The notes under the pieces are model-generated. The model saw nothing but the letters and a program-made list of their open reading frames with translations, was not told where the DNA came from and did not search any database. Positions 1-64,000 of a stretch of 64,000 nt of DNA are shown here, piece by piece (the stretch's first letter is position 1; every line of letters starts with the position of its first letter). The DNA is from Halioglobus sp. GTDB lineage: Bacteria; Pseudomonadota; Gammaproteobacteria; Pseudomonadales; Halieaceae. The position numbers were made by a program, and so were the translations under genes. The stretch spans positions 4,376 to 68,375 of the forward strand of contig JBDWQQ010000151.1 of NCBI GenBank assembly GCA_039986455.1. The letters run 5' to 3'.

Positions 1-755
1 TTGGAGATAAGCCAGCGTGAGCCCATCCATACGCCCTGAGCACCCATAGACATGGCAGCCAGCATTTGGCGGCCATTACCAATGCCGCCGGCGGCCAGCA
101 CAGGCAAGGGTGCAATCGCATCGATCATTTGCGGCCACAACACCATGGAAGACACCTCGCCTGCGTGTCCTCCGCCCTCGCCGCCCTGACAGACGACAAA
201 ATCCAGACCGGCATTTTTGTGGGCAATACCATGTTTAAGCCGGCCCGCCAAAGCGCCAATAAGCCGGCCGGAGTCCTGTACCTGTTTGATGACATCTTCT
301 GGTGGCGTACCCAAAGCGTTCACTATCATCCGGCATTTTGGTCGCGTCAGGGCCTCATCCACCAGGGCTTGCGCCTGAATCGCTGAAAAACTCAAGGTCA
401 CTTCGTCATCACCCTCGGGCCAAGCGGGCACGCCCGCATCCGTGAGCATTTTTTCGGCGAACTTGCGGTGTTGTTCAGGAATCGCGTCCTGCAACATGGC
501 CACCAGTTCCTCTGGAGAGGTTTTATCCATCCCTTCGTATTTCTGCGGAATCGCGGTATCAACGCCATAGATATGATCGCCGATATGGGCATCGATCCAA
601 TCGAGCTCTTCTTTCAACTGTTCAGCCGTAAAGCCGACCGCCCCAAGAACACCTATTCCACCGGCCTTGGACACTTCTACGACAACATCACGACAATGGG
701 TAAAGGCAAAGATGGGGGCCTCAACACCTAGCTGTTTACAAAATTCGGTTTGCAT
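1..755 (-). CDS. Nitronate monooxygenase (NMO / 2-nitropropane dioxygenase family), first 251 codons; C-terminus lies beyond the left edge
   Basis: Own translation of the minus strand from ATG at 755-753: MQTEFCKQLGVEAPIFAFTHCRDVVVEVSKAGGIGVLGAVGFTAEQLKEEL..., later ...GLDFVVCQGGEGGGHAGEVSSMVLWPQMID. I checked every in-frame triplet and found no stop down to base 3. Open at the edge, so absent from the ORF track. Confidence 0.75.
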   Translation of the reverse strand, partial: MQTEFCKQLGVEAPIFAFTHCRDVVVEVSKAGGIGVLGAVGFTAEQLKEELDWIDAHIGDHIYGVDTAIPQKYEGMDKTSPEELVAMLQDAIPEQHRKFAEKMLTDAGVPAWPEGDDEVTLSFSAIQAQALVDEALTRPKCRMIVNALGTPPEDVIKQVQDSGRLIGALAGRLKHGIAHKNAGLDFVVCQGGEGGGHAGEVSSMVLWPQMIDAIAPLPVLAAGGIGNGRQMLAAMSMGAQGVWMGSRWLIS

Positions 756-906
756 GGAAATCCTCTGCTCATTGGTTTAATGACCACAGAGTGGGGGATT
801 TAGCCCTTCTAGAGAATGGCGGAAAAGGCCGAATGGGTTGACAGAACTTTCCCCAAAGACCTTTCCCCAAAAAAACCTTCGCCGATTTGTTCCGACGTTT
901 ACCCGC

Positions 907-3900
907 CTACTCTTCGAGGCTGAAAAGCTGGGTATTGCCACCTTTTGCCACCACATTATCAGTGCGGGTTTTCTCAGTCACAAACCGCGACAAATAGTGA
1001 GGACCGCCGGCTTTTGGCCCGGTGCCAGAAAGGCCCTGACCACCAAACGGGTTAACCCCCACCACGGCACCCACCATGTTTCGATTGATATAGGTATTAC
1101 CCACTCGGGTGGCGTTGAACACCTCCCTGGCAAACCCGTCTATTCGACTGTGAATACCCAACGTCAAACCAAACCCAGAAGCGTTAATATCTGCCAGCAC
1201 CTGGGGAATCTCTGACACCTTATAAGTAATGATATGCAAGATAGGGCCGAAGACTTCTTCCGGTAATTGCGAAAGACGCTGAATTTGATAAACCTGCGGG
1301 GCCACAAAATACCCACTTTGGTGAGCATCGCTCAAGGTGCATGCGTGCAGAAGACTGGCCTCACTACGCATGCGCTGCTCATGTCTTTCCAACATTTGTC
1401 GCGCCTTAAGGTCAATCACTGGTCCTATATCTGTACTGAGCGCTGCCGGGTTGCCAATCTTCAACTCATCCATGGCGCCACGCAGCATGTTGATCACGTT
1501 ATCGGCAATGTCTTCCTGTAGGTACAACACGCGCAGTGCACTGCAACGTTGGCCCGCGCTTTGAAATGCCGAAGCGATAACATCGTCCACCACTTGTTCT
1601 GGTAATGCGGTCGCATCGACGAGCATCACGTTGAGCCCACCCGTTTCAGCAATGAGCGGCACAATAGGGCCATCGCGCTCTGCCAACTGACGGTTAATCC
1701 GCTGGGCGGTTTGAGTGCTACCAGTGAACACAACGCCAGAAACTCGAGCGTCGGAGAGCAAAGCCCCACCAATCCTGCCGCCGTCGCCCGGCAACAGGTG
1801 CAACGCATCGGCAGGCACTCCCGCCTCATGCAAAAGCTGAACCGCCCTGCCCGCTATCAAGGGAGTTTGTTCTGCTGGTTTGGCAACCACCGAGTTACCC
1901 GCGGCTAAAGCTGCGGCCACCTGACCCACAAAAATAGCCAGCGGGAAATTCCACGGGCTGATGCAGACAAAGACCCCGCGACCGTGCAACGTCAACTCAT
2001 TCACCTCACCGGTCGGGCCGGGCAGCGCTTGAGGCGTTAGCATATAAGCGCGGCCCTGCTGCGCATAATAGCGACAGAAATCCACGGCCTCACGAACCTC
2101 TGAAAGCGCATCATCAATAGTGCGCCCCGCTTCGGCCACAATCAGCCCGACCAATGACTGGCAGTTGCTCTCCAGCAGGTCTGCGGCTTTTTCCAGGCAT
2201 GCCGCTCGATGCTCTGAACCGGCCTTATCCCAAGCGGCTTGCGAGGCGCTAGCACGCGCCAGAGCAGCGTCAATACTTTGCTCACCGGCTTCCACAACCT
2301 CTCCGACCTGGCTGCCTTGATCTGCGGGATTAATGACCCTTTGAGCGGTGCCGGGAATCAATTGCCCGCCGACAATCGGTGAAACACTCTGGGGGCTTTG
2401 AGCGACCGCCATCACAGCCTGTAATAGCGGTGCAACCTCAAGTGGATCAGCCAGATCAATCCCTTTGGCGTTAAGCCATGGATAGGGCTCGTTGGCGAAG
2501 ATCGTTCGCGGCACTGGTATGCCGCTGTGGCGATGCACGTCATGAGAGCGCGTTTCCACCACTGGGTCCTGCAACAGATCCTCAGGCGCAACCTCCGCAT
2601 CAAGGAAACGATTCACAAAGGAGCTATTGGCTCCATTTTCCAAGAGACGTCGCACCAAATACGGTAGCAAGTCACGGTGATTACCCACCGGCGCATACAC
2701 CCTGACAGACGCATTGGGATGACTGTCCAACACCTCGTCATACAACAAATGCCCCATGCCATGCAGACGTTGGAACTCAAACTGCTTGTCGCCGGCAAGC
2801 TCAAGTATCAACGCTGACGTGTGGGCGTTATGAGTGGCAAACTGCGGAAATATCTCCTCCTGAGCTGACAGCAAAACTTCCGCGCAAGCGTGATAAGAAA
2901 GATCAGTGTGGCACTTGCGAGTGAACACGGGATAGTCAGGCATGCCCTGTTCCTGCGCGTGCTTAATCTCTCCGTCCCAGTAAGCGCCTTTCACCAAGCG
3001 CACCATGAAACGGCGTCCTGAGTCTCGGGCTAGCTCAATTAACCAGCGAGCAACGCCTGTGGCCCGCTTCTGATAGGCCTGTAATACAAAGCCCAAACCA
3101 TCCCAACCGGCAAGTGCCTCATCCCGGGCCAGTGCCGCAAATATATCCAGCGACAGGTCCAGTCGGTCGCACTCTTCTGCATCAATGCTAAACCCAATAC
3201 GCCCCTCCCTGGCCATCAGCGCCAACGCTTTAACGCGAGGTAGTAATTGCTCAAAGACCCGTTGCTTTTGACGGTACTCGTAACGTGCGTGCAGAGCAGA
3301 AAGTTTAACGGAGATACCATTGGCCTCGACTGCACTGGGACTGTTCCCGGCGGCGACGATGCGGCGAATAGCCTCGGAATAGGAATCAAAGTAACGGCGT
3401 GCGTCCTCGTCGGTACGGGCTCCCTCCCCCAGCATGTCGAATGAAAATCGAGTGCCGGGTCGATTGCCACTGGTGCCTTTATGAATCGCTTCTTCGATAG
3501 TACGGCCCAGGACATATTGCCCACCCATAATGCGCATCGCCTGCAATACAGCGCGGCGCACGACTGGCTCACCCAGTGAACTCACCAGGCGTTTCATCCA
3601 TGAACTGGTGTCACCGGTAATATCATCTTCCAAGTGAACGACGCGGCCGGTAAGCATCAAACCCCAAACCGATGCATTCACAAAACGCGAGCCAGACTTG
3701 CCTTTGTGTGAAGCCCAGTCGCCAGACAAAATTTTCTCGGCGATCAGCCTGTCTGCGGTCTCCTCATCGGGCACTCTCAACAAGGACTCAGCAAGGCACA
3801 TCAGCGCTATGCCTTCTTTGTTAGACAGGCCAAACTCCTGCAGGAACGCATCCAGAGTCCCCGCTTTATGACTCATTCCCCGACAGCGCTCCACAAGATT

Positions 3901-4056
3901 AACTGCAGCAGCACGCACTGATTCACGCCCGGTCGTCGAGAGCGTACAGGCACTCAGCAGTGCCTCTACAACCTTGGGTTCATCGGCATAGGTAGTCAGC
4001 CGAATATCGTTCCTAATCTGGGGCAATAGCTCAGACACGCGAGCTCCTTTTAACAA
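907..4056 (-). CDS. putA: Bifunctional proline dehydrogenase / glutamate-gamma-semialdehyde (P5C) dehydrogenase PutA, short form without N-terminal DNA-binding domain
   Basis: 1049-aa ORF. The N-terminal half has the PutA proline dehydrogenase barrel (DAFLQEFGLSNKEGIALMCLAESLLRVPD, SVKLSALH, DAEE). The C-terminal half is an aldehyde dehydrogenase (FTGST, GQRCSA, EEVFGPIL). Confidence 0.95.
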   Translation of the reverse strand: MLKGARVSELLPQIRNDIRLTTYADEPKVVEALLSACTLSTTGRESVRAAAVNLVERCRGMSHKAGTLDAFLQEFGLSNKEGIALMCLAESLLRVPDEETADRLIAEKILSGDWASHKGKSGSRFVNASVWGLMLTGRVVHLEDDITGDTSSWMKRLVSSLGEPVVRRAVLQAMRIMGGQYVLGRTIEEAIHKGTSGNRPGTRFSFDMLGEGARTDEDARRYFDSYSEAIRRIVAAGNSPSAVEANGISVKLSALHARYEYRQKQRVFEQLLPRVKALALMAREGRIGFSIDAEECDRLDLSLDIFAALARDEALAGWDGLGFVLQAYQKRATGVARWLIELARDSGRRFMVRLVKGAYWDGEIKHAQEQGMPDYPVFTRKCHTDLSYHACAEVLLSAQEEIFPQFATHNAHTSALILELAGDKQFEFQRLHGMGHLLYDEVLDSHPNASVRVYAPVGNHRDLLPYLVRRLLENGANSSFVNRFLDAEVAPEDLLQDPVVETRSHDVHRHSGIPVPRTIFANEPYPWLNAKGIDLADPLEVAPLLQAVMAVAQSPQSVSPIVGGQLIPGTAQRVINPADQGSQVGEVVEAGEQSIDAALARASASQAAWDKAGSEHRAACLEKAADLLESNCQSLVGLIVAEAGRTIDDALSEVREAVDFCRYYAQQGRAYMLTPQALPGPTGEVNELTLHGRGVFVCISPWNFPLAIFVGQVAAALAAGNSVVAKPAEQTPLIAGRAVQLLHEAGVPADALHLLPGDGGRIGGALLSDARVSGVVFTGSTQTAQRINRQLAERDGPIVPLIAETGGLNVMLVDATALPEQVVDDVIASAFQSAGQRCSALRVLYLQEDIADNVINMLRGAMDELKIGNPAALSTDIGPVIDLKARQMLERHEQRMRSEASLLHACTLSDAHQSGYFVAPQVYQIQRLSQLPEEVFGPILHIITYKVSEIPQVLADINASGFGLTLGIHSRIDGFAREVFNATRVGNTYINRNMVGAVVGVNPFGGQGLSGTGPKAGGPHYLSRFVTEKTRTDNVVAKGGNTQLFSLEE

Positions 4057-4273
4057 TACGGTTGCGACTCGAACATCGGAATGAGTCTAGTTGATTTTCG
4101 GCACTAAGGTAGCGGCCAAAAGCCACATTGGGAAGCAGTTTTACAGCCATTGAGTAGGCAAAAGCGTCAATTAGCCAAATCACGGGCCAAGGCTTACGCG
4201 TTACGGAACAACGGCAGGGAAATTACGGAAGTTTAGGCGCTGGATATGCGGCTGTCAGAAGACTTACCGCCCG

Positions 4274-5212
4274 TTAGCCGGCAGCGGGTTGCCCATTGGA
4301 AAACTCAGGCACCACACGACGAATGACGTCAAGGTAGCTACTGGCGATAGCGTTTTCGTGGCCCTCGTAGAAGCCCCGCTGAACCAGCAGCTGATGCAAT
4401 GACTTCAGTCTGTACGCCGGCACGCTTGCCAACAAGTGATGTTCAATATGGTAATTCACCTGATTGGGACAAAAGATCAAACGTTCAACGGGATTGGCAT
4501 AGGTAGTGCGCGTATTGAGGCGTGGGTCCGGATTGTACAAATCCGTTACATTACCGTGTTCCGCCACCTGACGAATGCGTGCGATTAAAGGATAGGTGGT
4601 GAGATACGCCACAAGCCAGAGTAAATAATAGGCGCCTAGACCCAACCCCAGCATGCCTAAAAACAGAACCAGATTAACCAGCAGCCCTTTGCGCTCGGAG
4701 TGCGTAGTTTCGCCGTCACGCAACATCAGGTTACGCCCCTTACCGCCAAACACACTGCGCACCAACAGCATCCCGGTTTGTCCCGTAAGGTCTCGTTTGA
4801 GCTTGCGAATGAAGCTGGCCTTACTCACCGGATAGTTGCGGTAGTTAGGCAGGTCTGGATCTTCTTCAGTACCAGCCAATCGATGATGGATTCGATGCGA
4901 CGCTCCATAGGCATTCACATCACCCAGCACCGGGTAAGCACAAAGCCACTGGCCAATGCGTTCGTTTAAAGCATCGGTTTTGAACAGCGATTTGTGCCCC
5001 GCTTCGTGCATCAGCACTGCCAGGCCCAGCTGTCGACCTCCGAGCAATACAATAGCAATCAGCCAGGTAATCGGGTGAGACCAAACTATCGCGCCAGCAA
5101 ATATGGCCACGATGAGCACCCAATTAACAAAGACAGCCCAGGCACCTTGCAGGTCACTGCGTTGGGTGAAGTGTTGCACTTCATCTTTACTTAAAAAATC
5201 GAGCGCTTTCAT
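4274..5212 (-). CDS. Fatty acid desaturase family membrane protein
   Basis: 312 aa with three His boxes (HEAGH, HRIHH, HIEHH) and hydrophobic segments. Confidence 0.85.
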   Translation of the reverse strand: MKALDFLSKDEVQHFTQRSDLQGAWAVFVNWVLIVAIFAGAIVWSHPITWLIAIVLLGGRQLGLAVLMHEAGHKSLFKTDALNERIGQWLCAYPVLGDVNAYGASHRIHHRLAGTEEDPDLPNYRNYPVSKASFIRKLKRDLTGQTGMLLVRSVFGGKGRNLMLRDGETTHSERKGLLVNLVLFLGMLGLGLGAYYLLWLVAYLTTYPLIARIRQVAEHGNVTDLYNPDPRLNTRTTYANPVERLIFCPNQVNYHIEHHLLASVPAYRLKSLHQLLVQRGFYEGHENAIASSYLDVIRRVVPEFSNGQPAAG

Positions 5213-5300
5213 TTAGATCTCGTCATCGCCAAGCAATGACTCAATATACAACAATGATGAGCGCGATGGCCTATCATTTTGGCGACATAGCGTCGCCAAG

Positions 5301-6200
5301 TCAGGCTGCTTGTAACTCTCTCGGTTCAAGCCCGCGCGCACCAAGCCGGTAAATAGGCGCTCCTTTGGCCACCATGACAGGCTCGATGTCATGAAACAGC
5401 TTTTCGTACTGATAAAAGGGAACCCGGGGAAACAGATGGTGAATAGAGTGATAATTCTGGAACACCCAAACCCAATTGAGTAATGCCTGACCTCGCCCTG
5501 GAAGTAAAATTGTCGAGGTATCGACATAGCGCCCAACTTTGTCTTGCGGCCGATGAACCAGGTAAGCAAATAAATACAGTGTTATTGCAACCCCCAGCAA
5601 CCAGGCAACACCGAACAGTAATGCGCCCTCAACCCAGAAGCCCGCTGCCAACACAGCAATTCTAGGAAGCAATGACACAGCAATTTCGGCACAAAACTGC
5701 ACGTTTTGACGGGCAGGTGCTTTACTCCAGCGATGCTGGAAGTAAAAGCTGAATTGACTGTGGAACACCTGCGCGGCAGCCCTTAGCGCCTCGATCGGCG
5801 TATTACTGATCTCACCAATGTGGTAATCCGGGTCGTCATCTTTGTCATTGGTGTTGCGGTGATGGGCGAGATGTTCGTGCCGATGAGCGGTCAGAGGGAT
5901 CATAAGCACCCAGCCTGCGGCATAACCCAGCGCTTCGTTAAGCCAGCGCAGATTTTGTTGATTACCGGCAATCGTACCGTGCGCCGCCTCGTGCAGTACG
6001 GTATAGCTAAGATAGGTTAGTAGCGCGATGAATGGTGTTGCCAGCCATAACGAAAGAGCACCAGTCAATGACGCTACGACCACCAAGCCGTAGGCGCTAA
6101 AGACCAGCACTGCAAAACATACCGTTGGCCAGGCAACGCCGCCCATATAACGCTTGGCACTCGCAAGGGCTTCTTGATCCAGCGTGTCTTGATTATTCAT
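5301..6200 (-). CDS. Fatty acid desaturase family membrane protein (second, divergent copy)
   Basis: His boxes HEAAH, HLAHH, HSIHH. I prefer the ATG at 6200 (MNNQDTLDQ..., GGAAGAG upstream) over the longest-ORF start at 6266. Confidence 0.8.
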   Translation of the reverse strand: MNNQDTLDQEALASAKRYMGGVAWPTVCFAVLVFSAYGLVVVASLTGALSLWLATPFIALLTYLSYTVLHEAAHGTIAGNQQNLRWLNEALGYAAGWVLMIPLTAHRHEHLAHHRNTNDKDDDPDYHIGEISNTPIEALRAAAQVFHSQFSFYFQHRWSKAPARQNVQFCAEIAVSLLPRIAVLAAGFWVEGALLFGVAWLLGVAITLYLFAYLVHRPQDKVGRYVDTSTILLPGRGQALLNWVWVFQNYHSIHHLFPRVPFYQYEKLFHDIEPVMVAKGAPIYRLGARGLEPRELQAA

Positions 6201-6310
6201 GTGCTCTTCCGGCTTTGTCGACGATGGCCCTACTGTGCCGCAGATTTTCGACACAGATGAGTGCATTTAACGCCAAAATGGTGTCATAATTCGCCAAATA
6301 ATAGAATTTG

Positions 6311-7324
6311 ATGCTAATGAATACCATAAGCCCCGTGTATGCCCGTCTGGTGCTTCGCGAAATGGAACGCAACTCTATCGACACCGCGCCTTTATTTGCG
6401 GGCTCGTTACTGACTCGACAACAGCTGTTGCAAGGCGGCGATATTCGCCTTGAAGACTTTCTTCGCATACTCGAAGTCGGGCGGCAAAGTTTAGACGGCG
6501 AGCAACTTGGCCTGATGCTGGGCCGCAATATGCGGATATTTGTTCTTGGGCCTTTGGGCGCAGGCATGGCTGTAGCACCCACCATTCGCGAGGGCCTGCA
6601 ACTCATGGCGAGTCATACTCGCCTGCACACCACCTACACCAGCGTGCACGCCCGCCCCTCCCTGGCGGGCCTCAAATTACTGCTGAAATACCAGTTCGAC
6701 ATGGGCGATCTTGAGCACTTTCACACTGAAACAGCGGTTATGCTGTTTCAGCACTACATTGAGCAAATCACAGGTGAACCACTGGTCGATGCGCACTATC
6801 GCTTATCGATCCCTTCACCTGCCGACCCAAAGGTTTATAGCGAAGCCATACATGGCCAACTGAGTTTCGGTGGTGACCGCGATGAAATCGAGATTCCCCG
6901 GCATTGGCTGGATCACCCCTCCCCCTACTACCATGATGAGCTGTGGCATCAAACTCAGCTCACCCTATCCAAACGCTTGCAAGAAAAAGGGGAGCAACAA
7001 ACGGAAACCTATTCGCAACACGTCAGCGCGTTGCTAGGAACCAGCGAGCCGCCATTACCTGAACTGGGACAGGTTGCAAAAAATCTGCTCGTCTCAGAGC
7101 GAACTCTGAATCGGCGTTTACAGGCGGAGGGTGTCAATTTTCGTCAACTTAAATCACGCGCCCTGGCTAGCTGGGCGAAGATCTACCTGATTCAAACCCA
7201 GAATAGCGTTGAATCCATCGCAGCCAATCTGGGCTATAACGACACGGCAAACTTTCGCCGTGCGTTTCGCAAAAGCACCGGCGCCACACCGAGTGAATAT
7301 CGATTAGCGAACAAGAGAGCATAG
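6311..7324 (+). CDS. AraC family transcriptional regulator
   Basis: 337 aa with a C-terminal double HTH ([20 protein letters not shown] ... [24 protein letters not shown]). Divergent from the desaturase pair. ATG at 6311; a TTG lies at 6308. Confidence 0.85.
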
Positions 7325-7326
7325 CC

Positions 7327-8004
7327 ATGCAAGACTACGAGGCCGTTCCCCTACCCCCAAGCGAACAATACAGCGCCGAAGAGATGAAACGCAGAGCTGA
7401 GAGCTACTATCAGCAAATCAAGCGTCGGCATTCGGTTCGCCACTTCAGCGACCAGCCGGTTTCCAGACAAGTTATCGAAACCTGTATAAAAGCGGCGGGC
7501 ACTGCGCCCAGCGGTGCCAACCATCAGCCATGGCATTTCGTGTGCGTCGGTGACGCGACGGTTAAGCGCAAAATTCGGATCGCGGCTGAACATGAAGAGG
7601 CCGAATTTTACGGCGGCCGAGCCGGCGAAGACTGGTTGGAGGATCTAGACAAACTTGGCACCGATGCGAAGAAGCCCTTTTTAGAGACAGCACCTTGGTT
7701 GATCGCCATTTTCCTTGAGCGCAGCGGCACCGATGAAGAGGGCAAAAAACGCAAGAATTACTACATGTCGGAATCTGTTGGCATCGCGACGGGCTTCTTA
7801 CTGAACGCACTGCACAGTGCAGGCCTGGCGACCCTCACGCACACTCCAAACCCAATGAAGTTTCTTAATGAAATACTAAATCGGCCAACCACCGAGCGAC
7901 CCTATATATTGCTAGTGGTTGGACACCCATCAGACGAGGCTACTGTCCCTGCAGCAGCGCTGGTAAAGAAGCCATTGGGCGAAATTTCAACGTTTATCGA
8001 GTAA
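7327..8004 (+). CDS. Nitro-FMN reductase superfamily protein, iodotyrosine deiodinase (IYD)-like
   Basis: 225 aa with [29 protein letters not shown]...[21 protein letters not shown] and ATVP...KKPL. It resembles animal IYD over its full length as I recall that sequence. Confidence 0.8.
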
Positions 8005-8035
8005 GCGTGAGCCTGCAGCTTCAACCCATTAGCGC

Positions 8036-8395
8036 CTAAACCAGCACAATGTCGGCCTTCATGCTGTAAAGGATATAAAGCACTTCTTCTTTTTCGCGCT
8101 GACCCACACCGTTCTTTTCCAGCGCCTGCAGCGCATCGTCAAGCACTGCAATAAACTCCTCCGCATCGATATTCATGCCCTTGTGCGTGGCCAGCATATC
8201 CTTACCTTCATAGACACTGGGCCCGCCCGTGCCTGTGATGAAGAATGTTGCTGCGCCGTTTTTTACCTTGGCGAGATCGCTATTAGCGTAGCGAGGTGAT
8301 ATTCGAGGGTTCTGCATATGTGTATCAACAAGGTCATTTGCGATATTGGTAATGCCGTCTGTGCCGCCTAAACGTTCATAAAGAGATTCCGCCAT
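8036..8395 (-). CDS. Group I truncated hemoglobin
   Basis: 119 aa, MAESLYERLGGTDGI... with typical 2-on-2 globin length and N-terminal motif. Confidence 0.85.
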   Translation of the reverse strand: MAESLYERLGGTDGITNIANDLVDTHMQNPRISPRYANSDLAKVKNGAATFFITGTGGPSVYEGKDMLATHKGMNIDAEEFIAVLDDALQALEKNGVGQREKEEVLYILYSMKADIVLV

Positions 8396-8556
8396 GGTCT
8401 ATTTTCCTCTCGTGAGCCAGTGCAACTTAAAGCTAGACGATATTCATCCAAGTCGCCAATGAAGGTCTATGCTGTACAAAGCACTGAAGATTAATGCGTG
8501 TTCATTCACTCATTATTGCCAATGCATCTTCCACCTTATCGAGAGGGAACGACATT

Positions 8557-9027
8557 ATGAATTGGGAAGCACTGGGAGCGATTGCGGAACTAATCGGCGG
8601 GCTCGGCGTTATCGTAACACTGGGGTATTTAGCGCTGCAGATCAGGGGAAGCAACCGGGTGGCCAGCGCGCAGTCGCGGCAGTCGATGTCTGCCTTCGCC
8701 ATGAGCATTTCGCGATTTCATGCTGAATTCGCTGATCGCTGTGCCAAAGTGGGGTCCTCAGAGCAACTGACCCCAGGCGATAAAGAATTCCAGTATTGGA
8801 ACCATATGCAGATGCTCACCTACGGGGAATCTTACTATCATCAATTTCAACTGGGGTTGATGCCAGATAGCCACTGGAAAGGGTTCTCGAACTGGATTGA
8901 GGCCTACTCAAACACTAACGGATTTGACGAGTTCTGGGAGCAAGAAGGCAACAGCTTCGCCCTGGACTATTGCGCATGGATAAACGAAAGACTTGTGCAG
9001 CGAGAAAAGCCTAAGAAAAGCGTGTGA
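8557..9027 (+). CDS. Hypothetical N-terminally anchored protein, paralog family A
   Basis: Start at the ATG at 8557, preceded by GAGAGGGAA. N-terminal TM helix followed by YLALQIR, and YHQFQLGLMPDSHW. Related to 14360-14824 and 50818-51330. Confidence 0.6.
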   Translation: MNWEALGAIAELIGGLGVIVTLGYLALQIRGSNRVASAQSRQSMSAFAMSISRFHAEFADRCAKVGSSEQLTPGDKEFQYWNHMQMLTYGESYYHQFQLGLMPDSHWKGFSNWIEAYSNTNGFDEFWEQEGNSFALDYCAWINERLVQREKPKKSV

Positions 9028-9151
9028 TCAAGATGCACATCGGAGTTTCATGAGCACCGCCGTAAACGGCTCAACGATCAGCGACATCAGTGATCTCCAT
9101 GCCCGGGGTTAGCGTAAAGACTTAGCATGCACTTTTTGGAGTTACTACTTC

Positions 9152-9664
9152 ATGTGGAAATACACGGGACAAGAGCGCCCTCCTTTCGCCGAACAGCCTG
9201 CGCCGGGGCAGGAATCCGTCTGGGACTATCCAAGACCCCCCGCATTGGTCGCCAGTGAAGCAGTGGTAGAGATCTTTGCCGGTGAACTGAAGATTGGCAC
9301 TTCAAAGCGGTCTCTGCGTGTATTGGAAACAGCAAGCCCCCCTACTTTCTACCTGCCCGCTGCCGACATCCATTGGGATCGATTGCAACGAGTTGCCGGC
9401 AGTAGTTATTGTGAATGGAAAGGTATGGCCTCTTACTGGGCGCTGGCATCAGCCCCGGGCGAGGGAGCAGTCGGCTGGAGCTATGACTCCCCCAGCACAC
9501 GCTTCGCCGCGATCGATGGGCATATCTCGTTCTACCCCGCGCTAGTGGATTGCAGGGTTAACGGTGAAGCGGTTGAGCCCCAGCCCGGTGGCTTTTATGG
9601 AGGTTGGGTGACCAAAAACATCGCAGGCCCCTTTAAGGGAGGGCCAGGAACAGGACATTGGTAA
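9152..9664 (+). CDS. DUF427 domain protein
   Basis: 170 aa with WDYPRPP, ETASPPTFYLP and CEWKGMASYW, which I recognise as DUF427 motifs. Confidence 0.75.
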   Translation: MWKYTGQERPPFAEQPAPGQESVWDYPRPPALVASEAVVEIFAGELKIGTSKRSLRVLETASPPTFYLPAADIHWDRLQRVAGSSYCEWKGMASYWALASAPGEGAVGWSYDSPSTRFAAIDGHISFYPALVDCRVNGEAVEPQPGGFYGGWVTKNIAGPFKGGPGTGHW

Positions 9665-9666
9665 TC

Positions 9667-9701
9667 GCAGGAGCACACCGCTGTTACCTGAGTGCTCCTG
9701 C
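9667..9701 (+). terminator. Strong hairpin after the DUF427 gene (10-bp stem), no clear T-tract
   Basis: gcaggagcac-N15-gtgctcctgc, starting 3 nt after the stop at 9664. Confidence 0.3.
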
Positions 9702-9768
9702 AATAACGCTTGATTGTGTCTCAAGTCCGCATCTATTCTTAACCAGAATTTTACAGCCAGGAGCTTGA

Positions 9769-10140
9769 ATGATGACGGCCTACGAATACGCAGATTTAGC
9801 CGCCAGTAATTACACCATCAGCTTTACGATTCTGTCGCTGCTCGTTGCGCTTGCCAGCGCCTACTTTGTTGCAGCCTATGTTATGGGTAAATCCTTAAGC
9901 CCACTTCAAGTATTTCTGCTTAATGTTGTCTATGGCCTGTGGATGTTAGGACTCGCCTGGATAGCCACTCGGTTTCTTATCCGCGCTACGGAAATAGGCA
10001 TAATTTCTCGATCGCTTGATGATGGCCAAACGGGAAACGTTTTCGCCTTCGCGGTGTTCGTGCCATCGATTATGATTATCTCAACCTTATTGATCAGCTA
10101 TGGATTCATGTGGAGCATTCGTCACCCGAGCTCAAAATAA
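9769..10140 (+). CDS. Small multi-pass membrane protein, divergent member of paralog family B
   Basis: 123 aa. Shares the layout, AYFVAAYVMGKSLSPLQ and the C-terminal FMWSIRHP with the ORFs at 15553, 16017, 16511 and 50346. Confidence 0.65.
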   Translation: MMTAYEYADLAASNYTISFTILSLLVALASAYFVAAYVMGKSLSPLQVFLLNVVYGLWMLGLAWIATRFLIRATEIGIISRSLDDGQTGNVFAFAVFVPSIMIISTLLISYGFMWSIRHPSSK

Positions 10141-10222
10141 TCCCTCTTTTTAACTGCGATCATCGGTTCCTCCCCCATAGTCTATTTTTAGCAATACATT
10201 TTTTAATGAGGAAAACCTAACA

Positions 10223-10423
10223 GTGAAGTTTTCTACACAACGAAATATCCTGCGCACGTTCCATCTAGCCGGTGCGGCCATTATTGGCACGTACATCTAT
10301 TCGCCATGGAGCAATCTCGAATGGTTTACACTACTCAATCAAGTGATTGTGGTTCCTTTGCTGTCACTCTCTGGTATATGGATGTGGAAGGGCCAAAGCA
10401 TCAAGGCTGCGTTAAAGCATTAG
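10223..10423 (+). CDS. Hypothetical small membrane protein (66 aa)
   Basis: GTG start with GAGGAAAA upstream and two hydrophobic segments. No family recognised. Confidence 0.4.
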   Translation: MKFSTQRNILRTFHLAGAAIIGTYIYSPWSNLEWFTLLNQVIVVPLLSLSGIWMWKGQSIKAALKH

Positions 10424-10547
10424 AAAAATGCACTCAACAATGCTCATCTGGGCAATCTTGAGCCACTTCAGTGTTTACAAAATTTCTCACTCCATTGAGG
10501 CAGTACTGGCTATGATCGCCTCGGTCGGGTTGTCGGTTTTTCATAAA

Positions 10548-10976
10548 CTACGCTGCATATAACGCCTTGAATTCTTCCCAGCCCAATTCGCCAACCGTAT
10601 TTCCATCATCATCCATCAGTTCGTAACAAGATCCCCCGCCGCTGCGAATACTGAACAAGATCACTGCGTCCACATCACCGCCACCTTCGCGATGCACTTC
10701 CTCGCTTGCAGGGCTGACGGTGAAACGGCCTGTAGGGCGGACTTCTTTTAGTTGTCCATCAGCTTCGTACAGGCGATGCTCGCCCTGAATCACTAACATA
10801 TTGTTTGGCGCTGTGTGGCGGTGTAACAATATTTTCTCGCCGGCCGCCATTCGAAGGAGCACATCTACCACTTTGTTTTCTTCATCAAGATCGAGAATGT
10901 GATACCAGAGATGATCGACACCCGGCAGTTGCTTCCAATCGATAGTATCGTTGTCCAGACATTGAAAAGCCGACAT
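10548..10976 (-). CDS. Cupin domain protein (ChrR-like cupin)
   Basis: 142 aa with a cupin beta-barrel pattern (HRHTAPNNMLVIQGEH). Confidence 0.65.
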   Translation of the reverse strand: MSAFQCLDNDTIDWKQLPGVDHLWYHILDLDEENKVVDVLLRMAAGEKILLHRHTAPNNMLVIQGEHRLYEADGQLKEVRPTGRFTVSPASEEVHREGGGDVDAVILFSIRSGGGSCYELMDDDGNTVGELGWEEFKALYAA

Positions 10977-11209
10977 GGTTGATATCCTTATTTAATGGCG
11001 TTGTTGTGCCAATTTACCGCGCTAAATGCACGTCGTAAAGCTACCCGGGGGTGCGAAAGTCGCTATATCGATCCAGCCATTTCATTGCCTTGGCCCGCAA
11101 GGGGTTGCCAGACATTCAAACGCGTCGATTTTGACTATGCTATCGTCTATATTCCTGTCATAACGCAGTACAACCGTGAGCATCTTTCGAGGATAGCTAA
11201 GCATTGAGT

Positions 11210-11857
11210 ATGAGTGAAAAAAATACAGGCAGCATTGGTGGAAACGTTATCGCCGGCACTCTTTTTCTGTCGATTGGCTACGCGATTGTGCGCTACCACA
11301 TCGCCGGAAACGTACCCTGGGATCAGTTTTCACTGTTTATCCTCAATAAGGGCCTATGCCTGGCAGCCTTCATATTGCTAACGTTCAATTTTGCACTTGG
11401 ACCCGGTAAAAATATTGGCCTGCCCGTGCCGCCTTCCTGGCTGAGTGCCAGAAAATCCTTTGGAATGACTGGCTTCCTGCTGATTCTTATTCATGCGCTT
11501 ATCAGTTTTATGCTGTTCTCGTCTCCCTACTACGGGAAGTTCTTCGGATCGGAAGGTACGCTCACAGCAGTAGCGAGTGTGAGCATGCTGGCAGGTATTC
11601 TCGGTTTCGTTTTTCTCTGGGCCTACAATCTCAGCTTTCAAACCAAACTGAGCGAAGATGCCGCGTTTATAGAATTTGTGACATCCCGCCGCGTTCTAAT
11701 TTGGGCCCTTTCACTCGGAGGCTTGCACCTCGCCTTTATGGGATTCTCCGGGTGGCTCAAACCTCAGGGATGGCATGGGGGGCTACCGCCTATCAGCCTG
11801 GTGGCTTTTGCGTTTTTCATCGTTGGTTATATTCTCAACTTGCTTGGCCGAGAATAA
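11210..11857 (+). CDS. Multi-pass membrane protein, ferric-reductase-like / MsrQ-like
   Basis: About 215 aa, 5-6 TM segments with conserved His in TM helices (LILIHALISF, GGLHLAFMG). The family call is tentative. Confidence 0.5.
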   Translation: MSEKNTGSIGGNVIAGTLFLSIGYAIVRYHIAGNVPWDQFSLFILNKGLCLAAFILLTFNFALGPGKNIGLPVPPSWLSARKSFGMTGFLLILIHALISFMLFSSPYYGKFFGSEGTLTAVASVSMLAGILGFVFLWAYNLSFQTKLSEDAAFIEFVTSRRVLIWALSLGGLHLAFMGFSGWLKPQGWHGGLPPISLVAFAFFIVGYILNLLGRE

Positions 11858-11925
11858 TTTACTTTCCAGAGAATACGCCCAGGCTGGCAACGTTAAGAGC
11901 CAGTAAAAGCAGATGAATCGGCATA

Positions 11926-12414
11926 ATGACTATAAATTGGAGAGCGCGAATGAGATTACCCTCGTTAATACTGTTAAGCATGCTCGTTGTAACGCCTGTT
12001 CTGGCCCAGAGTTCAGCCTCTTCAGATAGCGTGGCTATTCAAGAAGCAGTCATGAAGGTGTTACAAGACTACATGAAGCCTTTCAGCAGTGCGCAGGCGC
12101 TGGATATCGAAGCGTGGGAGCGTTCGATTCACTTCCCGCACTATCGCTTATCACGGGGGAAAATGACGATTCAAAGCGCGCCTGGAGAATTTTCTCTTGA
12201 ATCTCTCAGGCAAGCGCTGGGAGAGGATTGGGATCACAGCAAGTGGCAGAAAAAGCACATCGTTCACTTATCCGAGTCGAAGGTGCATGTTGATACGCGA
12301 TTTGCACGCTTTCGCAAAGACGGTTCTGTCATCGCCAGTTACGATTCGCTCTATGTTCTCACTAAGGAAGACGGGAGATGGGGGGTGAAGATGCGCTCTA
12401 CTATGGCGCATTAA
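11926..12414 (+). CDS. Secreted NTF2-like protein, unknown function
   Basis: Signal peptide MRLPSLILLSMLVVTPVLAQS (alternative start 11950). Size and sequence pattern look NTF2/SnoaL-like. Confidence 0.5.
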   Translation: MTINWRARMRLPSLILLSMLVVTPVLAQSSASSDSVAIQEAVMKVLQDYMKPFSSAQALDIEAWERSIHFPHYRLSRGKMTIQSAPGEFSLESLRQALGEDWDHSKWQKKHIVHLSESKVHVDTRFARFRKDGSVIASYDSLYVLTKEDGRWGVKMRSTMAH

Positions 12415-12515
12415 CGCCGCTAGTACTTTTAACGCAAGGTCTAACGCGGAATCGGTACGAATAGGCGCAGAGTCGGCAGCACTTTAGTTTTAATTCAGAG
12501 AATAGAGTCAGCTTC

Positions 12516-12950
12516 ATGGAAGAATATTGGAAAGCCTCCATAGGAAAGAAGTTCGATTATTTTGGACCCAAATTCCTCGCCATAGAAAACGGTAAGCATT
12601 TATGGGGGGCTTGGAACACTTCTGCCTTGGTCTTTGGCCCGATGTGGATGGCTAACCGTCAGATACCGATGCGGCGCGTTAGATGGCGAGTTTTTGTTTG
12701 TGCTCTTGCTTGCCTGTTCGCCTATGACTATCTTCCGATTCCGCTAAATCTAACCGTATGCAGTATTCTTTATATCTATACTTTCCCGCTTCGCGCAAAC
12801 GTCATTTACAAGGCATGCATAGAAAAATGCGTACAAGAAAATTCGCATTTAAATGAATTGGAACTAAAGAATTTATTGGCCTCCAAGTTTAAAACTGATA
12901 TCGAAGAGGGTAATGAAAGGTTTACGGCATGGCGAAAGCCTTGGGTCTAA
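12516..12950 (+). CDS. DUF2628-like membrane protein
   Basis: 144 aa; GAWNTSALVFGPMWMANRQ plus TM segments resemble DUF2628. Followed directly by a complete junction repeat. Confidence 0.45.
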   Translation: MEEYWKASIGKKFDYFGPKFLAIENGKHLWGAWNTSALVFGPMWMANRQIPMRRVRWRVFVCALACLFAYDYLPIPLNLTVCSILYIYTFPLRANVIYKACIEKCVQENSHLNELELKNLLASKFKTDIEEGNERFTAWRKPWV

Positions 12951-13007
12951 TGTCTGTTCTTGAAGCCCAGGCTACGGTCAAGAAGGTCAGAATTTCTGCG
13001 AGATATC

Positions 13008-13097
13008 GTCGCCTTTGAGGTGATAGCGGACATTTCCATCGCAGATCGAACCAGGCTTAATAACGTCCACTCTCGCCTACATGCGGTCTATTGGTTT
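13008..13097 (+). repeat. Junction repeat, complete copy (hairpin 1 - spacer - hairpin 2 - tail)
   Basis: gtcgcc-tttgaggtgata-gcggac / 33-nt spacer ending aataac / gtccac-tctcgcctacat-gcggtc / tattggttt. Confidence 0.8.
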
Positions 13098-13289
13098 AGG
13101 ATGATGAGTTCAGGATACAGACTTGTATGTATGTTATTTGAGTCAAAAAGATATAAGGAACTGATTTCATGCTCGCTTTCAATTTAGTGAACCTTACATA
13201 CTAGGAATCGGTGTTATATAGACCGTTATGTGTATGTACTTTTTATGTGCAATCAGAAATTATTTTTATATTGAAGAAAAGGAAAAACA

Positions 13290-14177
13290 ATGAAACTGAG
13301 CTCTACTAGAAAAGCCTTACTCCCCTTTCTAGCTCTGTTTAGCGTTGCCTGCGTTGGTCAAACTACACTCCCTACTTTTGAAGGCCCATACTTAGGGCAA
13401 AAGACGCCTAGCTCTACTCCAACTCCTTTTGGCGCTGGCGTTGTATCAACAGATGGCTACGAGTATGGCGGTGTTTTTACTCTCGACATGAGCGAGTTTT
13501 ATTATATAAAAGCAGAAAAAGGTACACGGCGGCAAAATTTTATCGTATATCGCGAAAAAGAAGGCAAATGGTACGGCGAAGTAATGTCTAAAAGACTCGG
13601 ACAACCAGCTATATCTCCAGACGGAAATACCATGCATTTGGGAAGACGTTATCTAGAGCGCAACGACCAAGGTTGGTCCGAACCTAAGAATCTCGATTTA
13701 CCTTTTACCGACATCTCTATAATGCGACTTACCTCCTCTTCAAGTGGCACCTATTTTTTCGATACGTGGGACGAATCCAATAAAGAATTTCCAATCAGGT
13801 ACTCTCGAATTATAGATGGCAAGTATCAGGAGCCACAAAATCTAAGCAAAGAAATTAATACAGGAGCACAACTAAATCACCCTTATATCGCTCCCGATGA
13901 ATCATATTTAATCTGGGATGCGATTCGGGAAGACGGTTTTGGAGACTCCGATCTTTACATCAGCTATCGACAAAAAGATGGATCGTGGGGCGAAGCTATT
14001 AATTTAGGGGAAAAAATAAATACTAAAGCGTGGGATGCAGCTGGATATGTTACGCCAGATGGAGAATATTTTTTCTTCAACCGGATGATCAACTCAGGCG
14101 TAAACAATGAACTGCCAAATGTAGATATCTTTTGGGTAAAAGCAGATTTTATCGAAAAATTAAGACCAAAGCCGTAA
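13290..14177 (+). CDS. Lipoprotein with TolB-like PD40 beta-propeller repeats
   Basis: Signal plus lipobox (LFSVAC). Recurrent PD40-type motifs ISPDGNTM, IAPDESYLIW, VTPDGEYFFF. The gene is visibly more AT-rich than its surroundings. Confidence 0.65.
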   Translation: MKLSSTRKALLPFLALFSVACVGQTTLPTFEGPYLGQKTPSSTPTPFGAGVVSTDGYEYGGVFTLDMSEFYYIKAEKGTRRQNFIVYREKEGKWYGEVMSKRLGQPAISPDGNTMHLGRRYLERNDQGWSEPKNLDLPFTDISIMRLTSSSSGTYFFDTWDESNKEFPIRYSRIIDGKYQEPQNLSKEINTGAQLNHPYIAPDESYLIWDAIREDGFGDSDLYISYRQKDGSWGEAINLGEKINTKAWDAAGYVTPDGEYFFFNRMINSGVNNELPNVDIFWVKADFIEKLRPKP

Positions 14178-14232
14178 TGCATAGCACAAGAAAAGGCCGT
14201 CGGATGCCGCGCACCGCTGCCTGAGCGTTAGT

Positions 14233-14330
14233 GACCGCTATGAGGTGGCAGCGGACATGAGCAACCCCAAGGACGATTCATGCACTCTAACGTCCGCTTT
14301 CGCCTAATAGAGGACATAGGTCTATTCTTG
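14233..14330 (+). repeat. Junction repeat, complete copy
   Basis: gaccgc-tatgaggtggca-gcggac / 35-nt spacer ending ctctaac / gtccgc-tttcgcctaatag-aggac / ataggtctattcttg. Confidence 0.9.
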
Positions 14331-14359
14331 TAGCGGGCAATAGAGTTGAGAGCAAGAAT

Positions 14360-14824
14360 ATGCAGGAACTGACAATTCAAGACTTGGGAAGTATCGGCGA
14401 ACTTTTAGCGGCTATTGCTACTATAGCCACCCTCGCCTATTTAGCAGCACAGATACGCCAAAATACCCACACTGTAAGAGCAGCAACAACTACCGCGCAT
14501 ACTGAGTCAGTAAGCGTCTTTTCACGACTCCTTGGGCAGAGCCAGGAATTGAGTGATCTATATTTTACAGGCCTGGCTGGCGAGGTCGAACTAAGTGAAT
14601 CTCAGCAACGCCAATTTCATATGCTTTTGAGCGGTTTTCTCATGGCAATTCAACAAGCGTACCTTCTTGATGAGGAAGGTATTGTTCATCCAGAGATCAA
14701 GGCGTATCACGCAGAAACGATCGATTGGCTAGCAGAACAGCCCGGATTTACTCCTTTCTGGGACGCATGGGGAAAAACTTTTCCACCAAGCTTCCGACAC
14801 TATATCGAGGGTAAACTGAACTGA
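14360..14824 (+). CDS. Hypothetical N-terminally anchored protein, paralog family A
   Basis: 154 aa, N-terminal IGELLAAIATIATLAYLAAQIRQN. Flanked by junction repeats on both sides. Confidence 0.6.
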   Translation: MQELTIQDLGSIGELLAAIATIATLAYLAAQIRQNTHTVRAATTTAHTESVSVFSRLLGQSQELSDLYFTGLAGEVELSESQQRQFHMLLSGFLMAIQQAYLLDEEGIVHPEIKAYHAETIDWLAEQPGFTPFWDAWGKTFPPSFRHYIEGKLN

Positions 14825-14835
14825 CGCATTCCAAT

Positions 14836-14880
14836 TCGAAACTGTCCGCTTTCGCCTAATAGCAGACTTAGGTCTATCAT
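14836..14880 (+). repeat. Junction repeat, hairpin 2 plus tail only
   Basis: cgaaact / gtccgc-tttcgcctaatag-cagac / ttaggtctatcat; no hairpin 1 after the upstream stop. Confidence 0.85.
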
Positions 14881-14911
14881 CAAGTCACAACAAATTTGAT
14901 AGAGAACAGCT

Positions 14912-15427
14912 ATGCTTTTTGAAGCAACCGAGCGCACGTATCAACTAGATCTTGCTCAGTTTTCCAATGTGGAGTATGCAATGGCCTCGATCTACGAGAG
15001 TCAGGGCTTTTCTACGATTCATCACGATTACTACCTGTTCCATGCGTCTGCAAAGACCAAATACCCAGAGAATGAGCAAGTGCTAAAAGATACGATAGGG
15101 CGCGAACGATTGTCAGCACTTAGAGACATGTGCCGCGCCCTGTATCCTTTAGATGCGGGCCCGGGGCAGAGACCTGAGCAACCAGACTTGTTCGTTTTTC
15201 GCCCGGGCGGTGAGTTCTTTTTTTCTGAGGTAAAACGGAAGAAGACAGGAGACTACTTGCGCGCACCGCAAATGGTCGGTATTTCTCTCATAAAGCAATT
15301 TCTATCGGTTACCACTGAGCTCGCAACTGTTATCGATGAAAGTGAAAAGGAACCGCTCGCACTTCGAACATATCAATGGGTATGGCCTGCAGTGCAAGAA
15401 ACGGGCTTTCATAAAGTCGAAATTTAG
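14912..15427 (+). CDS. PD-(D/E)xK nuclease-fold protein, VRR-NUC-like
   Basis: 171 aa; EQPDLFVFRPGGEFFFSEVKRKKTGDYLRAPQ matches the D...E-x-K ... Q signature of VRR-NUC domains. The last base of the stop codon TAG is the first base of the repeat stem. Confidence 0.55.
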   Translation: MLFEATERTYQLDLAQFSNVEYAMASIYESQGFSTIHHDYYLFHASAKTKYPENEQVLKDTIGRERLSALRDMCRALYPLDAGPGQRPEQPDLFVFRPGGEFFFSEVKRKKTGDYLRAPQMVGISLIKQFLSVTTELATVIDESEKEPLALRTYQWVWPAVQETGFHKVEI

Positions 15428-15520
15428 TCCGCTTTGAGGTGAAAGCGGACAGTACCCGCCCAAGGCCAAATCAGACTCCCTAACGCCCGCTTTCGCCTAA
15501 TGGCTGACTTAGGAGTATGC
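15427..15520 (+). repeat. Junction repeat, complete copy
   Basis: gtccgc-tttgaggtgaaa-gcggac / 34-nt spacer ending ccctaac / gcccgc-tttcgcctaatg-gctgac / ttaggagtatgc. Confidence 0.9.
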
Positions 15521-15552
15521 TTTGTTAATCTTATAATGAAGAGGGTCGAGCA

Positions 15553-15930
15553 TTGACGATACAGGACTACCTGGCAATATTCTGGGATGCACAGGAAGTA
15601 GGCCTGGCAGCATTCATGATGTACCTATCGGTTGTCAGTGGGTATTTAGTAGTTGCATACCTCGTCGGTGCGAAACTCGATCGATTTCAAACTTCGTTTA
15701 TATCCTGCGTATTCGTTATGTTCGCCCTTTACCCCCTATGGGGTGTTGTCGAGTACTGGACCTCTGCCGAGGAAGCGCGGCAGGCTCTTATAGAGCTAAA
15801 AGCCTTAGAGAAGGTCGAGCTTAATCATCTAGGTATAAACGCGGCTATTCCAGCACTACCGATGGGCCTTCTTGGCATAGCTGGATCACTAGTTTTCATG
15901 TGGGATGTTCGTCGAAAGCAGGGACTGTAG
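15553..15930 (+). CDS. Small multi-pass membrane protein, paralog family B
   Basis: TTG start with AGAGGG upstream; SGYLVVAYLVGAKL, C-terminal FMWDVRRKQGL. Confidence 0.7.
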   Translation: MTIQDYLAIFWDAQEVGLAAFMMYLSVVSGYLVVAYLVGAKLDRFQTSFISCVFVMFALYPLWGVVEYWTSAEEARQALIELKALEKVELNHLGINAAIPALPMGLLGIAGSLVFMWDVRRKQGL

Positions 15931-15944
15931 TGGCCGAAATTGCA

Positions 15945-15982
15945 ACCGCCCCCCTTGAGATGAAAGCGGACTTCGGTCTATC
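15945..15982 (+). repeat. Junction repeat, collapsed hybrid copy
   Basis: ccttgagatgaaa-gcggac (hairpin 1 right half) joined directly to the tail ttcggtctatc; the spacer and hairpin 2 are missing. Confidence 0.75.
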
Positions 15983-16016
15983 TTTATCGGAGGACTTACA
16001 ATAAGGAACTGATCAT

Positions 16017-16385
16017 ATGACCGAGTATGAATTGGAGGACGCACTAACTTCAACAACTGTGGCCTCGCTCGAGGCATTTAGTATGTACGTAACTATCTTG
16101 GCTAGCTACTTGGTAGTTGCATATCTTGCTGGGAGCAAGCTAACAACCCAGCAAATGTTTATTGTCTCTGTGCTTTTTGCCGTTTCATCCCTTTTAGCAA
16201 CTTGGTCTGCATTCAGCTATATGGAGCGCTCGATTCCCTTCGCGGATGCTCTTGAGTTACTTAACCCTGAACGCCGGTACGGGGCTCAACCTAGTACCCA
16301 ATATTGGATGCTAACCTTAATGCTACTGGGCGTAGGTGCCTCTCTTAAATTCATGTGGGATGTTCGACACCCCAAGGCGGAGTGA
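16017..16385 (+). CDS. Small multi-pass membrane protein, paralog family B
   Basis: MTEYELED..., SYLVVAYLAGSKL, C-terminal KFMWDVRHPKAE. The stop TGA overlaps the first stem of the repeat. Confidence 0.75.
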   Translation: MTEYELEDALTSTTVASLEAFSMYVTILASYLVVAYLAGSKLTTQQMFIVSVLFAVSSLLATWSAFSYMERSIPFADALELLNPERRYGAQPSTQYWMLTLMLLGVGASLKFMWDVRHPKAE

Positions 16386-16479
16386 CCGCCTAGAGGTGAA
16401 GGCGGACATTACGTGCCCCGGGGCCGATTCATCCCCTCTAACGTCCGCTTTCGCCTAATAGCGGACATGTGTCTATCAT
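16384..16479 (+). repeat. Junction repeat, complete copy (best reference copy)
   Basis: gaccgcc-tagaggtgaa-ggcggac / attacgtgccccggggccgattcatcccctctaac / gtccgc-tttcgcctaata-gcggac / atgtgtctatcat. Confidence 0.95.
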
Positions 16480-16510
16480 AGTCGAAGGCTTATCGATTGG
16501 GAGCAAGGTC

Positions 16511-16879
16511 ATGACTGAAGCGGAGCTACTTGAAGCAGCCAGCAATAACTGGTCAGACACCATTAGTTTACTAACACTGTTCATTAGTGTCATGAGTGGC
16601 TATTTGGTCGTCGCCTATCTAGTCGGCAAGGAACTCAAAACTTCACAAGTCGTGCTTGTAAATTTCCTTTATGGCGCATTTATTAGCTTTTGCTTATTTG
16701 CTATCTATCAAATGTCCGCTACAGCAGTGGAGCACGGTATTCTGGCTAGCGATTTATCAACTCAGCGTTCCAACAGGCCGCAGACTTGGATTCCCATTGT
16801 GTTCCTTGTAATCATGCTTCCAATGATTTTGGCGAGCTTCAAATTTATGTGGGACATCAGACACCCAAAGGCTGAATGA
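16511..16879 (+). CDS. Small multi-pass membrane protein, paralog family B
   Basis: MTEAELLE..., SGYLVVAYLVGKEL, C-terminal KFMWDIRHPKAE. The track start at 16469 lies inside the repeat tail, so I prefer the ATG at 16511. Confidence 0.75.
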   Translation: MTEAELLEAASNNWSDTISLLTLFISVMSGYLVVAYLVGKELKTSQVVLVNFLYGAFISFCLFAIYQMSATAVEHGILASDLSTQRSNRPQTWIPIVFLVIMLPMILASFKFMWDIRHPKAE

Positions 16880-16987
16880 CGGCTTAGAGGTGAAAGCGGA
16901 CATTACGTTGCGCGGTAACCTTCTTGTCGCCCCGGGTCATAAAATTGGCGTTTCCAGTCATTTCTGAAGAACCTCCCTCCCTCTAAC
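16878..16987 (+). repeat. Junction repeat, hairpin 1 plus long spacer, hairpin 2 absent
   Basis: gacggc-ttagaggtgaaa-gcggac-attacg, about 85-nt spacer containing cgccccgggtc and ending ccctctaac. Confidence 0.8.
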
Positions 16988-17020
16988 ATGGCTTCATAAA
17001 CCAATCAGGGAGGAAAGCGC

Positions 17021-17158
17021 ATGGTCGATAGAAAATATTGGGTAGCACTCTGCTTAAGCATTATGATGTGGGCCGCACAACCTGCGTCTGCAGCGTATGA
17101 GGCTGAAAACGGTTCTTTAAGTTACTGCCCTTCGGCAGTACACATGGATTTTAGATAG
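17021..17158 (+). CDS. Candidate 45-aa secreted peptide
   Basis: Own translation: MVDRKYWVALCLSIMMWAAQPASAAYEAENGSLSYCPSAVHMDFR, with strong GGGAGGAAAG upstream. It sits where a cassette ORF is expected. Below the track cutoff. Confidence 0.25.
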   Translation: MVDRKYWVALCLSIMMWAAQPASAAYEAENGSLSYCPSAVHMDFR

Positions 17159-17194
17159 TTGGAAGAAATGTCCAGCATGGTCGTAGATTCTAAA

Positions 17195-17218
17195 GTCCGC
17201 TTTGAGCTGAAAACCGAC
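17195..17218 (+). repeat. Junction repeat, hairpin-1-type singleton
   Basis: gtccgc-tttgagctgaaaa-ccgac. Confidence 0.7.
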
Positions 17219-17356
17219 ACTCTAAGACAACTTCACCTCTTGTGAATTTGCCGGCGATGCTAGATGCATTTTCAGCACTAGGCTGCCCAGAATAGCTAAA
17301 ACCAAATCTCTGCCGAAACCGGGGTGGCCGGATTTCGTGTTGGGTTCGATCACACC

Positions 17357-18970
17357 TCAAGGAACACGCTGGTAGGTGTTGCCGAAGTCGTCGGTGATGA
17401 CCTCGGCTATGCCGTCCACCGTGAGGAGTTCGAAGTCGTCCTTCACAAGGGCCACATGGAATGACCAGCCCTCTGGCAGAACTAGTCTTTGCCCTAACCG
17501 CTGCAGATCAACCAGTTGCTGGTTCCGGTCTTGACCTTGGGTGAAAGACTGCATCCGATAGCGGACACCGTACGGGTCTTCCAATTCGTAGACCTGACGA
17601 CCGGCCACGTAGTGAAACACCGTGTCGCGGCTCACCCTGTTAATTTGGTAAGGCGCCGCTTCACCGATCCCTACCCCCGGGGCTACATCCACGCTGGCAG
17701 CCAGGCGCATGAGGATACCGCCGAAGTTCTCTATCACAGGCGGTCCCGGTGCCATCTCGCTTTCGATGAGATCCAGTACCCAGAAGCGAACCCCGTTGAG
17801 CCCGGCCCCCAGGGCGCCGTAATCGATGGCGACCTGCTCTGCGTCCAGCGCATCCCACAGGTCCTGGGGACAGGTGTTGAGGAGCATCGAGTTATACACG
17901 TCTGCTCGCAGGCCAGTGCTGCCGGGATAGAACAGCAGCATCTCGCAATAGCGAAAATCAAACAGTGGCCCTGTAACCGGCGCGGGCAGTACCGTACCTG
18001 GTACTTCACTGGCATACACCAGAGTGTTCTCCACACCCGCCTCTTTGTATACGAGGGCCTCCTCGGCCTGGGGGTTGAGCGAGAAGGCATTGAGAAAGGC
18101 GTCGCGGCTTGCGTAGCGCACAATCGCCGCCTGCTCCCACTCGACTCTCTCGTTGGTCAGCGTGACCGCTACCGGCATCAGGATATCCGGCAAAGAGTTG
18201 TAACGTAGCAGGGTGGGCAGGATGGCATTGCCATAGACCTCGCTGGCCTCCTCCCCGCTTAAGTCGGTATCGCGTCCGTCGATGAAAGTGGCCTTATCGT
18301 AAAAGTCGATCAGGTTCACCATCCAGAACGGGCTGGGCGCATCGCTGACTACCATGTCAACAACCGCCGCGGTATTGGAATCGAAGCCAGCCCCCTCCCC
18401 GCTTCCCGCGCCGCCGGCACTAGCCAGCAGGGCCAGAGCCTCGTCGTTATCGAGATTCTGCAGCGCCGGATCAAAGTAGCTGCCGCCGGGTTTGATGGGA
18501 AGTAACTCCTCTTCACCGAGCACCCAGGCGTGGTCGTCGCTGGCCGAGGCCAGGGTATTCATCAGGTCGGTGAACGTCGGCGTATCAATGGCGCTGAGCA
18601 GTACCATCATGCTGGGAAATTCAATCACGCGGGTCTGGTTCAGTGAACGATCGCCGACCAACTGGTCGAACACCTGGCTGCGAAAGCGCTCGCTTGCGCC
18701 GATGCTTTCCCACAGGGCGGCGGCCTCCTCTTCGTAGCGCGCAAAAGTCTCGCTGTCGGTGACCGACATCAGTTGCACGAGCGTCACCGGCCTGCCAGTG
18801 TCCGCGTAGTCTAACAGGCCCTGCACGCCGGCCTCGGTGAAATAGGACTGCAGTTCGCCAAACTGCTCAAGCAGCCGATGAGCTTCACTTTTGATGTTGT
18901 CTGAGCTATCGCTGCAACCACTTACCAGTAGCAGGCACAGAACCGCGCCAATCCGCGCAATGGGTTTCAT
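17357..18970 (-). CDS. Lipoprotein of unknown function (537 aa)
   Basis: Lipoprotein signal MKPIARIGAVLCLLLVSGC, long uninterrupted ORF, no family recognised. It is the only minus-strand gene in array 1. Confidence 0.8.
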   Translation of the reverse strand: MKPIARIGAVLCLLLVSGCSDSSDNIKSEAHRLLEQFGELQSYFTEAGVQGLLDYADTGRPVTLVQLMSVTDSETFARYEEEAAALWESIGASERFRSQVFDQLVGDRSLNQTRVIEFPSMMVLLSAIDTPTFTDLMNTLASASDDHAWVLGEEELLPIKPGGSYFDPALQNLDNDEALALLASAGGAGSGEGAGFDSNTAAVVDMVVSDAPSPFWMVNLIDFYDKATFIDGRDTDLSGEEASEVYGNAILPTLLRYNSLPDILMPVAVTLTNERVEWEQAAIVRYASRDAFLNAFSLNPQAEEALVYKEAGVENTLVYASEVPGTVLPAPVTGPLFDFRYCEMLLFYPGSTGLRADVYNSMLLNTCPQDLWDALDAEQVAIDYGALGAGLNGVRFWVLDLIESEMAPGPPVIENFGGILMRLAASVDVAPGVGIGEAAPYQINRVSRDTVFHYVAGRQVYELEDPYGVRYRMQSFTQGQDRNQQLVDLQRLGQRLVLPEGWSFHVALVKDDFELLTVDGIAEVITDDFGNTYQRVP

Positions 18971-19086
18971 GCGTGTTCCTTATCTTTATTAGAATGCGTT
19001 ATGTATAGGGTCGAGTATTGCCAAATAAACTCGCTGATTCTAGCAATTTATGCGAATTTACTTGCCGGCATGAACTGTCGGGCTTT

Positions 19087-19171
19087 TTAACGTTCGCTTT
19101 CGCCTAATAGCGGGCATTACACACTCGGCCACCAAGGTCCGCTTTCGCCCATTTCGAGACATTTGGTTTAC
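19087..19171 (+). repeat. Junction repeat, two hairpin-2-type units in tandem
   Basis: tttaac / gttcgc-tttcgcctaatag-cgggc / attacacactcggccaccaag / gtccgc-tttcgcccatttc-gagac / atttggtttac. Confidence 0.8.
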
Positions 19172-19274
19172 ACTGTGGACGAACCCGAGACGAACAGCAT
19201 TTATCGGTCAATGGGCCTATGAGTCGCGAACTAGGCATTTTTCGATAATCCTCACCCTAGAACCGGAGAGCACA

Positions 19275-20558
19275 ATGATTCGACTACTCTTTTGCCTGCT
19301 AATGGGCATCTCCCTAATTGCATCGGCCGGCACCAGCAGCGTCATTCGAGCAGCGGCGCTGCTAGATGTAGAAAGCGGGCGTATATTGGAGAACCCTGTA
19401 GTTCTGGTAGAGGACGATAAAATCGTCGATATAAATCCCAAAACGCTCCCGGATGACGCTACCAATATCGACCTTCCCGGTATGACATTACTACCAGGTT
19501 TCATGGACGCGCACGTGCACTTGGCGATCTCCGATGCCCAGTTTCGGAAAACACTGCTCACAGAGAATTCCGCCAGTGCTGCTCTGCGCGCGGCACAATC
19601 CGCCAGCGAAACGCTCATGGGCGGATTCACCACGGTTCGCGACCTGGGACAGGTAAATCCCAGCATTGAGCTGATTACTGTTTCGGTTGCTGACGCTATA
19701 GCTAAAGGACAGATCATTGGGCCCGAGGTCATCGCTTCTGGACATTCCATTGGCGTCAACGGCGGCCATGTAGACCCGACCATGGGCTACGCGGAGGGTC
19801 GCTTTGAACGAGACTGGCGCTTTGGTATCGCCGACGGAACCGACGAAGCCACGAAAGCCACTCGATATCAGATCAAACATGGCGCTAAAGTGATAAAGAT
19901 TTCCGCCACTGCGGGTGTACTGTCATTGGAATCCAGTGTTGGCGCGCAACAAATGACGGACCAAGAGATGCGTGCAGTCGTTGAAGAGGCAGCGCGACAC
20001 GGTATGAAAGTGGCTGCCCATGCACATGGTGCCGATGGAATCATGGCAGCCGTACTAGCCGGCGTGGCCTCTATTGAGCACGGCTCAATGATCAATAGTG
20101 ACATCCTTCGCCAGATGAAGAAAAAAGGCACTTACCTTGTGCCCACTACCGGCTTACTGGACACCATAGAGCTGGAGGGGCTGGAGCCCGAAGTGCAGGC
20201 AAAGGCGAACCACATTCTACCGCTAGCCGGCAAAAACCTGCGCGAAGCAATCAAGGCGGGGGCCCTCATTGCGTTGGGGACCGATGCTCCCCTGGTGCCC
20301 CACGGCAAAAATGCTTATGAGTTTCAGGCCATGGTCGAGCGTGGCATGACACCGCTGCAATCAATCCAGTCTGGCACTATTCGAACTGCAGACCTGTTTG
20401 GTCTAGAAGACCGTGGGAAGTTAGCAAAAGGGCTTCGCGCAGACATTGTCGCCGTTCCAGGAAATCCGCTAGAAGACATCACACTGCTTCAACACGTAGG
20501 CTTCGTAATGAAAGCCGGCGTAATCTTTCGCCATGCATCGCCTCCCCCAGCTAACTGA
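19275..20558 (+). CDS. Secreted metal-dependent amidohydrolase family protein
   Basis: Signal peptide, then PGFMDAHVHL, HAHG and GTDAP, typical of the amidohydrolase superfamily. Confidence 0.85.
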   Translation: MIRLLFCLLMGISLIASAGTSSVIRAAALLDVESGRILENPVVLVEDDKIVDINPKTLPDDATNIDLPGMTLLPGFMDAHVHLAISDAQFRKTLLTENSASAALRAAQSASETLMGGFTTVRDLGQVNPSIELITVSVADAIAKGQIIGPEVIASGHSIGVNGGHVDPTMGYAEGRFERDWRFGIADGTDEATKATRYQIKHGAKVIKISATAGVLSLESSVGAQQMTDQEMRAVVEEAARHGMKVAAHAHGADGIMAAVLAGVASIEHGSMINSDILRQMKKKGTYLVPTTGLLDTIELEGLEPEVQAKANHILPLAGKNLREAIKAGALIALGTDAPLVPHGKNAYEFQAMVERGMTPLQSIQSGTIRTADLFGLEDRGKLAKGLRADIVAVPGNPLEDITLLQHVGFVMKAGVIFRHASPPPAN

Positions 20559-20617
20559 TCTATGAACTGCAATTACAACGTTCGCGAACCTAATAAACCC
20601 TACAAAGGATTTAAGCG

Positions 20618-21379
20618 ATGAGTCAATTCAGCTTGAGCGGCAAGACCGCAATCGTAACCGGCGCAAATCGAGGTATTGGGCGAGGCATCGCATTGGCATT
20701 TGCCGAGGCAGGCGCCAATATTTGCATAGCGGGCAGGGACAAGCAGAAAAACGAAGAAGTGCGCATCGAGATTGAACAGCTCGGCGCCTTGGTTATCAGC
20801 CAGTTTTGTGATGTGAACGATAATACGTCAATCAAAGAGACTATTGAGGCCACTGTCGAGGCTTTTGGTGGCTTGAACGTCCTAGTCAACAACGCTGGCA
20901 TTGTCTCGCTAAACAGCGCCGAGGCGGTTTCTGACGACGAGTGGATGTCGGTAATTGATACCAACCTCAATAGCGTATTCAAATTCTCCCGTGCCGCTCA
21001 TGACTCTCTGGTTAAGGCAGGCGGTGGAAAAATCATAAACATTGGCTCCATGTACTCTATTTTCGGAAGTCCACTAGCAGCAAGTTATGCTGCAAGCAAG
21101 GGCGGTGTGGTGCAGTTAACGAAGTCACTTGCGGTTTCTTGGGCTCAAGACAATATTCAAGTTAATGCCATACTGCCTGGCTGGATCGAGACTGATATGA
21201 CAGCTCCAATCGAGACCAATTTGGCTGAAATGCACGCTGGAATCATTGCGCGCACTCCCGCGGGGCGCTTTGGCCTACCCGAGGAAATCGGTGGCACGGC
21301 GGTGTATCTTGCGTCTAGTGCCTCCAACTTTGTCACCGGCCAATCCATTCCAGTTTGCGGCGGCTATAGCATCGCTTAG
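20618..21379 (+). CDS. Short-chain dehydrogenase/reductase (FabG-like)
   Basis: TGANRGIG, NNAG, YAASKGG. Confidence 0.9.
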   Translation: MSQFSLSGKTAIVTGANRGIGRGIALAFAEAGANICIAGRDKQKNEEVRIEIEQLGALVISQFCDVNDNTSIKETIEATVEAFGGLNVLVNNAGIVSLNSAEAVSDDEWMSVIDTNLNSVFKFSRAAHDSLVKAGGGKIINIGSMYSIFGSPLAASYAASKGGVVQLTKSLAVSWAQDNIQVNAILPGWIETDMTAPIETNLAEMHAGIIARTPAGRFGLPEEIGGTAVYLASSASNFVTGQSIPVCGGYSIA

Positions 21380-21577
21380 CAGATTTGCTCAGTTTAGCTA
21401 TGGCTTCTGCATCCGCAGATCTCATTACAATCAGGGACCGAAGCGTCATAAGCGCCAGAAAATGATTCTATTGGAGCGCCGAGCGTTCGTTCGAACATCG
21501 ATAGTAAGACACTGGCAGTTGGCTTGCCGTGAAACCTCCGGCCATCTTAATACGCCAATTTGGGTTACAACCTTGCA

Positions 21578-21763
21578 TCAAGAACTAGAGTGAATGCCGC
21601 TCTCAGTTCTTTGATGATGGCCATTCGCCGCCAACGCTCTCAGCTTTCGCTGCTTACAATTCCTGGCGAATGCTCGAGACGCATCGATAGCGCAGAAAAG
21701 AATAAATGCCGCGACAAAGCTTAAACCGATTAAATGAAAAATAGTTAAAGCAGAGTTCATCAT
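21578..21763 (-). CDS. Hypothetical 61-aa membrane protein
   Basis: ORF with one hydrophobic helix (IFHLIGLSFVAAFILFCAI), overlapping the upstream small ORF by 4 nt. Confidence 0.3.
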   Translation of the reverse strand: MMNSALTIFHLIGLSFVAAFILFCAIDASRAFARNCKQRKLRALAANGHHQRTESGIHSSS

Positions 21764-21957
21764 GCGACTCTCGCCAAAACTGCGGAATCGCGCTCGTAAG
21801 CCGAACTCACAGCCGCCGCGATAATGCGATTGCTTTCCTCCAGTTGGATCTCGAAATCGTCGGGCATCTCACGCGCATACATGCGCAGCAGCTCCCTTCG
21901 CTTTTGAATGGCTTTTCTAACCCGTTCGGCGTTCCTTTCTTGGATTTCAATGTGCAT
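21760..21957 (-). CDS. Hypothetical 65-aa protein
   Basis: ORF only. Its stop overlaps the start of the next small ORF (ATGA). No homology recognised. Confidence 0.3.
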   Translation of the reverse strand: MHIEIQERNAERVRKAIQKRRELLRMYAREMPDDFEIQLEESNRIIAAAVSSAYERDSAVLARVA

Positions 21958-22100
21958 ACACTTCTCCCAACCTGTGCAAACACTTTAGTCATTGCAGCGC
22001 GAGGAGTAGATGGCTGTGGGCGCCAACAGCATGGCCCTGTGCGACAACAGAATCAAAACAAGGTTTGCCGAGACCGGCGAGACATAATTGGCGACATCCA

Positions 22101-22571
22101 CTAGCCGTATCGATGTACAGGCAATACGCCATCTTCCTTGACCGCCAACAAACTGAAGTTCGACTCGATGTTACTCACGCCTGAGAATTTGAGGATGCGC
22201 TGCATCGAAAGCTCAGAAAAATGATCCATATTGCGAGCAACCACTTTTAACAAATAGTCGTGAGAACCGCTCATCGCATGGCACTCCACAATGTGCTCCT
22301 CGGCCTCTACTTCTGCCAGAAAAGTCCGCTGTTTTTTATCGTCTTGTTTATCGAGTGTAATCAACACGAATGCGGTCACCTGTAGGCCGATGGAACGCTG
22401 ATTCACTTGCGCGCGATAGCCTGAAATCACCCCACTCTCTTCTAAATTCCGCACCCTTCGAAAACAAGGCGACTCAGATAAACCGGCTTTCTCCGCCAGA
22501 TCCACGTTCGAAATTCTGCCATCCGTTTGCAGCACCTGCAGAATTTTTACTTCAGCCCTGTCCATGCCCAT
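22101..22571 (-). CDS. Lrp/AsnC family transcriptional regulator
   Basis: 156 aa; ILQVLQTDGRISNVDLAEKAGLSESPCFRRVRNLE plus a RAM domain. Divergent from hppD. Confidence 0.9.
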   Translation of the reverse strand: MGMDRAEVKILQVLQTDGRISNVDLAEKAGLSESPCFRRVRNLEESGVISGYRAQVNQRSIGLQVTAFVLITLDKQDDKKQRTFLAEVEAEEHIVECHAMSGSHDYLLKVVARNMDHFSELSMQRILKFSGVSNIESNFSLLAVKEDGVLPVHRYG

Positions 22572-22715
22572 AGGTGGATTCCTTCTCTATAACTACAAAT
22601 TATGAATAATTCTGCCTTATTATGGCCCATTATCAATATTTTTAGAACAAATGCCTCCCTGCAATCGCAATATCATTTTCCTCATTGCTACTAAAATGAT
22701 ACGAGGCATCGAACA

Positions 22716-23804
22716 ATGGCTGATCTTTTCGAAAACCCTATGGGGCTTAATGGTTTTGAGTTTGTCGAGTACTCCGCTGCCGAACGCGGAATTCTTGAAC
22801 CTGTTTTTACTTCTCTGGGCTTCAGTCACGTGGCTAAACACCGCTCCAAAGACGTAGATCTCTGGCGTCAGGGCGATATTAACTTCATCATCAATTACGA
22901 AAAGAACTCCCCTGCCTACTATTACTGCGAGGAACACGGTCCCTCCGCCTGCGGCATGGCATTTCGTGTCAAAAACGCAAAGCAGGCGTACCAGCGCGCT
23001 CTAGATCAGGGTGCCCAACCCATTGATATTCCAGTAGGCCCAATGGAACTCAAACTGCCCGCAATTCGCGGCATCGGCGGCGCTATTCTCTATCTGATCG
23101 ACCGCTATGAAGAAGGCGCATCTATCTACGACATCGATTTCGATTACCTGGAAGGTGTCGATACGCACCCTGAAGGCTGTGGATTTGAGTTGATCGACCA
23201 CCTGACTCACAACGTCTACCGCGGCCGCATGGATTACTGGGCTAATTACTACGAGAAACTATTTAACTTTCGCGAGATCCGCTATTTCGACATCAAAGGC
23301 GAATACACTGGCCTGAGGTCGCGCGCGATGACAGCGCCGGACGGAAAGATTCGAATCCCGCTGAACGAAGAAGGCGGGGCCAGCGGCGGCGGCCAAATTG
23401 AGGAATACCTCCTTGAGTACAATGGTGAAGGCATTCAGCACATCGCATTCTCCTGCGACGATCTCCCCGCATGCCTGGATAGGCTCAAAGGTCTTGGTAT
23501 GAAATTTATGACCCCTCCCCCCAATACCTATTATGAAATGCTGGAAGAGCGACTTCCGGGGCATGGTGAATCGGTCGATCAGTTACAGTCCCGTGGAATA
23601 CTGTTAGACGGCACCACAGAAAACGGTGAACCCCGGCTGCTACTGCAGATTTTCTCTGAAACAGTAATCGGCCCTATCTTCTTTGAGTTTATTCAACGCA
23701 AGCAGGATGAAGGGTTTGGCGAAGGCAATTTTCAAGCCCTGTTTGAATCAATCGAGCGCGATCAGGTTGCCAAAGGCTCGATCAACACTGATTCAGCGGC
23801 TTAG
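22716..23804 (+). CDS. hppD: 4-hydroxyphenylpyruvate dioxygenase
   Basis: 362 aa; [49 protein letters not shown]. Confidence 0.95.
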
Positions 23805-23806
23805 CG

Positions 23807-24361
23807 ATGAGTAACATAGCGCTTAAGCGCATACACCATGTGGCCTACCGCTGTCGTGATGCCAAAGAAACTGTCGCATTCTACCAGCGCGTTATGGGGA
23901 TGGATTTTTTGCTTGCCATAGCTGAAGACCAGGTGCCCTCGACCAAGGCCCCTGATCCGTACATGCATGTGTTTCTGGATGCAGGCATGGGTAATGTGCT
24001 GGCGTTTTTTGAACTGCCGAATTCGCCGGACATGGGTTTTGATGGCAATACGCCCGATTGGGTTCAGCACATCGCCTTCGAACTGGAATCGATTGACAAA
24101 TTGATGGAAGCAAAAGCGGCGATAATGGCCGAGGGCATTGATGTCATTGGGCCAACCAACCATGGAATATTTCAATCCATTTATTTTCGTGACCCCAATG
24201 GACACCGACTGGAACTCGTGGCCAACAACGCCAGCGAAGAGGAAATAGCAGAACTGTATCGGGTAGCCCCGGCTATGCTTGAGGAGTGGAGCCAAACCAA
24301 AAAAGCGCCCAGGCACGCTGCTTGGCTTCACGAGAAAGAACTCAACGGAGAAAACACATGA
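23807..24361 (+). CDS. VOC (glyoxalase/bleomycin resistance/extradiol dioxygenase) family protein
   Basis: 184 aa with candidate metal ligands in HHVAYRC, QHIAFE and GHRLEL. Coupled to its neighbours (2-nt gap upstream, ATGA overlap downstream). Confidence 0.85.
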   Translation: MSNIALKRIHHVAYRCRDAKETVAFYQRVMGMDFLLAIAEDQVPSTKAPDPYMHVFLDAGMGNVLAFFELPNSPDMGFDGNTPDWVQHIAFELESIDKLMEAKAAIMAEGIDVIGPTNHGIFQSIYFRDPNGHRLELVANNASEEEIAELYRVAPAMLEEWSQTKKAPRHAAWLHEKELNGENT

Positions 24362-25347
24362 AACTTGCAAGCTTGAAGTCAGGGCGAGATGGTCAATTGG
24401 TGGTAGTGTCACGAGACCTGACCCAGGCAGTGGTAGCCGCCGAGGTAGCCTCTACATTACAAGGCGCGCTGGACAACTGGGCCTTGGCAGAGCCTGCGCT
24501 GGAAAAGCTTTACCACTCGCTGAACGATGGCAGCCTTGACAACAGCTTCGATTTTGACAGCGCACAGTGTGCAGCCCCGCTACCTCGGGCATATCACTGG
24601 GCCGATGGAAGCGCATACGTAACGCACGTGGAGTTGGTACGAAAGGCGCGCGGTGCTGAGCTTCCCGATTCATTCTGGACCGACCCCCTAATCTATATGG
24701 GAGCTTCGGACGCCTTTATCGGCCCGCAGGATGATATCGAAGTGGAAAGCGAAGAATGGGGTATCGATTTCGAAGCGGAGGTCGTAGTGATTACCGATGA
24801 TGTGCCCGCCGGGGTCAACCCTGATCAGGCCAAAGAGCACATACGCCTGATAGGCCTGGTAAACGATGTTTCCTTGCGTAATTTAATTCCTGCGGAATTG
24901 GGTAAACAGTTCGGTTTCTACCAGTCTAAGCCGTGGACCAGCTTTACCCCTGTGTTGGTAACGCCCGAAGAGCTGGGCGATGCATGGGACGGCGCAAAGT
25001 TAAGCCTGCCACTGCGTGCAACACTCAATGACACGCTAATAGGCGCCCCTAACGCTGGCATTGATATGACATTCGACTTCCCTACCCTAATTTCCCATTG
25101 CGCGAAGTCACGCTCATTAATGACAGGAACCGTAATTGGTTCAGGTACAGTATCCAATGTGGGCAGCAAAGATGGCTCCTGCTGCCTGGCAGAAGTTCGG
25201 TGTCTTGAAATTCTAGCCAACGGCTCGCCCACGACGCCATTCATGTCGTTTGGCGATCGAATAGAAATTGAGATGATTGATGACAATGGCCTGTCAATCT
25301 TCGGTAAGATTGACCAGCGTGTAAAACAATATCAGCCACCCCACTAG
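24358..25347 (+). CDS. Fumarylacetoacetate hydrolase (FAH) family protein, about 330-aa type
   Basis: MKLASLKSGRDGQLVVVSRDL... Start at the ATG at 24358, overlapping the VOC stop. Confidence 0.9.
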   Translation: MKLASLKSGRDGQLVVVSRDLTQAVVAAEVASTLQGALDNWALAEPALEKLYHSLNDGSLDNSFDFDSAQCAAPLPRAYHWADGSAYVTHVELVRKARGAELPDSFWTDPLIYMGASDAFIGPQDDIEVESEEWGIDFEAEVVVITDDVPAGVNPDQAKEHIRLIGLVNDVSLRNLIPAELGKQFGFYQSKPWTSFTPVLVTPEELGDAWDGAKLSLPLRATLNDTLIGAPNAGIDMTFDFPTLISHCAKSRSLMTGTVIGSGTVSNVGSKDGSCCLAEVRCLEILANGSPTTPFMSFGDRIEIEMIDDNGLSIFGKIDQRVKQYQPPH

Positions 25348-25357
25348 GAAACGCTGC

Positions 25358-26002
25358 ATGAAGCTATACTCTTACTTTCGTTCTTCAGCCGCTTTTAGAG
25401 TACGTATCGCACTGAACCTGAAGGGCCTGAATTTTGACTATCTTCCCATTGACCTGGTGCAGCAGGAGCACAAAAGCCAGGCTTTCATGGCAGAGAACCC
25501 TCAGGGGCTTGTTCCGGCATTAGCGCTGGATAACAACGAAGTGCTGGCGCAATCGGTCGCAATCATAGAATGGCTGGAAGAAATCCATCCTGAACCTGCC
25601 CTACTGCCTCACGACGCTCTAGCACGTGCCCGGGTGAGATCCATGGTAAACAGTATTTGCTGCGACGTTCATCCGCTATGCAATGTGTCGGTTACGAATT
25701 ACATCAAGGATCAGTACAGCGCCGGCGAAGTCGAAACCCTCGACTGGTATACCACCTGGATGCACCGCGGTTTTGCCGCCATCGAGCAGGTGCTGGCGGC
25801 CAATAACACCGTTTACAGTTTTAGTGACGTTCCCTGCATGGCTGATGTATTTCTTGCCCCTCAGCTCTACAACGCCAGACGTTTCGGTATTGTGCTAGAT
25901 CAGTTTCCCCACTTGGTCCGTGTTGTCGACAGCTGCATGCAGCTAGAAGCCTTTTCCAATGGGGCACCCGAGGCCCAACCCGACTTTAATCTTCCCACGT
26001 AA
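25358..26002 (+). CDS. maiA: Maleylacetoacetate isomerase (GST zeta)
   Basis: 214 aa; MKLYSYFRSSAAFRVRIALNLKG, NPQGLVPAL. Confidence 0.9.
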   Translation: MKLYSYFRSSAAFRVRIALNLKGLNFDYLPIDLVQQEHKSQAFMAENPQGLVPALALDNNEVLAQSVAIIEWLEEIHPEPALLPHDALARARVRSMVNSICCDVHPLCNVSVTNYIKDQYSAGEVETLDWYTTWMHRGFAAIEQVLAANNTVYSFSDVPCMADVFLAPQLYNARRFGIVLDQFPHLVRVVDSCMQLEAFSNGAPEAQPDFNLPT

Positions 26003-26006
26003 CGCC

Positions 26007-27728
26007 ATGAGCCAACAGGACATAATCCAAAGCCTTCCGGAACACTTAAGGCCATTCGTCAAAGAGCAGGATTACGGCAACTACACAGCCCGAGATCAAG
26101 CGGTGTGGCGCTTTGTCATGAAGCATCTCACTGGACGACTAAAAGATACGGCTCACCCTGTCTATCTCGAAGGCCTTGAGAGAACCGGCATCTCCCTTGA
26201 GCACATTCCGTCGATAGAAGAAATGAACCTTTGTCTCGCCAAGCTGGGTTGGCGAGCTGTCGTTGTGGATGGGTTTATTCCCCCCGCTATATTTATGGAG
26301 TTCCAGGCGCTAAAAGTGTTGGTAATCGCGTTAGAAATGCGCAGCGCCGACCACATCTTTTATACCCCCGCGCCAGATATTGTTCATGAGTCAGCCGGTC
26401 ACGCACCGTTTCTTGTCGACATCGATTACGCCGAATTTCTGCAAAGCTTTGGGGAAGTTGGCATGAAGGCCATCGCCACGCATGCAGATCTCGAGCAATA
26501 TGAAGCGATACGTAAATTATCAATTCTGAAAGAATCTCCCGCCAGTTCAGCGCAAGACATTGTCCAAGCCGAAGCTGAGCTTAAGTCGCTAAAAAAAGCC
26601 GATTCAGCGCTGTCAGAAGCTGCTCTTCTAACCCGCCTGCATTGGTGGACTGTAGAATATGGGCTGGTGGGCACCGTTGATGATTATCGGATTTTTGGCG
26701 CCGGGTTACTCTCCTCATTGAGTGAAAGCGAGCACTGCCTGAATAATGATGCGGTACCAAAAATACCGCTCACAGTTGACGCGGTTCAGCAGCCTTACGA
26801 TATCACCCAAGAACAGCCTCAACTATTTGTGACCAAGAGCTGCAAACACTTAAGTCAGGTACTGGAGGAATTCGCCGAGTCCATGTGTTTTCGCAAAGGC
26901 GGCGCTTCATCTTTACGCACCGCTATCGGCGCCGGCAGTATTTGCACCGCCAGCTACGATTCTGGCATGCAGGTGAGCGGCGTGTTTTCAGAGGTACTGT
27001 GTGATGCCGTCGGCAACGCGACTTACCTGCGAACCCAGGGCCCTACCCAACTGGCTTATCGTGAAAAAGAGGTGTTGCACCACGGTGTGGATTATCACAG
27101 CCAGGGCTTTGGATCGCCCATTGGGCAGATAAAGGACTTCAACCGTTGCTTATCCGAGTACAGTATTGATGAGCTTAAGGCGCACGATGTCGTCATTGGG
27201 CAAGTCACACGTCTTGAGTACCTTTCGGGCATTACCGTGCAGGGCCATCTGCAACAAATACATCGTCACGATCATCGCAATCTTATACTCACCTTTACTG
27301 AATGCACGGTCACGGATCTCAGTGGGCGCATACTATTTGACCCTGCCTGGGGGACTTACGATCTTGCCGTCGGTTCCAGTATCGATTCAGTGTACGGAGG
27401 CGTTGCCGACAGAGAGAAGCTGCAGTTATTCAGACCGACTCCCACCACTAAAACACCGCACGTATCCAGTGATAATGCACTTATGGACTGCTATCAGCGT
27501 GTTGCCGAGTTGCGGTCAAGCAAACAAACCACTGTTAAGTACGCAGAAATTCTAGACGAGCTCAATACGGCCTTAGCGCTATATCCAAACGAGTGGGTGC
27601 TAAGGGTCGAAATGCTCGAGATCGCACCTCCCACCCTAAAAGCAAAGCTGCGCAACGAAATTGCCGCGTTGGGCCAATCTAACCCAGCAATTGAAGGCTT
27701 GACTGCTCTAGCGCTTGATTCAAAATAG
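26007..27728 (+). CDS. Aromatic amino acid hydroxylase (biopterin-dependent, PAH-like) with a roughly 270-aa C-terminal extension
   Basis: Catalytic motifs PDIVHESAGHAPFL and WWTVEYGL in the N-terminal half. I recognise nothing in the C-terminal half. ATG at 26007 preferred over 25959. Confidence 0.85.
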   Translation: MSQQDIIQSLPEHLRPFVKEQDYGNYTARDQAVWRFVMKHLTGRLKDTAHPVYLEGLERTGISLEHIPSIEEMNLCLAKLGWRAVVVDGFIPPAIFMEFQALKVLVIALEMRSADHIFYTPAPDIVHESAGHAPFLVDIDYAEFLQSFGEVGMKAIATHADLEQYEAIRKLSILKESPASSAQDIVQAEAELKSLKKADSALSEAALLTRLHWWTVEYGLVGTVDDYRIFGAGLLSSLSESEHCLNNDAVPKIPLTVDAVQQPYDITQEQPQLFVTKSCKHLSQVLEEFAESMCFRKGGASSLRTAIGAGSICTASYDSGMQVSGVFSEVLCDAVGNATYLRTQGPTQLAYREKEVLHHGVDYHSQGFGSPIGQIKDFNRCLSEYSIDELKAHDVVIGQVTRLEYLSGITVQGHLQQIHRHDHRNLILTFTECTVTDLSGRILFDPAWGTYDLAVGSSIDSVYGGVADREKLQLFRPTPTTKTPHVSSDNALMDCYQRVAELRSSKQTTVKYAEILDELNTALALYPNEWVLRVEMLEIAPPTLKAKLRNEIAALGQSNPAIEGLTALALDSK

Positions 27729-27759
27729 CTTCCTCTAATCCATCGTGGGAAATCAAGGC

Positions 27760-28431
27760 ATGCTGAGCAACAACCGCATCGTAATCACCGGTGCCGCAGG
27801 CACACTGGGTCAAGCCACCGCCAAAATCGCCAAGGAAAAAGGCGCATACACCATTGGCCTTGACCTGATAGACACACAATCGCTGCCGCACATCGACAGC
27901 TACTATCAAGTCGACCTGATGAGCCGGGAGTCCACGGCAGCCTGTTTCGACAGCATTGGCCATTTTGATGCGCTGGCCAACATTGCCGGAGGTTTTACCA
28001 TGGGGCAGGATGTCGCTGACCCCTCCGATGAGCAGTGGGATTGGATGTTCCGTATTAACGTGGAAACCCTGCGTAATGTGGTTATTTCAGCCGTACCCGT
28101 GCTCAAGGCACAGGGCAGAGGAAAAATCGTCAATATCGGCGCTCTGGGCGCGCTCAGCGGCGCCGGCGCAATGAGTGCTTATTGCTGCGCAAAGTCTGCG
28201 GTAATGCGCCTCACTGAAAGCCTCTCCGAAGAACTCAAAACTGAGGGTGTGAACGTTAACGCCGTGCTACCGAGCATTATCGACACGCCCCCAAACCGGG
28301 AAGCGATGCCCGACGCCAATTTCAGCGAATGGGTCGCACCCGAAAAGCTGGCACAGGTCATTTGCTTCCTGGCGTCTGAAGAAGCCAGCGCGGTCCATGG
28401 TGCGCTGTTACCGGTAAAAGGCCTGGTTTAA
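27760..28431 (+). CDS. SDR, dihydropteridine reductase-like
   Basis: ITGAAGTLG, YCCAK, and AVLPSIIDTPPNREAMPDANFSEWV, which resembles the QDPR C-terminal signature. Directly downstream of the hydroxylase. Confidence 0.75.
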   Translation: MLSNNRIVITGAAGTLGQATAKIAKEKGAYTIGLDLIDTQSLPHIDSYYQVDLMSRESTAACFDSIGHFDALANIAGGFTMGQDVADPSDEQWDWMFRINVETLRNVVISAVPVLKAQGRGKIVNIGALGALSGAGAMSAYCCAKSAVMRLTESLSEELKTEGVNVNAVLPSIIDTPPNREAMPDANFSEWVAPEKLAQVICFLASEEASAVHGALLPVKGLV

Positions 28432-28512
28432 CGCCATCGTTACGCTGAAGTTACCCGCAGATGCGGGTAGTCGTCGATTGGCTGACACCTCATTCCTCTT
28501 GCAATGACGTAA

Positions 28513-30363
28513 ATGAGGAAGCAGCGCTATACTAAGGCAATGAACTTCACTGATAAGCCTAATAAAACAGTGCCAGTACCTACGTCCCTGCTCGAGCGAG
28601 AGAGCTTTCTAGCAGAGCTGGAGACCACTGCCCGGACGCTGGGAAAAACGCATGAACAGGCGCTCAAGCACGCACGGAAATGCCTCCGAGAGATTGCCGC
28701 CACTCCCAGCGAGTCCTGGCTTGCGCCTGCGGCCAAGATGGCCCGATTCATTTACACCCGCAGCTATGAGCCTGAGTTGGACATTAATCTCGAAGCGCTT
28801 GAAGAGTTACGCGAACTCTCCAAAGACAACTTGTTATTGTTTCTCTGGTCGCACAAGTCGCACATGGACAGCTTTGTCTTTTTGCTCTCACTCTACGAAA
28901 ACGCCTTCAAGCCCATTCCGCTAGTCTTTGCCGGCATCAACATGAACTTCCTCGGCTTTGGCACCTTGGCCAGAAAAGTGGGCGCGATATTCTTGCGACG
29001 TAGTTTTCAAGATGACCCTATCTATAAGTTGGTGTTTCGACACTACATTGACTATCTAATCCGTAATCGCTTGCCGCTCACCTGGTCAATAGAAGGTACT
29101 CGCTCTCGCACCGGAAAACTTTCTCCGCCTAAACTTGGCATCTTGAACTGGGTGCTGGAAGCCTGTGAACGGGAAGAAATGCACGATGTGAAACTCGTCC
29201 CTGTTTCTATTGCTTTCGACCGCATCGCCGAAATCGACGACTACGTCGCTCTTCAGCGCGGACTGCCCAAGCGCAAAGAATCGCTGCAGTGGTTTCTCAA
29301 CTTTATATTCGGCATGAAAGAGCCTTACGGCAAAATTTATGTGCGCTATGCACAGCCAGTCTCAATTGAAAGCGTTCCCACAGCACCCCAAGTCGATGTC
29401 AATGAAGGCGCTTCTCAAGCGACCCGGCTGGCCTTTGAGGTCTGCACCCGCATAGAGCAAATCACTCCCATCAAGTCTGCCGATGTACTGACCATGGTAT
29501 TGCTGGGCGCGAACGGGCGCGCGCTAAGCCTGGCTGAAATATTCCAACAGGCACAGGGTATCGCCCTGGTGGCCCGAGAGAGAAACCTGCCCGTTGCGCG
29601 TGGTTTCAGCCTGGCGGACGAGGAAGAAATAGCTGCTGCGATACTGTCTATGCGCAGTTCCAGCCTTGTAAAGGCCTATGAAAAAGGCACTACGGCAGTT
29701 TTTTATATTCCCGAGGAACAACAGCTTGCCGCGGCCTATTACCGCAACACCATCACCCACTATTTTCTGGCTGCAGCCCTGGGAGAAATTGCGCTGGCCC
29801 AAAGTATTGGCGATATTAGCGTACCCAGCGAGAGTTCCCTGCGTGACCGCGTTGAGTCATTAAGAGAACTGTTCAAGTTCGAGTTCTTTTTCAGGCCCAA
29901 AGAAGAGTTCTGGCAAGAAGTGCTGCAAGAGGTCAACAGGCAATACCCTCAATGGCAAAAGAGTGGTGCTTCTCTCAGCCGACAACTGACAGAGAATCCC
30001 CCAAGATTCGGGCACGCAATTCTGCGCTCGATCGCGGAAGCCTATAAAGTGACTGCGTCGACATTGATTACCCAGAAAGATGCGATAGAGAAAAACGACA
30101 AAAAGTTTGTCAGCAAACTACTGGATCAGGGCGAAGAAATGCTTTTACGTCGCCAGATTAGTGGCGTATCGACGCTTTCACGAGACCTGTTCAGCACTAG
30201 CCTAAGAGTGGCCGAGCATCGCCAATTACTAGATAACCCCAGCGGTGATATCGCTCATGATCGTCAAAGTTTTATGATAGAGACGCAGAACCTGGTGAAG
30301 GCCATCGACCTACTGCAAGACTGCTATAACAGCGCCTGGTTTGAATCAGCAGATACTGACTAA
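28513..30363 (+). CDS. Glycerol-3-phosphate/glycerolipid acyltransferase, PlsB-like
   Basis: 616 aa with the HX4D motif (SHKSHMDSF) and IEGTRSRTGK. Alternative start at 28540. Confidence 0.8.
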   Translation: MRKQRYTKAMNFTDKPNKTVPVPTSLLERESFLAELETTARTLGKTHEQALKHARKCLREIAATPSESWLAPAAKMARFIYTRSYEPELDINLEALEELRELSKDNLLLFLWSHKSHMDSFVFLLSLYENAFKPIPLVFAGINMNFLGFGTLARKVGAIFLRRSFQDDPIYKLVFRHYIDYLIRNRLPLTWSIEGTRSRTGKLSPPKLGILNWVLEACEREEMHDVKLVPVSIAFDRIAEIDDYVALQRGLPKRKESLQWFLNFIFGMKEPYGKIYVRYAQPVSIESVPTAPQVDVNEGASQATRLAFEVCTRIEQITPIKSADVLTMVLLGANGRALSLAEIFQQAQGIALVARERNLPVARGFSLADEEEIAAAILSMRSSSLVKAYEKGTTAVFYIPEEQQLAAAYYRNTITHYFLAAALGEIALAQSIGDISVPSESSLRDRVESLRELFKFEFFFRPKEEFWQEVLQEVNRQYPQWQKSGASLSRQLTENPPRFGHAILRSIAEAYKVTASTLITQKDAIEKNDKKFVSKLLDQGEEMLLRRQISGVSTLSRDLFSTSLRVAEHRQLLDNPSGDIAHDRQSFMIETQNLVKAIDLLQDCYNSAWFESADTD

Positions 30364-30394
30364 CGTTTACAGCCGTTCGATTGAAGAACCGCGG

Positions 30395-32002
30395 CTAGGG
30401 GTCAATACGCGGAACGGATTTCAGTAGCGCCTGTGTATACGGGTGCTCAGGGCGAGTCAGAATTTGTTCGGCGCTGCCCTGCTCCACCAGCTTGCCCAAC
30501 TGCATGACACCCACATGGTGTGCCAAGCTGGGAACGATGGATAAATCATGGGTAATGAACAGATAGGAAACGCCAAAGTCCCGCTGCAGTTCTTGCAGAA
30601 GGTCTAATACTTCGGCCCGAATGCTGACATCCAACGCGCTCGTTGGCTCATCGCAAATAATGAGCTCGGGCTCTACCGCTAACGCCCTCGCAATCGCTAT
30701 ACGCTGAAGCTGTCCGCCAGAAAACTCGTGGGGGTAGCGAGAAGCAAACTCCGGACCCAACTGAACACGGGTCAACAGTTCGTCAATGCGCTTGTCTCGC
30801 TCTTGCTTACTCAAGCCTAGACCGAGGCTAATCATACCCTCGGCGATAATCTCGCCCACCGAAAGACGCGGGTTCATCGAGGAAAACGGGTTCTGGAAAA
30901 TAACCTGGATTTGCTTGCGGTAAGGCAGCATATCCTTGCGCCCAAGATGCTGTATCTCTTTCCCATTGAACGAGACACGCCCTCCGGCCACTGATTCAAG
31001 GTTGAGAATTGCCCGGCCCAATGTAGATTTACCGCTGCCGGATTCGCCCACCAGGGCATACGTCTCCGCCCTACCGATGGTCAAGGATACGCCGTCAACG
31101 GCCCGGGTGTGATCAACCACACGCTGCAAAACCCCCTTACGAATAGGGAAGTGGATTTTCACATCATCCAGCTGCAACAGTGGCTCTTCTACTGCCGCAC
31201 TTTGAAAATGGCTCAGATCCGGAAGCGCATCGATAAGTCGACGGCTGTACTCTTCTTTAGGGTTATGGAAAAAGTCATCAACGCTGGCCTGTTCGATGAT
31301 TTCACCGTGATACATGACTGCCACTTCGTCAGCAGTATTTCTCACAACACCCATATCATGGGTGATCAGCAGAACCGCTAGCTTACGGGACTCTGTAAGC
31401 TCCCTGATCAGATTGAGCACCTGTTCCTGAATGGTGACGTCCAGTGCCGTTGTGGGCTCATCTGCAATCAGGACCTCTGGTTCGCAGGCAAGCGCCATTG
31501 CGATCATAACTCGCTGCTGCTGCCCTCCCGATAATTCGTGAGGGTAAAAACTGTAACGCTGATCCGCGTCCGGGATGCCCACTTCGTTAAAAAGCTGCAC
31601 CACCCGCTTTCGCAGGTCACCCTTGCGCAATGGCGTATGCAACTGCAGTGTTTCCGCCACTTGCTGGCCCACGGTTTGAACCGGATTGAGGGCTGTCATT
31701 GCGTTTTGGAAAATCATCGCCACTCGACGTCCGCGAACCGTCTGCATTTTTGACTCTGACAGATCAAACAGATCCTGCTCACCCACGTGGACAGAACCTG
31801 ACGTAATTTCCAATGCCTCAGGCAACAGCCGCATTGCGGCCATCGAGGTGACAGACTTACCACTACCCGACTCGCCAACCAGAGCGAAGATTTTGCCCGC
31901 TTTGAGTTCAAGCGATACGCCTTTGAGGATTTCAATACCCGTCTCAGCAAGCGCTACACGCAGGTCGCTGATTCGCATGCGTACTTCTTTCATGTCGCTC
32001 AT
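30395..32002 (-). CDS. ABC transporter ATP-binding protein with two fused ATPase domains (YejF/DppDF-like)
   Basis: 535 aa with two Walker A motifs (GESGSGKS twice) and two LSGGQ-type signatures. The start overlaps the upstream permease stop. Confidence 0.95.
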   Translation of the reverse strand: MSDMKEVRMRISDLRVALAETGIEILKGVSLELKAGKIFALVGESGSGKSVTSMAAMRLLPEALEITSGSVHVGEQDLFDLSESKMQTVRGRRVAMIFQNAMTALNPVQTVGQQVAETLQLHTPLRKGDLRKRVVQLFNEVGIPDADQRYSFYPHELSGGQQQRVMIAMALACEPEVLIADEPTTALDVTIQEQVLNLIRELTESRKLAVLLITHDMGVVRNTADEVAVMYHGEIIEQASVDDFFHNPKEEYSRRLIDALPDLSHFQSAAVEEPLLQLDDVKIHFPIRKGVLQRVVDHTRAVDGVSLTIGRAETYALVGESGSGKSTLGRAILNLESVAGGRVSFNGKEIQHLGRKDMLPYRKQIQVIFQNPFSSMNPRLSVGEIIAEGMISLGLGLSKQERDKRIDELLTRVQLGPEFASRYPHEFSGGQLQRIAIARALAVEPELIICDEPTSALDVSIRAEVLDLLQELQRDFGVSYLFITHDLSIVPSLAHHVGVMQLGKLVEQGSAEQILTRPEHPYTQALLKSVPRIDP

Positions 32003-33369
32003 GCCTCAGACCTCCGGCTAGCAGTCCGGGGATCGAATGCGTCCCGAACCAGATCAGAGAACAGGTTAGCCGCCAGCACAAGCACGAACATGAAGAAGAA
32101 GGCACCGGTTAGCGTCCACCAGATGGCAGGCTCTCTGGAAAGTTCGGAGCGTGCTCCGTTAATCATATTGCCCCAGCTGCCCATTGAAGGATCTATGCCT
32201 ACGCCAATGTATGACAGTACGGCTTCCGCCAGCACCAGCGCTGAGAAATCCAGTACAAAGGTGATGAGAATAATATGTACGACGTTAGGCAGGATGTGGC
32301 GTGTCAGAATTCGAGTGTGACTCACGCCGAACGCATGGGCAGCTTGCACATAACCCAACTGGCTTATCTTTAAGGTCTCAGCGCGAATGAGACGACACAG
32401 CGTAGACCAGCTGGTCACACCGAGAATAAAGCACAGAGCAATGAATCTGGCATCCGCCTTTTCCATTCCAATTGAGAAAAAGTCGGGATTGAGATCGATA
32501 TACACCTGAAACAGCAGCACCGAAGCCGCAATTAACAAAATACTGGGTATAGAGCTCAGCGTTGTATAGAGATACTGCACAACGTCATCGACCCAGCCCT
32601 TGAAGTAACCCGCTGAAACGCCAAGTGTTACGGCAATGGGCAGCATAATAAGCGTGGACAAGGTACCCAGTAAAACGCCCGTACGGATGCCTTTCAGGCT
32701 TTGGTAGGCGACGTCAGCGCCTCCCCTGTCAGTGCCCAGCACGTGATAGTGGTGGCTGATATAGACCAACCAGGTGAAGAAGCAGATTACCCCCGCCTGA
32801 ACGCCCCATGATGCATACCAGGGGTTTGGGCTAGAGCGCAGCAAAAGCCACTGCGGGAAAATGGCTAACGCCGAGATCAGTAAACCCCAGAGCAGTGCCA
32901 CCAGAGTTTTGGACATCACGTCTGCCAGTTGCTCAGACTCATCCGCCAAGTGAGTACCCGCATGGATTAATGCTGGGTAGTCCCTAATAGAGTTACCCTC
33001 GGCATCCTTCATGTTCTTTTTCTCAAAAGAAATCAGGGCGAAGGGCGCCGAGTATGTACGCTCAAACCGATCACCCATGCCCTGGAGCATGACATCAAGG
33101 GCACTGGTGACTTTGTTATCGTAAAACACCTCTTCCGTTTGCAAGCCTTCGGGATTTTCCAGGGCTTTACGAAAGTGGATTGAATCAAGCAGCGCGACGC
33201 CGACATAGGTCAGAATCACGGTGAACGCCACCATTCCCAATCGAGACGAGAACACTTCGCCCCAACGTTCACGTGTCTGCGGATCTTGTCGCAATTTATA
33301 GAAAAACAAAATCAGTGCGACAACCAGCATGAATATCAGCGCGTCGGACCACAATAGAACAGGCTTCAT
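31999..33369 (-). CDS. ABC peptide-type permease (DppC/YejE-like) with an N-terminal extension
   Basis: 456 aa, BPD-type transmembrane domain in the C-terminal half. Confidence 0.9.
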   Translation of the reverse strand: MKPVLLWSDALIFMLVVALILFFYKLRQDPQTRERWGEVFSSRLGMVAFTVILTYVGVALLDSIHFRKALENPEGLQTEEVFYDNKVTSALDVMLQGMGDRFERTYSAPFALISFEKKNMKDAEGNSIRDYPALIHAGTHLADESEQLADVMSKTLVALLWGLLISALAIFPQWLLLRSSPNPWYASWGVQAGVICFFTWLVYISHHYHVLGTDRGGADVAYQSLKGIRTGVLLGTLSTLIMLPIAVTLGVSAGYFKGWVDDVVQYLYTTLSSIPSILLIAASVLLFQVYIDLNPDFFSIGMEKADARFIALCFILGVTSWSTLCRLIRAETLKISQLGYVQAAHAFGVSHTRILTRHILPNVVHIILITFVLDFSALVLAEAVLSYIGVGIDPSMGSWGNMINGARSELSREPAIWWTLTGAFFFMFVLVLAANLFSDLVRDAFDPRTASRRSEA

Positions 33370-33382
33370 CCTCGTGCGACCC

Positions 33383-34360
33383 TCAGCTCAGTCTTACCCG
33401 GGGATCAGCCCAGGTATACGATATGTCGGTAAGTATGAGTCCTAGGATATAAAGAATCGATCCTATGAACACCATACTCCGCACGATGGCAAAGTCTTGC
33501 GATTTGATCGCATCCAGCATGTAACTGCCTAGCCCGGGAATCCCGAAGAAAGATTCAATCAACAAGCTTCCCATGAACAGGGCTGGCACCAAAACCACTA
33601 CGCCGGTCAAAATAGGAATGAGTGCATTAGGTAAAATATGGTTGAAGAGAATACTGATTTCACTGGCGCCTTTAGCTCGCGCAGTGCGCACATAGTCCTG
33701 ATTTGCTTCTTCAAGGAACAGCGTTCGATACCAGCGAGCGCCTGAGCCAATTCCCGCTACCACGCCCACCATCACCGGCAAAATGAGAAAACGCCACACC
33801 TGGCCATCGGGATGGAACCCCGATACCGGCACCAGCTTCCAGGTTTTTGCCACCAGGTACTGACCGCCAATAATGTAGAACAGATAGGAAATGGACATCA
33901 GAGAAACAAATACAAACACGGCCCAGCGGTCCAGCTTGGTACCATGAAACATAACCACCATTAATGCCACACAGATATTCACCCAAATGCCCACAGCAAA
34001 GGTCGGTAAGGCAACAGCAAGGCTGGGCCACATTCGGTTCGAGACATCCGTGGTGATATCCCTGCCGCTTTCGGAGCGACCGAAGTCGAAGGCAAACAGG
34101 CGCAGTGATTTGTTAAAAAATATTGTCTCAGTAATGGTTCCAAGGCCATCTGCACTGTCGTTCACGAACAATGGTTGGTCATACCCGTTCTTCACTTTCC
34201 ACTTTTCAATCGCCTCGGGTGTCACGTACTTTTCACCTAACTGAGACGCGGCCATGTCATCGGGCGAGTTAACGACAAAAAACAAGGTGAACGTCAGCAG
34301 GTTGACACCAATCAGAATGGGAATGGCGTAGATCAAACGTCGAATAATGTAGGCAAGCAT
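33383..34360 (-). CDS. ABC peptide-type permease (DppB/YejB-like)
   Basis: 325 aa; MLAYIIRRLIYAIPILIGVNLLTF is a typical N-terminus. Confidence 0.9.
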   Translation of the reverse strand: MLAYIIRRLIYAIPILIGVNLLTFTLFFVVNSPDDMAASQLGEKYVTPEAIEKWKVKNGYDQPLFVNDSADGLGTITETIFFNKSLRLFAFDFGRSESGRDITTDVSNRMWPSLAVALPTFAVGIWVNICVALMVVMFHGTKLDRWAVFVFVSLMSISYLFYIIGGQYLVAKTWKLVPVSGFHPDGQVWRFLILPVMVGVVAGIGSGARWYRTLFLEEANQDYVRTARAKGASEISILFNHILPNALIPILTGVVVLVPALFMGSLLIESFFGIPGLGSYMLDAIKSQDFAIVRSMVFIGSILYILGLILTDISYTWADPRVRLS

Positions 34361-36537
34361 TATTGGTTATCCGTATTTCTGGCTGTCGCGTTCTGACGAC
34401 GACGATAGGCTGTGACACCTGGAAGTACCAGCCCTATAACGAATAGCGCGCCGGCATATAGCGGCCAAGTGACAGGCTGGTTCCATTTGGCACGTTTTTC
34501 TTCACGCAATTCATCATCAATACCGATGTACTTCAGCGTTGCTTTTGATATGCCGTGGCGTTTGGTATTGCTGACCCAAGGATTGCTGAGATAAATATCT
34601 TTCGGGTAATAGGCGTACAACCACACGGCCTCTTCCCTAAAGATTTCAACCATACGGGCGACCATGGCATCGCGTTCAGGCCCGGGCGCAGAAATTCGAA
34701 CCTGGCGAAACAACTCGTCGTATTCCTCATGCTCAAAATTCGAATTGTTGGCTCCGTCACATTTACAAACCAGCGGACTTTCCGGGCTATACAACAAAAA
34801 TAGGAAGTTTTCAGGATCGGGGTAATCGGCCAGCCAACCGTAAGAATAAATTTGCGTGTTTCCTGTAAGCAGTTTTTCTCGTGTTCGGTTCCAGTCGGCG
34901 GGTCGATACTCAACCTGAACGCCAATTTCGCCAAACGCTCGATCCATCCAGTTCATGGTGGTGTTGCTGATGGCTTGACTTTGTACATCAATGAAAATTT
35001 TCAGAGGTTCGCCGGTACGGGCATCTCTGCCGTTAGGGTAACCGGCTTCCACCAGTAACTGCTTGGCCTCATCTATTGACCGGCGCACCGCTCCGTCTTC
35101 GCCCCACACGTGGGTATAGGGGTTGATGCCGGCTTCACCTTCTAGGTGCCCTGGGATACCAGGTGGAATGGGACTTGGGGCGGAAATGCCATTACCTTTG
35201 TAAAAAATCGCCAGGTACTCTTCAACCCTGAAGGCGATTTGCAGAGCGCGACGAAGTTTCCGTTTTTCTTCGGTATAGCCTCCAACAACGGGATCTTTCA
35301 TGTTGAAGCCGTAATAGTAGATGCCGGGCTTAACGTCAGGGTCCATATGGATATCGTGATCCGACAAGTCTCCAGACATTTCTATGCCATCTGGGCCCAC
35401 CACAAATGCCTGATCAAAAACACCATTGGTATTGCCGTGATTCTCACCTGAACGATCGTAGTAGCCCTGCAGAAACTTCGTCCAAAGCGGCAGTGTTTCT
35501 TTTTCTAAGCGGAAAACCGCTTTGTCGACCAGCGGTAAGCGTTTACCTGCGTCGGCCAGGTTACCCGCCTCCATGTCACCGGGAGCGCCTTCAGACGGGA
35601 AGTAGTCTTCGCGAAAATTAGGGTTACGAGCCAGCACAATTTCACTGTTAGGATCGTTATTGAGCATCATGAATGGCCCGGAACCTACCGGCCACCAATC
35701 GAGTGTCAGGTTACGGTCAACGAACCCGGGGTTGTGGTAAAAGCGATCAACCTCAGGTGGAATGGGCGAGAAGAAGCGCATGGCCAACCAGTAAATAAAC
35801 TGCGGGTAGCGGCCGTAGATAGTGAGGTTCAACGTGTGTTCGTCAACAACCTCCAAACCCTCCATGGGGAATTCATCGAGGTTCAACCAATCGTCTCTTG
35901 GCATATCTGCCAGCTGAGCCGTGAACTCTTTCATCCCCACAATGTATTGCGCCATGAATCCGAGCATTGGCGACCCTAGTTCAGGATCTGCCATTCGCTT
36001 GATGCCGTAGGCGTAATCGTTGGCATGAACCGGCCTGTCGCCGGTTTCGGGAAAATCAGGAATTGAATGGTACCGAGCTCCCTCACTGGCGCTCTCAAAA
36101 ATGTAAAGTGGCTCGCCGTTAGCGTTCTGCGCAAAGGATGGGTGAGGCTGATAGTGAGCGTCGCGGCGCACCTTCAAGGTATAGCGACTAAAGGCAACCG
36201 ATTCATCGTCCTCGTCAACCTGATTACCGTCTTCATCCAGGAAGATTACTGGCGGATGCTCTTCTACGCCTAAAGGAATCAGTTCATAGGGCCGCTTCAG
36301 GAAGTGGTAGCCCATTGGAGATTCATAAATTTGGCTAATGAACACGTTTTCATCAGCAGCATAAGAAATCGCAGGATCAAGATGCTTGGGAGGTGCGGGA
36401 GACATCACCGATTGATAGACCAGCTGGCCTTCAGGCGATGGCGGATTCGGATTGTTCCATGGACCCTCTCCGCATCCGGATAGGAGCATGAGAAGTGCCA
36501 GCCCGAAGGCGGCGCGCGTAGCGCTCAGGATCTTCAT
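34360..36537 (-). CDS. ABC substrate-binding protein, family 5 (peptide/nickel), lipoprotein with an extra C-terminal TM helix
   Basis: 725 aa; lipobox LLSGC, long SBP_bac_5-like body, and C-terminal WPLYAGALFVIGLVLPGVTAYRRRQ. Confidence 0.9.
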   Translation of the reverse strand: MKILSATRAAFGLALLMLLSGCGEGPWNNPNPPSPEGQLVYQSVMSPAPPKHLDPAISYAADENVFISQIYESPMGYHFLKRPYELIPLGVEEHPPVIFLDEDGNQVDEDDESVAFSRYTLKVRRDAHYQPHPSFAQNANGEPLYIFESASEGARYHSIPDFPETGDRPVHANDYAYGIKRMADPELGSPMLGFMAQYIVGMKEFTAQLADMPRDDWLNLDEFPMEGLEVVDEHTLNLTIYGRYPQFIYWLAMRFFSPIPPEVDRFYHNPGFVDRNLTLDWWPVGSGPFMMLNNDPNSEIVLARNPNFREDYFPSEGAPGDMEAGNLADAGKRLPLVDKAVFRLEKETLPLWTKFLQGYYDRSGENHGNTNGVFDQAFVVGPDGIEMSGDLSDHDIHMDPDVKPGIYYYGFNMKDPVVGGYTEEKRKLRRALQIAFRVEEYLAIFYKGNGISAPSPIPPGIPGHLEGEAGINPYTHVWGEDGAVRRSIDEAKQLLVEAGYPNGRDARTGEPLKIFIDVQSQAISNTTMNWMDRAFGEIGVQVEYRPADWNRTREKLLTGNTQIYSYGWLADYPDPENFLFLLYSPESPLVCKCDGANNSNFEHEEYDELFRQVRISAPGPERDAMVARMVEIFREEAVWLYAYYPKDIYLSNPWVSNTKRHGISKATLKYIGIDDELREEKRAKWNQPVTWPLYAGALFVIGLVLPGVTAYRRRQNATARNTDNQ

Positions 36538-36799
36538 AGCGATAAAAACCTGGTGAAATCTTTTTTTTATAGGACACTTTTGGCGTCAAGCGGGCAAGGT
36601 TACCTTTACCAGAGGTAACTCACAACTGACATTTCCCTCTCCGTGGCCGAATGCGAGCACAGTGAGCAAGAATCGTCCGTATTGCCACTGGTATAACGAC
36701 TGGAATGGTCTTTACCTCAAGCCAAAACACCCTCAGAGGGTTATTTTCAGAATCTCCGGTAGAATCTAGGCTGATCCCAATCTATCCCGGACCCCGACT

Positions 36800-37159
36800 A
36801 TGACCAAAAGTGTTAGCGATGTAGTGAACTTCAGCAGCAGCCAGGCTGAGACCGAGACCTACCCCACCCCTGCCGAGAAGCTGGTAAAGGGCTCTCCAAT
36901 GCAGAACGCGACAACCCACTTTACCGCTGACGATAAATTCTTTGCCGGCGAATGGGGCGCTGACGTCGGTTGCTGGAAGGTCAGTTACACGGAGAACGAG
37001 TATTTTCACATTCTCAGTGGAAAATCGATTCTGCGCGACTCACAAGGCAACGAAATGATGCTGACCGCCGGCGATAAAGCCTGCGTTCCAGCCGGCTTCG
37101 AAGGCGAATGGGAAGTGATTGAACCGACTCAAAAGATCTTCGCGATCTACGAGCCATGA
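36800..37159 (+). CDS. Cupin domain protein (DUF861-like)
   Basis: 119 aa; GEWGADVGCWKVSYTENEYFHILSGKS...AGFEGEWEV. Confidence 0.7.
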   Translation: MTKSVSDVVNFSSSQAETETYPTPAEKLVKGSPMQNATTHFTADDKFFAGEWGADVGCWKVSYTENEYFHILSGKSILRDSQGNEMMLTAGDKACVPAGFEGEWEVIEPTQKIFAIYEP

Positions 37160-37211
37160 CACCCTTCCGACCCTGACAATCTGGTACACTGCGCGCCTCA
37201 AAACCCCACCA

Positions 37212-38603
37212 ATGGGCCTTAACGTGGCAGATGTGTCTTTCTCCAGTCTCCCCCTACCTAAAGACCAGCTCGCCAATCTGGAGGGGCTGGGCTACACCAA
37301 AATGACCGGCATACAGGCCGCCAGTCTTCCGCTGGCGTTCAAGGGCAAGGATCTTATCGCGCAGGCCAAGACCGGCAGCGGCAAAACTGCCGCCTTCAGC
37401 CTGCCATTACTCGACAAGCTGAACCCTAGAGACTTTGGTACCCAGGCACTGGTTTTATGTCCCACCCGTGAATTAGCCACTCAGGTTTCCGGAGAAATTA
37501 GACGACTGGCTCGATACCGCCAGAACATCAAGGTCGTGACTTTGTGCGGTGGCCAATCCATTGGCCCTCAAATCGGTTCGCTAGAGCACGGGGCACACAT
37601 CGTAGTGGGAACCCCGGGACGAATAAGCGACCACCTACGTAAAAAGACCCTCAATTTGTCGCGCGTTAGCACGGTGGTGCTGGACGAAGCCGACCGTATG
37701 CTGGAAATGGGCTTTGTAGAAGACATCAGCAGCATCATCGAGCAAACCCCGTCAAAGCGGCAAACGCTGCTGTTTTCAGCGACCTACCCAGACGACATAG
37801 AAGCCCTGAGCGCCCGCTTTCAGAAACAACCTGAACGCATTAGCGTGGAGACGGTTCACAGTGATCAACAAATTGATCAGCGGTTCTTCGTTTGCAAGAA
37901 GTCAGGGCGACTCGAGGGCCTTGTCACCTTGCTAAATCACTTCGCTCCGCAGACTGCGGTCGTATTTTGCAATACAAAGCAGCTGGTGCGCGACGTCACC
38001 CATCATCTGGATCAGAGCGGTATACGTGCATTAGCCCTTCACGGCGACATGGAGCAACGCGACCGTGACCAGGTGCTCATTCAATTTCGGCAGCAGAGCT
38101 GCAGCGTTCTGGTAGCCACTGATGTGGCAGCCAGAGGCCTGGATATCGATGACCTGCCTGTCGTCATTAATTTTGAGTTGCCCCGGGAAACAGAGGTTTA
38201 CGTACACCGTGTGGGCCGCACCGGCCGTGCCGGTAAAGCAGGACTCGCGCTATCGCTGTTCGCAGACTCAGAGCAATACAAATTGGATAAGATTGGCCAG
38301 ATGCTGCAGCAAGAACCGCAGGTAGAAGCCATTGGTACAATCTCAGTGAAGGGCGATCGAATGCCCCCTCCTCCATATACCACCCTTTGCATCTCCGGTG
38401 GCCGCAAGCACAAGGTTAGACCTGGCGATATTCTGGGCGCTTTAACGGGCGAGGCAGGCATTGAAGGCTCAACCGTGGGTAAGATCAATGTCATGGATTT
38501 CGCAGCCTACGTAGCGGTAGATTCAGCAGTAGCCGACAAGGCACTGGGGCGTTTACTCAACGGCAAAATAAAAGGCCGAAAATTTAAAGTGCGCAGGCTC
38601 TAA
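37212..38603 (+). CDS. dbpA: ATP-dependent RNA helicase DbpA
   Basis: DEAD-box motifs (AKTGSGKT, DEAD, SAT, HRVGRTGRAG) plus the C-terminal DbpA RNA-binding domain. ATG at 37212 preferred over 37119. Confidence 0.9.
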   Translation: MGLNVADVSFSSLPLPKDQLANLEGLGYTKMTGIQAASLPLAFKGKDLIAQAKTGSGKTAAFSLPLLDKLNPRDFGTQALVLCPTRELATQVSGEIRRLARYRQNIKVVTLCGGQSIGPQIGSLEHGAHIVVGTPGRISDHLRKKTLNLSRVSTVVLDEADRMLEMGFVEDISSIIEQTPSKRQTLLFSATYPDDIEALSARFQKQPERISVETVHSDQQIDQRFFVCKKSGRLEGLVTLLNHFAPQTAVVFCNTKQLVRDVTHHLDQSGIRALALHGDMEQRDRDQVLIQFRQQSCSVLVATDVAARGLDIDDLPVVINFELPRETEVYVHRVGRTGRAGKAGLALSLFADSEQYKLDKIGQMLQQEPQVEAIGTISVKGDRMPPPPYTTLCISGGRKHKVRPGDILGALTGEAGIEGSTVGKINVMDFAAYVAVDSAVADKALGRLLNGKIKGRKFKVRRL

Positions 38604-38608
38604 TACCC

Positions 38609-39469
38609 GTGAAAATTCCAAAGCGCCTGAGGCCACTCGTAGAAGATGGCGTGATCGATGAAGTGATCTGTCCATTAATGAGTGGCAAAGAAGCCGACGT
38701 GTTCGTCGTGCGTTGCGGCAGAAACACCCGCTGTGCCAAAGTTTACAAAGATGCCATGAAGCGCAGCTTCAAAAAGGCCGCTCAATATACAGAGGGCCGA
38801 AAAGTACGCAATAGCCGTCGCGCCAGAGCCATGGAGAAGGGTTCAAAGTTCGGTAAACAACAGGCTGAAGAAGTCTGGCAGAACGCCGAGGTAGATGCCC
38901 TGTATCGCCTGGACCGTGCCGGAGTCAGGGTCCCCCACCCCTATGGCTGTGTCGATGGCGTACTACTCATGGAACTCATCGTCGATGAAGACGGTGACGT
39001 GGCGCCCAGACTCAACGACGTCACCATGTCGGCAGAGCAAGCCCGCGAAGACCATTCTCAAATTATGCACGACGTCATGCGAATGCTCTGTGCAGGCCTG
39101 ATTCACGGCGACCTTTCCGAATTTAATGTACTGGTGGATACCAGTGGCCCGGTAATCATTGATCTCCCTCAGGCCGTTTTTGCCGCTAACAATAACAACG
39201 CTCAAGCCATGCTGGAGCGTGATGTGGCCAACATGACAGCCTATTACTCGATGTTCGCGCCAGACTTGAAGAACAGTCGCTACGCAGAGGAAATCTGGGC
39301 CCTTTACGAAGCGGGAGACCTGCACCCGGACCTGGAGCTTACCGGGCAGTTTGACGTTGAATACGATGATGCAGACGTCGATGCGGTAATGCTGGAAATA
39401 AAGGCGGCGATGGCAGAGGAAGAAGAGAGACTGGAGCGTATCAGGGACGCAGACGAGCCCGAAGTTTAG
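38609..39469 (+). CDS. RIO1-family atypical protein kinase
   Basis: 286 aa, GTG start; SGKEADVFVV, AKVYK, LIHGDLSEFNVLV. Confidence 0.85.
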   Translation: MKIPKRLRPLVEDGVIDEVICPLMSGKEADVFVVRCGRNTRCAKVYKDAMKRSFKKAAQYTEGRKVRNSRRARAMEKGSKFGKQQAEEVWQNAEVDALYRLDRAGVRVPHPYGCVDGVLLMELIVDEDGDVAPRLNDVTMSAEQAREDHSQIMHDVMRMLCAGLIHGDLSEFNVLVDTSGPVIIDLPQAVFAANNNNAQAMLERDVANMTAYYSMFAPDLKNSRYAEEIWALYEAGDLHPDLELTGQFDVEYDDADVDAVMLEIKAAMAEEEERLERIRDADEPEV

Positions 39470-39721
39470 GGCTTTACTCATAAAGTATTCGAACTTCTTA
39501 CCGCGAAAAAACTCCGTTTCCATATCTGTGAAAGAAAGCGCTCCGTCAGTGGCTCTGCCTCCGCTTTAGCCATTGCGCTCTTATTGCCTGAGCTCCTGGT
39601 TTTCGATCGTGCAATTGGATGCGGCTTAAAACCTCCTGATAAACTCTGTCATACCCAGATGGGCTAAAAATTTGTCTCAGCACCCTACAAGCACCTCAAC
39701 GATGAGCATCGAGTAACGATC

Positions 39722-40522
39722 ATGAAAGATTTGCAACACAAAGTGGCTGTTATCACCGGCGGTGCCGGTGGGGTCGGTTCTGCATTAGCGTTCGCACTAG
39801 CAGATCATGGCTGCCACTTGGCTCTGGTGGATATTTCTGAAGAGGCGCTTGCCAAAGTGGTACGTGAGCTTGCAGATAAAAAAGTTACTGTGAGCAGCCA
39901 CATTGTGGATATCACTAATAAAGCACAAATGGCTGCATTGCCGGCGCAGGTGCTGGCAAAACATGGCAAGGTCAACATTCTCGTCAACAACGCCGGCATC
40001 ACCTACCAAAAGTCTTTCGAGACACACACCATGGAAGACTGGGAAAAAATTGTGGGAATCAATTGGTGGGGGTTGCTCTACGGCTGCCATTACTTCCTGA
40101 ATGCGCTAAAAGAATCAGGAGAGGGACACATCGTCAACCTATCCAGCATGAACGCTTTCGTCGGGCTGCCGGGACAAACCTCTTACTGCGCCACCAAGGC
40201 AGCGGTAAAGCTGCTTAGCGAGTCTATGTGGGCTGAGATGGACAAAATTAACATCGGCGTTACCTCCGTGCACCCTGGGGCGATCAAGACCGATATGATT
40301 CAGGCCACCCTGAAAAACTCCGACGATCTTGAAGCTGCACAGCGCAATTATGAACTGGCCCAAAAAATAGGCGTTACCGCCGACCATGTTGCCGCGCGCA
40401 TCATCAAAGCTATTCAGAAGAAGCAAATGCGCATACGCGTGGGCAAGGATGCCATTCTACTTGACCTGCTCAAACGCGGTTTCCCGGTTGGCATACAGAA
40501 GCTGCTGCGCATGGCGGCATAG
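39722..40522 (+). CDS. Short-chain dehydrogenase/reductase
   Basis: TGGAGGVG, NNAG, YCATKAA. Confidence 0.9.
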   Translation: MKDLQHKVAVITGGAGGVGSALAFALADHGCHLALVDISEEALAKVVRELADKKVTVSSHIVDITNKAQMAALPAQVLAKHGKVNILVNNAGITYQKSFETHTMEDWEKIVGINWWGLLYGCHYFLNALKESGEGHIVNLSSMNAFVGLPGQTSYCATKAAVKLLSESMWAEMDKINIGVTSVHPGAIKTDMIQATLKNSDDLEAAQRNYELAQKIGVTADHVAARIIKAIQKKQMRIRVGKDAILLDLLKRGFPVGIQKLLRMAA

Positions 40523-40557
40523 TCTATGCTTAGCCCAACCATGGTAAAGGCGCTGCA

Positions 40558-42801
40558 ATGAAATATAACGACCTGTCACTGGCCATCACGCTGGGCCTGC
40601 TTGTTCTGCTAAACGCCTGTAGTGGCGATCCGCACCCTACTGGCGAGGTTAAAGGCCAGGCCCTCGCACAGGAAGACCTGCAACGCAGGGATATGGGACG
40701 CCAACCGGGCGCCGATTTAGCTCGCCCGCGCAGTGAAGACAAGCAGATACTTTTTGGCGATTTGCACGTTCACAGTACTTACTCTGTAGACGCCTTTACT
40801 CTCGAACTACCGATGATGGCCCAGCAAGGTATTCACACCGTGGCAGACGCCTGTGACTTCGCTCGCTACTGCGGAAAACTGGACTTTTTCAGTTACAACG
40901 ATCACGCCGAAGGCCTAACCCCCAAACACTGGCAAATAACACGAGACACCGTGAGGGCCTGCAATGCCAGTGCAGACAGCGTCAATCCGGATTTGGTCGC
41001 ATTCGCCGGCTGGGAGTGGACCCAGATGTCGCCGGCAGCCAACGCGCACTTTGGTCACAAGAACGTTATTTTTCCCGGCACCCAAGATGATGAATTACCG
41101 GCTAGGCCCATTAGCGCAAGGGTCACGCCCGATGACATGGGCGTATTCGCGCTCTCCCGACGCAGTGGCGCCAGCAAATTTATCGATCCACTCAACTGGA
41201 AGCCCTACGCAAACATGATCAGGATGCTAGATGATATTGCGGCGGTACCCGGCTGTGATACCAACGCTAATACCCGAGACCTCCCCGCTAACTGCATGGA
41301 AAATGCGGCTACGCCAGACGTCCTCTACCGGAAGCTGGATGAATGGGGCTTCGAGCATATGGTTATACCGCATGGCAACACCTGGGGCGCTTATACACCG
41401 CCTACCGCCAACTGGGATAAAGCACTCGCTACGAAGTACCACAACGACCGTCAGCAACCTTTGTTAGAGATAATGAGCGGGCATGGTAACAGCGAAGAAT
41501 ACCGTCCATTTGACCAGGGTATCGAAAATGCAGACGGCAGCCTTGTCTGCCCCGAGCCGAGTGAAGGTTACACGCCCTGCTGTTGGCAAGCCGGTGAGAT
41601 CATGCGCGAACGCTGCGGAGATTTGGATGAAGCGCAATGTGAATCACGAGTGAAACTTGCACGTCAGTACACCGTTGAAGCGGGCAATCGCTATATCGGC
41701 GTATTCCCCGATACAGTGGCTGCAGACTGGCAACAGTGCGGTCAGTGCACCGATTGTTTCAAACCGTCGTTCAATCAGGTGTTCAAAGAAAGCTCGCAGT
41801 ACGCAATGGCCCTTTCGAATTTTGAAGAGAAAGATGAAAACGGCAAGCCCCTGCGATTTCGCTTCGGTTTCATTAGCTCAACAGACGACCACACCTCTCG
41901 TCCCGGCACCGGCTATAAGCAATACGACCGTCGCAAAATGACCATGGTCACTGGGGTGAGAAGCGACTTTTTTGGCAGCATCGCCTCGCGAATGGCCGGC
42001 GAAATGATAGACCCACAAATGCCACAGCAGGTCGTTGGCACTCACCCTATACCGGATATGGAGCGAATGCAGAGCTTTTACTACCCAGGAGGTATCGTCG
42101 CCGTTCACGCTGAGAGTCGTCAGCGAGAGGACATCTGGGGGGCTTTAAAGCGCAAAGAAGTTTATGGGACCTCGGGGCCCAGGATGTTGTTGTGGTTCGA
42201 TGTCATTAATGGCCCCAATGGTGTCGCGCCCATGGGCTCAGGCGTGACTCAGGCTGAAAACCCACGCTTTGAAGTACGTGCTCTGGGTGCCTGGAAACAA
42301 TTACCAGGCTGTCCTGCTGATACCAACGCCCTGAACGGCGACCGCAAAGAATACTTGTGCGCCGGCGAATGCTTTAACCCCTCCGACGAAAGAGAGGTTA
42401 TCGAAGCGATTGAAGTTGTTCGCATCCGCCCGCAAGCGTATCCGGGGGAACCTGTTGAATCACTCATAGAAGACCCCTGGAGGCGCTTTGACTGCCCAGA
42501 GAACCCCGAGGGCTGCGTTGTACAATTTGAAGACGAGGATTACGCAAGCAGCGGCCGTGACAGCGTGTATTACGTGCGAGCGCTGCAGCAAGCGACACCC
42601 GCAATTAATGGCGCGAATCTAAGACCGACTCTGGATTCCAACGGAGAGGTGACGAACATCGACCCCTGTTACGGTGACTACCGCACTGATTTTTCAGATA
42701 ACTGTCTGGCACCCGTTCAGGAGCGCGCCTGGTCCTCGCCTATCTTTGTGGATCAAGCCGGCGCCCTGCCCCGCGTTTCTCGCGCAAACGTGGAGCAATG
42801 A
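40558..42801 (+). CDS. DUF3604 domain protein (PHP-like metal-dependent hydrolase fold), lipoprotein
   Basis: 747 aa; LNACSG lipobox, and [17 protein letters not shown], characteristic of DUF3604. Confidence 0.85.
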
Positions 42802-42804
42802 GAA

Positions 42805-43185
42805 CTAGATTTTAGGGGCATACTTCTCACAGCGCCCCTCAAACGCTTTCTGTACCGCTTCCAGATCGGAGGCATAAGACACTTCCAGTACCTGCCTATC
42901 CAAGCGAAACGCGACGGACGCGTGTTCAGCCGCAGGACGTACTGAATATGTTTCGTAAACCGTAGCGCCTGTACTCACCGGAAATACATTCTTTTTGAAC
43001 TCTACGCCTTCAACCGTCGCTAGCGCTTTGGCATCGCCTTCTTGCGGGTCAATGCCGACATAGACGGCAGTGAACTCAGGCATTTTTTCGCCGTTCACAA
43101 TCCATACACCGGTACAATAAAGCTCGGGCTCGGCTAAGACAAAGGGAGCTGTCAAAACGAGAAGTACGCTTGCTAGAATTCTCAT
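42805..43185 (-). CDS. Secreted hypothetical protein (126 aa)
   Basis: Signal peptide MRILASVLLVLTAPFVLA. No family recognised. Confidence 0.6.
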   Translation of the reverse strand: MRILASVLLVLTAPFVLAEPELYCTGVWIVNGEKMPEFTAVYVGIDPQEGDAKALATVEGVEFKKNVFPVSTGATVYETYSVRPAAEHASVAFRLDRQVLEVSYASDLEAVQKAFEGRCEKYAPKI

Positions 43186-43318
43186 CGACTACCTGCAATT
43201 TTCATTGGTTGATTCCTGTAAGGCCTGCGACTTCACGGCGCAGTGTTAGTATGATTCTTTCGAAACGGCACGCACCCACTATATCGCTGGCATTGAACAT
43301 CTTAAAGGCGTTAAACCG

Positions 43319-45031
43319 ATGAAATTACCTACTCCTGCCATTACTGCATGTCTCATTGCTTTTGCACTGCTCAGTGCATGCGACGGCTCTAACAGCAAGA
43401 TTGTCACCGTTTTTACAGCGCAAAGCGTTATCACAATGGATCCAGAGGCCCCTACCGCTGAAGCCATCGCTGTAGCGGGAGATACCATTGTTGCCGTAGG
43501 TGACCTGAACACCCTTAAAGAAGCATTGAGTGGGCAGGCATTTCATATCGATAATCGCTTTAACGACAAAGTGATAATGCCCGGTTTCATTGATCCGCAT
43601 GTGCATCCATCTATCGCCGCTACCATTCTGCCCATGGAGATTGTTGCTGCCATGGCCTGGCCAACGGCGGACGGGTTTTCCAAACCGCTACGAAGCCCTG
43701 AGTCTTTTATCAGTCGATTGAAGGAGCTCGACCAGACTCTTCCGCCTGGCGAATGGCTAATGGCATGGGGCTACCACCAGCCTTACCACGGGCCGCTGAA
43801 CAAGGAACTACTGGATCAGGTATCTACCGAGCGCCCTATTATGATCTGGCAGCGTTCGGTGCATGAAATGTTCTTTAACGGTAAGGCACTGGACTCGCTT
43901 GGTCTTACTAAGCAGGACTTCGCTCAAGAAGCACACAGCAACTGGGTTGACGGTCACATTTGGGAGTCTGGTTTGTTTTCGCTTGGCAAGCCGATGATGA
44001 AAATTCTCGCGTCACCATCCCGGTACCTCGAAGGCTTATCTGTTATGAGCGACCTGATTCATCGCGGCGGTGTCACAACCGTTGGCGAACAGGGGTTTCC
44101 ACAAATAAGTACGCTGCTTGAGTACTGGTCGCTCAGATGGGAGTTAATAGGCAGACCTTATCGGTTTGCACTGGTACCCAACGCCATGTTCTTTTCCAAC
44201 AAAAATGATTCGGTAGAAGATGTATTAGCGGATGCTGAAGCGCTGCTAAAGAAATCGAACAATAAGCTTCGCGTGGTAAAACACGTCAAATATTACGCCG
44301 ATGGCGCAATTTACAGTCAACTGATGAAAATGACCGAACCCTATCTTGACGGTCATCACGGTGAGTGGATGATTCCGCCGGACGAGCAAAAGGCTTTGCT
44401 CGAAGCGTTCTGGCGCGCGGGCTGGGATATTCATATCCATGTCAATGGTGACGCAGGGCTGGATAAGGTGCTCGATGACATTGCGTCGCTGAGAAAAGAT
44501 CAGTCCCGGCAAAGCCCAAGAATAGTGTTAGAGCATTATGGCTATGCGCGTGAAGATCAGCACCAGCGAGTGAAAGCGCTGGGAGTCGCTGTTTCAAACA
44601 ACCCGTATTACCTTTATGAGCTGGCGCCGATTTATGCAGAGCATGGACTTGGTCCTGATAGAGCGAAAAACATTTCGCCCCTGGGTGGGCTGCACTCCGC
44701 AGGCGTCGATATCTCGTTCCATTCTGATTTCACCATGGCGCCGCTACAACCTTTGACGCTTGCGTGGGTAGCTGCAAACCGAATCGCCAGTGACAATGCA
44801 GTCTGGGGCGAGCATCAGCGCGTACCCGTTCACGTCGCACTCGCCGCCATCACAATCGAGGCGGCAAAGAGCCTGGGGCTTGATCACGAGATTGGATCTT
44901 TGAAACCGGGGAAAAAGGCTGACTTTACGATATTGGAGGACAACCCCTACGAGGTTCCCAGTGAAACGATAAAAGATATCAATATTTGGGGGACGGTCTT
45001 TGAAGGCTCAATTCATAGGCTACAAAACTAG
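43319..45031 (+). CDS. Amidohydrolase 3 family (YtcJ-like) lipoprotein
   Basis: 570 aa; lipobox LLSAC, PGFIDPHVHP, HVNGD. Confidence 0.9.
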   Translation: MKLPTPAITACLIAFALLSACDGSNSKIVTVFTAQSVITMDPEAPTAEAIAVAGDTIVAVGDLNTLKEALSGQAFHIDNRFNDKVIMPGFIDPHVHPSIAATILPMEIVAAMAWPTADGFSKPLRSPESFISRLKELDQTLPPGEWLMAWGYHQPYHGPLNKELLDQVSTERPIMIWQRSVHEMFFNGKALDSLGLTKQDFAQEAHSNWVDGHIWESGLFSLGKPMMKILASPSRYLEGLSVMSDLIHRGGVTTVGEQGFPQISTLLEYWSLRWELIGRPYRFALVPNAMFFSNKNDSVEDVLADAEALLKKSNNKLRVVKHVKYYADGAIYSQLMKMTEPYLDGHHGEWMIPPDEQKALLEAFWRAGWDIHIHVNGDAGLDKVLDDIASLRKDQSRQSPRIVLEHYGYAREDQHQRVKALGVAVSNNPYYLYELAPIYAEHGLGPDRAKNISPLGGLHSAGVDISFHSDFTMAPLQPLTLAWVAANRIASDNAVWGEHQRVPVHVALAAITIEAAKSLGLDHEIGSLKPGKKADFTILEDNPYEVPSETIKDINIWGTVFEGSIHRLQN

Positions 45032-45089
45032 GCATCTTTGTCAGCAGACTCACTTCTTGACTATTCATCAGCTATTAACAATGCCGGTG

Positions 45090-45452
45090 CTACAGCTCCG
45101 GCACCGGGCCGAAAAACCCAATAACGCAGGTCACAAGACCTGAATCATCGGTTTCGGCAACATCAAATCCGGCTATGACAAGATCACCGTTCTGGTGAAT
45201 TGCCCAGTGGTACCGGTAGAAGTGGTGATGTGAATCGACCCCGCTAGTTCTCGAATAGACAGCGCCAGGCAGTGCGTCACGAACTTTATGAACATTGGCC
45301 TCGAATTCATCGATTCCGCTGAGGTCAATCGACGGGTCGACAAACCTGACGTTAGCGGCAAGTGCTTGTTCGAGGTGCCCCCGCACTCGTTCAGAATCGG
45401 CTTCGTTCCAGGCGGCGAGCATATAATCAAGTGTTTGCGGGTAGTTCGACAT
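45090..45452 (-). CDS. NTF2-like (SnoaL-type) protein, paralog of 63438-63803
   Basis: MSNYPQTLDYMLAAWNEADSE... Start at the ATG at 45452. Same layout and motifs as the ORF at 63438. Confidence 0.6.
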   Translation of the reverse strand: MSNYPQTLDYMLAAWNEADSERVRGHLEQALAANVRFVDPSIDLSGIDEFEANVHKVRDALPGAVYSRTSGVDSHHHFYRYHWAIHQNGDLVIAGFDVAETDDSGLVTCVIGFFGPVPEL

Positions 45453-45596
45453 GGTTTCGTATCCAGTGTTCAGGGGTTGGGTAGAGTGAAGCACGTATAG
45501 AAGCATTGTGCTTTGTCACAACTAACCCTCAATTTGAATGACAGGGTTAGCATAACAACGAGGCCTGCAGCTGCAGGACGCTTATATGTCCGACGG

Positions 45597-46187
45597 TTAG
45601 AGATTAAGCTCGTCAAATTCACCTAGATTAATAAGAAATTTATGCGCGGCAAACGCTGCCGAAGTCCGATCGGTCGCTTCCGATAAATGACGCACACTCT
45701 CGGTAATCGCCAACCACCAGCGCATGTGGTCCGCACTGAGCTGAGCTGCAACGGGTATCAAATCACGTGTCACACCATAGCTTCGCTCCGCCGATGACTT
45801 GAGTCGGGCTATCGCATCCAGCTCCAATTCAACCCCATTAAGCTTGCGAAAGAGAGCAGCAACAACTTGCGGGTCGTGCTCCAGTGCCTGCGAACTCGTG
45901 GGTTCTGCGTTTTGCGCGAGCAAAGCTGCATCCAGCTGGCTGAGAACATCCCGCAGCGCTCCCCGCAAACTCTGTCGTAGTTCGTGCTTGCGGTCTCGTT
46001 CAAGGCGCCTCTGAATCAGTGAGAACAGACCGACCAGGAAGAACCCTTCCAGGCAAAACCCGATAAGCTCGGGTAGCAGGTTGTCGCGAATGGCACCTTC
46101 ACCCGCTCCACGCATGAACTCTGTCAGAAAATAGATGCCCGTGAGACCAAACACCAGCAGCGGGGCAAAAACCATCAGGTGCCTCAT
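45597..46187 (-). CDS. Hypothetical membrane protein (2 TM plus helical cytoplasmic domain)
   Basis: 196-aa ORF, 19 nt downstream of the preceding ORF. No family recognised. Confidence 0.6.
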   Translation of the reverse strand: MRHLMVFAPLLVFGLTGIYFLTEFMRGAGEGAIRDNLLPELIGFCLEGFFLVGLFSLIQRRLERDRKHELRQSLRGALRDVLSQLDAALLAQNAEPTSSQALEHDPQVVAALFRKLNGVELELDAIARLKSSAERSYGVTRDLIPVAAQLSADHMRWWLAITESVRHLSEATDRTSAAFAAHKFLINLGEFDELNL

Positions 46188-46206
46188 AATCTAATGCCCA
46201 CGACTA

Positions 46207-46761
46207 TCACTCGCCCTCCTCGGGTTTCGCTAATGCCTTAATCACCCGAGCAATGCGATCGGCTTCTTCGAGGCTCAAATCAAGCGGTACATTCTGGATA
46301 TAAACCACAAGGTCTTCGCGAATAGGAACAGGAAAAATTTCGTGCGGACTCCGCGGAGGATTCAGCACCAATTCTTCGCGCGCCTGAGCCTGCCCCGGCG
46401 TATCTCGCGCTGCGACTAGTTGCACTTCTGAGGCTTCGCCTTCCACACTCGAAAAATTGCTGGGGTCTTCCATCCAGCTGTAAAAATCACGAAGACCGGC
46501 TTTCAAGCGTTCATTGTAAATTTGCAGCGTTTCAGGGCGAATGGTTGAGCCTTGGAGCTTATGAAATCGACTGCACAAATCATCAACATCAAGCTGGCGT
46601 AAATCGAGACGCTCATGCGATCTGAGTTGAACCAATAGCTGCTCGGCTGCCCTCTTCCTGGCCCGGGCCGTGTCCGGCCGAATAACACCCGCCACCGTGC
46701 CCTGCCTGAGAAAGTCTAAGAAGGCCGCCTCCGAATATTTTCTGTTCTCCATACGCACCAT
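46207..46761 (-). CDS. Hypothetical soluble protein (about 185 aa)
   Basis: ORF open to a GTG at 46794; ATGs at 46761 and 46752 avoid overlap with the repeat at 46786-46882. No family recognised. Confidence 0.6.
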   Translation of the reverse strand: MVRMENRKYSEAAFLDFLRQGTVAGVIRPDTARARKRAAEQLLVQLRSHERLDLRQLDVDDLCSRFHKLQGSTIRPETLQIYNERLKAGLRDFYSWMEDPSNFSSVEGEASEVQLVAARDTPGQAQAREELVLNPPRSPHEIFPVPIREDLVVYIQNVPLDLSLEEADRIARVIKALAKPEEGE

Positions 46762-46785
46762 GACATTGTTGTTAGAACTCCAACT

Positions 46786-46882
46786 AGAATACACCGATGC
46801 TCGGAATTAGGCGAAAGCGGTCATTAGGCCCTGAAGCGGCCCTGAGAAGATAATGTGCGTTTTTCCCTCAAAGAAGCTGAGG
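46786..46882 (-). repeat. Junction repeat, complete but decayed copy
   Basis: + strand reads gaatacaccgatgctcggaattaggcgaaagcggtc-attaggccc...gtgcgtttttccctcaaagaagctgagg. Confidence 0.7.
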
Positions 46883-46922
46883 AAGTATCTAACATACTGG
46901 GAGAAAAGAATTTGGTTTGGGC

Positions 46923-46941
46923 CGCCAGCTTCCTGCTGGCG
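46923..46941 (-). terminator. Hairpin downstream of mscL, weak terminator candidate
   Basis: cgccagc-ttcct-gctggcg. A T-rich run appears only about 15 nt further on the minus strand. Confidence 0.3.
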
Positions 46942-46959
46942 ACCTAATGGCGACGAGCT

Positions 46960-47415
46960 CTAGGCTCCGCCCAGTTCAGATGTGCAGTTAGGACACCTTG
47001 TGGCCTTGATAGCTATACTCGTTAAGCAATGAGGGCACTCTTTTTCAGTAGGCTCAGCCGCCGGTTCCTCTTCTTCCGCTTGCATATTATTAATACTCCT
47101 TATGAGCAAAAATACTGCGAAAGCAACAATCAGAAAGCTTATCACTGCATTGATAAAGACACCGTAGCTAATAGTGACCGCACCGGCCTCTTGGGCGATT
47201 GCCAAGGTTGCGTAGGGACCTGCGTTAGCGCCCTCTTTTAATGTGATAAATAAATCGGAAAAATCGACCCCACCTAAAAGTAATCCTACGGGAGGCATAA
47301 TGACGTCTGCGACCAGGCTCTTCACGATGGTTCCGAACGCGCCGCCTATGATTATGCCCACTGCCATGTCGACGACATTTCCTCGCATTGCAAATTTTTT
47401 AAACTCTTCTAACAT
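46960..47415 (-). CDS. mscL: Large-conductance mechanosensitive channel MscL with a C-terminal CxxC-X10-CxxC extension
   Basis: [28 protein letters not shown]..., ends ...[27 protein letters not shown]. Confidence 0.9.
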
Positions 47416-47758
47416 TAAACACTCTCCTAAACGCTAATTTATTCCTATTCCCAATTAGGGGACAGGCTAGGCAACCAAGCTATAGATTTTTATCCAAGCC
47501 CTCCACGGGTATGCCTGAATAATTGTAGACCATTGGATCGATATTGGGCGAAAGTATGCCCTAGCGAGAAATTTCTATTCATGATTGCTTTTTCTCCCGC
47601 TGGGCTAAACGTACCAATGCCCCGAGAATTGTGACCGTCCGGCTGCGGTCACCTTATTAACACTCAGTTCCACCTATAAAACTGTAAATTAGCGCCGTAA
47701 TCTAAAAACAGCATGCGAAATTTCGTAGCTTTCAACCTCCTTACGCGCAAGGTGTTGC

Positions 47759-47792
47759 AGTTTGCAATTCAAAATACTTCAAGTTGCAAACT
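47759..47792. promoter_or_regulatory. 9-bp inverted repeat with 16-nt spacer in a 570-bp non-coding gap
   Basis: agtttgcaa-N16-ttgcaaact, about 220 nt upstream of the small ORF at 48015. Confidence 0.3.
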
Positions 47793-48014
47793 AAAACTTC
47801 ACAGCTACCTAATCTAGCCCCATCTACCACTGATATGTATGGCACGCATCTTGCTTTTACCTAAGAGCGATAAGGGAGGCGCCCACATTGGCCGGCGTCA
47901 CGCCATGCGAAGCCTCTAATGGCGGTTGGTGGGAGACATCTACCTTCAACTGAATTGTAGATATGCATGCAAAGTCACCCATAAATTTTTACAGACACTG
48001 AAAAGGAAGACGAA

Positions 48015-48242
48015 ATGAACGCAGTTTTAGGAACCCCAAAAGCGTCCCAAGTAAAGACGTCGAGCTTGGCTTTAATAAACAAATCTTCGAGCTACAGCAT
48101 GGATCCTGTCGCTCTGGCTTATCTAGATTTCAATTTGTTTACATCGCTACGCAAGCTGGGGGTAAGCCGTGAAAGATTGTGTTCAGCTTTATGCATCAGC
48201 TACGACGATTACTTCTACTTGTGCGAGCTTGAAATCGCTTAG
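48015..48242 (+). CDS. Hypothetical 75-aa protein, possibly HTH-like
   Basis: AGGAAG 6 nt upstream of the ATG. LRKLGVSRERLCSALCIS looks helix-turn-helix-like. Opposite strand to the surrounding array. Confidence 0.35.
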   Translation: MNAVLGTPKASQVKTSSLALINKSSSYSMDPVALAYLDFNLFTSLRKLGVSRERLCSALCISYDDYFYLCELEIA

Positions 48243-48404
48243 CCGCTCAGCACCGGTGTAGATACACTCTGAAGGTAGAAGTGCGAGCCTTTACTTAATC
48301 AGAGACATTGTGTTTTGGGACGCCTCGTTTGCCCCTTAAAAATTCGTTCCTAGCAGCAAGGGGGGAAAACACCACCCCTTCGCTTATTGAGCCGTCACTA
48401 TCGT

Positions 48405-48510
48405 CAGATAGGACGCCCAAAGCTATCGATGAGGCGAAAGCGGACATTACGGGGACTAATTCTTCGGAGAGTGAGTTATTTTTGCTTTCGCCTCAAAGCG
48501 GACATTGGTC
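48405..48510 (-). repeat. Junction repeat, complete copy with altered hairpins
   Basis: + strand reads ...gatgaggcgaaagcggac-attacgggg...tttttgctttcgcctcaaagcggac-attgg. Confidence 0.8.
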
Positions 48511-48943
48511 CAATCTTGTCTAGCGCCAGAGCTAGACTAACTAGGACGCCGCTAGTGCTCTCAACGACAAACCCTAAACGAAAGTACTGCTCGACTACCG
48601 AAGAGCCTTTAATGGCTCTGCATCTGATGAAGTTTTTGTCGCATTCAAAGACACGGGCACAAAGCCATTGGAAAATTTTGAGCCCATAGATATTGCCCTG
48701 GTGCTCAGGAGCCAGCTGAAGCGTATGTACAAATAAGCCATCCTGCACTTCTTCTACTGAGATAAAGCCTATCCACTGGCCTTTTAAGAATATCGAGTAG
48801 TTATCGAGCGACAAATAGTGTGTTCGGTTCCATTCGTCATCCCACGGAACACCGACTGCTTCTAGCGTGGCTGACATATTCGTCCGCATAAGAATCAGCC
48901 CTTTATCGAACTCAGACTGCTTGGCAGCTACTAACATCAACAT
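48476..48943 (-). CDS. GNAT-family N-acetyltransferase-like protein
   Basis: 155 aa with GNAT-like core LQLAPEHQGNIYGLKIFQW. The last ~11 codons read through hairpin 1 of the downstream repeat. Confidence 0.6.
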   Translation of the reverse strand: MLMLVAAKQSEFDKGLILMRTNMSATLEAVGVPWDDEWNRTHYLSLDNYSIFLKGQWIGFISVEEVQDGLFVHTLQLAPEHQGNIYGLKIFQWLCARVFECDKNFIRCRAIKGSSVVEQYFRLGFVVESTSGVLVSLALALDKIGPMSALRRKQK

Positions 48944-48999
48944 TTACTTAGCAACTCTTTAACAGCGCCTACTAGATGAAATGTTAACCCCGTGAATGA

Positions 49000-49371
49000 C
49001 TAAAGACTGTCACCTGAAATCCAAATCTTTGCGGCATCCAGTTCATTAAAATCAAAGTGCTTGATTTCAGCGCTTACAAAATGATTCCCTACTTTTTCAG
49101 CAATAGTTCCAACTGGAGAATTAGTCGCGAACGCAATGCGTGAAACCCTTCTATGGTGGTCCTTGACGAACTTCAAGTGAGACACGAGGGACGAAAAAGA
49201 GTCCCATCCCGGAAAATTTTCAACATGGATCGCAATGCCTTTTAAGTCACCGTGCTCTTCTATAAACGGGTCAACAATTTCAGCTACTGCCTTAAAGTCG
49301 TTTCCTGAAAGCTCTCCCTCTGGGGTCAATATTGCAATACCTGCCTCTTTATCAAGCTCGATGCTTAACAT
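49000..49371 (-). CDS. STAS/SpoIIAA-like protein (DUF3478 type)
   Basis: MLSIELDKEAGIAILTPEGELS...; AGGAG sits 8 nt upstream of the ATG at 49371. Confidence 0.75.
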   Translation of the reverse strand: MLSIELDKEAGIAILTPEGELSGNDFKAVAEIVDPFIEEHGDLKGIAIHVENFPGWDSFSSLVSHLKFVKDHHRRVSRIAFATNSPVGTIAEKVGNHFVSAEIKHFDFNELDAAKIWISGDSL

Positions 49372-49457
49372 TCGTAATCTCCTGAATCTATTGGACGTAA
49401 ACAACTGATCTAATCTAGGTTATGGCCCGCTTATAGTCGAAAGCGAGGTATTTCTTA

Positions 49458-49553
49458 AGTTTAGACCAAATGACCGCTACTAGGCGAAAGCGGACGTTAG
49501 AGGACTTTATTGGGCCCCGGGGCAGTTAAGCGCTCTTTCACCTCAACAGGGAC
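49458..49553 (-). repeat. Junction repeat, complete copy
   Basis: + strand reads aagtttagaccaaatgaccgctactaggcgaaagcggac-gttagaggactttattgggccccggggcagttaa-gcgctctttcacctcaacagggac. Confidence 0.9.
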
Positions 49554-49626
49554 TATTTAGAGGTGTGAATAGCGCTGTTTTCAATGTCACCTTTGGGGCC
49601 AAGAGCGAAATCTGCCACGCATAAGT

Positions 49627-50193
49627 TCAAACTTTATCGACTGTATATTTCCATTGAATGAAGTCATTGGAAAAAACCTGGGCTTTTGCTTCTGACAGCC
49701 TCACGACTTTCCCGATTTTTCCAAACAAGGGCAGGCCTCCACCCAGCAGGATGGGGGCCTGTGAAACACAAAGCTCGTCGATCAGGTCATGCTGAAAAAA
49801 TGAAGTAATCGTGGCCCCTCCATCCACATAGACATGTCCGAAACCGCTCCTTTCCAACTCGCCATACAACTCGGGGATAGTTCCGGAATACATCCTGACG
49901 TTGCCCGGTAGGCTGCGTGGGGCTTTCGAGACCGATTTGCTCAGCACATGGATTGGAATTTCTCTGTACGGCCATTGGTCTGGAGTCAGGTTAAAACTTG
50001 CTATCTTCTCCATCGTTCTACGCCCCATGACCATGCAGTCTACGGAGTCCAGATAACTCGAAAAACCGCCATCGCCCATAGGCTCTCTCTCCTCGGTTTC
50101 AGCATTTCCAGCAGAGTCTAGCCAATCCACACCACCATCAACGGTGGCAATGTAGCCATCAGCACTAGTAGCAATGTAAACGGAGCACTTCAT
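49627..50193 (-). CDS. Dihydrofolate reductase family protein (RibD C-terminal domain type)
   Basis: MKCSVYIATSADGYIATVDGGVDWL...VYVDGGATITSF. Confidence 0.85.
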   Translation of the reverse strand: MKCSVYIATSADGYIATVDGGVDWLDSAGNAETEEREPMGDGGFSSYLDSVDCMVMGRRTMEKIASFNLTPDQWPYREIPIHVLSKSVSKAPRSLPGNVRMYSGTIPELYGELERSGFGHVYVDGGATITSFFQHDLIDELCVSQAPILLGGGLPLFGKIGKVVRLSEAKAQVFSNDFIQWKYTVDKV

Positions 50194-50216
50194 ACCTGAA
50201 CTCTATTACCATGAGA

Positions 50217-50347
50217 GTCCGCTTTTGACGTCGAAAGCGGCTATTCACCATACCATAGCAGAAACCTCGCAAAGCAGACGAAAGCGAACATTAGGGGCCT
50301 GAGTTGACTCGGGGGCGTGAAACGTCCGCTTTCACCTCAAAGCGGTC
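50217..50347 (-). repeat. Junction repeat, complete copy with duplicated or disrupted hairpin 2
   Basis: + strand reads gtccgcttttgacgtcgaaagcggc...cagacgaaagcgaac-attaggggcctgagttgactcgggggcgtgaaac-gtccgctttcacctcaaagcggtc. Confidence 0.85.
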
Positions 50348-50720
50348 ATTCGGCCTTGGGGTGTCTAACGCTCCACATGAACCAGAGGGAAGCCAAAACC
50401 CCTGCTATTTGAACGAACATAAATAAGTACATATTAAGAGGGGTTCTAGTACCAAAGGGGAGAGCAATCGAATTGATCTCATCTAGTGCTACTTCAATGT
50501 AAACCAAAGAAAAGCCCGCGATGATTTGACCAGAAATAACCGCTGCAACCCATACCAAATATAATATTGAAATAACGGAGGCTTGCGCCTTCGTAAGGTT
50601 TCCGCCCACCAAATAGCTTACGGCCAAATACGCACTAACTAACGTAAAGTACATCTGTCCTGCTTGCCACATCTGGCCCATTTGGTTGTGCATCATCTCG
50701 CCCATTTCATACTCGGTCAT
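50346..50720 (-). CDS. Small multi-pass membrane protein, paralog family B
   Basis: MTEYEMGE..., SAYLAVSYLVGGNL, C-terminal WFMWSVRHPKAE. The stop overlaps the repeat stem. Confidence 0.75.
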   Translation of the reverse strand: MTEYEMGEMMHNQMGQMWQAGQMYFTLVSAYLAVSYLVGGNLTKAQASVISILYLVWVAAVISGQIIAGFSLVYIEVALDEINSIALPFGTRTPLNMYLFMFVQIAGVLASLWFMWSVRHPKAE

Positions 50721-50751
50721 TTCTTGTCTCCGTGTTTATAGAACTACAACA

Positions 50752-50800
50752 AGAATAGACCGATGTCCGCTGTTAGGCGAAAGCGGTGGCTTTGGGGCCA
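50752..50800 (-). repeat. Junction repeat, tail plus hairpin 2 only
   Basis: + strand reads agaatagaccgat-gtccgc-tgttaggcgaaa-gcggtg-gctttggggcc. Confidence 0.8.
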
Positions 50801-50817
50801 GTAAATGCCTCGTAACG

Positions 50818-51330
50818 CTAGTCATTCCAGAGGCAATCGACGGCCCCTGCCTCTGCAATGGACGGGTCGACAGCCTCAACGAAAGAACTTCTGTAAATGC
50901 CCTGTATATTTCCCCATATGCGTTGAAAGCAAGGTCTTCGCGCCTGAGAGGCGGCAATATCTCTCTGGTTCAACCACTCCTCTTCAGGAAGCAGTCCGAG
51001 CTCAAATTGATAATGGGCGTTCTCTGTCGTAGTTAGCCAGACAGTGAGATAAGTCCGGACAACTGAACGCTCGCTTTGGGTCATGGAACTGTGATCATTG
51101 CCCCACAGCTGCAGTGCACTCCTCAGTGTTTCGGGAGCAAGAGAGGCTAGGTTGATATCGATTTCCATTGCCGTCCGCTGCTGGTAGATATCAGCCCGAG
51201 CCATATCTCGGCTCAATTTGAGTTCATAGGCCACAAAAGCTAATGACAAGACAACTCCAAGTGCGGCCAGCATCTGACCAATCCACTGGTATATAGGTAG
51301 CTTCATCCTTGTTTTCCCCATTCGATTCAT
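50818..51330 (-). CDS. Hypothetical N-terminally anchored protein, paralog family A
   Basis: N-terminal TM helix, then YELKLSR and HYQFELGLLPEEEW (compare YHQFQLGLMPDSHW at 8557-9027). Alternative start at 51306. Confidence 0.6.
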   Translation of the reverse strand: MNRMGKTRMKLPIYQWIGQMLAALGVVLSLAFVAYELKLSRDMARADIYQQRTAMEIDINLASLAPETLRSALQLWGNDHSSMTQSERSVVRTYLTVWLTTTENAHYQFELGLLPEEEWLNQRDIAASQARRPCFQRIWGNIQGIYRSSFVEAVDPSIAEAGAVDCLWND

Positions 51331-51337
51331 CCAACAA

Positions 51338-51440
51338 AGGATAACCCGATGACCTCTATTAGGCGAAAGCGGGCATTACGGCCCTTACCAGACCTGGGGA
51401 CTGGAAACGTCCACTTTCACCTCAAAGCTGCTGTTAACGT
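51338..51440 (-). repeat. Junction repeat, complete copy
   Basis: + strand reads ggataacccgat-gacctc-tattaggcgaaa-gcgggc-attacggcccttaccagacctggggactggaaac-gtccac-tttcacctcaaa-gctgct. Confidence 0.9.
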
Positions 51441-51473
51441 TTAGTTCGGTGGCAGTATGCCGTCGTGACTGCC

Positions 51474-51887
51474 TTACCTTGTGATGCGAACCGGGTAGCA
51501 CCAATTTTCTCGCCATCGCTCTCGTTTCTCCTCACACGTTTGAGAGCTAAAATTAGCCTGCACAGAATCAGAGAAGCCCAGTTTATTATTAAGACAATTG
51601 GCATTTAACGCGCCGTACAGCTGATCATCAATTTCCGCTGTTACGAATACGAGCTGGCCACAATTGGCGCACTCATGAAAAACAGCGCTTTTTGAGCCGT
51701 GCTGGACCTCTTTAAGAAGTTTTCTATTGCGAATTAAAACATCAAATTTTGTCCCCGACTTTGTGACGTATTTTGCTGCTTTGGATAAGCAATAGTCACA
51801 CTGGCATGCTCGAGGCACCGAGCTGAGATCTACCGTATGCCAAGTAACCTGAATATTCTTGCAATCACAGCTGCCGGAGATACTCAT
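51474..51887 (-). CDS. GFA (glutathione-dependent formaldehyde-activating enzyme) family protein
   Basis: Cys pattern GSCDC...CQCDYC...HECANCG. Confidence 0.8.
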   Translation of the reverse strand: MSISGSCDCKNIQVTWHTVDLSSVPRACQCDYCLSKAAKYVTKSGTKFDVLIRNRKLLKEVQHGSKSAVFHECANCGQLVFVTAEIDDQLYGALNANCLNNKLGFSDSVQANFSSQTCEEKRERWRENWCYPVRITR

Positions 51888-51956
51888 TTAAGGGGCTTAT
51901 TACAGCTCATCAAAGCGGTTACTCAGTCTTGGCCCGTCGGTAGTGGGAGTGCGGGG

Positions 51957-52436
51957 TTATTCGCTTGCTTCGGGGACGACGCTGTAGTGCAGGCTAACAA
52001 TCTTCCAGGCACCTTCAATTTTCTGCCACACATCGGTTTCAAAAGCGCGTTCCTCGTTCATGCCCTGCGGATAGCGCGTGCGGTTGTCGATGAAGTAAGT
52101 GACGATAGCCATGTCGCCGCTAGGCATAAGCTGCACAAGTAGGTCCGATGTGTCGTTCTTCTCGACACCACCACCGGCGTTCATCAGTGAGTGCCATTCC
52201 TCGTTGTATGCGACTATGTCCTGGCGTTCGCCGTAAAAGTACACACTCGCATTCTCGGCATAAAAGCCGAAGTAGGTATCGACGTCGTTGGTCGCGTAGG
52301 CCTCGTTAAATGATGTATATGCGGTGGTGAGATCTTCGGGAATCTTTCCCTGATTCTCGGCGTTGGCCGCCAAGGGCAAGTGCAGAAGGAATAGAAGAGA
52401 GAGTGCGGCGCAACTAAATAGCATCTTGTAGTTCAT
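51957..52436 (-). CDS. Secreted SnoaL/DUF4440-like (NTF2 fold) protein
   Basis: Signal peptide ending LAANA. FNEAYATNDVDTYFGFY and WKIVSLHYS are typical of the fold. Confidence 0.7.
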   Translation of the reverse strand: MNYKMLFSCAALSLLFLLHLPLAANAENQGKIPEDLTTAYTSFNEAYATNDVDTYFGFYAENASVYFYGERQDIVAYNEEWHSLMNAGGGVEKNDTSDLLVQLMPSGDMAIVTYFIDNRTRYPQGMNEERAFETDVWQKIEGAWKIVSLHYSVVPEASE

Positions 52437-52708
52437 AACTATGGCCTACCGATTCGACGGCTTCGAAAAAATTAGAAGTGATGCGACGAGATTGTAGCAG
52501 AGTCAGATCAGAGATTCCGGGGCGAGATAAGCATCTCCCAAAACTCCCTACCCAACCGCTGCCGCACTCTGCAGTTGATGGTCGCAGAATGCATGAGTGA
52601 GATCTGCGTGTCACTCGGGACCAAGAAAGAACTTACCCGGAGCAATCCGGTGAGCACCAGTATTACTTCTTGCAGCCACATAACTTACTGCGCAGCGATT
52701 CTCTCAGC

Positions 52709-53647
52709 CTAGAGCACACTCGTTTGCAGTGGCTTACCGTCGAGAAAACTCTCAATATTCGATTGTGCGACCTGCGCTTGTGCGAACAGCGTCTCGTAGG
52801 TTGAGCCGCCTTGATGAGGCGTGAGGATCACGTTTGGAACATCGGCCCAACGATCGCTGCTGGTTGGCTCGGGGTCGAATACATCTAGCCCCGCACCACC
52901 GATTCGACGCGACCTGAGTGCGTCTATCAATGCTATTTCATCAACCACACTGCCTCGCGATACATTCACAAGTACACCGTCTGGCCCAAGTCGATCAAGA
53001 ATATTTTGACTGATCAGGTGTCTATTTGACGCGTCCGGTCGGCAACAGATGACTAGCCCGAGGCACTGATCAGCCAGCGCTTCGAGGGTATCGACGTAGG
53101 GAATGGCTGCGTCCGGTTTCGCTCTAGGACCCCACCATTTCAGGTCCAGCCCGAAAGGAGACAACCTTTTCACAACTTCCTGACCTATTGAGCCAAGGCC
53201 CACGATACCCACAGGCGTATTTCGAAGTGAGTGGCGCAGAGGGCCGGCCGGTGAGATCCATTGGTCGTTCATAATGTACGACTGCGATTGAGGTAAGCGC
53301 AATAGCAGGCTTGTCAGCAAAGTAGCCGCCAGATCAGCGACATCGCCAGAATTCAGCCCTGGGGCATTGGTTACCACGATACCACGCGATCGGCACTCAT
53401 CGAGGTCAACATTGCTGAAGCCGGCGGAGACCGAGGCAATCATTTTCAATCTGGGAAAACGCGACAACAGACTCTTGTCCAGCTTCTCAATGCTCGCTGA
53501 AAGAAGAACCTCCACCTCGCTACCGTGTTTCTCAATAATGTCGTTGATATCTCCTTTCCCAGTAATCCAGCGCCAGCGCGATGGTGGGTTGGGAAACAAG
53601 GTGTGCATTTGCGCGTGCATAGCAAGAATGCCTACGGACTCTGACAT
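52709..53647 (-). CDS. D-2-hydroxyacid dehydrogenase family (glyoxylate/hydroxypyruvate reductase-like)
   Basis: GIVGLGSIGQEV, VNVSRGSVVDE, LTPHQGGST. Confidence 0.9.
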   Translation of the reverse strand: MSESVGILAMHAQMHTLFPNPPSRWRWITGKGDINDIIEKHGSEVEVLLSASIEKLDKSLLSRFPRLKMIASVSAGFSNVDLDECRSRGIVVTNAPGLNSGDVADLAATLLTSLLLRLPQSQSYIMNDQWISPAGPLRHSLRNTPVGIVGLGSIGQEVVKRLSPFGLDLKWWGPRAKPDAAIPYVDTLEALADQCLGLVICCRPDASNRHLISQNILDRLGPDGVLVNVSRGSVVDEIALIDALRSRRIGGAGLDVFDPEPTSSDRWADVPNVILTPHQGGSTYETLFAQAQVAQSNIESFLDGKPLQTSVL

Positions 53648-53737
53648 TGGCAGCTCCTGTGTGGATAGTTTCGCGGCAGGCGCATTGAACAGCTAGCGCT
53701 CGCGTTCTGGGATAGTTATGTTCTTAGCTGGTCGGCC

Positions 53738-54913
53738 CTAGATGCTCAAATCAAGGGCGTTATAGTCGTGTAAGACAACCTTTGCTTCCGCGTTCCATTT
53801 GTAGTCCAGCCCTCGCTCTCGAAACGGCTGATACTCGTACGGCGCTTCGTCGGGAAAGCGCTGCCTTCGCGCGTCGATAGCGTAACCAATAACCTCAGAA
53901 CGCTTCGCGATAACTGCGTCGTCGAAAACTTGTGCTTCGTTATGGGTACCAGCACCCATCACGTTAAGCACCGAGCTCCGCCGGTGGAAGCCCATATTGA
54001 CTGTTATGCGAGGCTCGAAACCTGTATTGGCGAAGGACCCGTGAACAAGTTGGCGATTGCACAGGATTACATCACCGGCTTCGCAGACGAGAGGGACTGT
54101 TCCCTTGATGCGCTCGCTACCGGATTCCTTCACCAGTTCTGTGATGTCTACTTTTCCAGCTTTATGACTCCCCGGTAAAACCCAAACTCCGTTCACGGCA
54201 GTGCTTCCATAGACTTGGGCCATAAAGTTGAAACCGTGAATATCTTGATCAAAGTCTTCGCTGTCCCAATGAGTCGTGCCGTCCTGATGCCACGATACTG
54301 CGGCACCGATACCGGGTTCCTTGATGAACAGCGTTTCATTGAAGGGTGCGAAGTCTTGTCCATTAATCTCTTCGGCAACCTTCAATAACTGCGGGTGTCC
54401 GTAGACCCGCAGGCAGGTTTCGGAGAACTGCAGAGACCCAAGCAGGATGAATGGCGCCATTTCAGGCGCGTCGTCTGCGGCTATAGGCTCGTGCAGCTTT
54501 ACCTGATGCCTACCATTAGCGAGCGTTGAGCCGCCTAGAGGATCGCCCAGAGGCTTTGACCAAACTAATGTCGGTGCTTTGCAGTCAGCACCAAGTGCGG
54601 GCGCACCATCGGCCGTAAGCGGCTCCCCAGGCCCTACAGGGAACCGTTTTTTAAGGGCTTGGAGATCTTGTTCAATGTCTTGGAGCTCTTCAGGTTGCAG
54701 AACGCCGGTGAATACGTAAAAACCGTAGTGTTTGTAGGCATCCACAATCTTAGGGTCGAGCTTTCCGTCGCCATCGAAGGAGATAGGCCCCCGATTGTCC
54801 AGTTGCATTGCGCGTTCATGCCCACAGAGCAGATACGTCCGCATTGCCTGAGCATCATCACCATAGTGTGCCGCACACGCTTCAATTGATTCCATATAGT
54901 CTGGTTGCTTCAT
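53738..54913 (-). CDS. Phytanoyl-CoA dioxygenase (PhyH) family Fe(II)/2-oxoglutarate oxygenase
   Basis: 391 aa; VSWHQDG and LVHGSFANT. Confidence 0.85.
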   Translation of the reverse strand: MKQPDYMESIEACAAHYGDDAQAMRTYLLCGHERAMQLDNRGPISFDGDGKLDPKIVDAYKHYGFYVFTGVLQPEELQDIEQDLQALKKRFPVGPGEPLTADGAPALGADCKAPTLVWSKPLGDPLGGSTLANGRHQVKLHEPIAADDAPEMAPFILLGSLQFSETCLRVYGHPQLLKVAEEINGQDFAPFNETLFIKEPGIGAAVSWHQDGTTHWDSEDFDQDIHGFNFMAQVYGSTAVNGVWVLPGSHKAGKVDITELVKESGSERIKGTVPLVCEAGDVILCNRQLVHGSFANTGFEPRITVNMGFHRRSSVLNVMGAGTHNEAQVFDDAVIAKRSEVIGYAIDARRQRFPDEAPYEYQPFRERGLDYKWNAEAKVVLHDYNALDLSI

Positions 54914-54966
54914 TAGCGTGCCGTCCGCTTCAGTAGTATTCGTAAATGGGTTACATATTTTATTGA

Positions 54967-54982
54967 TAGTAAAATTTTACTA
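54967..54982. promoter_or_regulatory. Perfect 16-bp palindrome, candidate TetR operator
   Basis: TAGTAAAATTTTACTA between the divergent PhyH and TetR genes, followed by a further half-site, TAGTAAA, at 54985-54991. Confidence 0.5.
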
Positions 54983-54995
54983 ATAGTAAATTTAT

Positions 54996-55688
54996 GTGTC
55001 AATATCTATCCGATTAGATTGCTGGGAGAGCATTGTGGCTGCTAAAGGGCAGGCAACACGACAAGCAAATAAAGAACTTCGCAGGGAGAAAATACTCTCG
55101 GTCGCCAGGAGCCTGATCGCCGAAGAGGGGTTTGACGCCCTTACTATCAGCAAAATGGCCCAGAGATCCGGGGTTACCATTCCGACCGTGCACAACCTGC
55201 TAGGGAAGAAGAACGATATCGTTCTCGCGCTGTTCCGGGAACTCGTCGATCGCATTGATGAAGTACTTGCTGAACCCGAGATGGTGGATCCCATAGATGC
55301 ATCAGAGGCTTTCCTGGATAGCCTTCTGAAGCTCTACGGGTCCGATGAAGTGTTCTACAGGGCAGCGTTCCTGGGAGGAGAGCGTCTCGGGCTCTTTGAG
55401 CATGAAATGAACGATGGTGTATTCCGAAAGTCCATCAAGGTAGCGGAGCGACTCTGTGATCGCGCCCTTGAGCACGGATATCTGCTGGGCCGCGTGGACA
55501 GCCGCTGGTTGGCTCAGCAGTTGTTTGGTTCCCAGCGACTCGCGAGGCAGGACTGGGTCAGCGGATACATTGATTTGGCGACGTACCGGCAACAGGCTCT
55601 GATCGGTATGCTGATTACGTTCGCCGCAGATGCAACGCCAGATCTACACCAGCGAATCTGTCAGCGAATAGATCAGTTGGCGCGCTAA
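54996..55688 (+). CDS. TetR family transcriptional regulator
   Basis: GTG start; ILSVARSLIAEEGFDALTISKMAQRSGVTIPTVHNLLG is the HTH. Confidence 0.85.
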   Translation: MSISIRLDCWESIVAAKGQATRQANKELRREKILSVARSLIAEEGFDALTISKMAQRSGVTIPTVHNLLGKKNDIVLALFRELVDRIDEVLAEPEMVDPIDASEAFLDSLLKLYGSDEVFYRAAFLGGERLGLFEHEMNDGVFRKSIKVAERLCDRALEHGYLLGRVDSRWLAQQLFGSQRLARQDWVSGYIDLATYRQQALIGMLITFAADATPDLHQRICQRIDQLAR

Positions 55689-55872
55689 CACGGCGAAAAC
55701 TTTCAATCTGGTGGCCCCACCGAGACTTGAACCCTGGAAAAATCGCTTACAAGTCTAAAGGCCTTGCCCTCCCCTGCTTCGGACAGATCATAGGTTGTCG
55801 CAATGTCAGCCTATAACGCCCAGCAAGCCATCATGCACGCTCACTGGAGCGCCTGTTACTGGCGCGTATGTT

Positions 55873-56349
55873 TTAGTTCTCATTCAAAGCAACAATGTCG
55901 CCAAGGATTTCAGCAGACAGTACCGATTTTGACAGGTACTGTTGACCTCCAGATTTAGTCACTAGAATGATGCCCAGATCTGTTTCAACAACACGCTCAA
56001 CATCTGACCACAGCAATGAAGATTGCGTATAGGGGTTGCGCGTTTGTATCCCGTCTGAGTCTATGGTCAATTTCACTTCGCTGTTAGCGCTCCTCCCCCA
56101 CATCTGCCTAGCTAACCACCACGCTCGTCGAAATCGTATATGAATCAGTTCCAGTGCGCCCAGAGCGATTAAGATGAACCCCGCGACCTTGGGCTGCTGA
56201 CTAAATACCAGCAAGCCTGATCCAGCGACAAACAATATGACTGGAAATAGATAACTAGGCTTGGCGTTTTTCCCATGAGGCAAAGACTGATCGAAACATT
56301 CAGCAAGGTACTCCCGAGACAACATGAATTGAGTATTGAAATGCTTCAT
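55873..56349 (-). CDS. YcxB-like membrane protein
   Basis: 158 aa; two central TM helices followed by a bPH-like C-terminal part. Confidence 0.55.
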   Translation of the reverse strand: MKHFNTQFMLSREYLAECFDQSLPHGKNAKPSYLFPVILFVAGSGLLVFSQQPKVAGFILIALGALELIHIRFRRAWWLARQMWGRSANSEVKLTIDSDGIQTRNPYTQSSLLWSDVERVVETDLGIILVTKSGGQQYLSKSVLSAEILGDIVALNEN

Positions 56350-56502
56350 GGCAAAGACTTGTTATGGATAATTCAGTTGTAGTAGCGCTAGCATTTCTAG
56401 CGTAACTATTAATAGATGCTTGCTCACAGCGCTAGATTAGTTTTCTGTACGCAAACATTTGTTCATCAGCTCTCTGCACAAGCACCTCTAGTTCGTACTT
56501 TT

Positions 56503-57951
56503 TCACTTAGGGAATTGCGTCATATTAACCGGCGCGGGGTTAGGGTATTTCTGCAGCGACTTTTGGTACTCGCCAATCAACTTCAGGTACGGACCGATTA
56601 CCCAAGCACTTGTGCCAAGTACATTCATTTCCTCACGTGGGTCAGCCTCTATATTGAAAATCGCGGGAAAGCCGTTCCCCTCCTGACGTTGACCCGCAAG
56701 ACCATACATTGCCGGGTTTCCCGCCGAGCTCACAAATTGCTTGGGGTAAATCCTGTACTGACGCCAACGCACGGCTGCGACTTCTTCGCCGACAAAGGAA
56801 ATTAGACTCTCCCGATTGGAGTTAGGCTGACTACCAATCAGAAAATTGCTCTGATCAACGCCATCGATCGGCCTGTCGGTGGGAATATCCGCGCCGATGA
56901 TCGCCGCAAGAGTCGGGAAAAAGTCGTGGACGGAAACCATCTCGTTACTGACGCGCGGCTCGATCTTACCTGGCCACTTAATCATGCCAATGGTGCGGAT
57001 GGAGCCTTCCAGCGCATCTCCAAGCTCTCCGCGAAATGGGCCATTGGAACCTGGACGAGAATCAGATGGGCCGGAAGTCGGGGCAGCTGCATTATCTGAG
57101 AGCCACAGAACGATAGTGTTGTCCTCAATACCGGCCGACTTAATCGCATCCAGCACTTGGCCAGTGCGGTAATCGAGCTCCATTACAGCGTCGCCGTAGC
57201 CACCGATACGTGACTTCCCGACAAATTCAGGCGCAGCCAGCGTAGGATAATGGGTGTGAGTCCAGCCAACGTATAAGAAGAAGGGTTGCTTCTCTTTAGC
57301 CTGGCGTTGGATGAAATCGACAGACGCCTTGGCGATGTCGCCTTCTACTTGTTGGCGATACTCCAGCGTATACGGTCTCACCTTCTTCAGGTCACCATTC
57401 GCCTTCGACTCCCAGATGTACGGCTCCGCCGCTGCTACCACCGCCTCAGGTAAACCGGCCCTCTCCATAGACTCACGGTACAAAGTGCCATCGGTGGTCT
57501 CCAGTACGCCCACATGGTATTCATCGAAGCCCTGACGAGTCGGCCAGCTCTGCTCACTTGAACCTAGATGCCACTTACCCGCAATAGCGGTGGCATAACC
57601 CCGGCTTTTGAATAGCTCACCCAGGGTCACTTCCTCTGCCTGAAGCGTATTAGGAGTGTTAGCGACGATAACGGTGCTCAAGCCTGACCGCGGCGAATAC
57701 CGCCCGGTCATCAGCGCCGCGCGTGACGGCGTGCAGCCGGGCTCTACTAAGTATTGGGTTAGACGCAAACCCTGTTCGGCAATAGAGTCTATCCGCGGGG
57801 TGGGCATACCGCGCACCTCGCCCGCGCCATAGGCGCCGATATCTCCATAACCGACATTGTCGCCCAACATGATGACAACATTGGGATTGTCTTGAGCAAT
57901 CACAGAGTCCGTTAGGGCAAAAAGTAACATTGGTATCAAAAAGCGTTTCAT
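56503..57951 (-). CDS. Arylsulfatase (formylglycine-dependent sulfatase family), secreted
   Basis: Signal peptide, CTPSRAALMTGR motif, and GGAGGAAA upstream of the ATG at 57951. Confidence 0.9.
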   Translation of the reverse strand: MKRFLIPMLLFALTDSVIAQDNPNVVIMLGDNVGYGDIGAYGAGEVRGMPTPRIDSIAEQGLRLTQYLVEPGCTPSRAALMTGRYSPRSGLSTVIVANTPNTLQAEEVTLGELFKSRGYATAIAGKWHLGSSEQSWPTRQGFDEYHVGVLETTDGTLYRESMERAGLPEAVVAAAEPYIWESKANGDLKKVRPYTLEYRQQVEGDIAKASVDFIQRQAKEKQPFFLYVGWTHTHYPTLAAPEFVGKSRIGGYGDAVMELDYRTGQVLDAIKSAGIEDNTIVLWLSDNAAAPTSGPSDSRPGSNGPFRGELGDALEGSIRTIGMIKWPGKIEPRVSNEMVSVHDFFPTLAAIIGADIPTDRPIDGVDQSNFLIGSQPNSNRESLISFVGEEVAAVRWRQYRIYPKQFVSSAGNPAMYGLAGQRQEGNGFPAIFNIEADPREEMNVLGTSAWVIGPYLKLIGEYQKSLQKYPNPAPVNMTQFPK

Positions 57952-58030
57952 ATTTCCTCCCACGAGATTCTCTCAGCTTGTGCAGCATTACCGGCTTCAG
58001 GATAAGGCAGTTCCCACTGAGTGCCATTGT

Positions 58031-58459
58031 TCATTCACTAAAAGGCGCACCCGCAAGATGTAACATTGTGTAGTTTGCAAGAGCAGCCTTTCGATGTCTG
58101 GACGCCGATTCGAACACTGGATCAGACAGCATCTGCATAAACGCTTTCCTTGTCGGGAAATACATCACCGCAGCTAAATCCCACGATGGGTCTGAGGGTC
58201 CGATCAATGTCTGATCTACTGGTGTACTAAAAACAACTCTACCACCAAGGTCTCGAATAGAACTGCCTGCAATGTCTCCGTATCGGGCGTAAGCCTCCCG
58301 TCCTGTTACATCAGCCTCGGATGTCCCATATTCAGGGTCTTCTGGTTGATACTGGGCCTTGGCATTGAATTGAAAAAGGTTCAAAGCGGCCACAGGCGCA
58401 TCAGCGGGTAAAGACTGCAATTTCGTTATTTGCTCTTGAGTAGGTACCAATACAGACAT
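58031..58459 (-). CDS. DUF1330 domain protein
   Basis: 142 aa; FPTRKAFMQMLSDPVFESASRHRKAAL resembles DUF1330. Confidence 0.75.
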   Translation of the reverse strand: MSVLVPTQEQITKLQSLPADAPVAALNLFQFNAKAQYQPEDPEYGTSEADVTGREAYARYGDIAGSSIRDLGGRVVFSTPVDQTLIGPSDPSWDLAAVMYFPTRKAFMQMLSDPVFESASRHRKAALANYTMLHLAGAPFSE

Positions 58460-58528
58460 AAGACCCTCAAAGATACGTATTCATGTGTGGCCGCATTACA
58501 ACCGCTTAAGGCGTGACCGAAAAGCGAT

Positions 58529-59359
58529 TCACGAGGCACTGGCTCGGTTGCGATATTTTTCTTTGTTCTTGGCGCCCTTCTTGTAAAGTGATGGCCGCAT
58601 TTTCCGGCGTAACCATGGGAAGAGATAGCTCAGGTTAGTTAAACGGCCGCTCATGGCGGGCATGCAAATCTCCACGCTTTCGCCATTAGCCACTGCCACC
58701 ACCGCCTCTGCCACTTCGCCAGCGGTACTCATCGGTTGCGAATAAACGATATCTTCCACTTCGTCGATGCTATCCATGATAAATGCAGTATCAATGGGAC
58801 CCGGTGCTACTACACCCACATTGATATCACTGCCAGCGAGTTCGTCTGCGAGTGAGTGGGCAAATGCCTTTAGACCTGCCTTGGTAGACGCGTAGGTCGC
58901 GGCCCCCTGCATTGGCGTGCGACCCGCGAGAGAGCCGACCATAACCACGGCGCCGCCGCCGGCTTTGCGGATGTGAGGCAACGCGAGCGCGGTCAGGTAG
59001 ATCGGCGCCCGTAAATTGACATCGACCATTTGGGCCATATTTGCAGGCGTTTGTGTTTCTACCGCACCGCGATGGTGTGCGCCTGCGTTATTCACCAGCA
59101 CATGAATAGCACCAAACTCAGCCGCAGCTTGCTCGACCAAGGCTTGGCATCCCGCCTCGTCTGCAACGTCCATGGGAATAGCGAGTACACTGGTTTTATC
59201 GCGCAGCGTATCGGCAAAAGTATTCAGTGCCTCCTCGCCCCGCGCAGATAGCACGAGTCGGGCCCCTAGGTCCGCAAATAGTTCGGCGCAAGCGGCACCC
59301 ACACCCGCCGAGGCGCCGGTGATAATGACGGTTTTGTCTTTGAAGTTCGATGTGCTCAT
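58529..59359 (-). CDS. Short-chain dehydrogenase/reductase
   Basis: TGASAGVG, NNAG, YASTKAG. Confidence 0.9.
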   Translation of the reverse strand: MSTSNFKDKTVIITGASAGVGAACAELFADLGARLVLSARGEEALNTFADTLRDKTSVLAIPMDVADEAGCQALVEQAAAEFGAIHVLVNNAGAHHRGAVETQTPANMAQMVDVNLRAPIYLTALALPHIRKAGGGAVVMVGSLAGRTPMQGAATYASTKAGLKAFAHSLADELAGSDINVGVVAPGPIDTAFIMDSIDEVEDIVYSQPMSTAGEVAEAVVAVANGESVEICMPAMSGRLTNLSYLFPWLRRKMRPSLYKKGAKNKEKYRNRASAS

Positions 59360-59522
59360 GGGCTTCTCACATGTCCAAATTGATAGATGTTGTATTTACG
59401 GTCTTCTGTGGCGCCATTGTAGCCTGACTTACGCCAGGTTGTGAGCAGTCGCTTTTGGGCGGCGATTGACTCATGGGCCGGTGTTCACTCATAACGTCTC
59501 TTGGCTAACAGTCACCAAGCAC

Positions 59523-60035
59523 TCACTCAAGCACTCTAAGAATTTGTATGCGCTCCCCATCGAGCCCAATTATTTGTGTATGGGTAACGCGAAAATCTCC
59601 TATTTTTGCGTACTGTACCCTCTCGTCGGAAAAAGCGGGCTTGGCTCCTTTTGATATCGCTAAATCATACGTGGCCTTTACATCTGCAACCTCAATCGCA
59701 AAATGATTGATGGGCTCTTGTACCTCTTGCCGAGCATCGGGATCAGCCCTTTGTAGAAACTCAAGATGCATACCGTTGTCACCAACCAGATAGAGCCCAG
59801 CCAACGGGACTGTTTGATAATTTTCATCATCAAAACTGATGTCCATGCTATCCCACTCTCTGACAACCTTTAGACCAAACACGGATGTATAAAAATCTTT
59901 TGTTCTTTCTAAGTTGGTAACATAGACACCAATATCGTAAACATTCGAGCCCGATTGTCCTTGAGCGCTGGCAAAAGTCGAGACTCCCATTAACGTGAGG
60001 ATAAAGATTAATCTGGATAAAGGTGCATTAACCAT
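59523..60035 (-). CDS. Secreted VOC/glyoxalase family protein
   Basis: Start at the ATG at 60035 (GGAGAG upstream) gives the signal peptide MVNAPLSRLIFILTLMGVSTFASA. VOC motifs FYTSVFGL and HFAIEV. Confidence 0.75.
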   Translation of the reverse strand: MVNAPLSRLIFILTLMGVSTFASAQGQSGSNVYDIGVYVTNLERTKDFYTSVFGLKVVREWDSMDISFDDENYQTVPLAGLYLVGDNGMHLEFLQRADPDARQEVQEPINHFAIEVADVKATYDLAISKGAKPAFSDERVQYAKIGDFRVTHTQIIGLDGERIQILRVLE

Positions 60036-60224
60036 TTCTAGTCTCTCCGTGTTTCCGAAATTAGATGGCAGTAAGCTTGGCATTCGCCCGACATAGATTA
60101 AGAGCTTTCGCCTATAGCTGTTGAACTGCGAATTTGATAAGCGCGATGAGGCAGCAGCTACTGCTGCGCCCATATGCCACCTATGCCCCGCTGCTATGCC
60201 CCGCTACGATGACTCACTGCTTTT

Positions 60225-60719
60225 TTAGTAAGCGCCTTGCGAATAGGTCAATTCATAGCTGTGTGAGTACACTTCGAAGATAAGACCAAAAGGATCCTCG
60301 ACGTAGCACATTTTGTAGGGCTTTTCTCCGGGATAGTACTCACGAATCGGCATTCGTTGTTTACCGCCGTGTTCAACAATTTTAGCGACCAGACCCTCGA
60401 TATCCGGGTCCTGGACACAAAAATGAAAAGTACTCGTTTTCCAGTACTCGAAGTCTTTGGGTGTCTCGTTGTTTTTGAACTCAAACATTTCAACGCCAAT
60501 TTTATCGCCAGTGGACATGTGTGCGATTTTGAACGAGCCCCAACCTGCACCAAAAACATCGATACACATTTGGCCTATGGGTGTATCTGACTCCTCTGTA
60601 ATAACGGTAGGCTCCATGATGTGGTACCAACCCATAACGTCACTGTAGAACTTTGCTGCTTTCTCTACATCAGGAACGGAAATTCCAATATGCGAAAATG
60701 TTCTGGGATATGTGCTCAT
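60225..60719 (-). CDS. VOC/glyoxalase family protein
   Basis: 164 aa; FSHIGISVPDVEKAAKFY, HFCVQ, DPFGLIFE. Confidence 0.85.
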   Translation of the reverse strand: MSTYPRTFSHIGISVPDVEKAAKFYSDVMGWYHIMEPTVITEESDTPIGQMCIDVFGAGWGSFKIAHMSTGDKIGVEMFEFKNNETPKDFEYWKTSTFHFCVQDPDIEGLVAKIVEHGGKQRMPIREYYPGEKPYKMCYVEDPFGLIFEVYSHSYELTYSQGAY

Positions 60720-60886
60720 AGTGTTTCCTTTAGCGACTAGTTAGTGAAGGTAGTAGAACTTCGTTTTAAAGATAAGGCAGTCTCAAAATTATAGACTAAT
60801 TTACTGTTGCCACAGCCCGAATGCAGGTACTCAGATCTGTATTGGCAGCGCTTGGACGGCTCGGTGTTTTGATATCGCACACTTTG

Positions 60887-61363
60887 CTAGGTATTAGAAC
60901 GACCTACGTATTTAGAACGATATTTGGGCAGCAGGATGAAACCGGCGGCTATTAGAATCAGCATAAAGTAAGTGTCGATGTTCGAAACACTATCTAGCAA
61001 CTGGACGGCACTGGGGACATGTACGAAGATCTCGCTGATCGTTGCACATAAAAGGCCGATGTAAGACCAATTCATAAAGAAATAGTGCGCTTCTAATTTT
61101 CTGTAACGTATCGCGACGTACCCTGCCAATAAAGGCAAAAGACTGGCTACTGCCATCCAGTGGAAGAAACCCCATCCATCAAACAGTTTGTAGATTCCAA
61201 ATGCAGTTAAGTTAAGCCCCAACATCGACCCAAAATAGATCCGCCCTATCAAACGGTGTCTTGGGGTACCTTTCTTCACAAGCAAGACTATTAGCCCACT
61301 GATAAGCGACGAAAAGCCGAAAACAATATGTATTATTTCTATCATATAAATTCTATCTGCCAA
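60887..61363 (-). CDS. DUF2306-like multi-pass membrane protein
   Basis: 158 aa, 4-5 TM segments; KKGTPRHRLIGRIYF resembles DUF2306. Alternative start at 61345. Confidence 0.55.
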   Translation of the reverse strand: MADRIYMIEIIHIVFGFSSLISGLIVLLVKKGTPRHRLIGRIYFGSMLGLNLTAFGIYKLFDGWGFFHWMAVASLLPLLAGYVAIRYRKLEAHYFFMNWSYIGLLCATISEIFVHVPSAVQLLDSVSNIDTYFMLILIAAGFILLPKYRSKYVGRSNT

Positions 61364-61395
61364 CTTTTTCTAATGATCTTCAAGACAAGGGCGCC

Positions 61396-61947
61396 CTACT
61401 TCCGGCCCCTCCTCCAATCCCACGGCGGCACAGGATTAGGATCGGCCCACAGGCCCAGTTTTTGAGCTTTAGCATGCTTTTCCGCCTCCTGCAGTGGCCT
61501 CTCGTACTTGGCATGCCGCCTATACCACCATGCGTATCCGCGTTGAACCATCGCTCGATTGATGTCCTTACCATCAAGATAAATCGTCCCGACGGTTCGA
61601 CCGTACTGATCCTGCTCGACGACAGCAACCCCCACAGTCTCACCCGCTATCATCCCCGCCAAAGCGTCCTTGGATTTGCGGTAGTACGGCTGGTCTCTTT
61701 CAGGGCTATCAATGCCATAAAGGCGAATTTTTGTCTGTACGCCTTTACCTTCAAACACATGAATGGTGTCCCCATCGACAACTCTCGCCACTCTTCCCGT
61801 GATCTCAAACTCAGTAGGGACAGCCTCTCTGGCAGCGCCTAGATCCTCAATAGCATCAGCCGCTTTCCTCCACCCAGCATCGGGTCTATTGGCGTAGCCC
61901 GTGACGCTATTTTCGACAGACTCATAGAATGCCTTAAACCAGGTCAC
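61396..61947 (-). CDS. Thermonuclease (staphylococcal nuclease, SNase fold)
   Basis: VVDGDTIHV...IRLYGIDSPE...DQYGRTVG...GLWAD. GTG at 61947 is the first canonical start, but the frame stays open upstream to 62100 and encodes a TM-like helix. Confidence 0.85.
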   Translation of the reverse strand: MTWFKAFYESVENSVTGYANRPDAGWRKAADAIEDLGAAREAVPTEFEITGRVARVVDGDTIHVFEGKGVQTKIRLYGIDSPERDQPYYRKSKDALAGMIAGETVGVAVVEQDQYGRTVGTIYLDGKDINRAMVQRGYAWWYRRHAKYERPLQEAEKHAKAQKLGLWADPNPVPPWDWRRGRK

Positions 61948-62230
61948 CTTGCCTGTGGTGGCATACTGAAAAACGCTAATGACAACTGCGAATATCAGAA
62001 TGTTCCGAGGTGAAAATAGGCGCGGCGTACGTTTTTTACTTTTAGACTTGCTGATTGTTCTTCTTCCTTTGCCAGATACCGCTATTTTGCACTGACTAAG
62101 CTATCAATTACTACCTGCATCCGCTTCCAGAAAAACGCTTTTCAATGGGGCTACGCTGTCTTAAGCGGGTTTATCACATGACGCGATTTACTCAGGCGTA
62201 ATGCCTGCCATAAATGACCAGCCGAGAGAC

Positions 62231-62401
62231 TCACCCCAAAATCAGTTCATACATGTAGCGACCTGGTACGAAGGTAAAACCTCCCGCGATCATAATGGCT
62301 CCAATGTAGAGCGACCACATAATCCTGCGGTGGCGCTTCACCTCGCCCCTGCGGATCGCGATGAGAGCCGCGGGCACGAAAAAGGAACATTGACCTGTCA
62401 A
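62231..62401 (-). pseudogene. Possible C-terminal remnant of a DUF2306-like membrane protein
   Basis: Own translation: ...SFFVPAALIAIRRGEVKRHRRIMWSLYIGAIMIAGGFTFVPGRYMYELILG. An in-frame TAG lies just upstream and only TTG/GTG starts are available. Confidence 0.3.
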
Positions 62402-62607
62402 ATTCTACGCACTTGCCAATACACTGCATAGCGTAAGCCATTGGACACAACCTTGAATACAGCGCGATCGATATTCGTGCGCGAGTTTCACTCTATGCAG
62501 CTCAATCATCAAACGGATGCCGCTGCGTCGATTTAATGGGGTTTCCAATCCAACAATAATTATTGATACTCTTAAGCCACTAGTTTGTGGCCACGGACAA
62601 AAAGACA

Positions 62608-63372
62608 ATGCTTCTTAGAAGAGTCATCGACCATGTTGAATCGCAAAACTGGTTCGCGGTTTGCATCGACTTTGTCATTGTTGTTGCGGGTGTACTCTTC
62701 GCTCTTACCGCCGAGCAATGGTTGCGAGATGCTCAACAACGTGAGGACCTTGACCAGGCCGAGGCAATCGTAAATTACGATCTTCTGACCAACCTTTTCG
62801 CCGCAAGGGAACTCTTAGCGTTAGCGCCTTGCCGGCGTGAGCGTACGGCAACTCTTTCCCTGCTGTTAAAAGAAGATGATAACAACTGGAATGGACTGCC
62901 ATGGCAAGCTCACTCAGGCGCGTTCGGTTCTCAACTCCCTGAAGTTTTACCGACGCCCTACAGGCTTTGGGGCTCGCGAATATGGGACGCAGAGTCAAGC
63001 ATAGGGACATTCACTGCCATGGATACTGAGCGCCGACGAGCACTCGATAGTATCTTCACTGGCGCAAACGTCATACTCAGAAAGCAGGAAGATATTTTCG
63101 ATGCACAGTCGCGATTGAAGATTCTGGCTATGGAGCGAAAAATGAACTCTAGCGAACGCGTCAAATACCTAGAGATCCTGCACTATCACGATCAGCAGAG
63201 TGGAATGCTTGAGCTACTTGCCCAGCAAACGGTAGTACAACTCGAGTCTTTTGGCTTCAGCTCAGACGAATCTTATCTTGAAGAGTTCAGCGAGTACTTT
63301 CCCACTTATACCGAAGCACGCATTGAGCGTTACGGGAGCTGTTTCATTCCCTTTGAAATGCCTTTCCTCTGA
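62608..63372 (+). CDS. Hypothetical N-terminally anchored protein, distant family-A-like layout
   Basis: ATG at 62608. N-terminal TM helix (WFAVCIDFVIVVAGVLFALTAEQW), then a helical body. Confidence 0.5.
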   Translation: MLLRRVIDHVESQNWFAVCIDFVIVVAGVLFALTAEQWLRDAQQREDLDQAEAIVNYDLLTNLFAARELLALAPCRRERTATLSLLLKEDDNNWNGLPWQAHSGAFGSQLPEVLPTPYRLWGSRIWDAESSIGTFTAMDTERRRALDSIFTGANVILRKQEDIFDAQSRLKILAMERKMNSSERVKYLEILHYHDQQSGMLELLAQQTVVQLESFGFSSDESYLEEFSEYFPTYTEARIERYGSCFIPFEMPFL

Positions 63373-63437
63373 TAGGCCAAGGCATTAAGGCGGGAAAATT
63401 CACTCTAAATAACCAATTTAGCAGATGCCACAGTGAA

Positions 63438-63803
63438 TCATTCCAGAGAGCCCGTTCCCACGAAGCCAACCATTCGGGACACCTTACCCCCTTCGGTTTC
63501 AACGTAGTACTGGCCTATCTGAGTCACCTCATTGCCGTCGGGACCCTTGCCGCCAAAGGCAACCGTGGCGCGAGTAATCTGCGCGATGGTGTCGGAACCG
63601 AGCACCCTGGCAGACCAACCTGGAGCGTTCGCAGCGAACATGCCTACGTAATCGTTTAGCGCGTTGATGCCCTTTACCGTTTGCGGTGTGCGCGGGTCGT
63701 CGTATTCAATCGCGTCCGTGACGGCGCTGTTTATTAGCTTGAGTCTCTCATCAGAAGATTCGATACTCCAAGCCTCAAAAAATGTGGATATTGCGTCAGC
63801 CAT
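63438..63803 (-). CDS. NTF2-like (SnoaL-type) protein, paralog of 45090-45452
   Basis: 121 aa; FFEAWSIESSDERL... mirrors MLAAWNEADSERV... of the 45090 ORF. Confidence 0.65.
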   Translation of the reverse strand: MADAISTFFEAWSIESSDERLKLINSAVTDAIEYDDPRTPQTVKGINALNDYVGMFAANAPGWSARVLGSDTIAQITRATVAFGGKGPDGNEVTQIGQYYVETEGGKVSRMVGFVGTGSLE

Positions 63804-64000
63804 ACATTTCTTCCATTTTCGCTACGTGTCATAAACCCGCAAAGACTATATACCAAATGCAAGCTGCTGCGCGAAATCGAGCTATATAGCACCTGGGTAT
63901 TGGGCAGCTAATGCGCGTTTTCCCTGTGTAAGCTGCCAGCCGCATACCCTTAACGACTTTGAGCCTATCCTTTGGATAACGACTAAACAAACCAGCAAGG

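Follow-up and report, generated by a model that had tools for sequence, protein, structure and literature searches.

A Halieaceae-specific composite repeat at the junctions of candidate mobile gene cassettes

The window analyzed here, a stretch of 64,000 nucleotides from Halioglobus sp., contains two arrays of small genes separated by copies of a single composite repeat. We propose, with moderate confidence, that in both arrays mobile gene cassettes are stacked on the chromosome and joined by a Halieaceae-specific composite recombination site. In our judgment, the arrays carry a new type of site and are organized like integron CALINs, which are clusters of attC sites lacking an integrase (Cury et al. 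2016, PMC4889954), and like the pdif modules of Acinetobacter; the units are neither canonical integron sites nor generic REP elements. Since the junction repeat is not attC and no recombinase gene lies nearby, the cassette arrays may represent a separate, undescribed gene-shuffling system.

Two arrays and the anatomy of their junctions

A full unit is ~100 bp long and is composed of site A, a spacer of ~35 nt, site B, and a tail, ATnGGTCTATnCTT. Both sites have an 11-6-11 geometry: site A is ATGTCCGCTTT-GAGGTG-AAAGCGGACAT, and site B, an inverted A, is ACGTCCGCTTT-CGCCTA-ATAGCGGACAT. The spacer-facing arms are nearly invariant, while the gene-facing arms are degenerate. Conservation per position is ~83 to 98% in the inner halves (the 6-bp center plus the spacer-facing arm), except for one A/T-polymorphic position in site A, and ~44 to 84% in the outer arms. 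The stop codon of the upstream gene is often contained in the left arm of A, and 30 of 66 scorable ORFs end inside this site. On the 3' side of B lies a conserved leader with a ribosome-binding site at its end; the tail has a TATnCT hexamer and often TTGGAGG ~10 nt ahead of the start codon. Half of all junctions are partial, having A only or B only.

The overlap of A with stop codons and the composition of the tail are what would be seen if the unit were an expression or insulation module without a role in mobility, with A serving as a 3' stabilizer or terminator, B and the tail as a promoter and ribosome-binding leader, and the module spreading only through the spread of cassettes. However, the array holds no more promoter-like or terminator-like matches than chance would give (7 versus 7.1 and 5 versus 6.9, respectively), the hairpins are not followed by a T run, and both the crossovers at fixed points (see below) and the inverted site pair are left unexplained. 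We regard this possibility as very unlikely.

Pattern searches of the window, allowing up to 3 mismatches, returned 9 and 6 matches, compared to 0.00 expected. The earlier note on this DNA had reported nine copies between 13.0 and 19.2 kb, one in every intergenic gap, and all nine were recovered with an nhmmer profile built from 89 units; a copy is indeed present in every gap from 12.95 to 19.3 kb, and the overlaps with stop codons at 15425-27, 16383-85, and 16877-79 are as described. The distance from the end of a unit to the next start codon, given earlier as 20 to 40 nt, is 30 to 35 nt. The copy placed at 16878-16987 is real in its A half, with nothing of the remainder belonging to the repeat except a short remnant (Table 1). 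Among the genes, one of two proposed paralog families is solid, with five copies in a blastp cluster, while the second comes down to a 30-residue match, and the suggested PD-(D/E)xK nuclease has no support from Pfam or NCBIfam. The hybrid junction at 15942 looks like the product of an A-by-B deletion. Array 1 probably ends with an amidohydrolase gene, since a homolog of this gene lies between two units in the related locus L036 (2493-2589 and 4131-4220).

The same searches identified array 2, which was absent from the earlier finding. In both arrays the GC content is 41 to 49%, versus 52 to 55% in the backbone, and the cargo consists of small genes of diverse kinds (GNAT, SnoaL, GFA, RibD_C, cupin, DUF427, and many ORFs without a family). 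A profile search detected no unit copies in the ~45-kb metabolic backbone of the window.

Upstream of array 1, decayed tails at 9.1, 9.7, and 10.2 kb had been taken as older junctions reaching back to ~8.4 kb. These tails match neither the unit profile (E > 1) nor the tail motif, and the profile search found no statistically detectable units between 8460 and 12950. Gene content nonetheless supports an old array back to ~8.5 kb: blastp clustering places ORF 9769-10140 in the membrane-protein paralog family, and a homolog of 8494-9027 lies within an array in L041. This stretch is thus the probable older part of array 1.

Table 1. Features of the two arrays (positions in the window; A and B, sites of the repeat unit)
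Position	Strand	Feature	Evidence
8460-12950	+	Probable older part of array 1; small, mostly co-oriented genes, lower GC	Paralog, L041 homolog, GC
13001-13098	+	Full junction unit 1: A 13008-13031, spacer, degenerate B 13065-13088	nhmmer E 1e-20, pattern match
13290-14177	+	Cassette gene, PD40-repeat lipoprotein-like, AT-rich	Pfam PD40
14227-14332	+	Full junction unit 2: A 14233-14256, B 14292-14315, tail GGTCTATTCTT	nhmmer E 9e-27
14360-14824	+	Cassette gene, 154 aa, N-terminal membrane helix, no family	
14836-14880	+	Junction, site B (14844-14867) and tail only	nhmmer E 4e-9
14912-15427	+	Cassette gene, 171 aa, no family; TAG stop gives first base of site A	
15421-15527	+	Full junction unit 4: A 15427-15450 (perfect), B 15485-15508	nhmmer E 3e-28
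15553-15930	+	Cassette gene, membrane-protein paralog family (…FMWDVR…)	blastp cluster, 5 window paralogs
15942-15985	+	Hybrid junction: A left arm and center joined directly to B right arm and tail	Profile match 15942-15973, E 5e-4
16017-16385	+	Cassette gene, membrane-protein paralog	blastp cluster; gene plus unit 91% identical to L042, different context
16375-16484	+	Full junction unit 6: A 16384-16407 with compensated arm change, B 16443-16466 (perfect)	nhmmer E 8e-28
16469-16879	+	Cassette gene, membrane-protein paralog, probable ATG 16512	blastp cluster
16869-16907	+	Junction, site A only, B lost; spacer-end remnant CCCTCTAAC at ~16977-16985	nhmmer E 5e-8
17189-17221	+	Junction, site A only	nhmmer E 1e-3, pattern match
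17357-18970	-	537-aa high-GC gene, DUF1330 domain, opposite strand, between A-only and B-only junctions	
19078-19174	+	Two B-type copies, 19092-19115 and ~19137-19160 (profile matches 19078-19119 and 19127-19174)	nhmmer E 4e-8, 5e-6
19275-20558	+	Amidohydrolase, probably last cassette of array 1	Pfam; blastp cluster
46778-51440	-	Array 2	Pattern searches, profile
51332-51440, 50745-50809 (B only), 50254-50357, 49456-49559, 48415-48510, 46778-46873	-	Array 2 units	
	-	Array 2 genes between units: 170-aa gene, membrane-protein paralog, RibD_C, SpoIIAA-like, GNAT, MscL	
51474-52436		GFA and SnoaL cassettes, just upstream of array 2, outside its coordinates	

Confinement to one-directional arrays in Halieaceae

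In a whole-collection scan, the B motif was nearly confined to Halieaceae, with 4 to 12 exact matches per genome; matches outside this family were singletons in unrelated taxa. The 8-kb blocks around the matches, 179 places in total, hold a mean of ~5 units. Each genome has tens of copies of the unit, grouped into arrays that run in one direction: of 140 pairs of consecutive units, only 3 show an orientation switch; the gene gaps between units have a median of 597 bp; and in 114 of 133 gaps (86%) the longest ORF is oriented with the units. Steps from A to B (n = 111; median, 34 nt) and from B to A (n = 93; median, 628 nt) together account for 79% of all steps.

Two inverted imperfect palindromes ~35 nt apart, directly after stop codons, in a lineage-specific family with no linked recombinase found, are also reminiscent of REP/BIME or REPIN-like elements (PMC3116915, PMC3733652), which are species-specific palindromes forming inverted dimers with a 20- to 100-nt linker, located just 3' of stop codons and without an adjacent transposase. 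Conserved spacers and occasional clustering are documented for REP dimers (PMC3733652). The unit could thus be a selfish or structural repeat comparable to E. coli BIME-1 or Pseudomonas REPINs, copied by a RAYT-type transposase or kept by an mRNA or nucleoid function, with gene shuffling a by-product of homologous recombination between copies. Against this, the copies number tens rather than hundreds per genome, nearly all are within arrays, and the backbone intergenic gaps of the window have none. The units are strictly oriented in the direction of the genes, which symmetric REPINs do not need, and genes travel with them. They also do not follow the tag-and-stem rules of published CGTC/GTAG REPs (AT-starting stems of 8 to 9 bp, loops of 4 to 5 nt, and a CCA tail). 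The earlier note had envisaged a generic REP element if copies were scattered genome-wide or if gene order did not vary among relatives; neither pattern was observed, since the copies are clustered in arrays and relatives differ by presence, absence, and context of individual cassettes. We consider the REP reading unlikely. Neisseria intergenic mosaic elements, in which dRS3 (clustered CGTC-type repeats; PMC3733652) flanks RS units, resemble the arrays in that clustered short inverted repeats delimit exchangeable modules and act as recombination or integration sites, but their modules are noncoding stretches of 50 to 150 bp rather than genes, and they belong to a different sequence family and lineage.

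Cassette exchange and position of the crossover

Several cassettes recur among relatives in other contexts: the PD40 gene with its unit is 87% identical in L006, and the GNAT and MscL cassettes of array 2, as well as the SnoaL cassette just upstream of it, are found in L037, L016, and L032. Identity among the recontexted cassettes (PD40, a membrane-protein paralog, GNAT, SnoaL, and MscL) is 80 to 91%, while two blocks shared by L021 and L032 are 98 to 99.8% identical yet rearranged. The comparison of relatives yielded a single clean insertion/deletion, in which one unit of L014 corresponds to two in L023 around an extra cassette of ~860 bp. Up to CGCCT, the L014 unit agrees with the upstream L023 unit, and from the right arm of B onward it agrees with the downstream one. 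Judged from this alignment, the crossover lies within B, beside CGCCTA. A 97.8% identical block of L021 and L032 likewise stops exactly after CGCCTA. At the other cassettes, boundaries cannot be placed sharply, since all units share the same site cores. The L021 and L032 spacers are only 71% identical, compared to 97.8% for the flanking genes; crossovers at both A and B may explain this fast divergence.

Cassettes may instead be exchanged through general homologous or short-homology recombination between the ~100-bp repeats, which are ~75 to 80% similar. The invariant cores, at 15 nt, are short for RecA-dependent exchange, which weighs against shuffling as a by-product of a REP element.

Relation to integrons and pdif modules

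The arrays resemble integrons and CALINs (PMC4889954) in their one-directional order of small, unrelated, mostly promoterless-looking genes, with an imperfect ~100-bp composite palindrome after every gene, able to provide its stop codon, and in the crossover near the 3' end of the site, the single-cassette differences among relatives, the low GC content, and the lack of an adjacent integrase. If these were true integron cassettes, the units would be divergent attC sites recombined as folded single strands by an IntI encoded elsewhere. The four boxes (outer, inner, inner, and outer arm) are like the two "simple sites" of a 59-base element, the crossover is at the inner edge of the last box, as in that element, and the B center GCCTAAT is similar to the integron core GCCTAAC. 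Moreover, one related array contains a genuine attC (L014 3701-3775; 31.5 bits), and integron-type cassettes therefore circulate in the Halieaceae lineage.

A canonical attC was nevertheless rejected for the units, which have neither RYYYAAC...GTTRRRY outer boxes nor G|TT at the crossover. A covariance model built from 7 real class 1 attC sites scored held-out real attCs at 60 to 65 bits and detected the L014 attC, but matched none of ~200 units in ~364 kb (for the window, also with filters off). While attC conserves the outer R''/R' boxes with AAC/GTT, the Halieaceae units have GTCCGC arms, 6-bp centers, invariant inner arms, and degenerate outer arms, and their conserved AAC and GTT flank the loop, not the stem base. 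Complementarity between the outer arms of a unit (5.10 of 10) is at the level of shuffled pairs (5.12 of 10). Single-strand folding, only weakly better than that of shuffled sequence (z, -2.5 to +0.6), does not favor folded substrates, but argues neither for nor against recombination as such. A further difference from integrons is that the small Halieaceae arrays are numerous and dispersed along the chromosome, with at least two in 64 kb.

No integrase had been seen in the window earlier, and neither an integrase nor a transposase was detected among ~75 window ORFs scanned with Pfam (and, for a subset, NCBIfam). An IntI1 query, 100% identical to real IntI1, gave no tblastn match in the window; neither IntI nor any other recombinase was found in the window or in ~360 kb of array-bearing loci, and no tyrosine recombinase was found in the window or adjoining any array. 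Of the earlier proposal of an integron or CALIN, the cassette-type organization thus stands; with no canonical attC and no IntI found, the term is an analogy of organization rather than of family membership, and true integron cassettes appear quite improbable.

The Acinetobacter pdif modules, moved by XerC/XerD (PMC13141974, PMC6449649), have 28-bp sites of the same 11-6-11 geometry, each with one well-conserved and one variable arm. The sites alternate in orientation, creating two alternating module types, which in Halieaceae are gene modules between variable arms and ~35-bp spacer modules between conserved arms. In both systems an adjacent module pair bounded by direct sites is the excisable unit, putatively so in Halieaceae; site loss yields fused modules, and the modules do not encode the recombinase. 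In contrast to pdif modules, which reside on Rep_3 plasmids, the Halieaceae arrays are chromosomal, their second module type is nearly always a tiny gene-less spacer, and their genes are almost all co-oriented. To our knowledge, the unit arms do not resemble the gammaproteobacterial dif consensus, and host XerCD is therefore not an obvious enzyme. The near-palindromic nature of the arms points to a single species of recombinase.

Under the mobile cassette model, the GTCCGC arms would be bound in trans by a recombinase, most likely of the tyrosine family, whose gene lies elsewhere in the genome. It would presumably act on double-stranded rather than folded single-stranded substrates, with strand exchange at the edge of the 6-bp center. 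Two B sites, or two A sites, in direct orientation would enclose a gene module and a spacer module, and this pair could be excised or inserted as a circle, paralleling the adjacent C+D pair of Acinetobacter pdif modules. Such a scheme would yield one-directional arrays like those of integrons.

Occurrence and arrangement of the repeat units

The unit that recurs at the cassette junctions is about 100 bp long and consists of site A, a spacer, site B, and a tail. Using a profile built from 89 related units, we recovered every repeat copy that the earlier note had listed between 13.0 and 19.2 kb (array 1), namely, four full units, three A halves, a single B half, and, in last place, a pair of B copies. 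One interval had to be redrawn: of the copy placed at 16878-16987, only 16869-16907 is repeat by the profile. The overlaps of the repeat with upstream stop codons are as originally described, and the 30 to 35 nt between the repeat end and the next start codon agree with the spacing reported there. The 24-nt cores GTCCGCTTTCGCCTAATAGCGGAC and GTCCGCTTTGAGGTGAAAGCGGAC match the window at 9 and 6 positions, respectively (up to 3 mismatches), compared to 0.00 in shuffled sequence. The same repeat family is found on the minus strand in array 2, again co-oriented with small genes, while the profile scan detected no comparable units in the remaining ~45 kb of metabolic backbone. Both arrays have a GC content of 41 to 49%, versus 52 to 55% elsewhere in the window.

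To place the family more broadly, the B motif was scanned against one genome per species, covering 185,579 species. Of the 43 loci found, Halieaceae account for ~33 (Halioglobus MAGs, Seongchinamella marina, S. unica, and Haliea); the others are single matches scattered over unrelated taxa, as chance would predict. A metagenome scan added 16 contigs, mostly short, with no recombinase adjoining these loci, and viral contigs gave chance matches only. Each Halieaceae genome carries 4 to 12 exact matches, from which tens of sites per genome can be extrapolated. On average, an 8-kb block around a B-motif match contains ~5 units, for a total of 179 places, and the family is thus strongly clustered. 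Among 140 consecutive unit pairs, orientation changes only 3 times. Gene gaps have a median length of 597 bp, and in 114 of 133 gaps, the longest ORF runs in the direction of the units. A and B sites alternate in 204 of 257 steps (79%; 111 A-to-B and 93 B-to-A), the others being B-to-B (37) or A-to-A (16).

These features bear on the possibility that the unit is a REP-like repeat, with homologous recombination between its copies. A (C/T)GTC tetranucleotide is indeed present in the unit, but the stem to which it belongs lacks the initial AT, loops measure 6 nt, and a CCA tail is missing, so that the published rules for the GTAG/CGTC tag and for stem, loop, and tail are not followed by the consensus. 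Pfam scans of the window ORFs revealed no RAYT gene. The earlier note had argued that hundreds of dispersed copies would speak for a generic element; instead, the exact B matches are few, and no unit falls in the window backbone. Copy number, clustering, strict orientation, and cotravel with genes all argue against a generic REP, and we consider this explanation unlikely.

The closest relatives of the window share ~87% nucleotide identity in backbone genes, and the arrays lie on Mb-scale Halieaceae contigs, between metabolic genes of the chromosome. No large gene family recurs next to the arrays, except for a TPR protein in 3 loci. Genes for tRNA or tmRNA are present in 7 of 37 array-bearing loci (L003, L005, L012, L021, L024, L040, and L042), perhaps twice the chance frequency, hinting that some arrays are near island integration hot spots. 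No prior description of the site sequences or of such arrays in Halieaceae was found in the searchable literature.

Several smaller features of the window were also recorded (see the table). Two array 2 units are each followed closely by an additional single hairpin of a related type, and a variant tail, TTTCTGCTATGGTATG, recurs with such hairpins in other loci. Between the unit of the GNAT cassette and MscL is an AT-rich stretch of ~1 kb (GC content of 45%) with no ORF of at least 100 amino acids. A run of small genes with lower GC content, encoding two glyoxalase-fold proteins, DUF2306, SNase, and SnoaL, contains no detectable units; in the relative L016, an array adjoins the equivalent of window position 59479. 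This run may be a third, fully decayed array.

Anatomy of the unit and comparison with attC sites

The layout was derived from an alignment of 89 distinct full units, together with per-position counts for 144 A and 170 B sites. Site A reads ATGTCCGCTTT-GAGGTG-AAAGCGGACAT, and site B, ACGTCCGCTTT-CGCCTA-ATAGCGGACAT, has the form of A inverted, but with another 6-bp center. The spacer between them has a median length of 34 nt and the consensus ATTACCCGCCCCAGGGCCGAATCAGGCCCTCTAAC; the tail following B, ATnGGTCTATnCTT, often continues as far as a TTGGAGG shortly ahead of the start codon. The spacer-facing halves, GAGGTGAAAGCGGAC and GTCCGCTTTCGCCTA, are ~83 to 98% conserved per position, except for one A/T-polymorphic position in A, while the gene-facing arms are ~44 to 84% conserved. 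Among 66 A sites with a scorable upstream ORF, 30 contain the stop codon of that ORF, which occupies one of three TGA positions.

Conservation resides in the sequence, since single-stranded units fold only slightly better than shuffled ones (z of -2.5 to +0.6), RNAalifold found no consensus structure for the 89 units, and the outer arms within one unit are no more complementary than random pairs. Such a pattern is as expected for protein-binding sites. When the A left arm was matched to the B right arm within a cassette instead of within a unit, the count was 5.48 versus 5.28 pairs (p ~0.04), a weak signal that is not decisive. Inversion of the spacer between A and B was also considered, as the flank classes ATT...AAC and GTT...AAT looked like mirror images; however, reverse-complement alignments score below forward ones, and the classes are therefore two forward spacer subfamilies. 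An Rfam search of the window returned no match. That the repeat serves expression only, as a plain promoter or terminator, is very hard to credit, given that scans for such signals matched at the chance level.

The earlier note had proposed an integron cassette array or a CALIN, a cluster of attC sites lacking an integrase. We built a covariance model, R1, from 7 real class 1 attCs with the accepted R''/L''/L'/R' pairing, taken from class 1 integrons on eight plasmids; the model is home-made and is not that of IntegronFinder. R1 found all training attCs and every attC in control loci, and held-out attCs of aadA16 and aac(6')-29b scored 64.8 and 60.7 bits, respectively. At an E value of ≤10, it matched no unit in 51 sources (~364 kb), and with filters off, it matched nothing in the window. 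The outer arms of the unit are GTCCGCT and AGCGGAC rather than the inverse core sites RYYYAAC and GTTRRRY, and the break between G and TT is absent at the crossover; the observed breaks come after CGCCTA, with ATAGCGGAC, GGAGCGGAC, or a similar sequence on the other side. In searches by tblastn with IntI1 (a query confirmed to be 100% identical to annotated IntI1), neither the window nor the surroundings of arrays in 63 loci gave an IntI-like match, and Pfam scans of ~75 window ORFs showed only ordinary metabolism and small cassette genes, in keeping with the initial impression that no integrase was in sight.

The arrays do resemble an integron array in their single direction, small genes, and stop codons supplied by the site, and the four-box layout of the unit parallels the two "simple sites" of the 59-base element. 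Since the definition of a CALIN calls for at least two attC sites and the attC test failed, the arrays do not qualify as one, and a true integron CALIN is highly improbable. What survives of the proposal is a one-directional, variable cassette array; the attC, core site, and IntI tests did not bear out the remainder.

One genuine integron-type attC was found in a Halieaceae array, on contig JBDXFZ010000146.1 of a Halioglobus sp. MAG (L014), scoring 31.5 bits with R1. Its R'' box, ATTTAAC, overlaps the TAA stop codon of a SnoaL/DUF4440-like gene, and its R' box is GTTAGGT. Because this attC lies 14 nt upstream of an A-spacer-B unit, one module of the array is itself a true integron cassette, which suggests that the proposed Halieaceae platform can also take in such cassettes.

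A 77-amino-acid C-terminal remnant of a tyrosine recombinase was noted in another locus, L010, ~150 nt past the last site of the array and convergent with it. Its database relatives are similar short fragments or short-contig genes, and both of the contexts that were inspected, L044 and L045, have the look of genomic islands carrying defense genes; the fragment was judged unrelated to the arrays.

Cassette movement and crossover points

Cassette-level variation, on which the earlier reading depended, is evident: one-directional gene-plus-site arrays differ between relatives. Window cassettes recur together with their units next to other neighbors in relatives, and the chromosomal positions of arrays differ as well; L037, for example, has an array next to the site corresponding to window position 55812, a place with no array in the window. 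Two blocks of 98 to 99.8% identity are differently arranged in S. marina (L021) and a Halioglobus MAG (L032). Housekeeping-type genes (MscL, amidohydrolase, and short-chain dehydrogenase [SDR]) behave as cassettes. Five paralogous membrane proteins of ~125 amino acids, with FMW-x-(V/I)RHP(K) at their C-terminal end, are distributed across both arrays and match no Pfam or NCBIfam family.

Features of the window and of related loci
Feature	Sequence	Coordinates	Strand	Remark
Array 1	window	13.0-19.2 kb	+	
Array 2	window	46.8-51.4 kb	-	
PD40 gene cassette	window			87% identity, L006
GNAT cassette	window			80% identity, L037
SnoaL cassette	window			90% identity, L016
MscL cassette	window	46960-47415	-	80% identity, L032; flanked by units in both, neighbors differ
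Amidohydrolase	window	19275-20558	+	homolog between units in L036
SDR	window	58529-59359	-	homolog between units in L016
Membrane-protein paralog	window	9769-10140		
Membrane-protein paralog	window	15553-15930		
Membrane-protein paralog (gene cassette)	window	16017-16385		91% identity, L042
Membrane-protein paralog	window	16469-16879		
Membrane-protein paralog	window	50346-50720		
Hybrid junction	window	15942-15985		
Extra single hairpin	window	50216-50240	-	GCCGCTTTCGACGTCAAAAGCGGAC
Extra single hairpin	window	49423-49447	-	CCTCGCTTTCGACTATAAGCGGGCC
AT-rich stretch	window	47416-48410		
Small-gene run	window	59523-63803	mostly -	
Integron-type attC	L014	3701-3775	+	
Tyrosine recombinase remnant	L010	1561-1794	+	
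Reverse transcriptase	L021	332-1363	+	
Reverse transcriptase	L032	7224-8000	+	

The clearest case of genes moving with units is provided by L014 and a second locus, L023, whose flanks are 91% identical: L014 has one unit, while L023 has two, bracketing an extra cassette of ~860 bp. Over A, an unusual spacer, and B up to CGCCT, the L014 unit agrees with the upstream L023 unit; from the B right arm onward, it agrees with the downstream L023 unit, placing the crossover at the edge of the B center. A 97.8% identical block shared by L021 and L032 ends exactly after CGCCTA, and other 3' boundaries fall right after A. Spacers diverge far more than neighboring genes (71% versus 97.8% identity). The block shared by L009 and L035 starts immediately past one A and takes in the whole of the next, and at the hybrid junction in array 1, an A center is joined directly to a right arm and tail. 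All boundaries fit crossovers at the center edge of either A or B.

A proposed site-specific platform and its relation to pdif modules

On balance, we lean toward a site-specific cassette platform as the explanation of the arrays. In their 11-6-11 geometry, with one strong and one weak arm, A and B are like core-type tyrosine recombinase sites. The weak arms bound the gene modules and the strong arms the ~35-bp spacers. Recombination between two B sites or two A sites would carry a gene along with a spacer, which matches both kinds of boundary observed. The candidate recombinase, we infer, would be encoded elsewhere and act on double-stranded substrates, the route that we favor; an integron-like folded-strand route may be the alternative.

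A similar logic is known from Acinetobacter, where pdif modules of two types take turns, and two neighboring modules enclosed by sites in direct orientation can be excised together (PMC13141974). The Halieaceae sites share with pdif modules the 28-bp, 11-6-11 organization, with one conserved and one variable arm in both A and B, and the alternating orientation that yields two alternating module types, as in the 204 alternating steps. However, pdif modules reside on Acinetobacter plasmids of the Rep_3 type, whereas the Halieaceae arrays are chromosomal. Compared by eye with the gammaproteobacterial dif consensus, the unit site agrees at ~7 of 28 positions, the chance level; with arms this unlike that consensus, host XerCD is not an obvious enzyme. 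The arrays are cassette arrays with a new site family, which appear to work like integron and pdif systems but to belong to neither.

Integrons are the textbook route by which bacteria stockpile and shuffle single genes, and pdif modules of Acinetobacter are, to our knowledge, the only other well-studied system based on short recombination sites. It is conceivable, and we propose it tentatively, that Halieaceae harbor a third cassette platform, separate from integrons and Xer/pdif, composed of many small chromosomal arrays, a dedicated trans-acting recombinase, and paired inverted 28-bp sites with GTCCGC arms. If so, cassette platforms would have evolved repeatedly, and this one would sit in the abundant coastal marine OM60/NOR5 clade, with its own site type and no linked integrase. 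Since such a system is invisible to attC/IntI-based tools such as IntegronFinder, the environmental cassette pool is probably undercounted. An enzyme-hunting question follows, namely, which recombinase reads GTCCGCTTT-N6-AAAGCGGAC.

Among the cargo in relatives is a 343-amino-acid reverse transcriptase encoded directly after a B site and 99.8% identical between S. marina and the Halioglobus MAG. Its best family match is the group II intron reverse transcriptase/maturase (118 bits, below the cutoff), followed by Drt3a. Since Rfam found no group II intron RNA beside the cassette, it is probably a stand-alone reverse transcriptase carried as a cassette, perhaps of a defense type.

Follow-up and report, generated by a model that had tools for sequence, protein, structure and literature searches.

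The double hairpin at 16384-16479 of the window (the whole analysed stretch of DNA, 64,000 nucleotides long) is a real repeat, far beyond chance. It belongs to a Halieaceae-specific family of elements of about 100 bases that stand between small swappable genes, and the family is apparently undescribed; a search of the literature returned no description of the repeat and nothing linking Halieaceae to integrons. Our preferred reading, held tentatively and at slightly less than an even chance, is that of a non-canonical cassette-junction recombination element, with an integron-like array logic and a REPIN/BIME-like anatomy, which would be a candidate for recombinase- or host-mediated exchange.

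The repeat and its arrays

Direct re-reading of the letters bears out the earlier note on this DNA. The stretch 16384-16479 reads GACCGC-CTAGAGGTGAAG-GCGGAC, then ATTAC, a spacer with GCCCCGGGGC, TCTAAC, GTCCGC-TTTCGCCTAATA-GCGGAC and finally ATGTGTCTATCAT. The junction and the two genes that it separates are laid out as follows.

16017-16385, + strand: upstream cassette ORF, 122 aa, a family B small membrane protein with the C-terminus ...FMWDVRHPKAE
16384-16407, + strand: hairpin 1 (h1), GACCGC CTAGAGGTGAAG GCGGAC, a REP-like unit in reverse orientation
16408-16442, + strand: linker, made of the ATTAC box, a semi-conserved spacer and the TCTAAC box
16443-16466, + strand: hairpin 2 (h2), GTCCGC TTTCGCCTAATA GCGGAC
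16467-16511, + strand: tail and leader of the next cassette, ATGTGTCTATCAT...GGGAGCAAGG
16512-16879, + strand: downstream cassette ORF, a family B paralogue whose stop again overlaps an h1 (16878-16901)

The TGA stop of the upstream ORF overlaps the opening bases of hairpin 1, of which positions 10-24 (GAGGTGAAAGCGGAC) are nearly invariant across the repeat family. In hairpin 2, positions 1-15 are nearly invariant and positions 16-24 are variable, the latter travelling with the downstream cassette. The linker spacer contains a small GGCC...GGCC-type hairpin, the TCTAAC box is the head of the h2 unit, and the ATG of the next cassette, at 16512, lies 46 nt past h2.

Derived from 86 full copies, in the window and at related loci, the consensus AatGaCCGCTTTGAGGTGAAAGCGGAC-ATTaCCCgCCCcAaGGCCGAATCAGGCCCtCTAAC-GTCCGCTTTCGCCTAATAGCGGAC-ATtgGTCTATgCTT agrees with the one first proposed for the element. 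Its two 24-nt palindromes are one and the same 30-nt unit, xxTAAY-GTCCGCTTTCRCCTMAWAGCGGAC, in a head-to-head arrangement. The layout of this unit is xxTAAY followed by GTCCGC-N12-GCGGAC, its consensus is 5'-xxTAAY-GTCCGCTTTC(G/A)CCT(A/C)A(T/A)AGCGGAC-3', and the pair of units in each doublet surrounds a spacer of about 29 nt. When h1 and h2 are stacked as one unit, 23 of the 30 consensus positions are identical, in line with the observation that each hairpin is roughly the reverse complement of the other. Both units keep the head (AA), the 5' arm and the loop at about 90% conservation or more, with less in the 3' arm; this arm and the spacer are the variable parts of the repeat. What remains invariant is thus an 18-bp inverted repeat, GAGGTGAAAGCGGAC-R-TT / AA-Y-GTCCGCTTTCGCCTA, which encloses the semi-conserved spacer of about 29 nt. 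The peculiar order of the inner boxes, RTTA...TAAC, is equally real, the TT and AA positions being conserved at 84-90% or more.

As single-stranded DNA, the + strand of 16380-16470 is predicted to fold into one long hairpin (-17.9 kcal/mol, z = -2.4) whose arms each hold about 28 bp, the long imperfect stem that the earlier note had described. The antisense strand tends toward local hairpins and the sense strand toward the long one; the latter is the better long-hairpin folder because of a T.G pair on the ORF-sense strand, conserved in 57 of 61 copies. The earlier note had suggested looking for conserved extrahelical bases; the unpaired positions of the stem are two mismatches (T.T and G.A) and not bulges. 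Neither the local hairpins h1 and h2 nor the long stem gave covariation or pairing above shuffled controls, so that the pairing seen reflects sequence conservation. Rfam, at gathering thresholds, returned no match across the whole window.

With up to three mismatches allowed, the h2 24-mer matches nine times in the window, where shuffled sequences lead one to expect none. A profile built from 61 copies gave 14 significant matches, located only in 13005-19169 (8 sites on the + strand) and 46789-51434 (6 sites on the - strand). These two arrays, opposed in orientation, together cover 17% of the sequence.

13005-19169, + strand: plus-strand array, from the profile scan
13008-13088, 14233-14315, 15427-15508 and 16384-16466, + strand: doublets of the plus array
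14844-14867, 19092-19115 and 19137-19160, + strand: h2 only, plus array
15948-15971, 16878-16901 and 17195-17218, + strand: h1 only, plus array
46789-51434, - strand: minus-strand array, from the profile scan
51351-51432, 50266-50347 (with a degenerate h2), 49472-49553 and 48422-48503, - strand: doublets of the minus array
50765-50788 and 46799-46822, - strand: h2 only, minus array

Among the single hairpins, the h1 at 15948-15971 is fused directly to the GGTCTAT tail that is normally found after h2.

Outside the window, searching species-representative genomes for the h2 core yielded 33 loci, all from Halieaceae except a few chance matches. The carriers are Halioglobus, Haliea, Seongchinamella and unclassified Halieaceae, and two of them, Seongchinamella unica GH4-78 and Ca. 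S. marina IMCC8485, are in culture. Over shared cassettes, the window and some of the related loci are 87-92% identical. A profile search finds about 150 copies in the window and 29 related Halieaceae loci (101 doublets, 15 h1-only and 25 h2-only), nearly always co-oriented, with at least two copies within 8 kb in 28 of the 30 sources. A metagenome scan added only 16 short contigs, and no match to the repeat appeared in 72,556 plasmids or in collections of phage and viral contigs.

This distribution bears on the first alternative, in which the repeat is an ordinary REP/REPIN element of the BIME type. The doublet would then be the mobile or maintained unit, copied by a single-copy RAYT encoded elsewhere; it would accumulate in the intergenic regions of hypervariable gene islands, and the shuffling of cassettes would be a by-product. 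The coexistence of singlets and doublets is what one would expect of such elements. REPINs, however, occur as hundreds of copies placed at random in extragenic space, whereas all copies of the Halieaceae repeat sit in co-oriented arrays of small ORFs and the profile scan met none in the other intergenic regions of the window, about 50 in number. Moreover, the copies are locked in position and orientation to the ORF ends, with their heads facing inward, a locking that random REPIN insertion would not yield. The BIME/REPIN layout put forward in the earlier note thus stands for the anatomy, an inverted doublet of one palindromic unit with a TAAC head, but not for extragenic dispersal, and we regard an ordinary REPIN as unlikely.

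Cassettes and exchange at the hairpins

The segments between repeats measure 380-1900 bp, and in 100 of the 114 the longest ORF lies on the repeat strand. Clustering distributed 110 cassette proteins over 65 clusters, with two large paralogue families of small membrane proteins (21 and 19 members); one of the two has 648 database relatives, mostly on short contigs. The remaining cargo includes GNAT-like, GFA, RibD_C, SnoaL/NTF2-like, SpoIIAA-like, MscL, DUF427 and PD40 proteins and a reverse transcriptase, and the cargo of the arrays is typical of chromosomal cassettes. The upstream stop codon falls inside h1 in 32 of 54 callable cases, 18 of the 54 having it at h1 position 2 as the TGA of T-GACCGC, and the next ATG follows 41-49 nt past h2 in about 35 of 80 copies. 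With a stop inside h1 and an ATG at a near-fixed distance past h2, the conserved module spans the whole intergenic region.

One larger gene of the plus array sits in the linker compartment, between the h1 at 17195 and the h2 at 19092.

17357-18970, - strand: reverse-oriented gene for a 537-aa lipoprotein (DUF1330 region)

It was considered as a possible mobility protein and rejected, since it encodes a lipoprotein unique to the window.

The comparison of all loci against each other revealed more than 20 pairs of junctions that share one flank, at 86-100% identity, and have unrelated sequence on the other. The breakpoints form two classes, one at h1 positions ~9-16 and one from 3 nt before h2 through h2 position 15. 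Near-identical pairs of loci illustrate both: homology ends right after GTCCGCTTTCGCCT(A) in h2 in L002/L021, L027/L045, L032/L044, L041/L048, L011/L018 and L009/L040, and at h1 positions 9-16 in L004/L036, L032/L048, L017/L023 and the window/L033. As homology breaks in either h1 or h2, the spacer goes now with the upstream and now with the downstream cassette. Breakpoints in either invariant arm also mean that two kinds of module are exchanged independently, namely an ORF module, which runs from the h2 3' arm through the leader and the ORF to the h1 outer arm, and a 60-nt linker made of the h1 inner arm, the spacer and the h2 inner arm.

Single cassettes can be followed in the same way. Locus L018 carries one cassette more than L011, with the join inside h2, and the family-B cassette at 50325-50786 of the window has counterparts, with other neighbours, in L050 (94% identity) and L051 (87%). 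The homology of this cassette, found in three contexts, extends from h2 to h1, with the exception of the diverged L051 case, which breaks elsewhere in h2 and h1.

At the level of sequence comparison, the data show modular shuffling at both hairpins. The candidate recombination site of the earlier note accordingly behaves as a recombination junction, the same cassettes being met in differing contexts with the breakpoints inside the hairpins. Breakpoints can be placed only within the invariant blocks, which are also the sole sites for homology-driven exchange, and site-specific and homologous exchange would therefore leave indistinguishable traces here.

Expression features, possible exchange machinery and significance

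The string TTCGCC-N18-TATCAT, earlier singled out as a weak sigma-70-like candidate, is indeed present in h2 and its tail, but as a promoter it scores under the threshold of the consensus scan. The scan for promoter and terminator consensus gave no enrichment, no promoter at the h2-tail and no intrinsic terminator at h1, and its only call at a repeat concerns the h1-tail fusion (15955-15984). Past h2, the leader forms a hairpin (YCCTTRTYR...YRAYAAGGR) in which, for 11 of the 15 leaders, the AAGGAG Shine-Dalgarno is paired; by eye, this hairpin displays the compensatory variants ATT/AAT, GTT/AAC, GTCG/CGAC and ATCA/TGAT. This pairing and these variants indicate an RNA-level role for the leader part, and the module probably functions in RNA as well, with an intercistronic hairpin followed by a leader that sequesters the Shine-Dalgarno.

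Going further, the repeat could be an expression-only intergenic module, with an intercistronic RNA hairpin that processes or stabilises polycistronic transcripts, and a conserved leader. Gene conversion would keep the copies uniform and the cassettes would be shuffled only through homologous recombination between conserved stretches. The leader hairpin with its by-eye variants is in favour of this scheme, as are the strict tie between repeat orientation and ORFs and the conserved T.G(U) wobble, with a sense strand that folds better than the antisense. The confinement of breakpoints to conserved blocks is what homology-driven exchange predicts, and no recombinase was found nearby. Such a module would nevertheless leave unexplained why unrelated ORFs, from 65 clusters, are so precisely framed by the same element. 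Its invariant blocks measure only 15-20 nt, a homology that is short for RecA-dependent exchange; the repeats carry no intrinsic terminator or consensus promoter, and h1, h2 and the long stem give no covariation. A role in expression alone does not seem likely to us.

The search for an enzyme covered several families. With IntI1 as the query, tblastn detected no IntI-like gene in the window and 391 kb of related loci, and only two short C-terminal fragments of tyrosine-recombinase pseudogenes, at the ends of two arrays; a database search with such a fragment recovered only four more short fragments and no intact gene. RAYT was sought as the pair of HUH and Y..NP motifs in six-frame translations of the window and 49 loci, and no such pair was present. 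In the related loci, 105 ORFs with a length of 180 aa or more were scanned against Pfam and PHROG; this gave two rve transposases and a single reverse transcriptase (cassette cargo), and the families listed for these ORFs include no integrase or Y1_Tnp. No linked recombinase or RAYT, which the earlier note suggested looking for, came to light in the window and the 391 kb of related loci.

On the reading that we favour, a cassette-junction recombination element, sense-strand ssDNA would fold either as two hairpins or as one 28-bp hairpin, and the cassettes would be joined by exchanging strands, or by switching templates, within the arm and loop of one or the other hairpin. By analogy, this joining may correspond to the role of attC in integrons, on a site of different architecture. 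The putative enzyme would act in trans and could be HUH/RAYT-like or a tyrosine recombinase encoded elsewhere; alternatively, the host recombination and replication machinery alone might suffice. A more specific and doubtful proposal is that of an unrecognised Halieaceae cassette system in which inverted pairs of REP-like hairpins replace attC. An enzyme other than an integron integrase, for example a RAYT-like HUH protein, would then move cassettes and linkers by hairpin-directed strand exchange, with two sites in each junction. On this view, arrays of a related kind that use different junction repeats occur in further lineages, as seen in loci L059 and L060.

Among systems that stockpile and shuffle single-gene cassettes, integrons are to our knowledge the only one that is well understood, and the origin of such cassettes is still an open question. 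The arrays studied here have all the genomic hallmarks of integrons, yet their junction is REPIN-like and comes without a canonical R box or a linked integrase. It may follow that a different recombination site can serve to build and shuffle cassette arrays, or else that REP-type elements can organise genes into exchangeable modules. As two of the carriers are in culture, the question is directly testable. Should the repeat be an ordinary REPIN or a divergent attC, its value would be smaller, that of a lineage-specific repeat family for the annotation of Halieaceae genomes, which would also help explain their fragmented assemblies.

Comparison with known systems

The organisation of the arrays is that of integron attC arrays and CALINs. 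Both consist of compact, mostly single-ORF, co-oriented cassettes with diverse and paralogous functions, and in both the junction is a lineage-specific imperfect palindrome of ~60-130 nt that begins at the stop codon and can form an ssDNA hairpin. Cassettes are present or absent and reordered among relatives in either case, and an adjacent integrase is not required, as in CALINs. The segment 16380-16470 also falls within the broader range of attC sites, being an imperfect palindrome of ~57-141 nt that folds as an ssDNA hairpin.

Such array logic, a cargo typical of chromosomal integrons and a palindrome of attC-like length would suit a last alternative, in which the repeat is the canonical attC of an ordinary sedentary chromosomal integron or CALIN, with an IntI elsewhere and R and L boxes that went unrecognised. 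This alternative could also draw on the poor conservation of attC sequences between lineages (PMC5027507) and on the frequency of CALINs without an adjacent integrase (PMC4889954). We hold it to be very improbable for several reasons. Canonical attC sites have their R box at the hairpin base, in the order RYYYAAC...GTTRRRY (PMC5027507; attC covariance-model consensus, PMC8352920), whereas the base of the Halieaceae hairpin is GTCCGC/GCGGAC and its TAAC/GTTA boxes adjoin the loop in the swapped order, GTT...AAC. Our attC scan, based on rules (AAC...GTT, a complementary R box and arm duplex energy) and not on a covariance model, recovered the aadA1 attC and VCR as controls. Applied to the window and five related loci, it made no call at the repeats, and its total did not exceed that of shuffled sequences. 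The earlier note had described the architecture as non-canonical and had named canonical attC hits at this place as the sign of an ordinary integron; the description holds, and the rule-based scan gives no such hit.

The mode of exchange differs as well. Recombination at attC takes place at one point in R' (G|TT) (PMC5027507; PMC4889954), in contrast to the two breakpoint classes, and hence two exchange regions, of each Halieaceae junction. In attC, the bottom strand is the better folder, aided by G:T pairs (PMC5027507; PMC4889954). Extrahelical bases also favour that strand. The Halieaceae repeat has its conserved, stabilising T.G on the sense strand, and mismatches where attC has extrahelical bases. 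The Halieaceae arrays further differ from attC cassettes in that conservation extends through the leader as far as the ATG. That no IntI gene was found in the window and 391 kb of related loci likewise weighs against a canonical site. A short canonical attC around h2, CTAAC...GTTGGAG, was considered and rejected: its arms fail to pair, its GTTG is taken up in the leader hairpin, where it pairs with CAAC further downstream, and the tail travels with the downstream ORF.

REP and REPIN elements offer the closest anatomy. REPs are short imperfect palindromes of 20-60 nt with a conserved 5' head, as is the 30-nt unit described here, and the TAAC head of this unit recalls the GTAG head that REPs carry. 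Singlets and inverted doublets are found side by side in both, 101 of the 150 Halieaceae copies being doublets. RAYT genes, reportedly described by Nunvar and colleagues in 2010 as bracketed by inverted REPs, resemble in this respect each ORF of the Halieaceae arrays, which is bracketed by inverted units. The match extends to the published definition of a REPIN, which comprises two invariant ~16-mers in inverted orientation, an imperfect palindrome overlapped by each of them, a spacer of lower conservation and, in ssDNA or mRNA, a hairpin (PMC3116915). The exchange of the linker independently of both flanking ORFs also agrees with a doublet that is a unit of its own. On the other side, compensatory changes are common in REPINs (PMC3116915) and absent from the Halieaceae copies, and the RAYT motif is absent from the window and 49 loci.

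The pdif (Xer) modules of Acinetobacter plasmids share other traits with the arrays. Sites of ~24-28 bp bracket every segment, the modules on both sides are exchangeable, and shuffling is extensive with no dedicated recombinase gene in the module. The pdif sites follow an orientation rule whereby they alternate in inverted orientation, and the same alternation is found around the Halieaceae modules. These are chromosomal, however, and have ORFs and 35-nt spacers as their alternating compartments. Their unit is a 9-6-9 palindrome with only one arm and the centre invariant, and it is unlike the gammaproteobacterial dif/XerC-XerD sites.

Finally, the NIMEs of Neisseria are blocks flanked by dRS3 palindromes, of 20-24 bp and a 6-N-6 layout, and are reshuffled between strains. 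They would resemble the Halieaceae arrays in having 6-N-6 palindromes around mosaic blocks that are reshuffled from strain to strain, but NIME blocks are non-coding and measure 50-150 bp, whereas those of Halieaceae are whole ORFs with their conserved leaders.

Placement of the arrays and possible traces beyond them

The two arrays of the window, runs of small co-oriented ORFs separated by the double-hairpin repeat (hairpins h1 and h2 joined by a linker), lie at 13005-19169 (+) and 46789-51434 (-), mutually inverted and with about 27 kb of ordinary genes between them. Chromosomal positions of arrays differ in related genomes, and the array of the related locus L028 adjoins a homologue of window 55706. 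The motif GGTCTAT occurs 13 times in the window against 4.9 expected. Seven occurrences lie in array junctions, and two (8396 and 8464) immediately precede ORFs at 8.4 kb, beyond the detectable arrays. At 8.5-13 kb, the small ORFs, which share one orientation, may represent old cassettes whose repeats have decayed.

Junction variants, leaders and cargo

Many h2 copies are followed by a second tail type, CTTTGAGAC-GTTTCTGCTATGCTG...TAAT-GTCCGCTTACGAC, consisting of an additional h2 head and 5' arm about 30 nt downstream. At another junction, a degenerate h1 is fused, with neither linker nor h2, about 15 nt upstream of where the following ORF (GFA) starts. The leader that separates h2 from the following ATG holds a conserved hairpin. 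The 3' arm of this hairpin overlaps the Shine-Dalgarno sequence AAGGAG, and its loop frequently contains GGAGG. On folding, the hairpin formed in 11 of 15 leaders (z = -2.3 to -4.6), and its variants (ATT/AAT, GTT/AAC, GTCG/CGAC, ATCA/TGAT) appear compensatory.

Junction and leader features (L numbers denote related loci)
Window 19137-19160; window 50245 region (-); L022, L023, L033, L032: second tail type
Window 51887-51960 (-): degenerate h1 after a SnoaL-like ORF, compared with L012:4469-4510
Window 51293-51350 (-), window 15972-16016 (+), L027:936-993, L004:1822-1879, among others: leader hairpin

At window 17195-19115, 1.9 kb separate h1 (17195) from h2 (19092) and contain a reverse-oriented gene for a 537-aa lipoprotein; the normally short linker compartment is therefore able to carry cargo. 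Among the cassettes themselves, one directly following h2 encodes a 343-aa reverse transcriptase (RVT_1, YMDD motif; L017:332-1360 (+)).

Recombinase fragments and near-identical segments

In one Halioglobus MAG, two arrays each have at their downstream end a convergently oriented C-terminal tyrosine recombinase fragment of about 77 aa (HDLRH...LGH...Y). The protein database holds no intact gene for these fragments, only four similar short ones.

Tyrosine recombinase C-terminal fragments
L001:6741-6971 (-)
L009:1555-1791 (+)

Array segments of the isolate Ca. Seongchinamella marina and a Halioglobus MAG share 98-99.8% identity (L017:282-3202 versus L023:1-1470 and 7174-8000), and the 8.8-kb MAG contig (L023) appears circularly permuted when compared with the isolate. 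Possible explanations of this near-identity and permutation are that the segments were transferred recently, that the contig was mis-binned, or that repeats produced a loop in the assembly.

Arrays with another junction repeat

Homologues of the proteins of family B, a large paralogue family of small membrane proteins coded by cassettes, occur in two ENA metagenome contigs (L059, L060), in arrays whose junctions carry another repeat, TGACCGCTWTCG...CAGCAGAC...GGCAGCTAACGACGCA.

Examples of the different junction repeat
L059:11065-11330
L059:15625-15800

These arrays also contain toxin-antitoxin genes and rve transposases. The two contigs suggest a broader class of such arrays, whose junctions would be lineage-specific.

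Follow-up and report, generated by a model that had tools for sequence, protein, structure and literature searches.

The stretch analysed here, a 64-kb window of the chromosome of a marine Halioglobus (Halieaceae), contains two arrays of small ORFs punctuated by a repeat of ~100 nt. Arrays 1 and 2 carry the same repeat family in opposite orientations, and their GC content is 0.44–0.49 versus 0.51–0.56 in the surroundings. A first-pass annotation had placed six repeat copies and eight minus-strand ORFs in array 2. All are present at the coordinates first given, the repeats to within a few bases of the nhmmer profile matches. The features are listed below, with array 2 in gene orientation; H1 and H2 denote the two 28-bp sites, or hairpins, that make up a repeat.

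13000–19176, plus strand: array 1, with repeat family and cassette ORFs (nhmmer, 28-mer scan, blastp paralogs)
51957–52436, minus strand: SnoaL/DUF4440-like ORF, 159 aa, first of array 2 (Pfam DUF4440/SnoaL_3, E ~1e-9)
51888–51956, minus strand: SnoaL/GFA junction with only a truncated hairpin 1 (AACCGCTTTGATGAG, ~51906–51925; L035 alignment)
51474–51887, minus strand: GFA family cassette ORF, 137 aa (Pfam PF04828, E = 4e-6)
51335–51438, minus strand: full junction repeat (nhmmer E = 9.5e-25; 28-mer scan); H1 at 51407–51434 (ACAGCAGCTTT-GAGGTG-AAAGTGGACGT), H2 at 51349–51376 (ATGCCCGCTTT-CGCCTA-ATAGAGGTCAT), 34-nt variable middle between them
50818–51330, minus strand: cassette ORF, 170 aa, without Pfam match; paralog of 8494–9027
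50747–50805, minus strand: partial junction, H2 only (nhmmer E = 1.3e-7), at 50763–50790 (GCCACCGCTTT-CGCCTA-ACAGCGGACAT, plus leader GGTCTATTCTTGTTG)
50346–50720, minus strand: ORF of a 122-aa membrane-protein family, 124 aa here (blastp E = 1e-8 to 1e-18 to paralogs)
50264–50354 (profile match 50268–50354), minus strand: junction repeat (nhmmer E = 4e-20); H1 at 50322–50349 (ATGACCGCTTT-GAGGTG-AAAGCGGACGT, 1 mismatch, TGA stop codon inside the left arm), H2 at 50264–50291 (degenerate)
50218–50241, minus strand: extra variant hairpin CCGCTTTCGACGTCAAAAGCGGAC in the leader of the next cassette (read from the sequence)
49627–50193, minus strand: RibD C-terminal (RibD_C)/DHFR-like cassette ORF, 188 aa (Pfam PF01872, E = 7e-16)
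49456–49557, minus strand: junction repeat (nhmmer E = 4e-24); H1 at 49528–49555 (degenerate), H2 at 49470–49497 (ACGTCCGCTTT-CGCCTA-GTAGCGGTCAT)
48476–49404, minus strand: two-ORF cassette, SpoIIAA-like/STAS (49000–49404, Pfam E = 2.5e-16) and weak GNAT (48476–48943, E = 0.003, below the Pfam cut-off)
48416–48510, minus strand: junction repeat (nhmmer E = 2e-21); H1 at 48478–48505 (overlapped by the end of the GNAT ORF), H2 at 48420–48447 (right arm decayed)
47516–48415, minus strand: ORF-poor cassette position ending in a decayed H2 (47541–47566) and leader (GGTCTACAATTA)
46960–47415, minus strand: mscL cassette ORF, 151 aa (Pfam PF01741, E = 4e-45)
46781–46879, minus strand: last junction repeat of array 2 (nhmmer E = 1.3e-21); H1 at 46853–46880 (degenerate), H2 at 46797–46824 (ATGACCGCTTT-CGCCTA-ATTCCGAGCAT)
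46207–46794, minus strand: ORF in cassette position past the last repeat, 195 aa, no Pfam match, no repeat after it

Pfam searches upheld the proposed mscL, STAS, RibD_C/DHFR-like, GFA and SnoaL assignments, whereas GNAT is weak. Two of the eight array-2 ORFs have no Pfam match, and both are paralogous to array-1 ORFs, as had been suggested. The ORF at 50818–51330 is tied to 14360–14824 in array 1 through their paralog 8494–9027. That at 50346–50720 has blastp paralogs at 15553–15930, 16017–16385, 16469–16879 and 9769–10140; its family comprises 299 homologues, almost all of 122 aa, and three members are among the array-1 cassette ORFs. The STAS and GNAT ORFs have no repeat between them, and we therefore treat them as one two-ORF cassette. 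The rule that hairpin 1 always follows a stop codon is broken by the GNAT ORF, whose reading frame runs through it. Between 47567 and 48415 there is no convincing ORF, the sole one being a 75-aa plus-strand ORF without Pfam match. Hairpins resembling the variant at 50218–50241 also occur near 49420–49445 and in the related loci L050 and L040.

Using a profile built from nine full copies to search the window with nhmmer, we obtained array-2 matches with E values from 1e-7 to 1e-25, all on the minus strand. Outside the arrays, whether in the 27 kb that separates them or in the flanks, neither the profile nor a 28-mer scan finds copies; in array 1 the 28-mer scan finds 14 H1/H2 sites. Allowing up to 3 mismatches, 15-nt cores gave 21 matches each, versus 1.8–2.0 expected from shuffles (largest shuffle value 6), a tenfold enrichment, and 20 of the 21 fall within the two arrays. 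Partial junctions are numerous. Among the decayed traces reported at first pass, 47541–47566 aligns with an H2 that is intact in L054, where it lies upstream of the mscL cassette, and 51906–51922 with the intact first hairpin of the homologous cassette in L035; 52441–52480 could not be established as the remnant of a repeat.

A repeat is made up of two 28-bp sites, inverted relative to each other and each with an 11-6-11 layout. In gene orientation, H1 reads ATGaCCGCTTT-GAGGTG-AAAGCGGACAT, with a stop codon within or adjoining it, and H2, ACGTCCGCTTT-CGCCTA-ATAGCGGACAT, is approximately its reverse complement. A variable middle of 32–35 nt follows H1 (this spacing is kept in 63 of 66 copies), and H2 is followed by a leader, often ATCGGTCTATyCTTGTTG, and the next start codon. 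Anchoring on the arms only gives just two centres, CGCCTA (n = 115) and CACCTC (n = 87). Inner arms and centres are nearly invariant and outer arms degenerate: information content is 1.6–2.0 bits through the centre and 0.3–1.4 bits at the first outer-arm base of H1 and H2. Conservation ends precisely at the outer edge of the 6-bp centres, which is where cassette joints map. H1 and H2 are built like a tyrosine-recombinase core site. The consensus junction, taken as single-stranded DNA, is predicted to form one long imperfect hairpin (−25.8 kcal/mol, z = −6.1), and 0 of 200 shuffles were as stable. Outer-arm covariation is absent both within the junction (p = 0.25) and within the cassette (p = 0.40), and selection on the apical stem in the variable middle is only weak (mean z = −0.49), so that structural support comes from conserved sequence and not from compensatory change.

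We found the repeat only in Halieaceae genomes (Halioglobus, Haliea and Seongchinamella), and >95% of the ~130 copies in relatives lie in co-oriented arrays with a spacing of 400–1000 nt. The claim that repeat polarity tracks gene direction held for the 11 ORFs between successive repeats in the window, the exceptions there being 17357–18970 in array 1 and, at 48015–48242, a doubtful ORF of 75 aa. Over all related loci and the window, 121 inter-repeat ORFs are co-oriented and 16 opposed, a ratio that excludes random orientation relative to flanking genes. Nor do the ORFs behave as conserved core genes: in the relatives, homologous cassettes sit in other arrays beside different neighbours, as seen for the mscL, GNAT and SnoaL cassettes. 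The SnoaL cassette (51910–52533) is 90% identical to L035 3868–4487, the GNAT cassette (48429–48963) 80% identical to L066 3077–3611, and the mscL cassette 80–82% identical to copies in other contexts in L054 and L032. The flank at 53120–55812 corresponds to L066 8000–5307 (88% identity), where a different array adjoins it. Cassettes have thus been shuffled between genomes.

One cassette present in L045 and absent from L030 defines a clean indel with its joint inside the repeat: up to and including GTCCGC the L030 junction equals the upstream junction of L045, and from GCCT-G on it equals the downstream one. This places the joint within the 9 nt TTTCGCCTA, which includes the H2 centre, a resolution of 9 invariant nucleotides set by three informative positions in a single indel. 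Homologous cassettes in L021 and L054 stop matching right after GCCTA, and in four homologous cassette pairs similarity is higher for the leader and variable middle that belong to the cassette than for the foreign ones. In a 97%-identical pair, window 16017–16385 and L080, the variable middles are unrelated, which implies a break between H1 and the middle. A single H2 crossover does not explain this break; a second exchange or gene conversion is needed.

The modular ORF-plus-repeat layout, the polarity rule and the cassette-like cargo bear out the integron-cassette idea of the first-pass annotation, whereas the filing under integrons that it implied fails on the recognition model, the boxes and the integrase. 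In our view the arrays are unlikely to be ordinary integron cassettes (CALIN), in which the repeat would be an attC peculiar to the lineage and homogeneous within it, and an IntI from another part of the genome would recombine it in folded single-stranded form. In favour of this reading, cassette organisation, polarity and cargo match sedentary chromosomal integrons: mostly single, small, promoter-less-looking ORFs, encoding proteins such as GNAT, SnoaL, glyoxalase-type, mscL and DHFR-like, are each followed by a ~100-nt imperfect palindrome of the same polarity; the repeats are homogeneous within the lineage; and cassette content varies between close relatives at a conserved locus. Junction topology is also attC-like, with two inverted sub-sites around a variable middle and crossover at the 3′ sub-site. 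It is common for a CALIN to have no intI in its vicinity, and 95% of such CALINs lack an intI pseudogene (PMC4889954); no integrase adjoins the array here either. A genuine attC at L030 3701–3775 indicates that Halieaceae have met integron cassettes. However, a covariance model built from 7 real attCs, which recovers both held-out L116 attCs (33.8 and 27.8 bits) and the L030 attC (27.8 bits), matched none of the window repeats at E ≤ 10, even with filters off, and none of the repeats of 57 related loci. The conserved AAC/GTT triplet of attC (PMC4889954) and the RYYYAAC...GTTRRRY boxes are absent from the base of the hairpin; AAY/RTT motifs adjoin the variable middle, in reverse order. Scored with a weight matrix from 10 real attC 5′ halves, half-sites reach 3.5 bits, not above background (null 99.9th percentile, 6.1). 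A true attC and the repeat stand side by side within one L030 cassette, and tblastn with the exact IntI1 sequence found no IntI in the window or 98 loci. Unlike attC, the sub-sites are 11-6-11 and pair near-perfectly, with no obvious extrahelical bases; unlike in integrons, many cassettes carry a conserved leader of 20–50 nt as part of their 5′ end, and each genome has many dispersed arrays, with both orientations represented inside a single replichore. The repeat is not a canonical attC.

Other systems account for parts of this picture. A selfish REPIN/BIME-type element, in which a RAYT transposase moves pairs of inverted REP units, these accumulate in accessory-gene islands and shuffling is a by-product of homologous recombination between copies, would match the inverted short palindromes, short spacer and long hairpin of ~100 nt, the multiple copies per genome at many loci and the lineage specificity. 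It would also suit the L080-pair breakpoint away from the H2 centre and the short junction at 15946–15990, which looks like a deletion between direct GCGGAC repeats. We nonetheless judge it improbable: ~45 kb of ordinary window genes lack any copy, the repeats are confined to cassette arrays at about one per small ORF, REPINs do not show such an orientation bias relative to ORFs, the joints are precise, the sharp conservation edge and clean indel point to site-specific exchange, and none of the scanned ORFs has a Y1-transposase domain, nor was a RAYT seen. Junctions acting mainly in RNA, where hairpins between the cistrons of a polycistronic transcript would serve for termination, stabilisation or RNase III-like cleavage and a leader hairpin would control translation, would explain why H1 begins at the stop codon and the leader finishes at the ribosome-binding site; in some leaders CCTTGTT and AACAAGG form a pairing that overlaps the Shine-Dalgarno sequence. 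A long imperfect hairpin with internal loops also resembles phage intercistronic processing sites. We consider this reading very unlikely: it leaves cassette turnover and the indel joint unexplained, loop and centre sequences are conserved and not just pairing, leader hairpins occur in only 28 of 127 leaders versus 15 of 127 shuffled, no Rfam family matches, and there is no T-run for intrinsic termination. Most doubtful of all are Xer-dependent modules comparable to the pdif modules of Acinetobacter plasmids, in which host XerC/XerD act on 28-bp sites; these would account for the lack of a dedicated recombinase nearby. The 11-6-11 geometry, the ORF flanked by inverted sites (H2 ... ORF ... H1) in alternating orientation and the missing recombinase in cis are dif-module-like, and one conserved arm plus centre with the other arm degenerate is also seen in dif-like sites of Xer-exploiting elements. 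Among these, CTX-phage attP(+) likewise has two inverse 28-bp core-type sites tens of nt apart that can anneal in single-stranded DNA to form the substrate, with a recombinase acting in trans, as we propose here. The proteobacterial dif is GGTGCGCATAA-TGTATA-TTATGTTAAAT, although that of Halieaceae may differ, and the arms ATGTCCGCTTT / AAAGCGGACAT are unrelated to it. Unlike pdif modules, the arrays are long and chromosomal, with dozens of cassettes and sites paired at a fixed 32–35 nt; unlike attP(+), single in a phage genome, the element is repeated in arrays flanking cargo genes.

On balance, we favour the reading that arrays 1 and 2 are chromosomal integron-type mobile cassette arrays built on a lineage-specific, non-canonical site that is not attC. 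The mobile unit would begin with the right arm of H2, take in leader, ORF(s), H1 and variable middle, and end with the next H2's left arm and centre. Neither the 64-kb window nor ~100 related loci encode an integron integrase, another recombinase or a transposase, and we infer the mechanism from site architecture alone: a site-specific recombinase acting in trans from elsewhere in the genome, most likely a tyrosine recombinase and possibly a divergent integron integrase, would carry out strand exchange between two H2 sites, acting at the H2 centre and so excising and re-inserting circular cassettes. H1 would serve as the pairing partner that builds a folded substrate, as in attC sites and the CTX-phage attP hairpin. 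As the repeat fails the attC tests and has no integrase in its vicinity, the recombination system that acts on it may be a different or divergent one.

Direct- and inverted-repeat searches of the window recovered a repeat family common to 13.0–19.2 kb (plus strand, array 1) and 46.8–51.4 kb (minus strand, array 2). Using a profile built from nine full copies, the array-2 copies were placed as follows, with E-values of 1e-7 to 1e-25.

46781–46879, minus strand, array-2 repeat copy
48416–48510, minus strand, array-2 repeat copy
49456–49557, minus strand, array-2 repeat copy
50268–50354, minus strand, array-2 repeat copy
50747–50805, minus strand, array-2 repeat copy
51335–51438, minus strand, array-2 repeat copy

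The profile search found no copies outside the two arrays in the 64 kb, and a 28-mer scan agreed. Searches with the two 15-nt cores, allowing at most 3 mismatches, returned 21 matches each, compared with 1.8–2.0 expected from dinucleotide shuffles, and 20 of the 21 core matches are located within the arrays. GC content is lower in the arrays than in their surroundings, and the DNA between them carries genes of ordinary metabolism (tyrosine catabolism, plsB, an ABC transporter and DbpA). Across the whole window the cumulative GC skew declines monotonically, which places both arrays (13000–19176, plus strand, and 46781–52436, minus strand) in one replichore; as they are oppositely oriented, the site has not kept any preference for one strand with respect to replication.

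The eight minus-strand ORFs that the first-pass annotation had described in array 2 are real. Pfam supports the assignments mscL, SpoIIAA-like/STAS, RibD_C, GFA and SnoaL/DUF4440 and lends weak support to GNAT, and the two ORFs lacking a Pfam hit are paralogs of array-1 ORFs. Repeats do in general separate the ORFs, as had been proposed, but STAS and GNAT occupy one cassette; the rule that the first hairpin of the repeat (H1) always follows a stop codon fails for GNAT, whose ORF reads across H1. For two of three decayed traces reported earlier, homologous cassettes in other genomes have an intact site at the aligned position; the third is unconfirmed. No convincing ORF was found at 47.57–48.42 kb.

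From alignments of 58–74 copies, the following consensus junction was derived in gene orientation.

Site H1, after the stop codon: ATGaCCGCTTT-GAGGTG-AAAGCGGACAT
Variable middle, between H1 and H2: 32–35 nt
Site H2, after the variable middle and followed by the leader: ACGTCCGCTTT-CGCCTA-ATAGCGGACAT

Both sites are 11-6-11 palindromes (28 bp) with an arm symmetry of 9–10 out of 11 in the consensus. H2 approximates the reverse complement of H1, and the inverted short palindromic units form a hairpin; the H1–H2 spacing is 32–35 nt in 63 of 66 copies. When a 9-nt arm served as the sole anchor, essentially two centres were recovered, CGCCTA (115 times) and CACCTC (87 times). At both sites the inner arm and centre carry 1.6–2.0 bits per position and conservation falls off sharply with the first outer-arm base, an edge that coincides with the cassette joints. 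The consensus junction is predicted to fold as one long imperfect hairpin rather than two small ones (−25.8 kcal/mol, z = −6.1), with an internal loop at the two 6-bp centres and an asymmetric bulge in the middle; individual copies fold less stably than the consensus. In attC sites the recombinogenic strand is marked by unpaired central spacers and extrahelical bases; in the predicted fold of the repeat an A.C mismatch is frequent (30 of 66 copies) and no conserved single bulged G or T was seen. The apical stem of the variable middle is under weak selection. We found no covariation supporting pairing of the outer arms, which leaves an arrangement with the ORF enclosed in a giant attC loop without support.

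Several variants of this anatomy were observed. A third type of hairpin, CCGCTT(T/A)CGAC-NNN-AAAAGCGGAC, combines the same arms with a 7-nt centre and occurs downstream of H2 in some cassette leaders (50218–50241, approximately 49420–49445, and two fetched loci from other genomes, L050 and L040). At 15946–15990 a short junction has H1 (CCGCCCCCCTT-GAGATG-AAAGCGGAC) fused directly to the leader TTCGGTCTATC; the variable middle and the H2 left half are gone, apparently through a deletion between two direct GCGGAC arms. Some leaders contain a further hairpin, CCTTGTTGGAGG...TCTAACAAGGAG, whose 3′ arm includes the Shine-Dalgarno sequence just before the ATG (for example at L014 1864, L065 852, L050 701 and L080 1243, all in fetched loci). 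This leader hairpin occurs in 28 of 127 leaders versus 15 of 127 shuffled controls, and therefore marks a subfamily without belonging to the site itself; masking of the ribosome-binding site is real in some cassettes and was rejected as a general feature.

With one genome per species, an exact 17-mer of the repeat was found only in Halieaceae (Halioglobus MAGs, Haliea and Seongchinamella), chance hits such as one in Helicobacter pylori aside, and most matching genomes contain several separate repeat loci. The profile search identified approximately 130 copies in the fetched loci. In the loci of relatives, over 95% of copies lie in co-oriented arrays with a spacing of 400–1000 nt, and junction repeats measure 90–110 nt. 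The polarity of the repeat relative to the ORFs, first described in the window, was borne out in these loci: between successive repeats of the loci and the window together, 121 ORFs (called by a greedy longest-ORF heuristic) are co-oriented with the repeat and 16 opposed, so the polarity rule is valid well beyond the window. A rare anti-oriented cassette is present in array 1, where an ORF of 537 aa that matches DUF1330 weakly (17357–18970, minus strand) sits between an H1 remnant (17193–17220) and H2 sites at 19090–19117 and 19135–19162. A two-part pattern of the repeat matched 17 further marine metagenome contigs, and a more divergent version flanks distant members of a 122-aa family in metagenome contigs. 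A database search gave 299 homologues of these predicted membrane proteins (16017–16385 and paralogs), which end in FMWxVRHP; almost every homologue is exactly 122 aa in length, and most are on marine metagenome contigs of under 3 kb, the size expected where assemblies break at the repeats. The product of 16017–16385 has an identical annotated counterpart in a Halioglobus sp. MAG, from which the window probably derives.

The integron-like cargo that the first-pass annotation had recognized holds up, and the cassettes do not behave as fixed genes: homologues recur with different neighbours in other loci. Copies of the SnoaL cassette (90% identity, L035), the mscL cassette (80–82%, L054 and L032), the GNAT cassette (80%, L066) and the array-1 cassettes at 13249–14306 and 15965–16476 (L021 and L080) all have different neighbours, and the housekeeping flank at 53120–55812 has an 88%-identical counterpart in L066 that borders a different array on its opposite side. 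One cassette is present in L045 and absent from L030; up to and including H1, the variable middle and GTCCGC, the L030 junction is the same as the upstream one of L045, and from GCCT-G on it is the same as the downstream one. Comparison of four pairs of homologous cassettes showed greater similarity for a cassette's own leader and middle than for foreign ones. In attC sites the cassette boundary lies at G|TT of R′, at the site's 3′ end; here it falls in the 3′ sub-site, within the invariant 9 nt TTTCGCCTA, which has no GTT; these 9 nt, obtained from one indel together with the conservation edges, set the resolution of the crossover. The unit moves between arrays and genomes with its joints inside this segment, and it is modular: it begins at the right arm of H2, takes in the leader, the ORF(s), H1 and the middle, and ends with the left arm and centre of the next H2. 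An IS200/IS605-like model, with the unit boundary at TTAC just after H1, was rejected because the L030/L045 indel keeps the middle with the upstream cassette. One cassette pair is 97% identical, yet its variable middles are unrelated; exchanges therefore also take place at or near H1, which is unexplained by any single-site model.

At 8494–12950 and 55873–63803, two runs of small accessory ORFs, each on a single strand and with no repeats detected, look like older arrays with decayed repeats. The left run includes paralogs of both cassette families (8494–9027 and 9769–10140). Among the ORFs of the right run are YcxB, DUF1330, an SDR, two glyoxalases, DUF2306, SNase and SnoaL_2, and its SDR (58529–59359) is a cassette inside an array in L035.

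In function and organisation the repeat arrays are integron-type cassette arrays, for which the closest operational category is CALIN. Under attC/CALIN definitions, the site is an imperfect palindrome of about 57–141 nt at the 3′ end of a cassette ORF, co-oriented and less than 4 kb from the next, and the junction repeats agree in length, orientation and clustering. They differ in three defining properties, R box sequence and position, detection by an attC model and a nearby IntI, and for this reason we do not file them as an attC array. attC sites have a conserved AAC/GTT triplet (IntegronFinder paper, PMC4889954). Reference attCs from class 1 integrons on plasmids carry 5′-RYYYAAC ... GTTRRRY-3′ ends in gene orientation, and the first seven pairs of the published attC covariance model have the same canonical order. 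The repeat has no RYYYAAC...GTTRRRY R box with its triplet at the hairpin base; the base consists of ATGwCCGCTTT / AtAGCGGwCAT or, one step further in, GGTGAAA / TTTCGCC. AAY and RTT motifs do occur, on either side of the variable middle (RTT...AAY) and away from the base. A likeness to a Vibrio repeat had suggested that the half-sites might be permuted attC halves; against a weight matrix of 10 real attC 5′ halves they scored at background, even with a skip of 5–7 nt, and we discarded the idea.

R1, a covariance model that we made from 7 real attCs and that is distinct from the model of IntegronFinder, recovered both of two held-out attCs of another integron (33.8 and 27.8 bits). With filters off and E ≤ 10 it matched none of the approximately 20 sites in the window; in 57 related loci it matched no repeat either. 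It did find a genuine attC at L030 3701–3775 (plus strand; ATTTAAC...GTTAGGT, 75 nt, 27.8 bits), directly after a SnoaL/DUF4440-like ORF and 12 nt before H1 of the Halieaceae repeat. The two kinds of site are thus distinct and can share one cassette, and L030 appears to hold an integron-style cassette nested inside a Halieaceae-style cassette. A weaker attC candidate was seen at L038 398–456 (19.9 bits). A literature search within the library covered found nothing linking integrons or attC sites with Halieaceae.

Searches by tblastn with an IntI1 query verified as exact (100%) detected no IntI in the window or in 98 loci. No Phage_integrase domain and no recombinase or transposase domain was found in the window ORFs scanned, no RAYT (Y1 transposase) gene in the window or loci, and no recombinase around homologues of the 122-aa family, where arrays lie at contig ends. 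The only tblastn matches were C-terminal tyrosine recombinase fragments of about 60–70 aa at the ends of two arrays.

L002 6774–6989, minus strand, tyrosine recombinase C-terminal fragment at the downstream end of the array
L026 1564–1791, plus strand, tyrosine recombinase C-terminal fragment at the downstream end of the array

The two are homologous, sit at arrays on the same Halioglobus contig and have only fragments as counterparts in the protein database. We rejected them as the cassette recombinase, as they are P4-type island integrase remnants whose near full-length relative (in L118) has no repeats nearby.

On balance we favour a joint model in which a trans-acting tyrosine-type recombinase would swap strands at the 6-bp centre of H2, excising and inserting circular cassettes, and in which the inverted partner H1, at its fixed distance, would build a folded single-stranded substrate. 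This is how the attC sites of integrons and the attP hairpin of CTX phage work. A divergent attC recombined by a classical IntI that is encoded elsewhere would share the palindromic, co-oriented organisation of the junctions; with the R box absent and the repeats passed over by R1, we consider it unlikely, and if correct it would still be useful as an extreme test of attC sequence drift.

The other explanations seem weaker. Like REP/REPIN-RAYT systems, the Halieaceae repeat is an inverted short palindromic pair that forms a hairpin; those elements are dispersed through ordinary intergenic regions, whereas all copies of the Halieaceae repeat in the window and over 95% of those in relatives lie in arrays, and a REPIN-like selfish repeat shuffling via homologous recombination is decidedly improbable. 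A primarily RNA-level role is given still less credence; an Rfam scan of the window at gathering thresholds gave no match. Xer/dif-type modules have the same 28-bp 11-6-11 geometry as H1 and H2, and the arms show no resemblance by eye to the E. coli dif sequence, which may not match the Halieaceae dif; dependence on Xer is the reading to which we attach least weight.

To date, integrons are the only system for stockpiling and shuffling single-gene cassettes that is well understood, and all known integrons share the IntI/attC pair with its AAC/GTT signature. We tentatively suggest that Halieaceae may possess a second cassette platform parallel to integrons, with dozens of dispersed chromosomal arrays and a double 11-6-11 site whose sequence is unrelated to that of attC, its cassettes moved by a recombinase other than a classical IntI or by a strongly divergent IntI, and able to enclose a whole integron cassette (ORF and true attC, as in L030). 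That the platform is a separate one with its own recombinase is a possibility we regard with similar reserve. If true, standard attC-model searches would probably miss the system and marine genome surveys would undercount it. The homogeneous and readily recognised site, conserved leader and many small arrays make a tractable system for how cassettes are created, and a true attC and the repeat in one cassette give direct access to exchange between the two. The same logic with a different site, used family-wide, would mean that cassette platforms evolved or diverged more than once.
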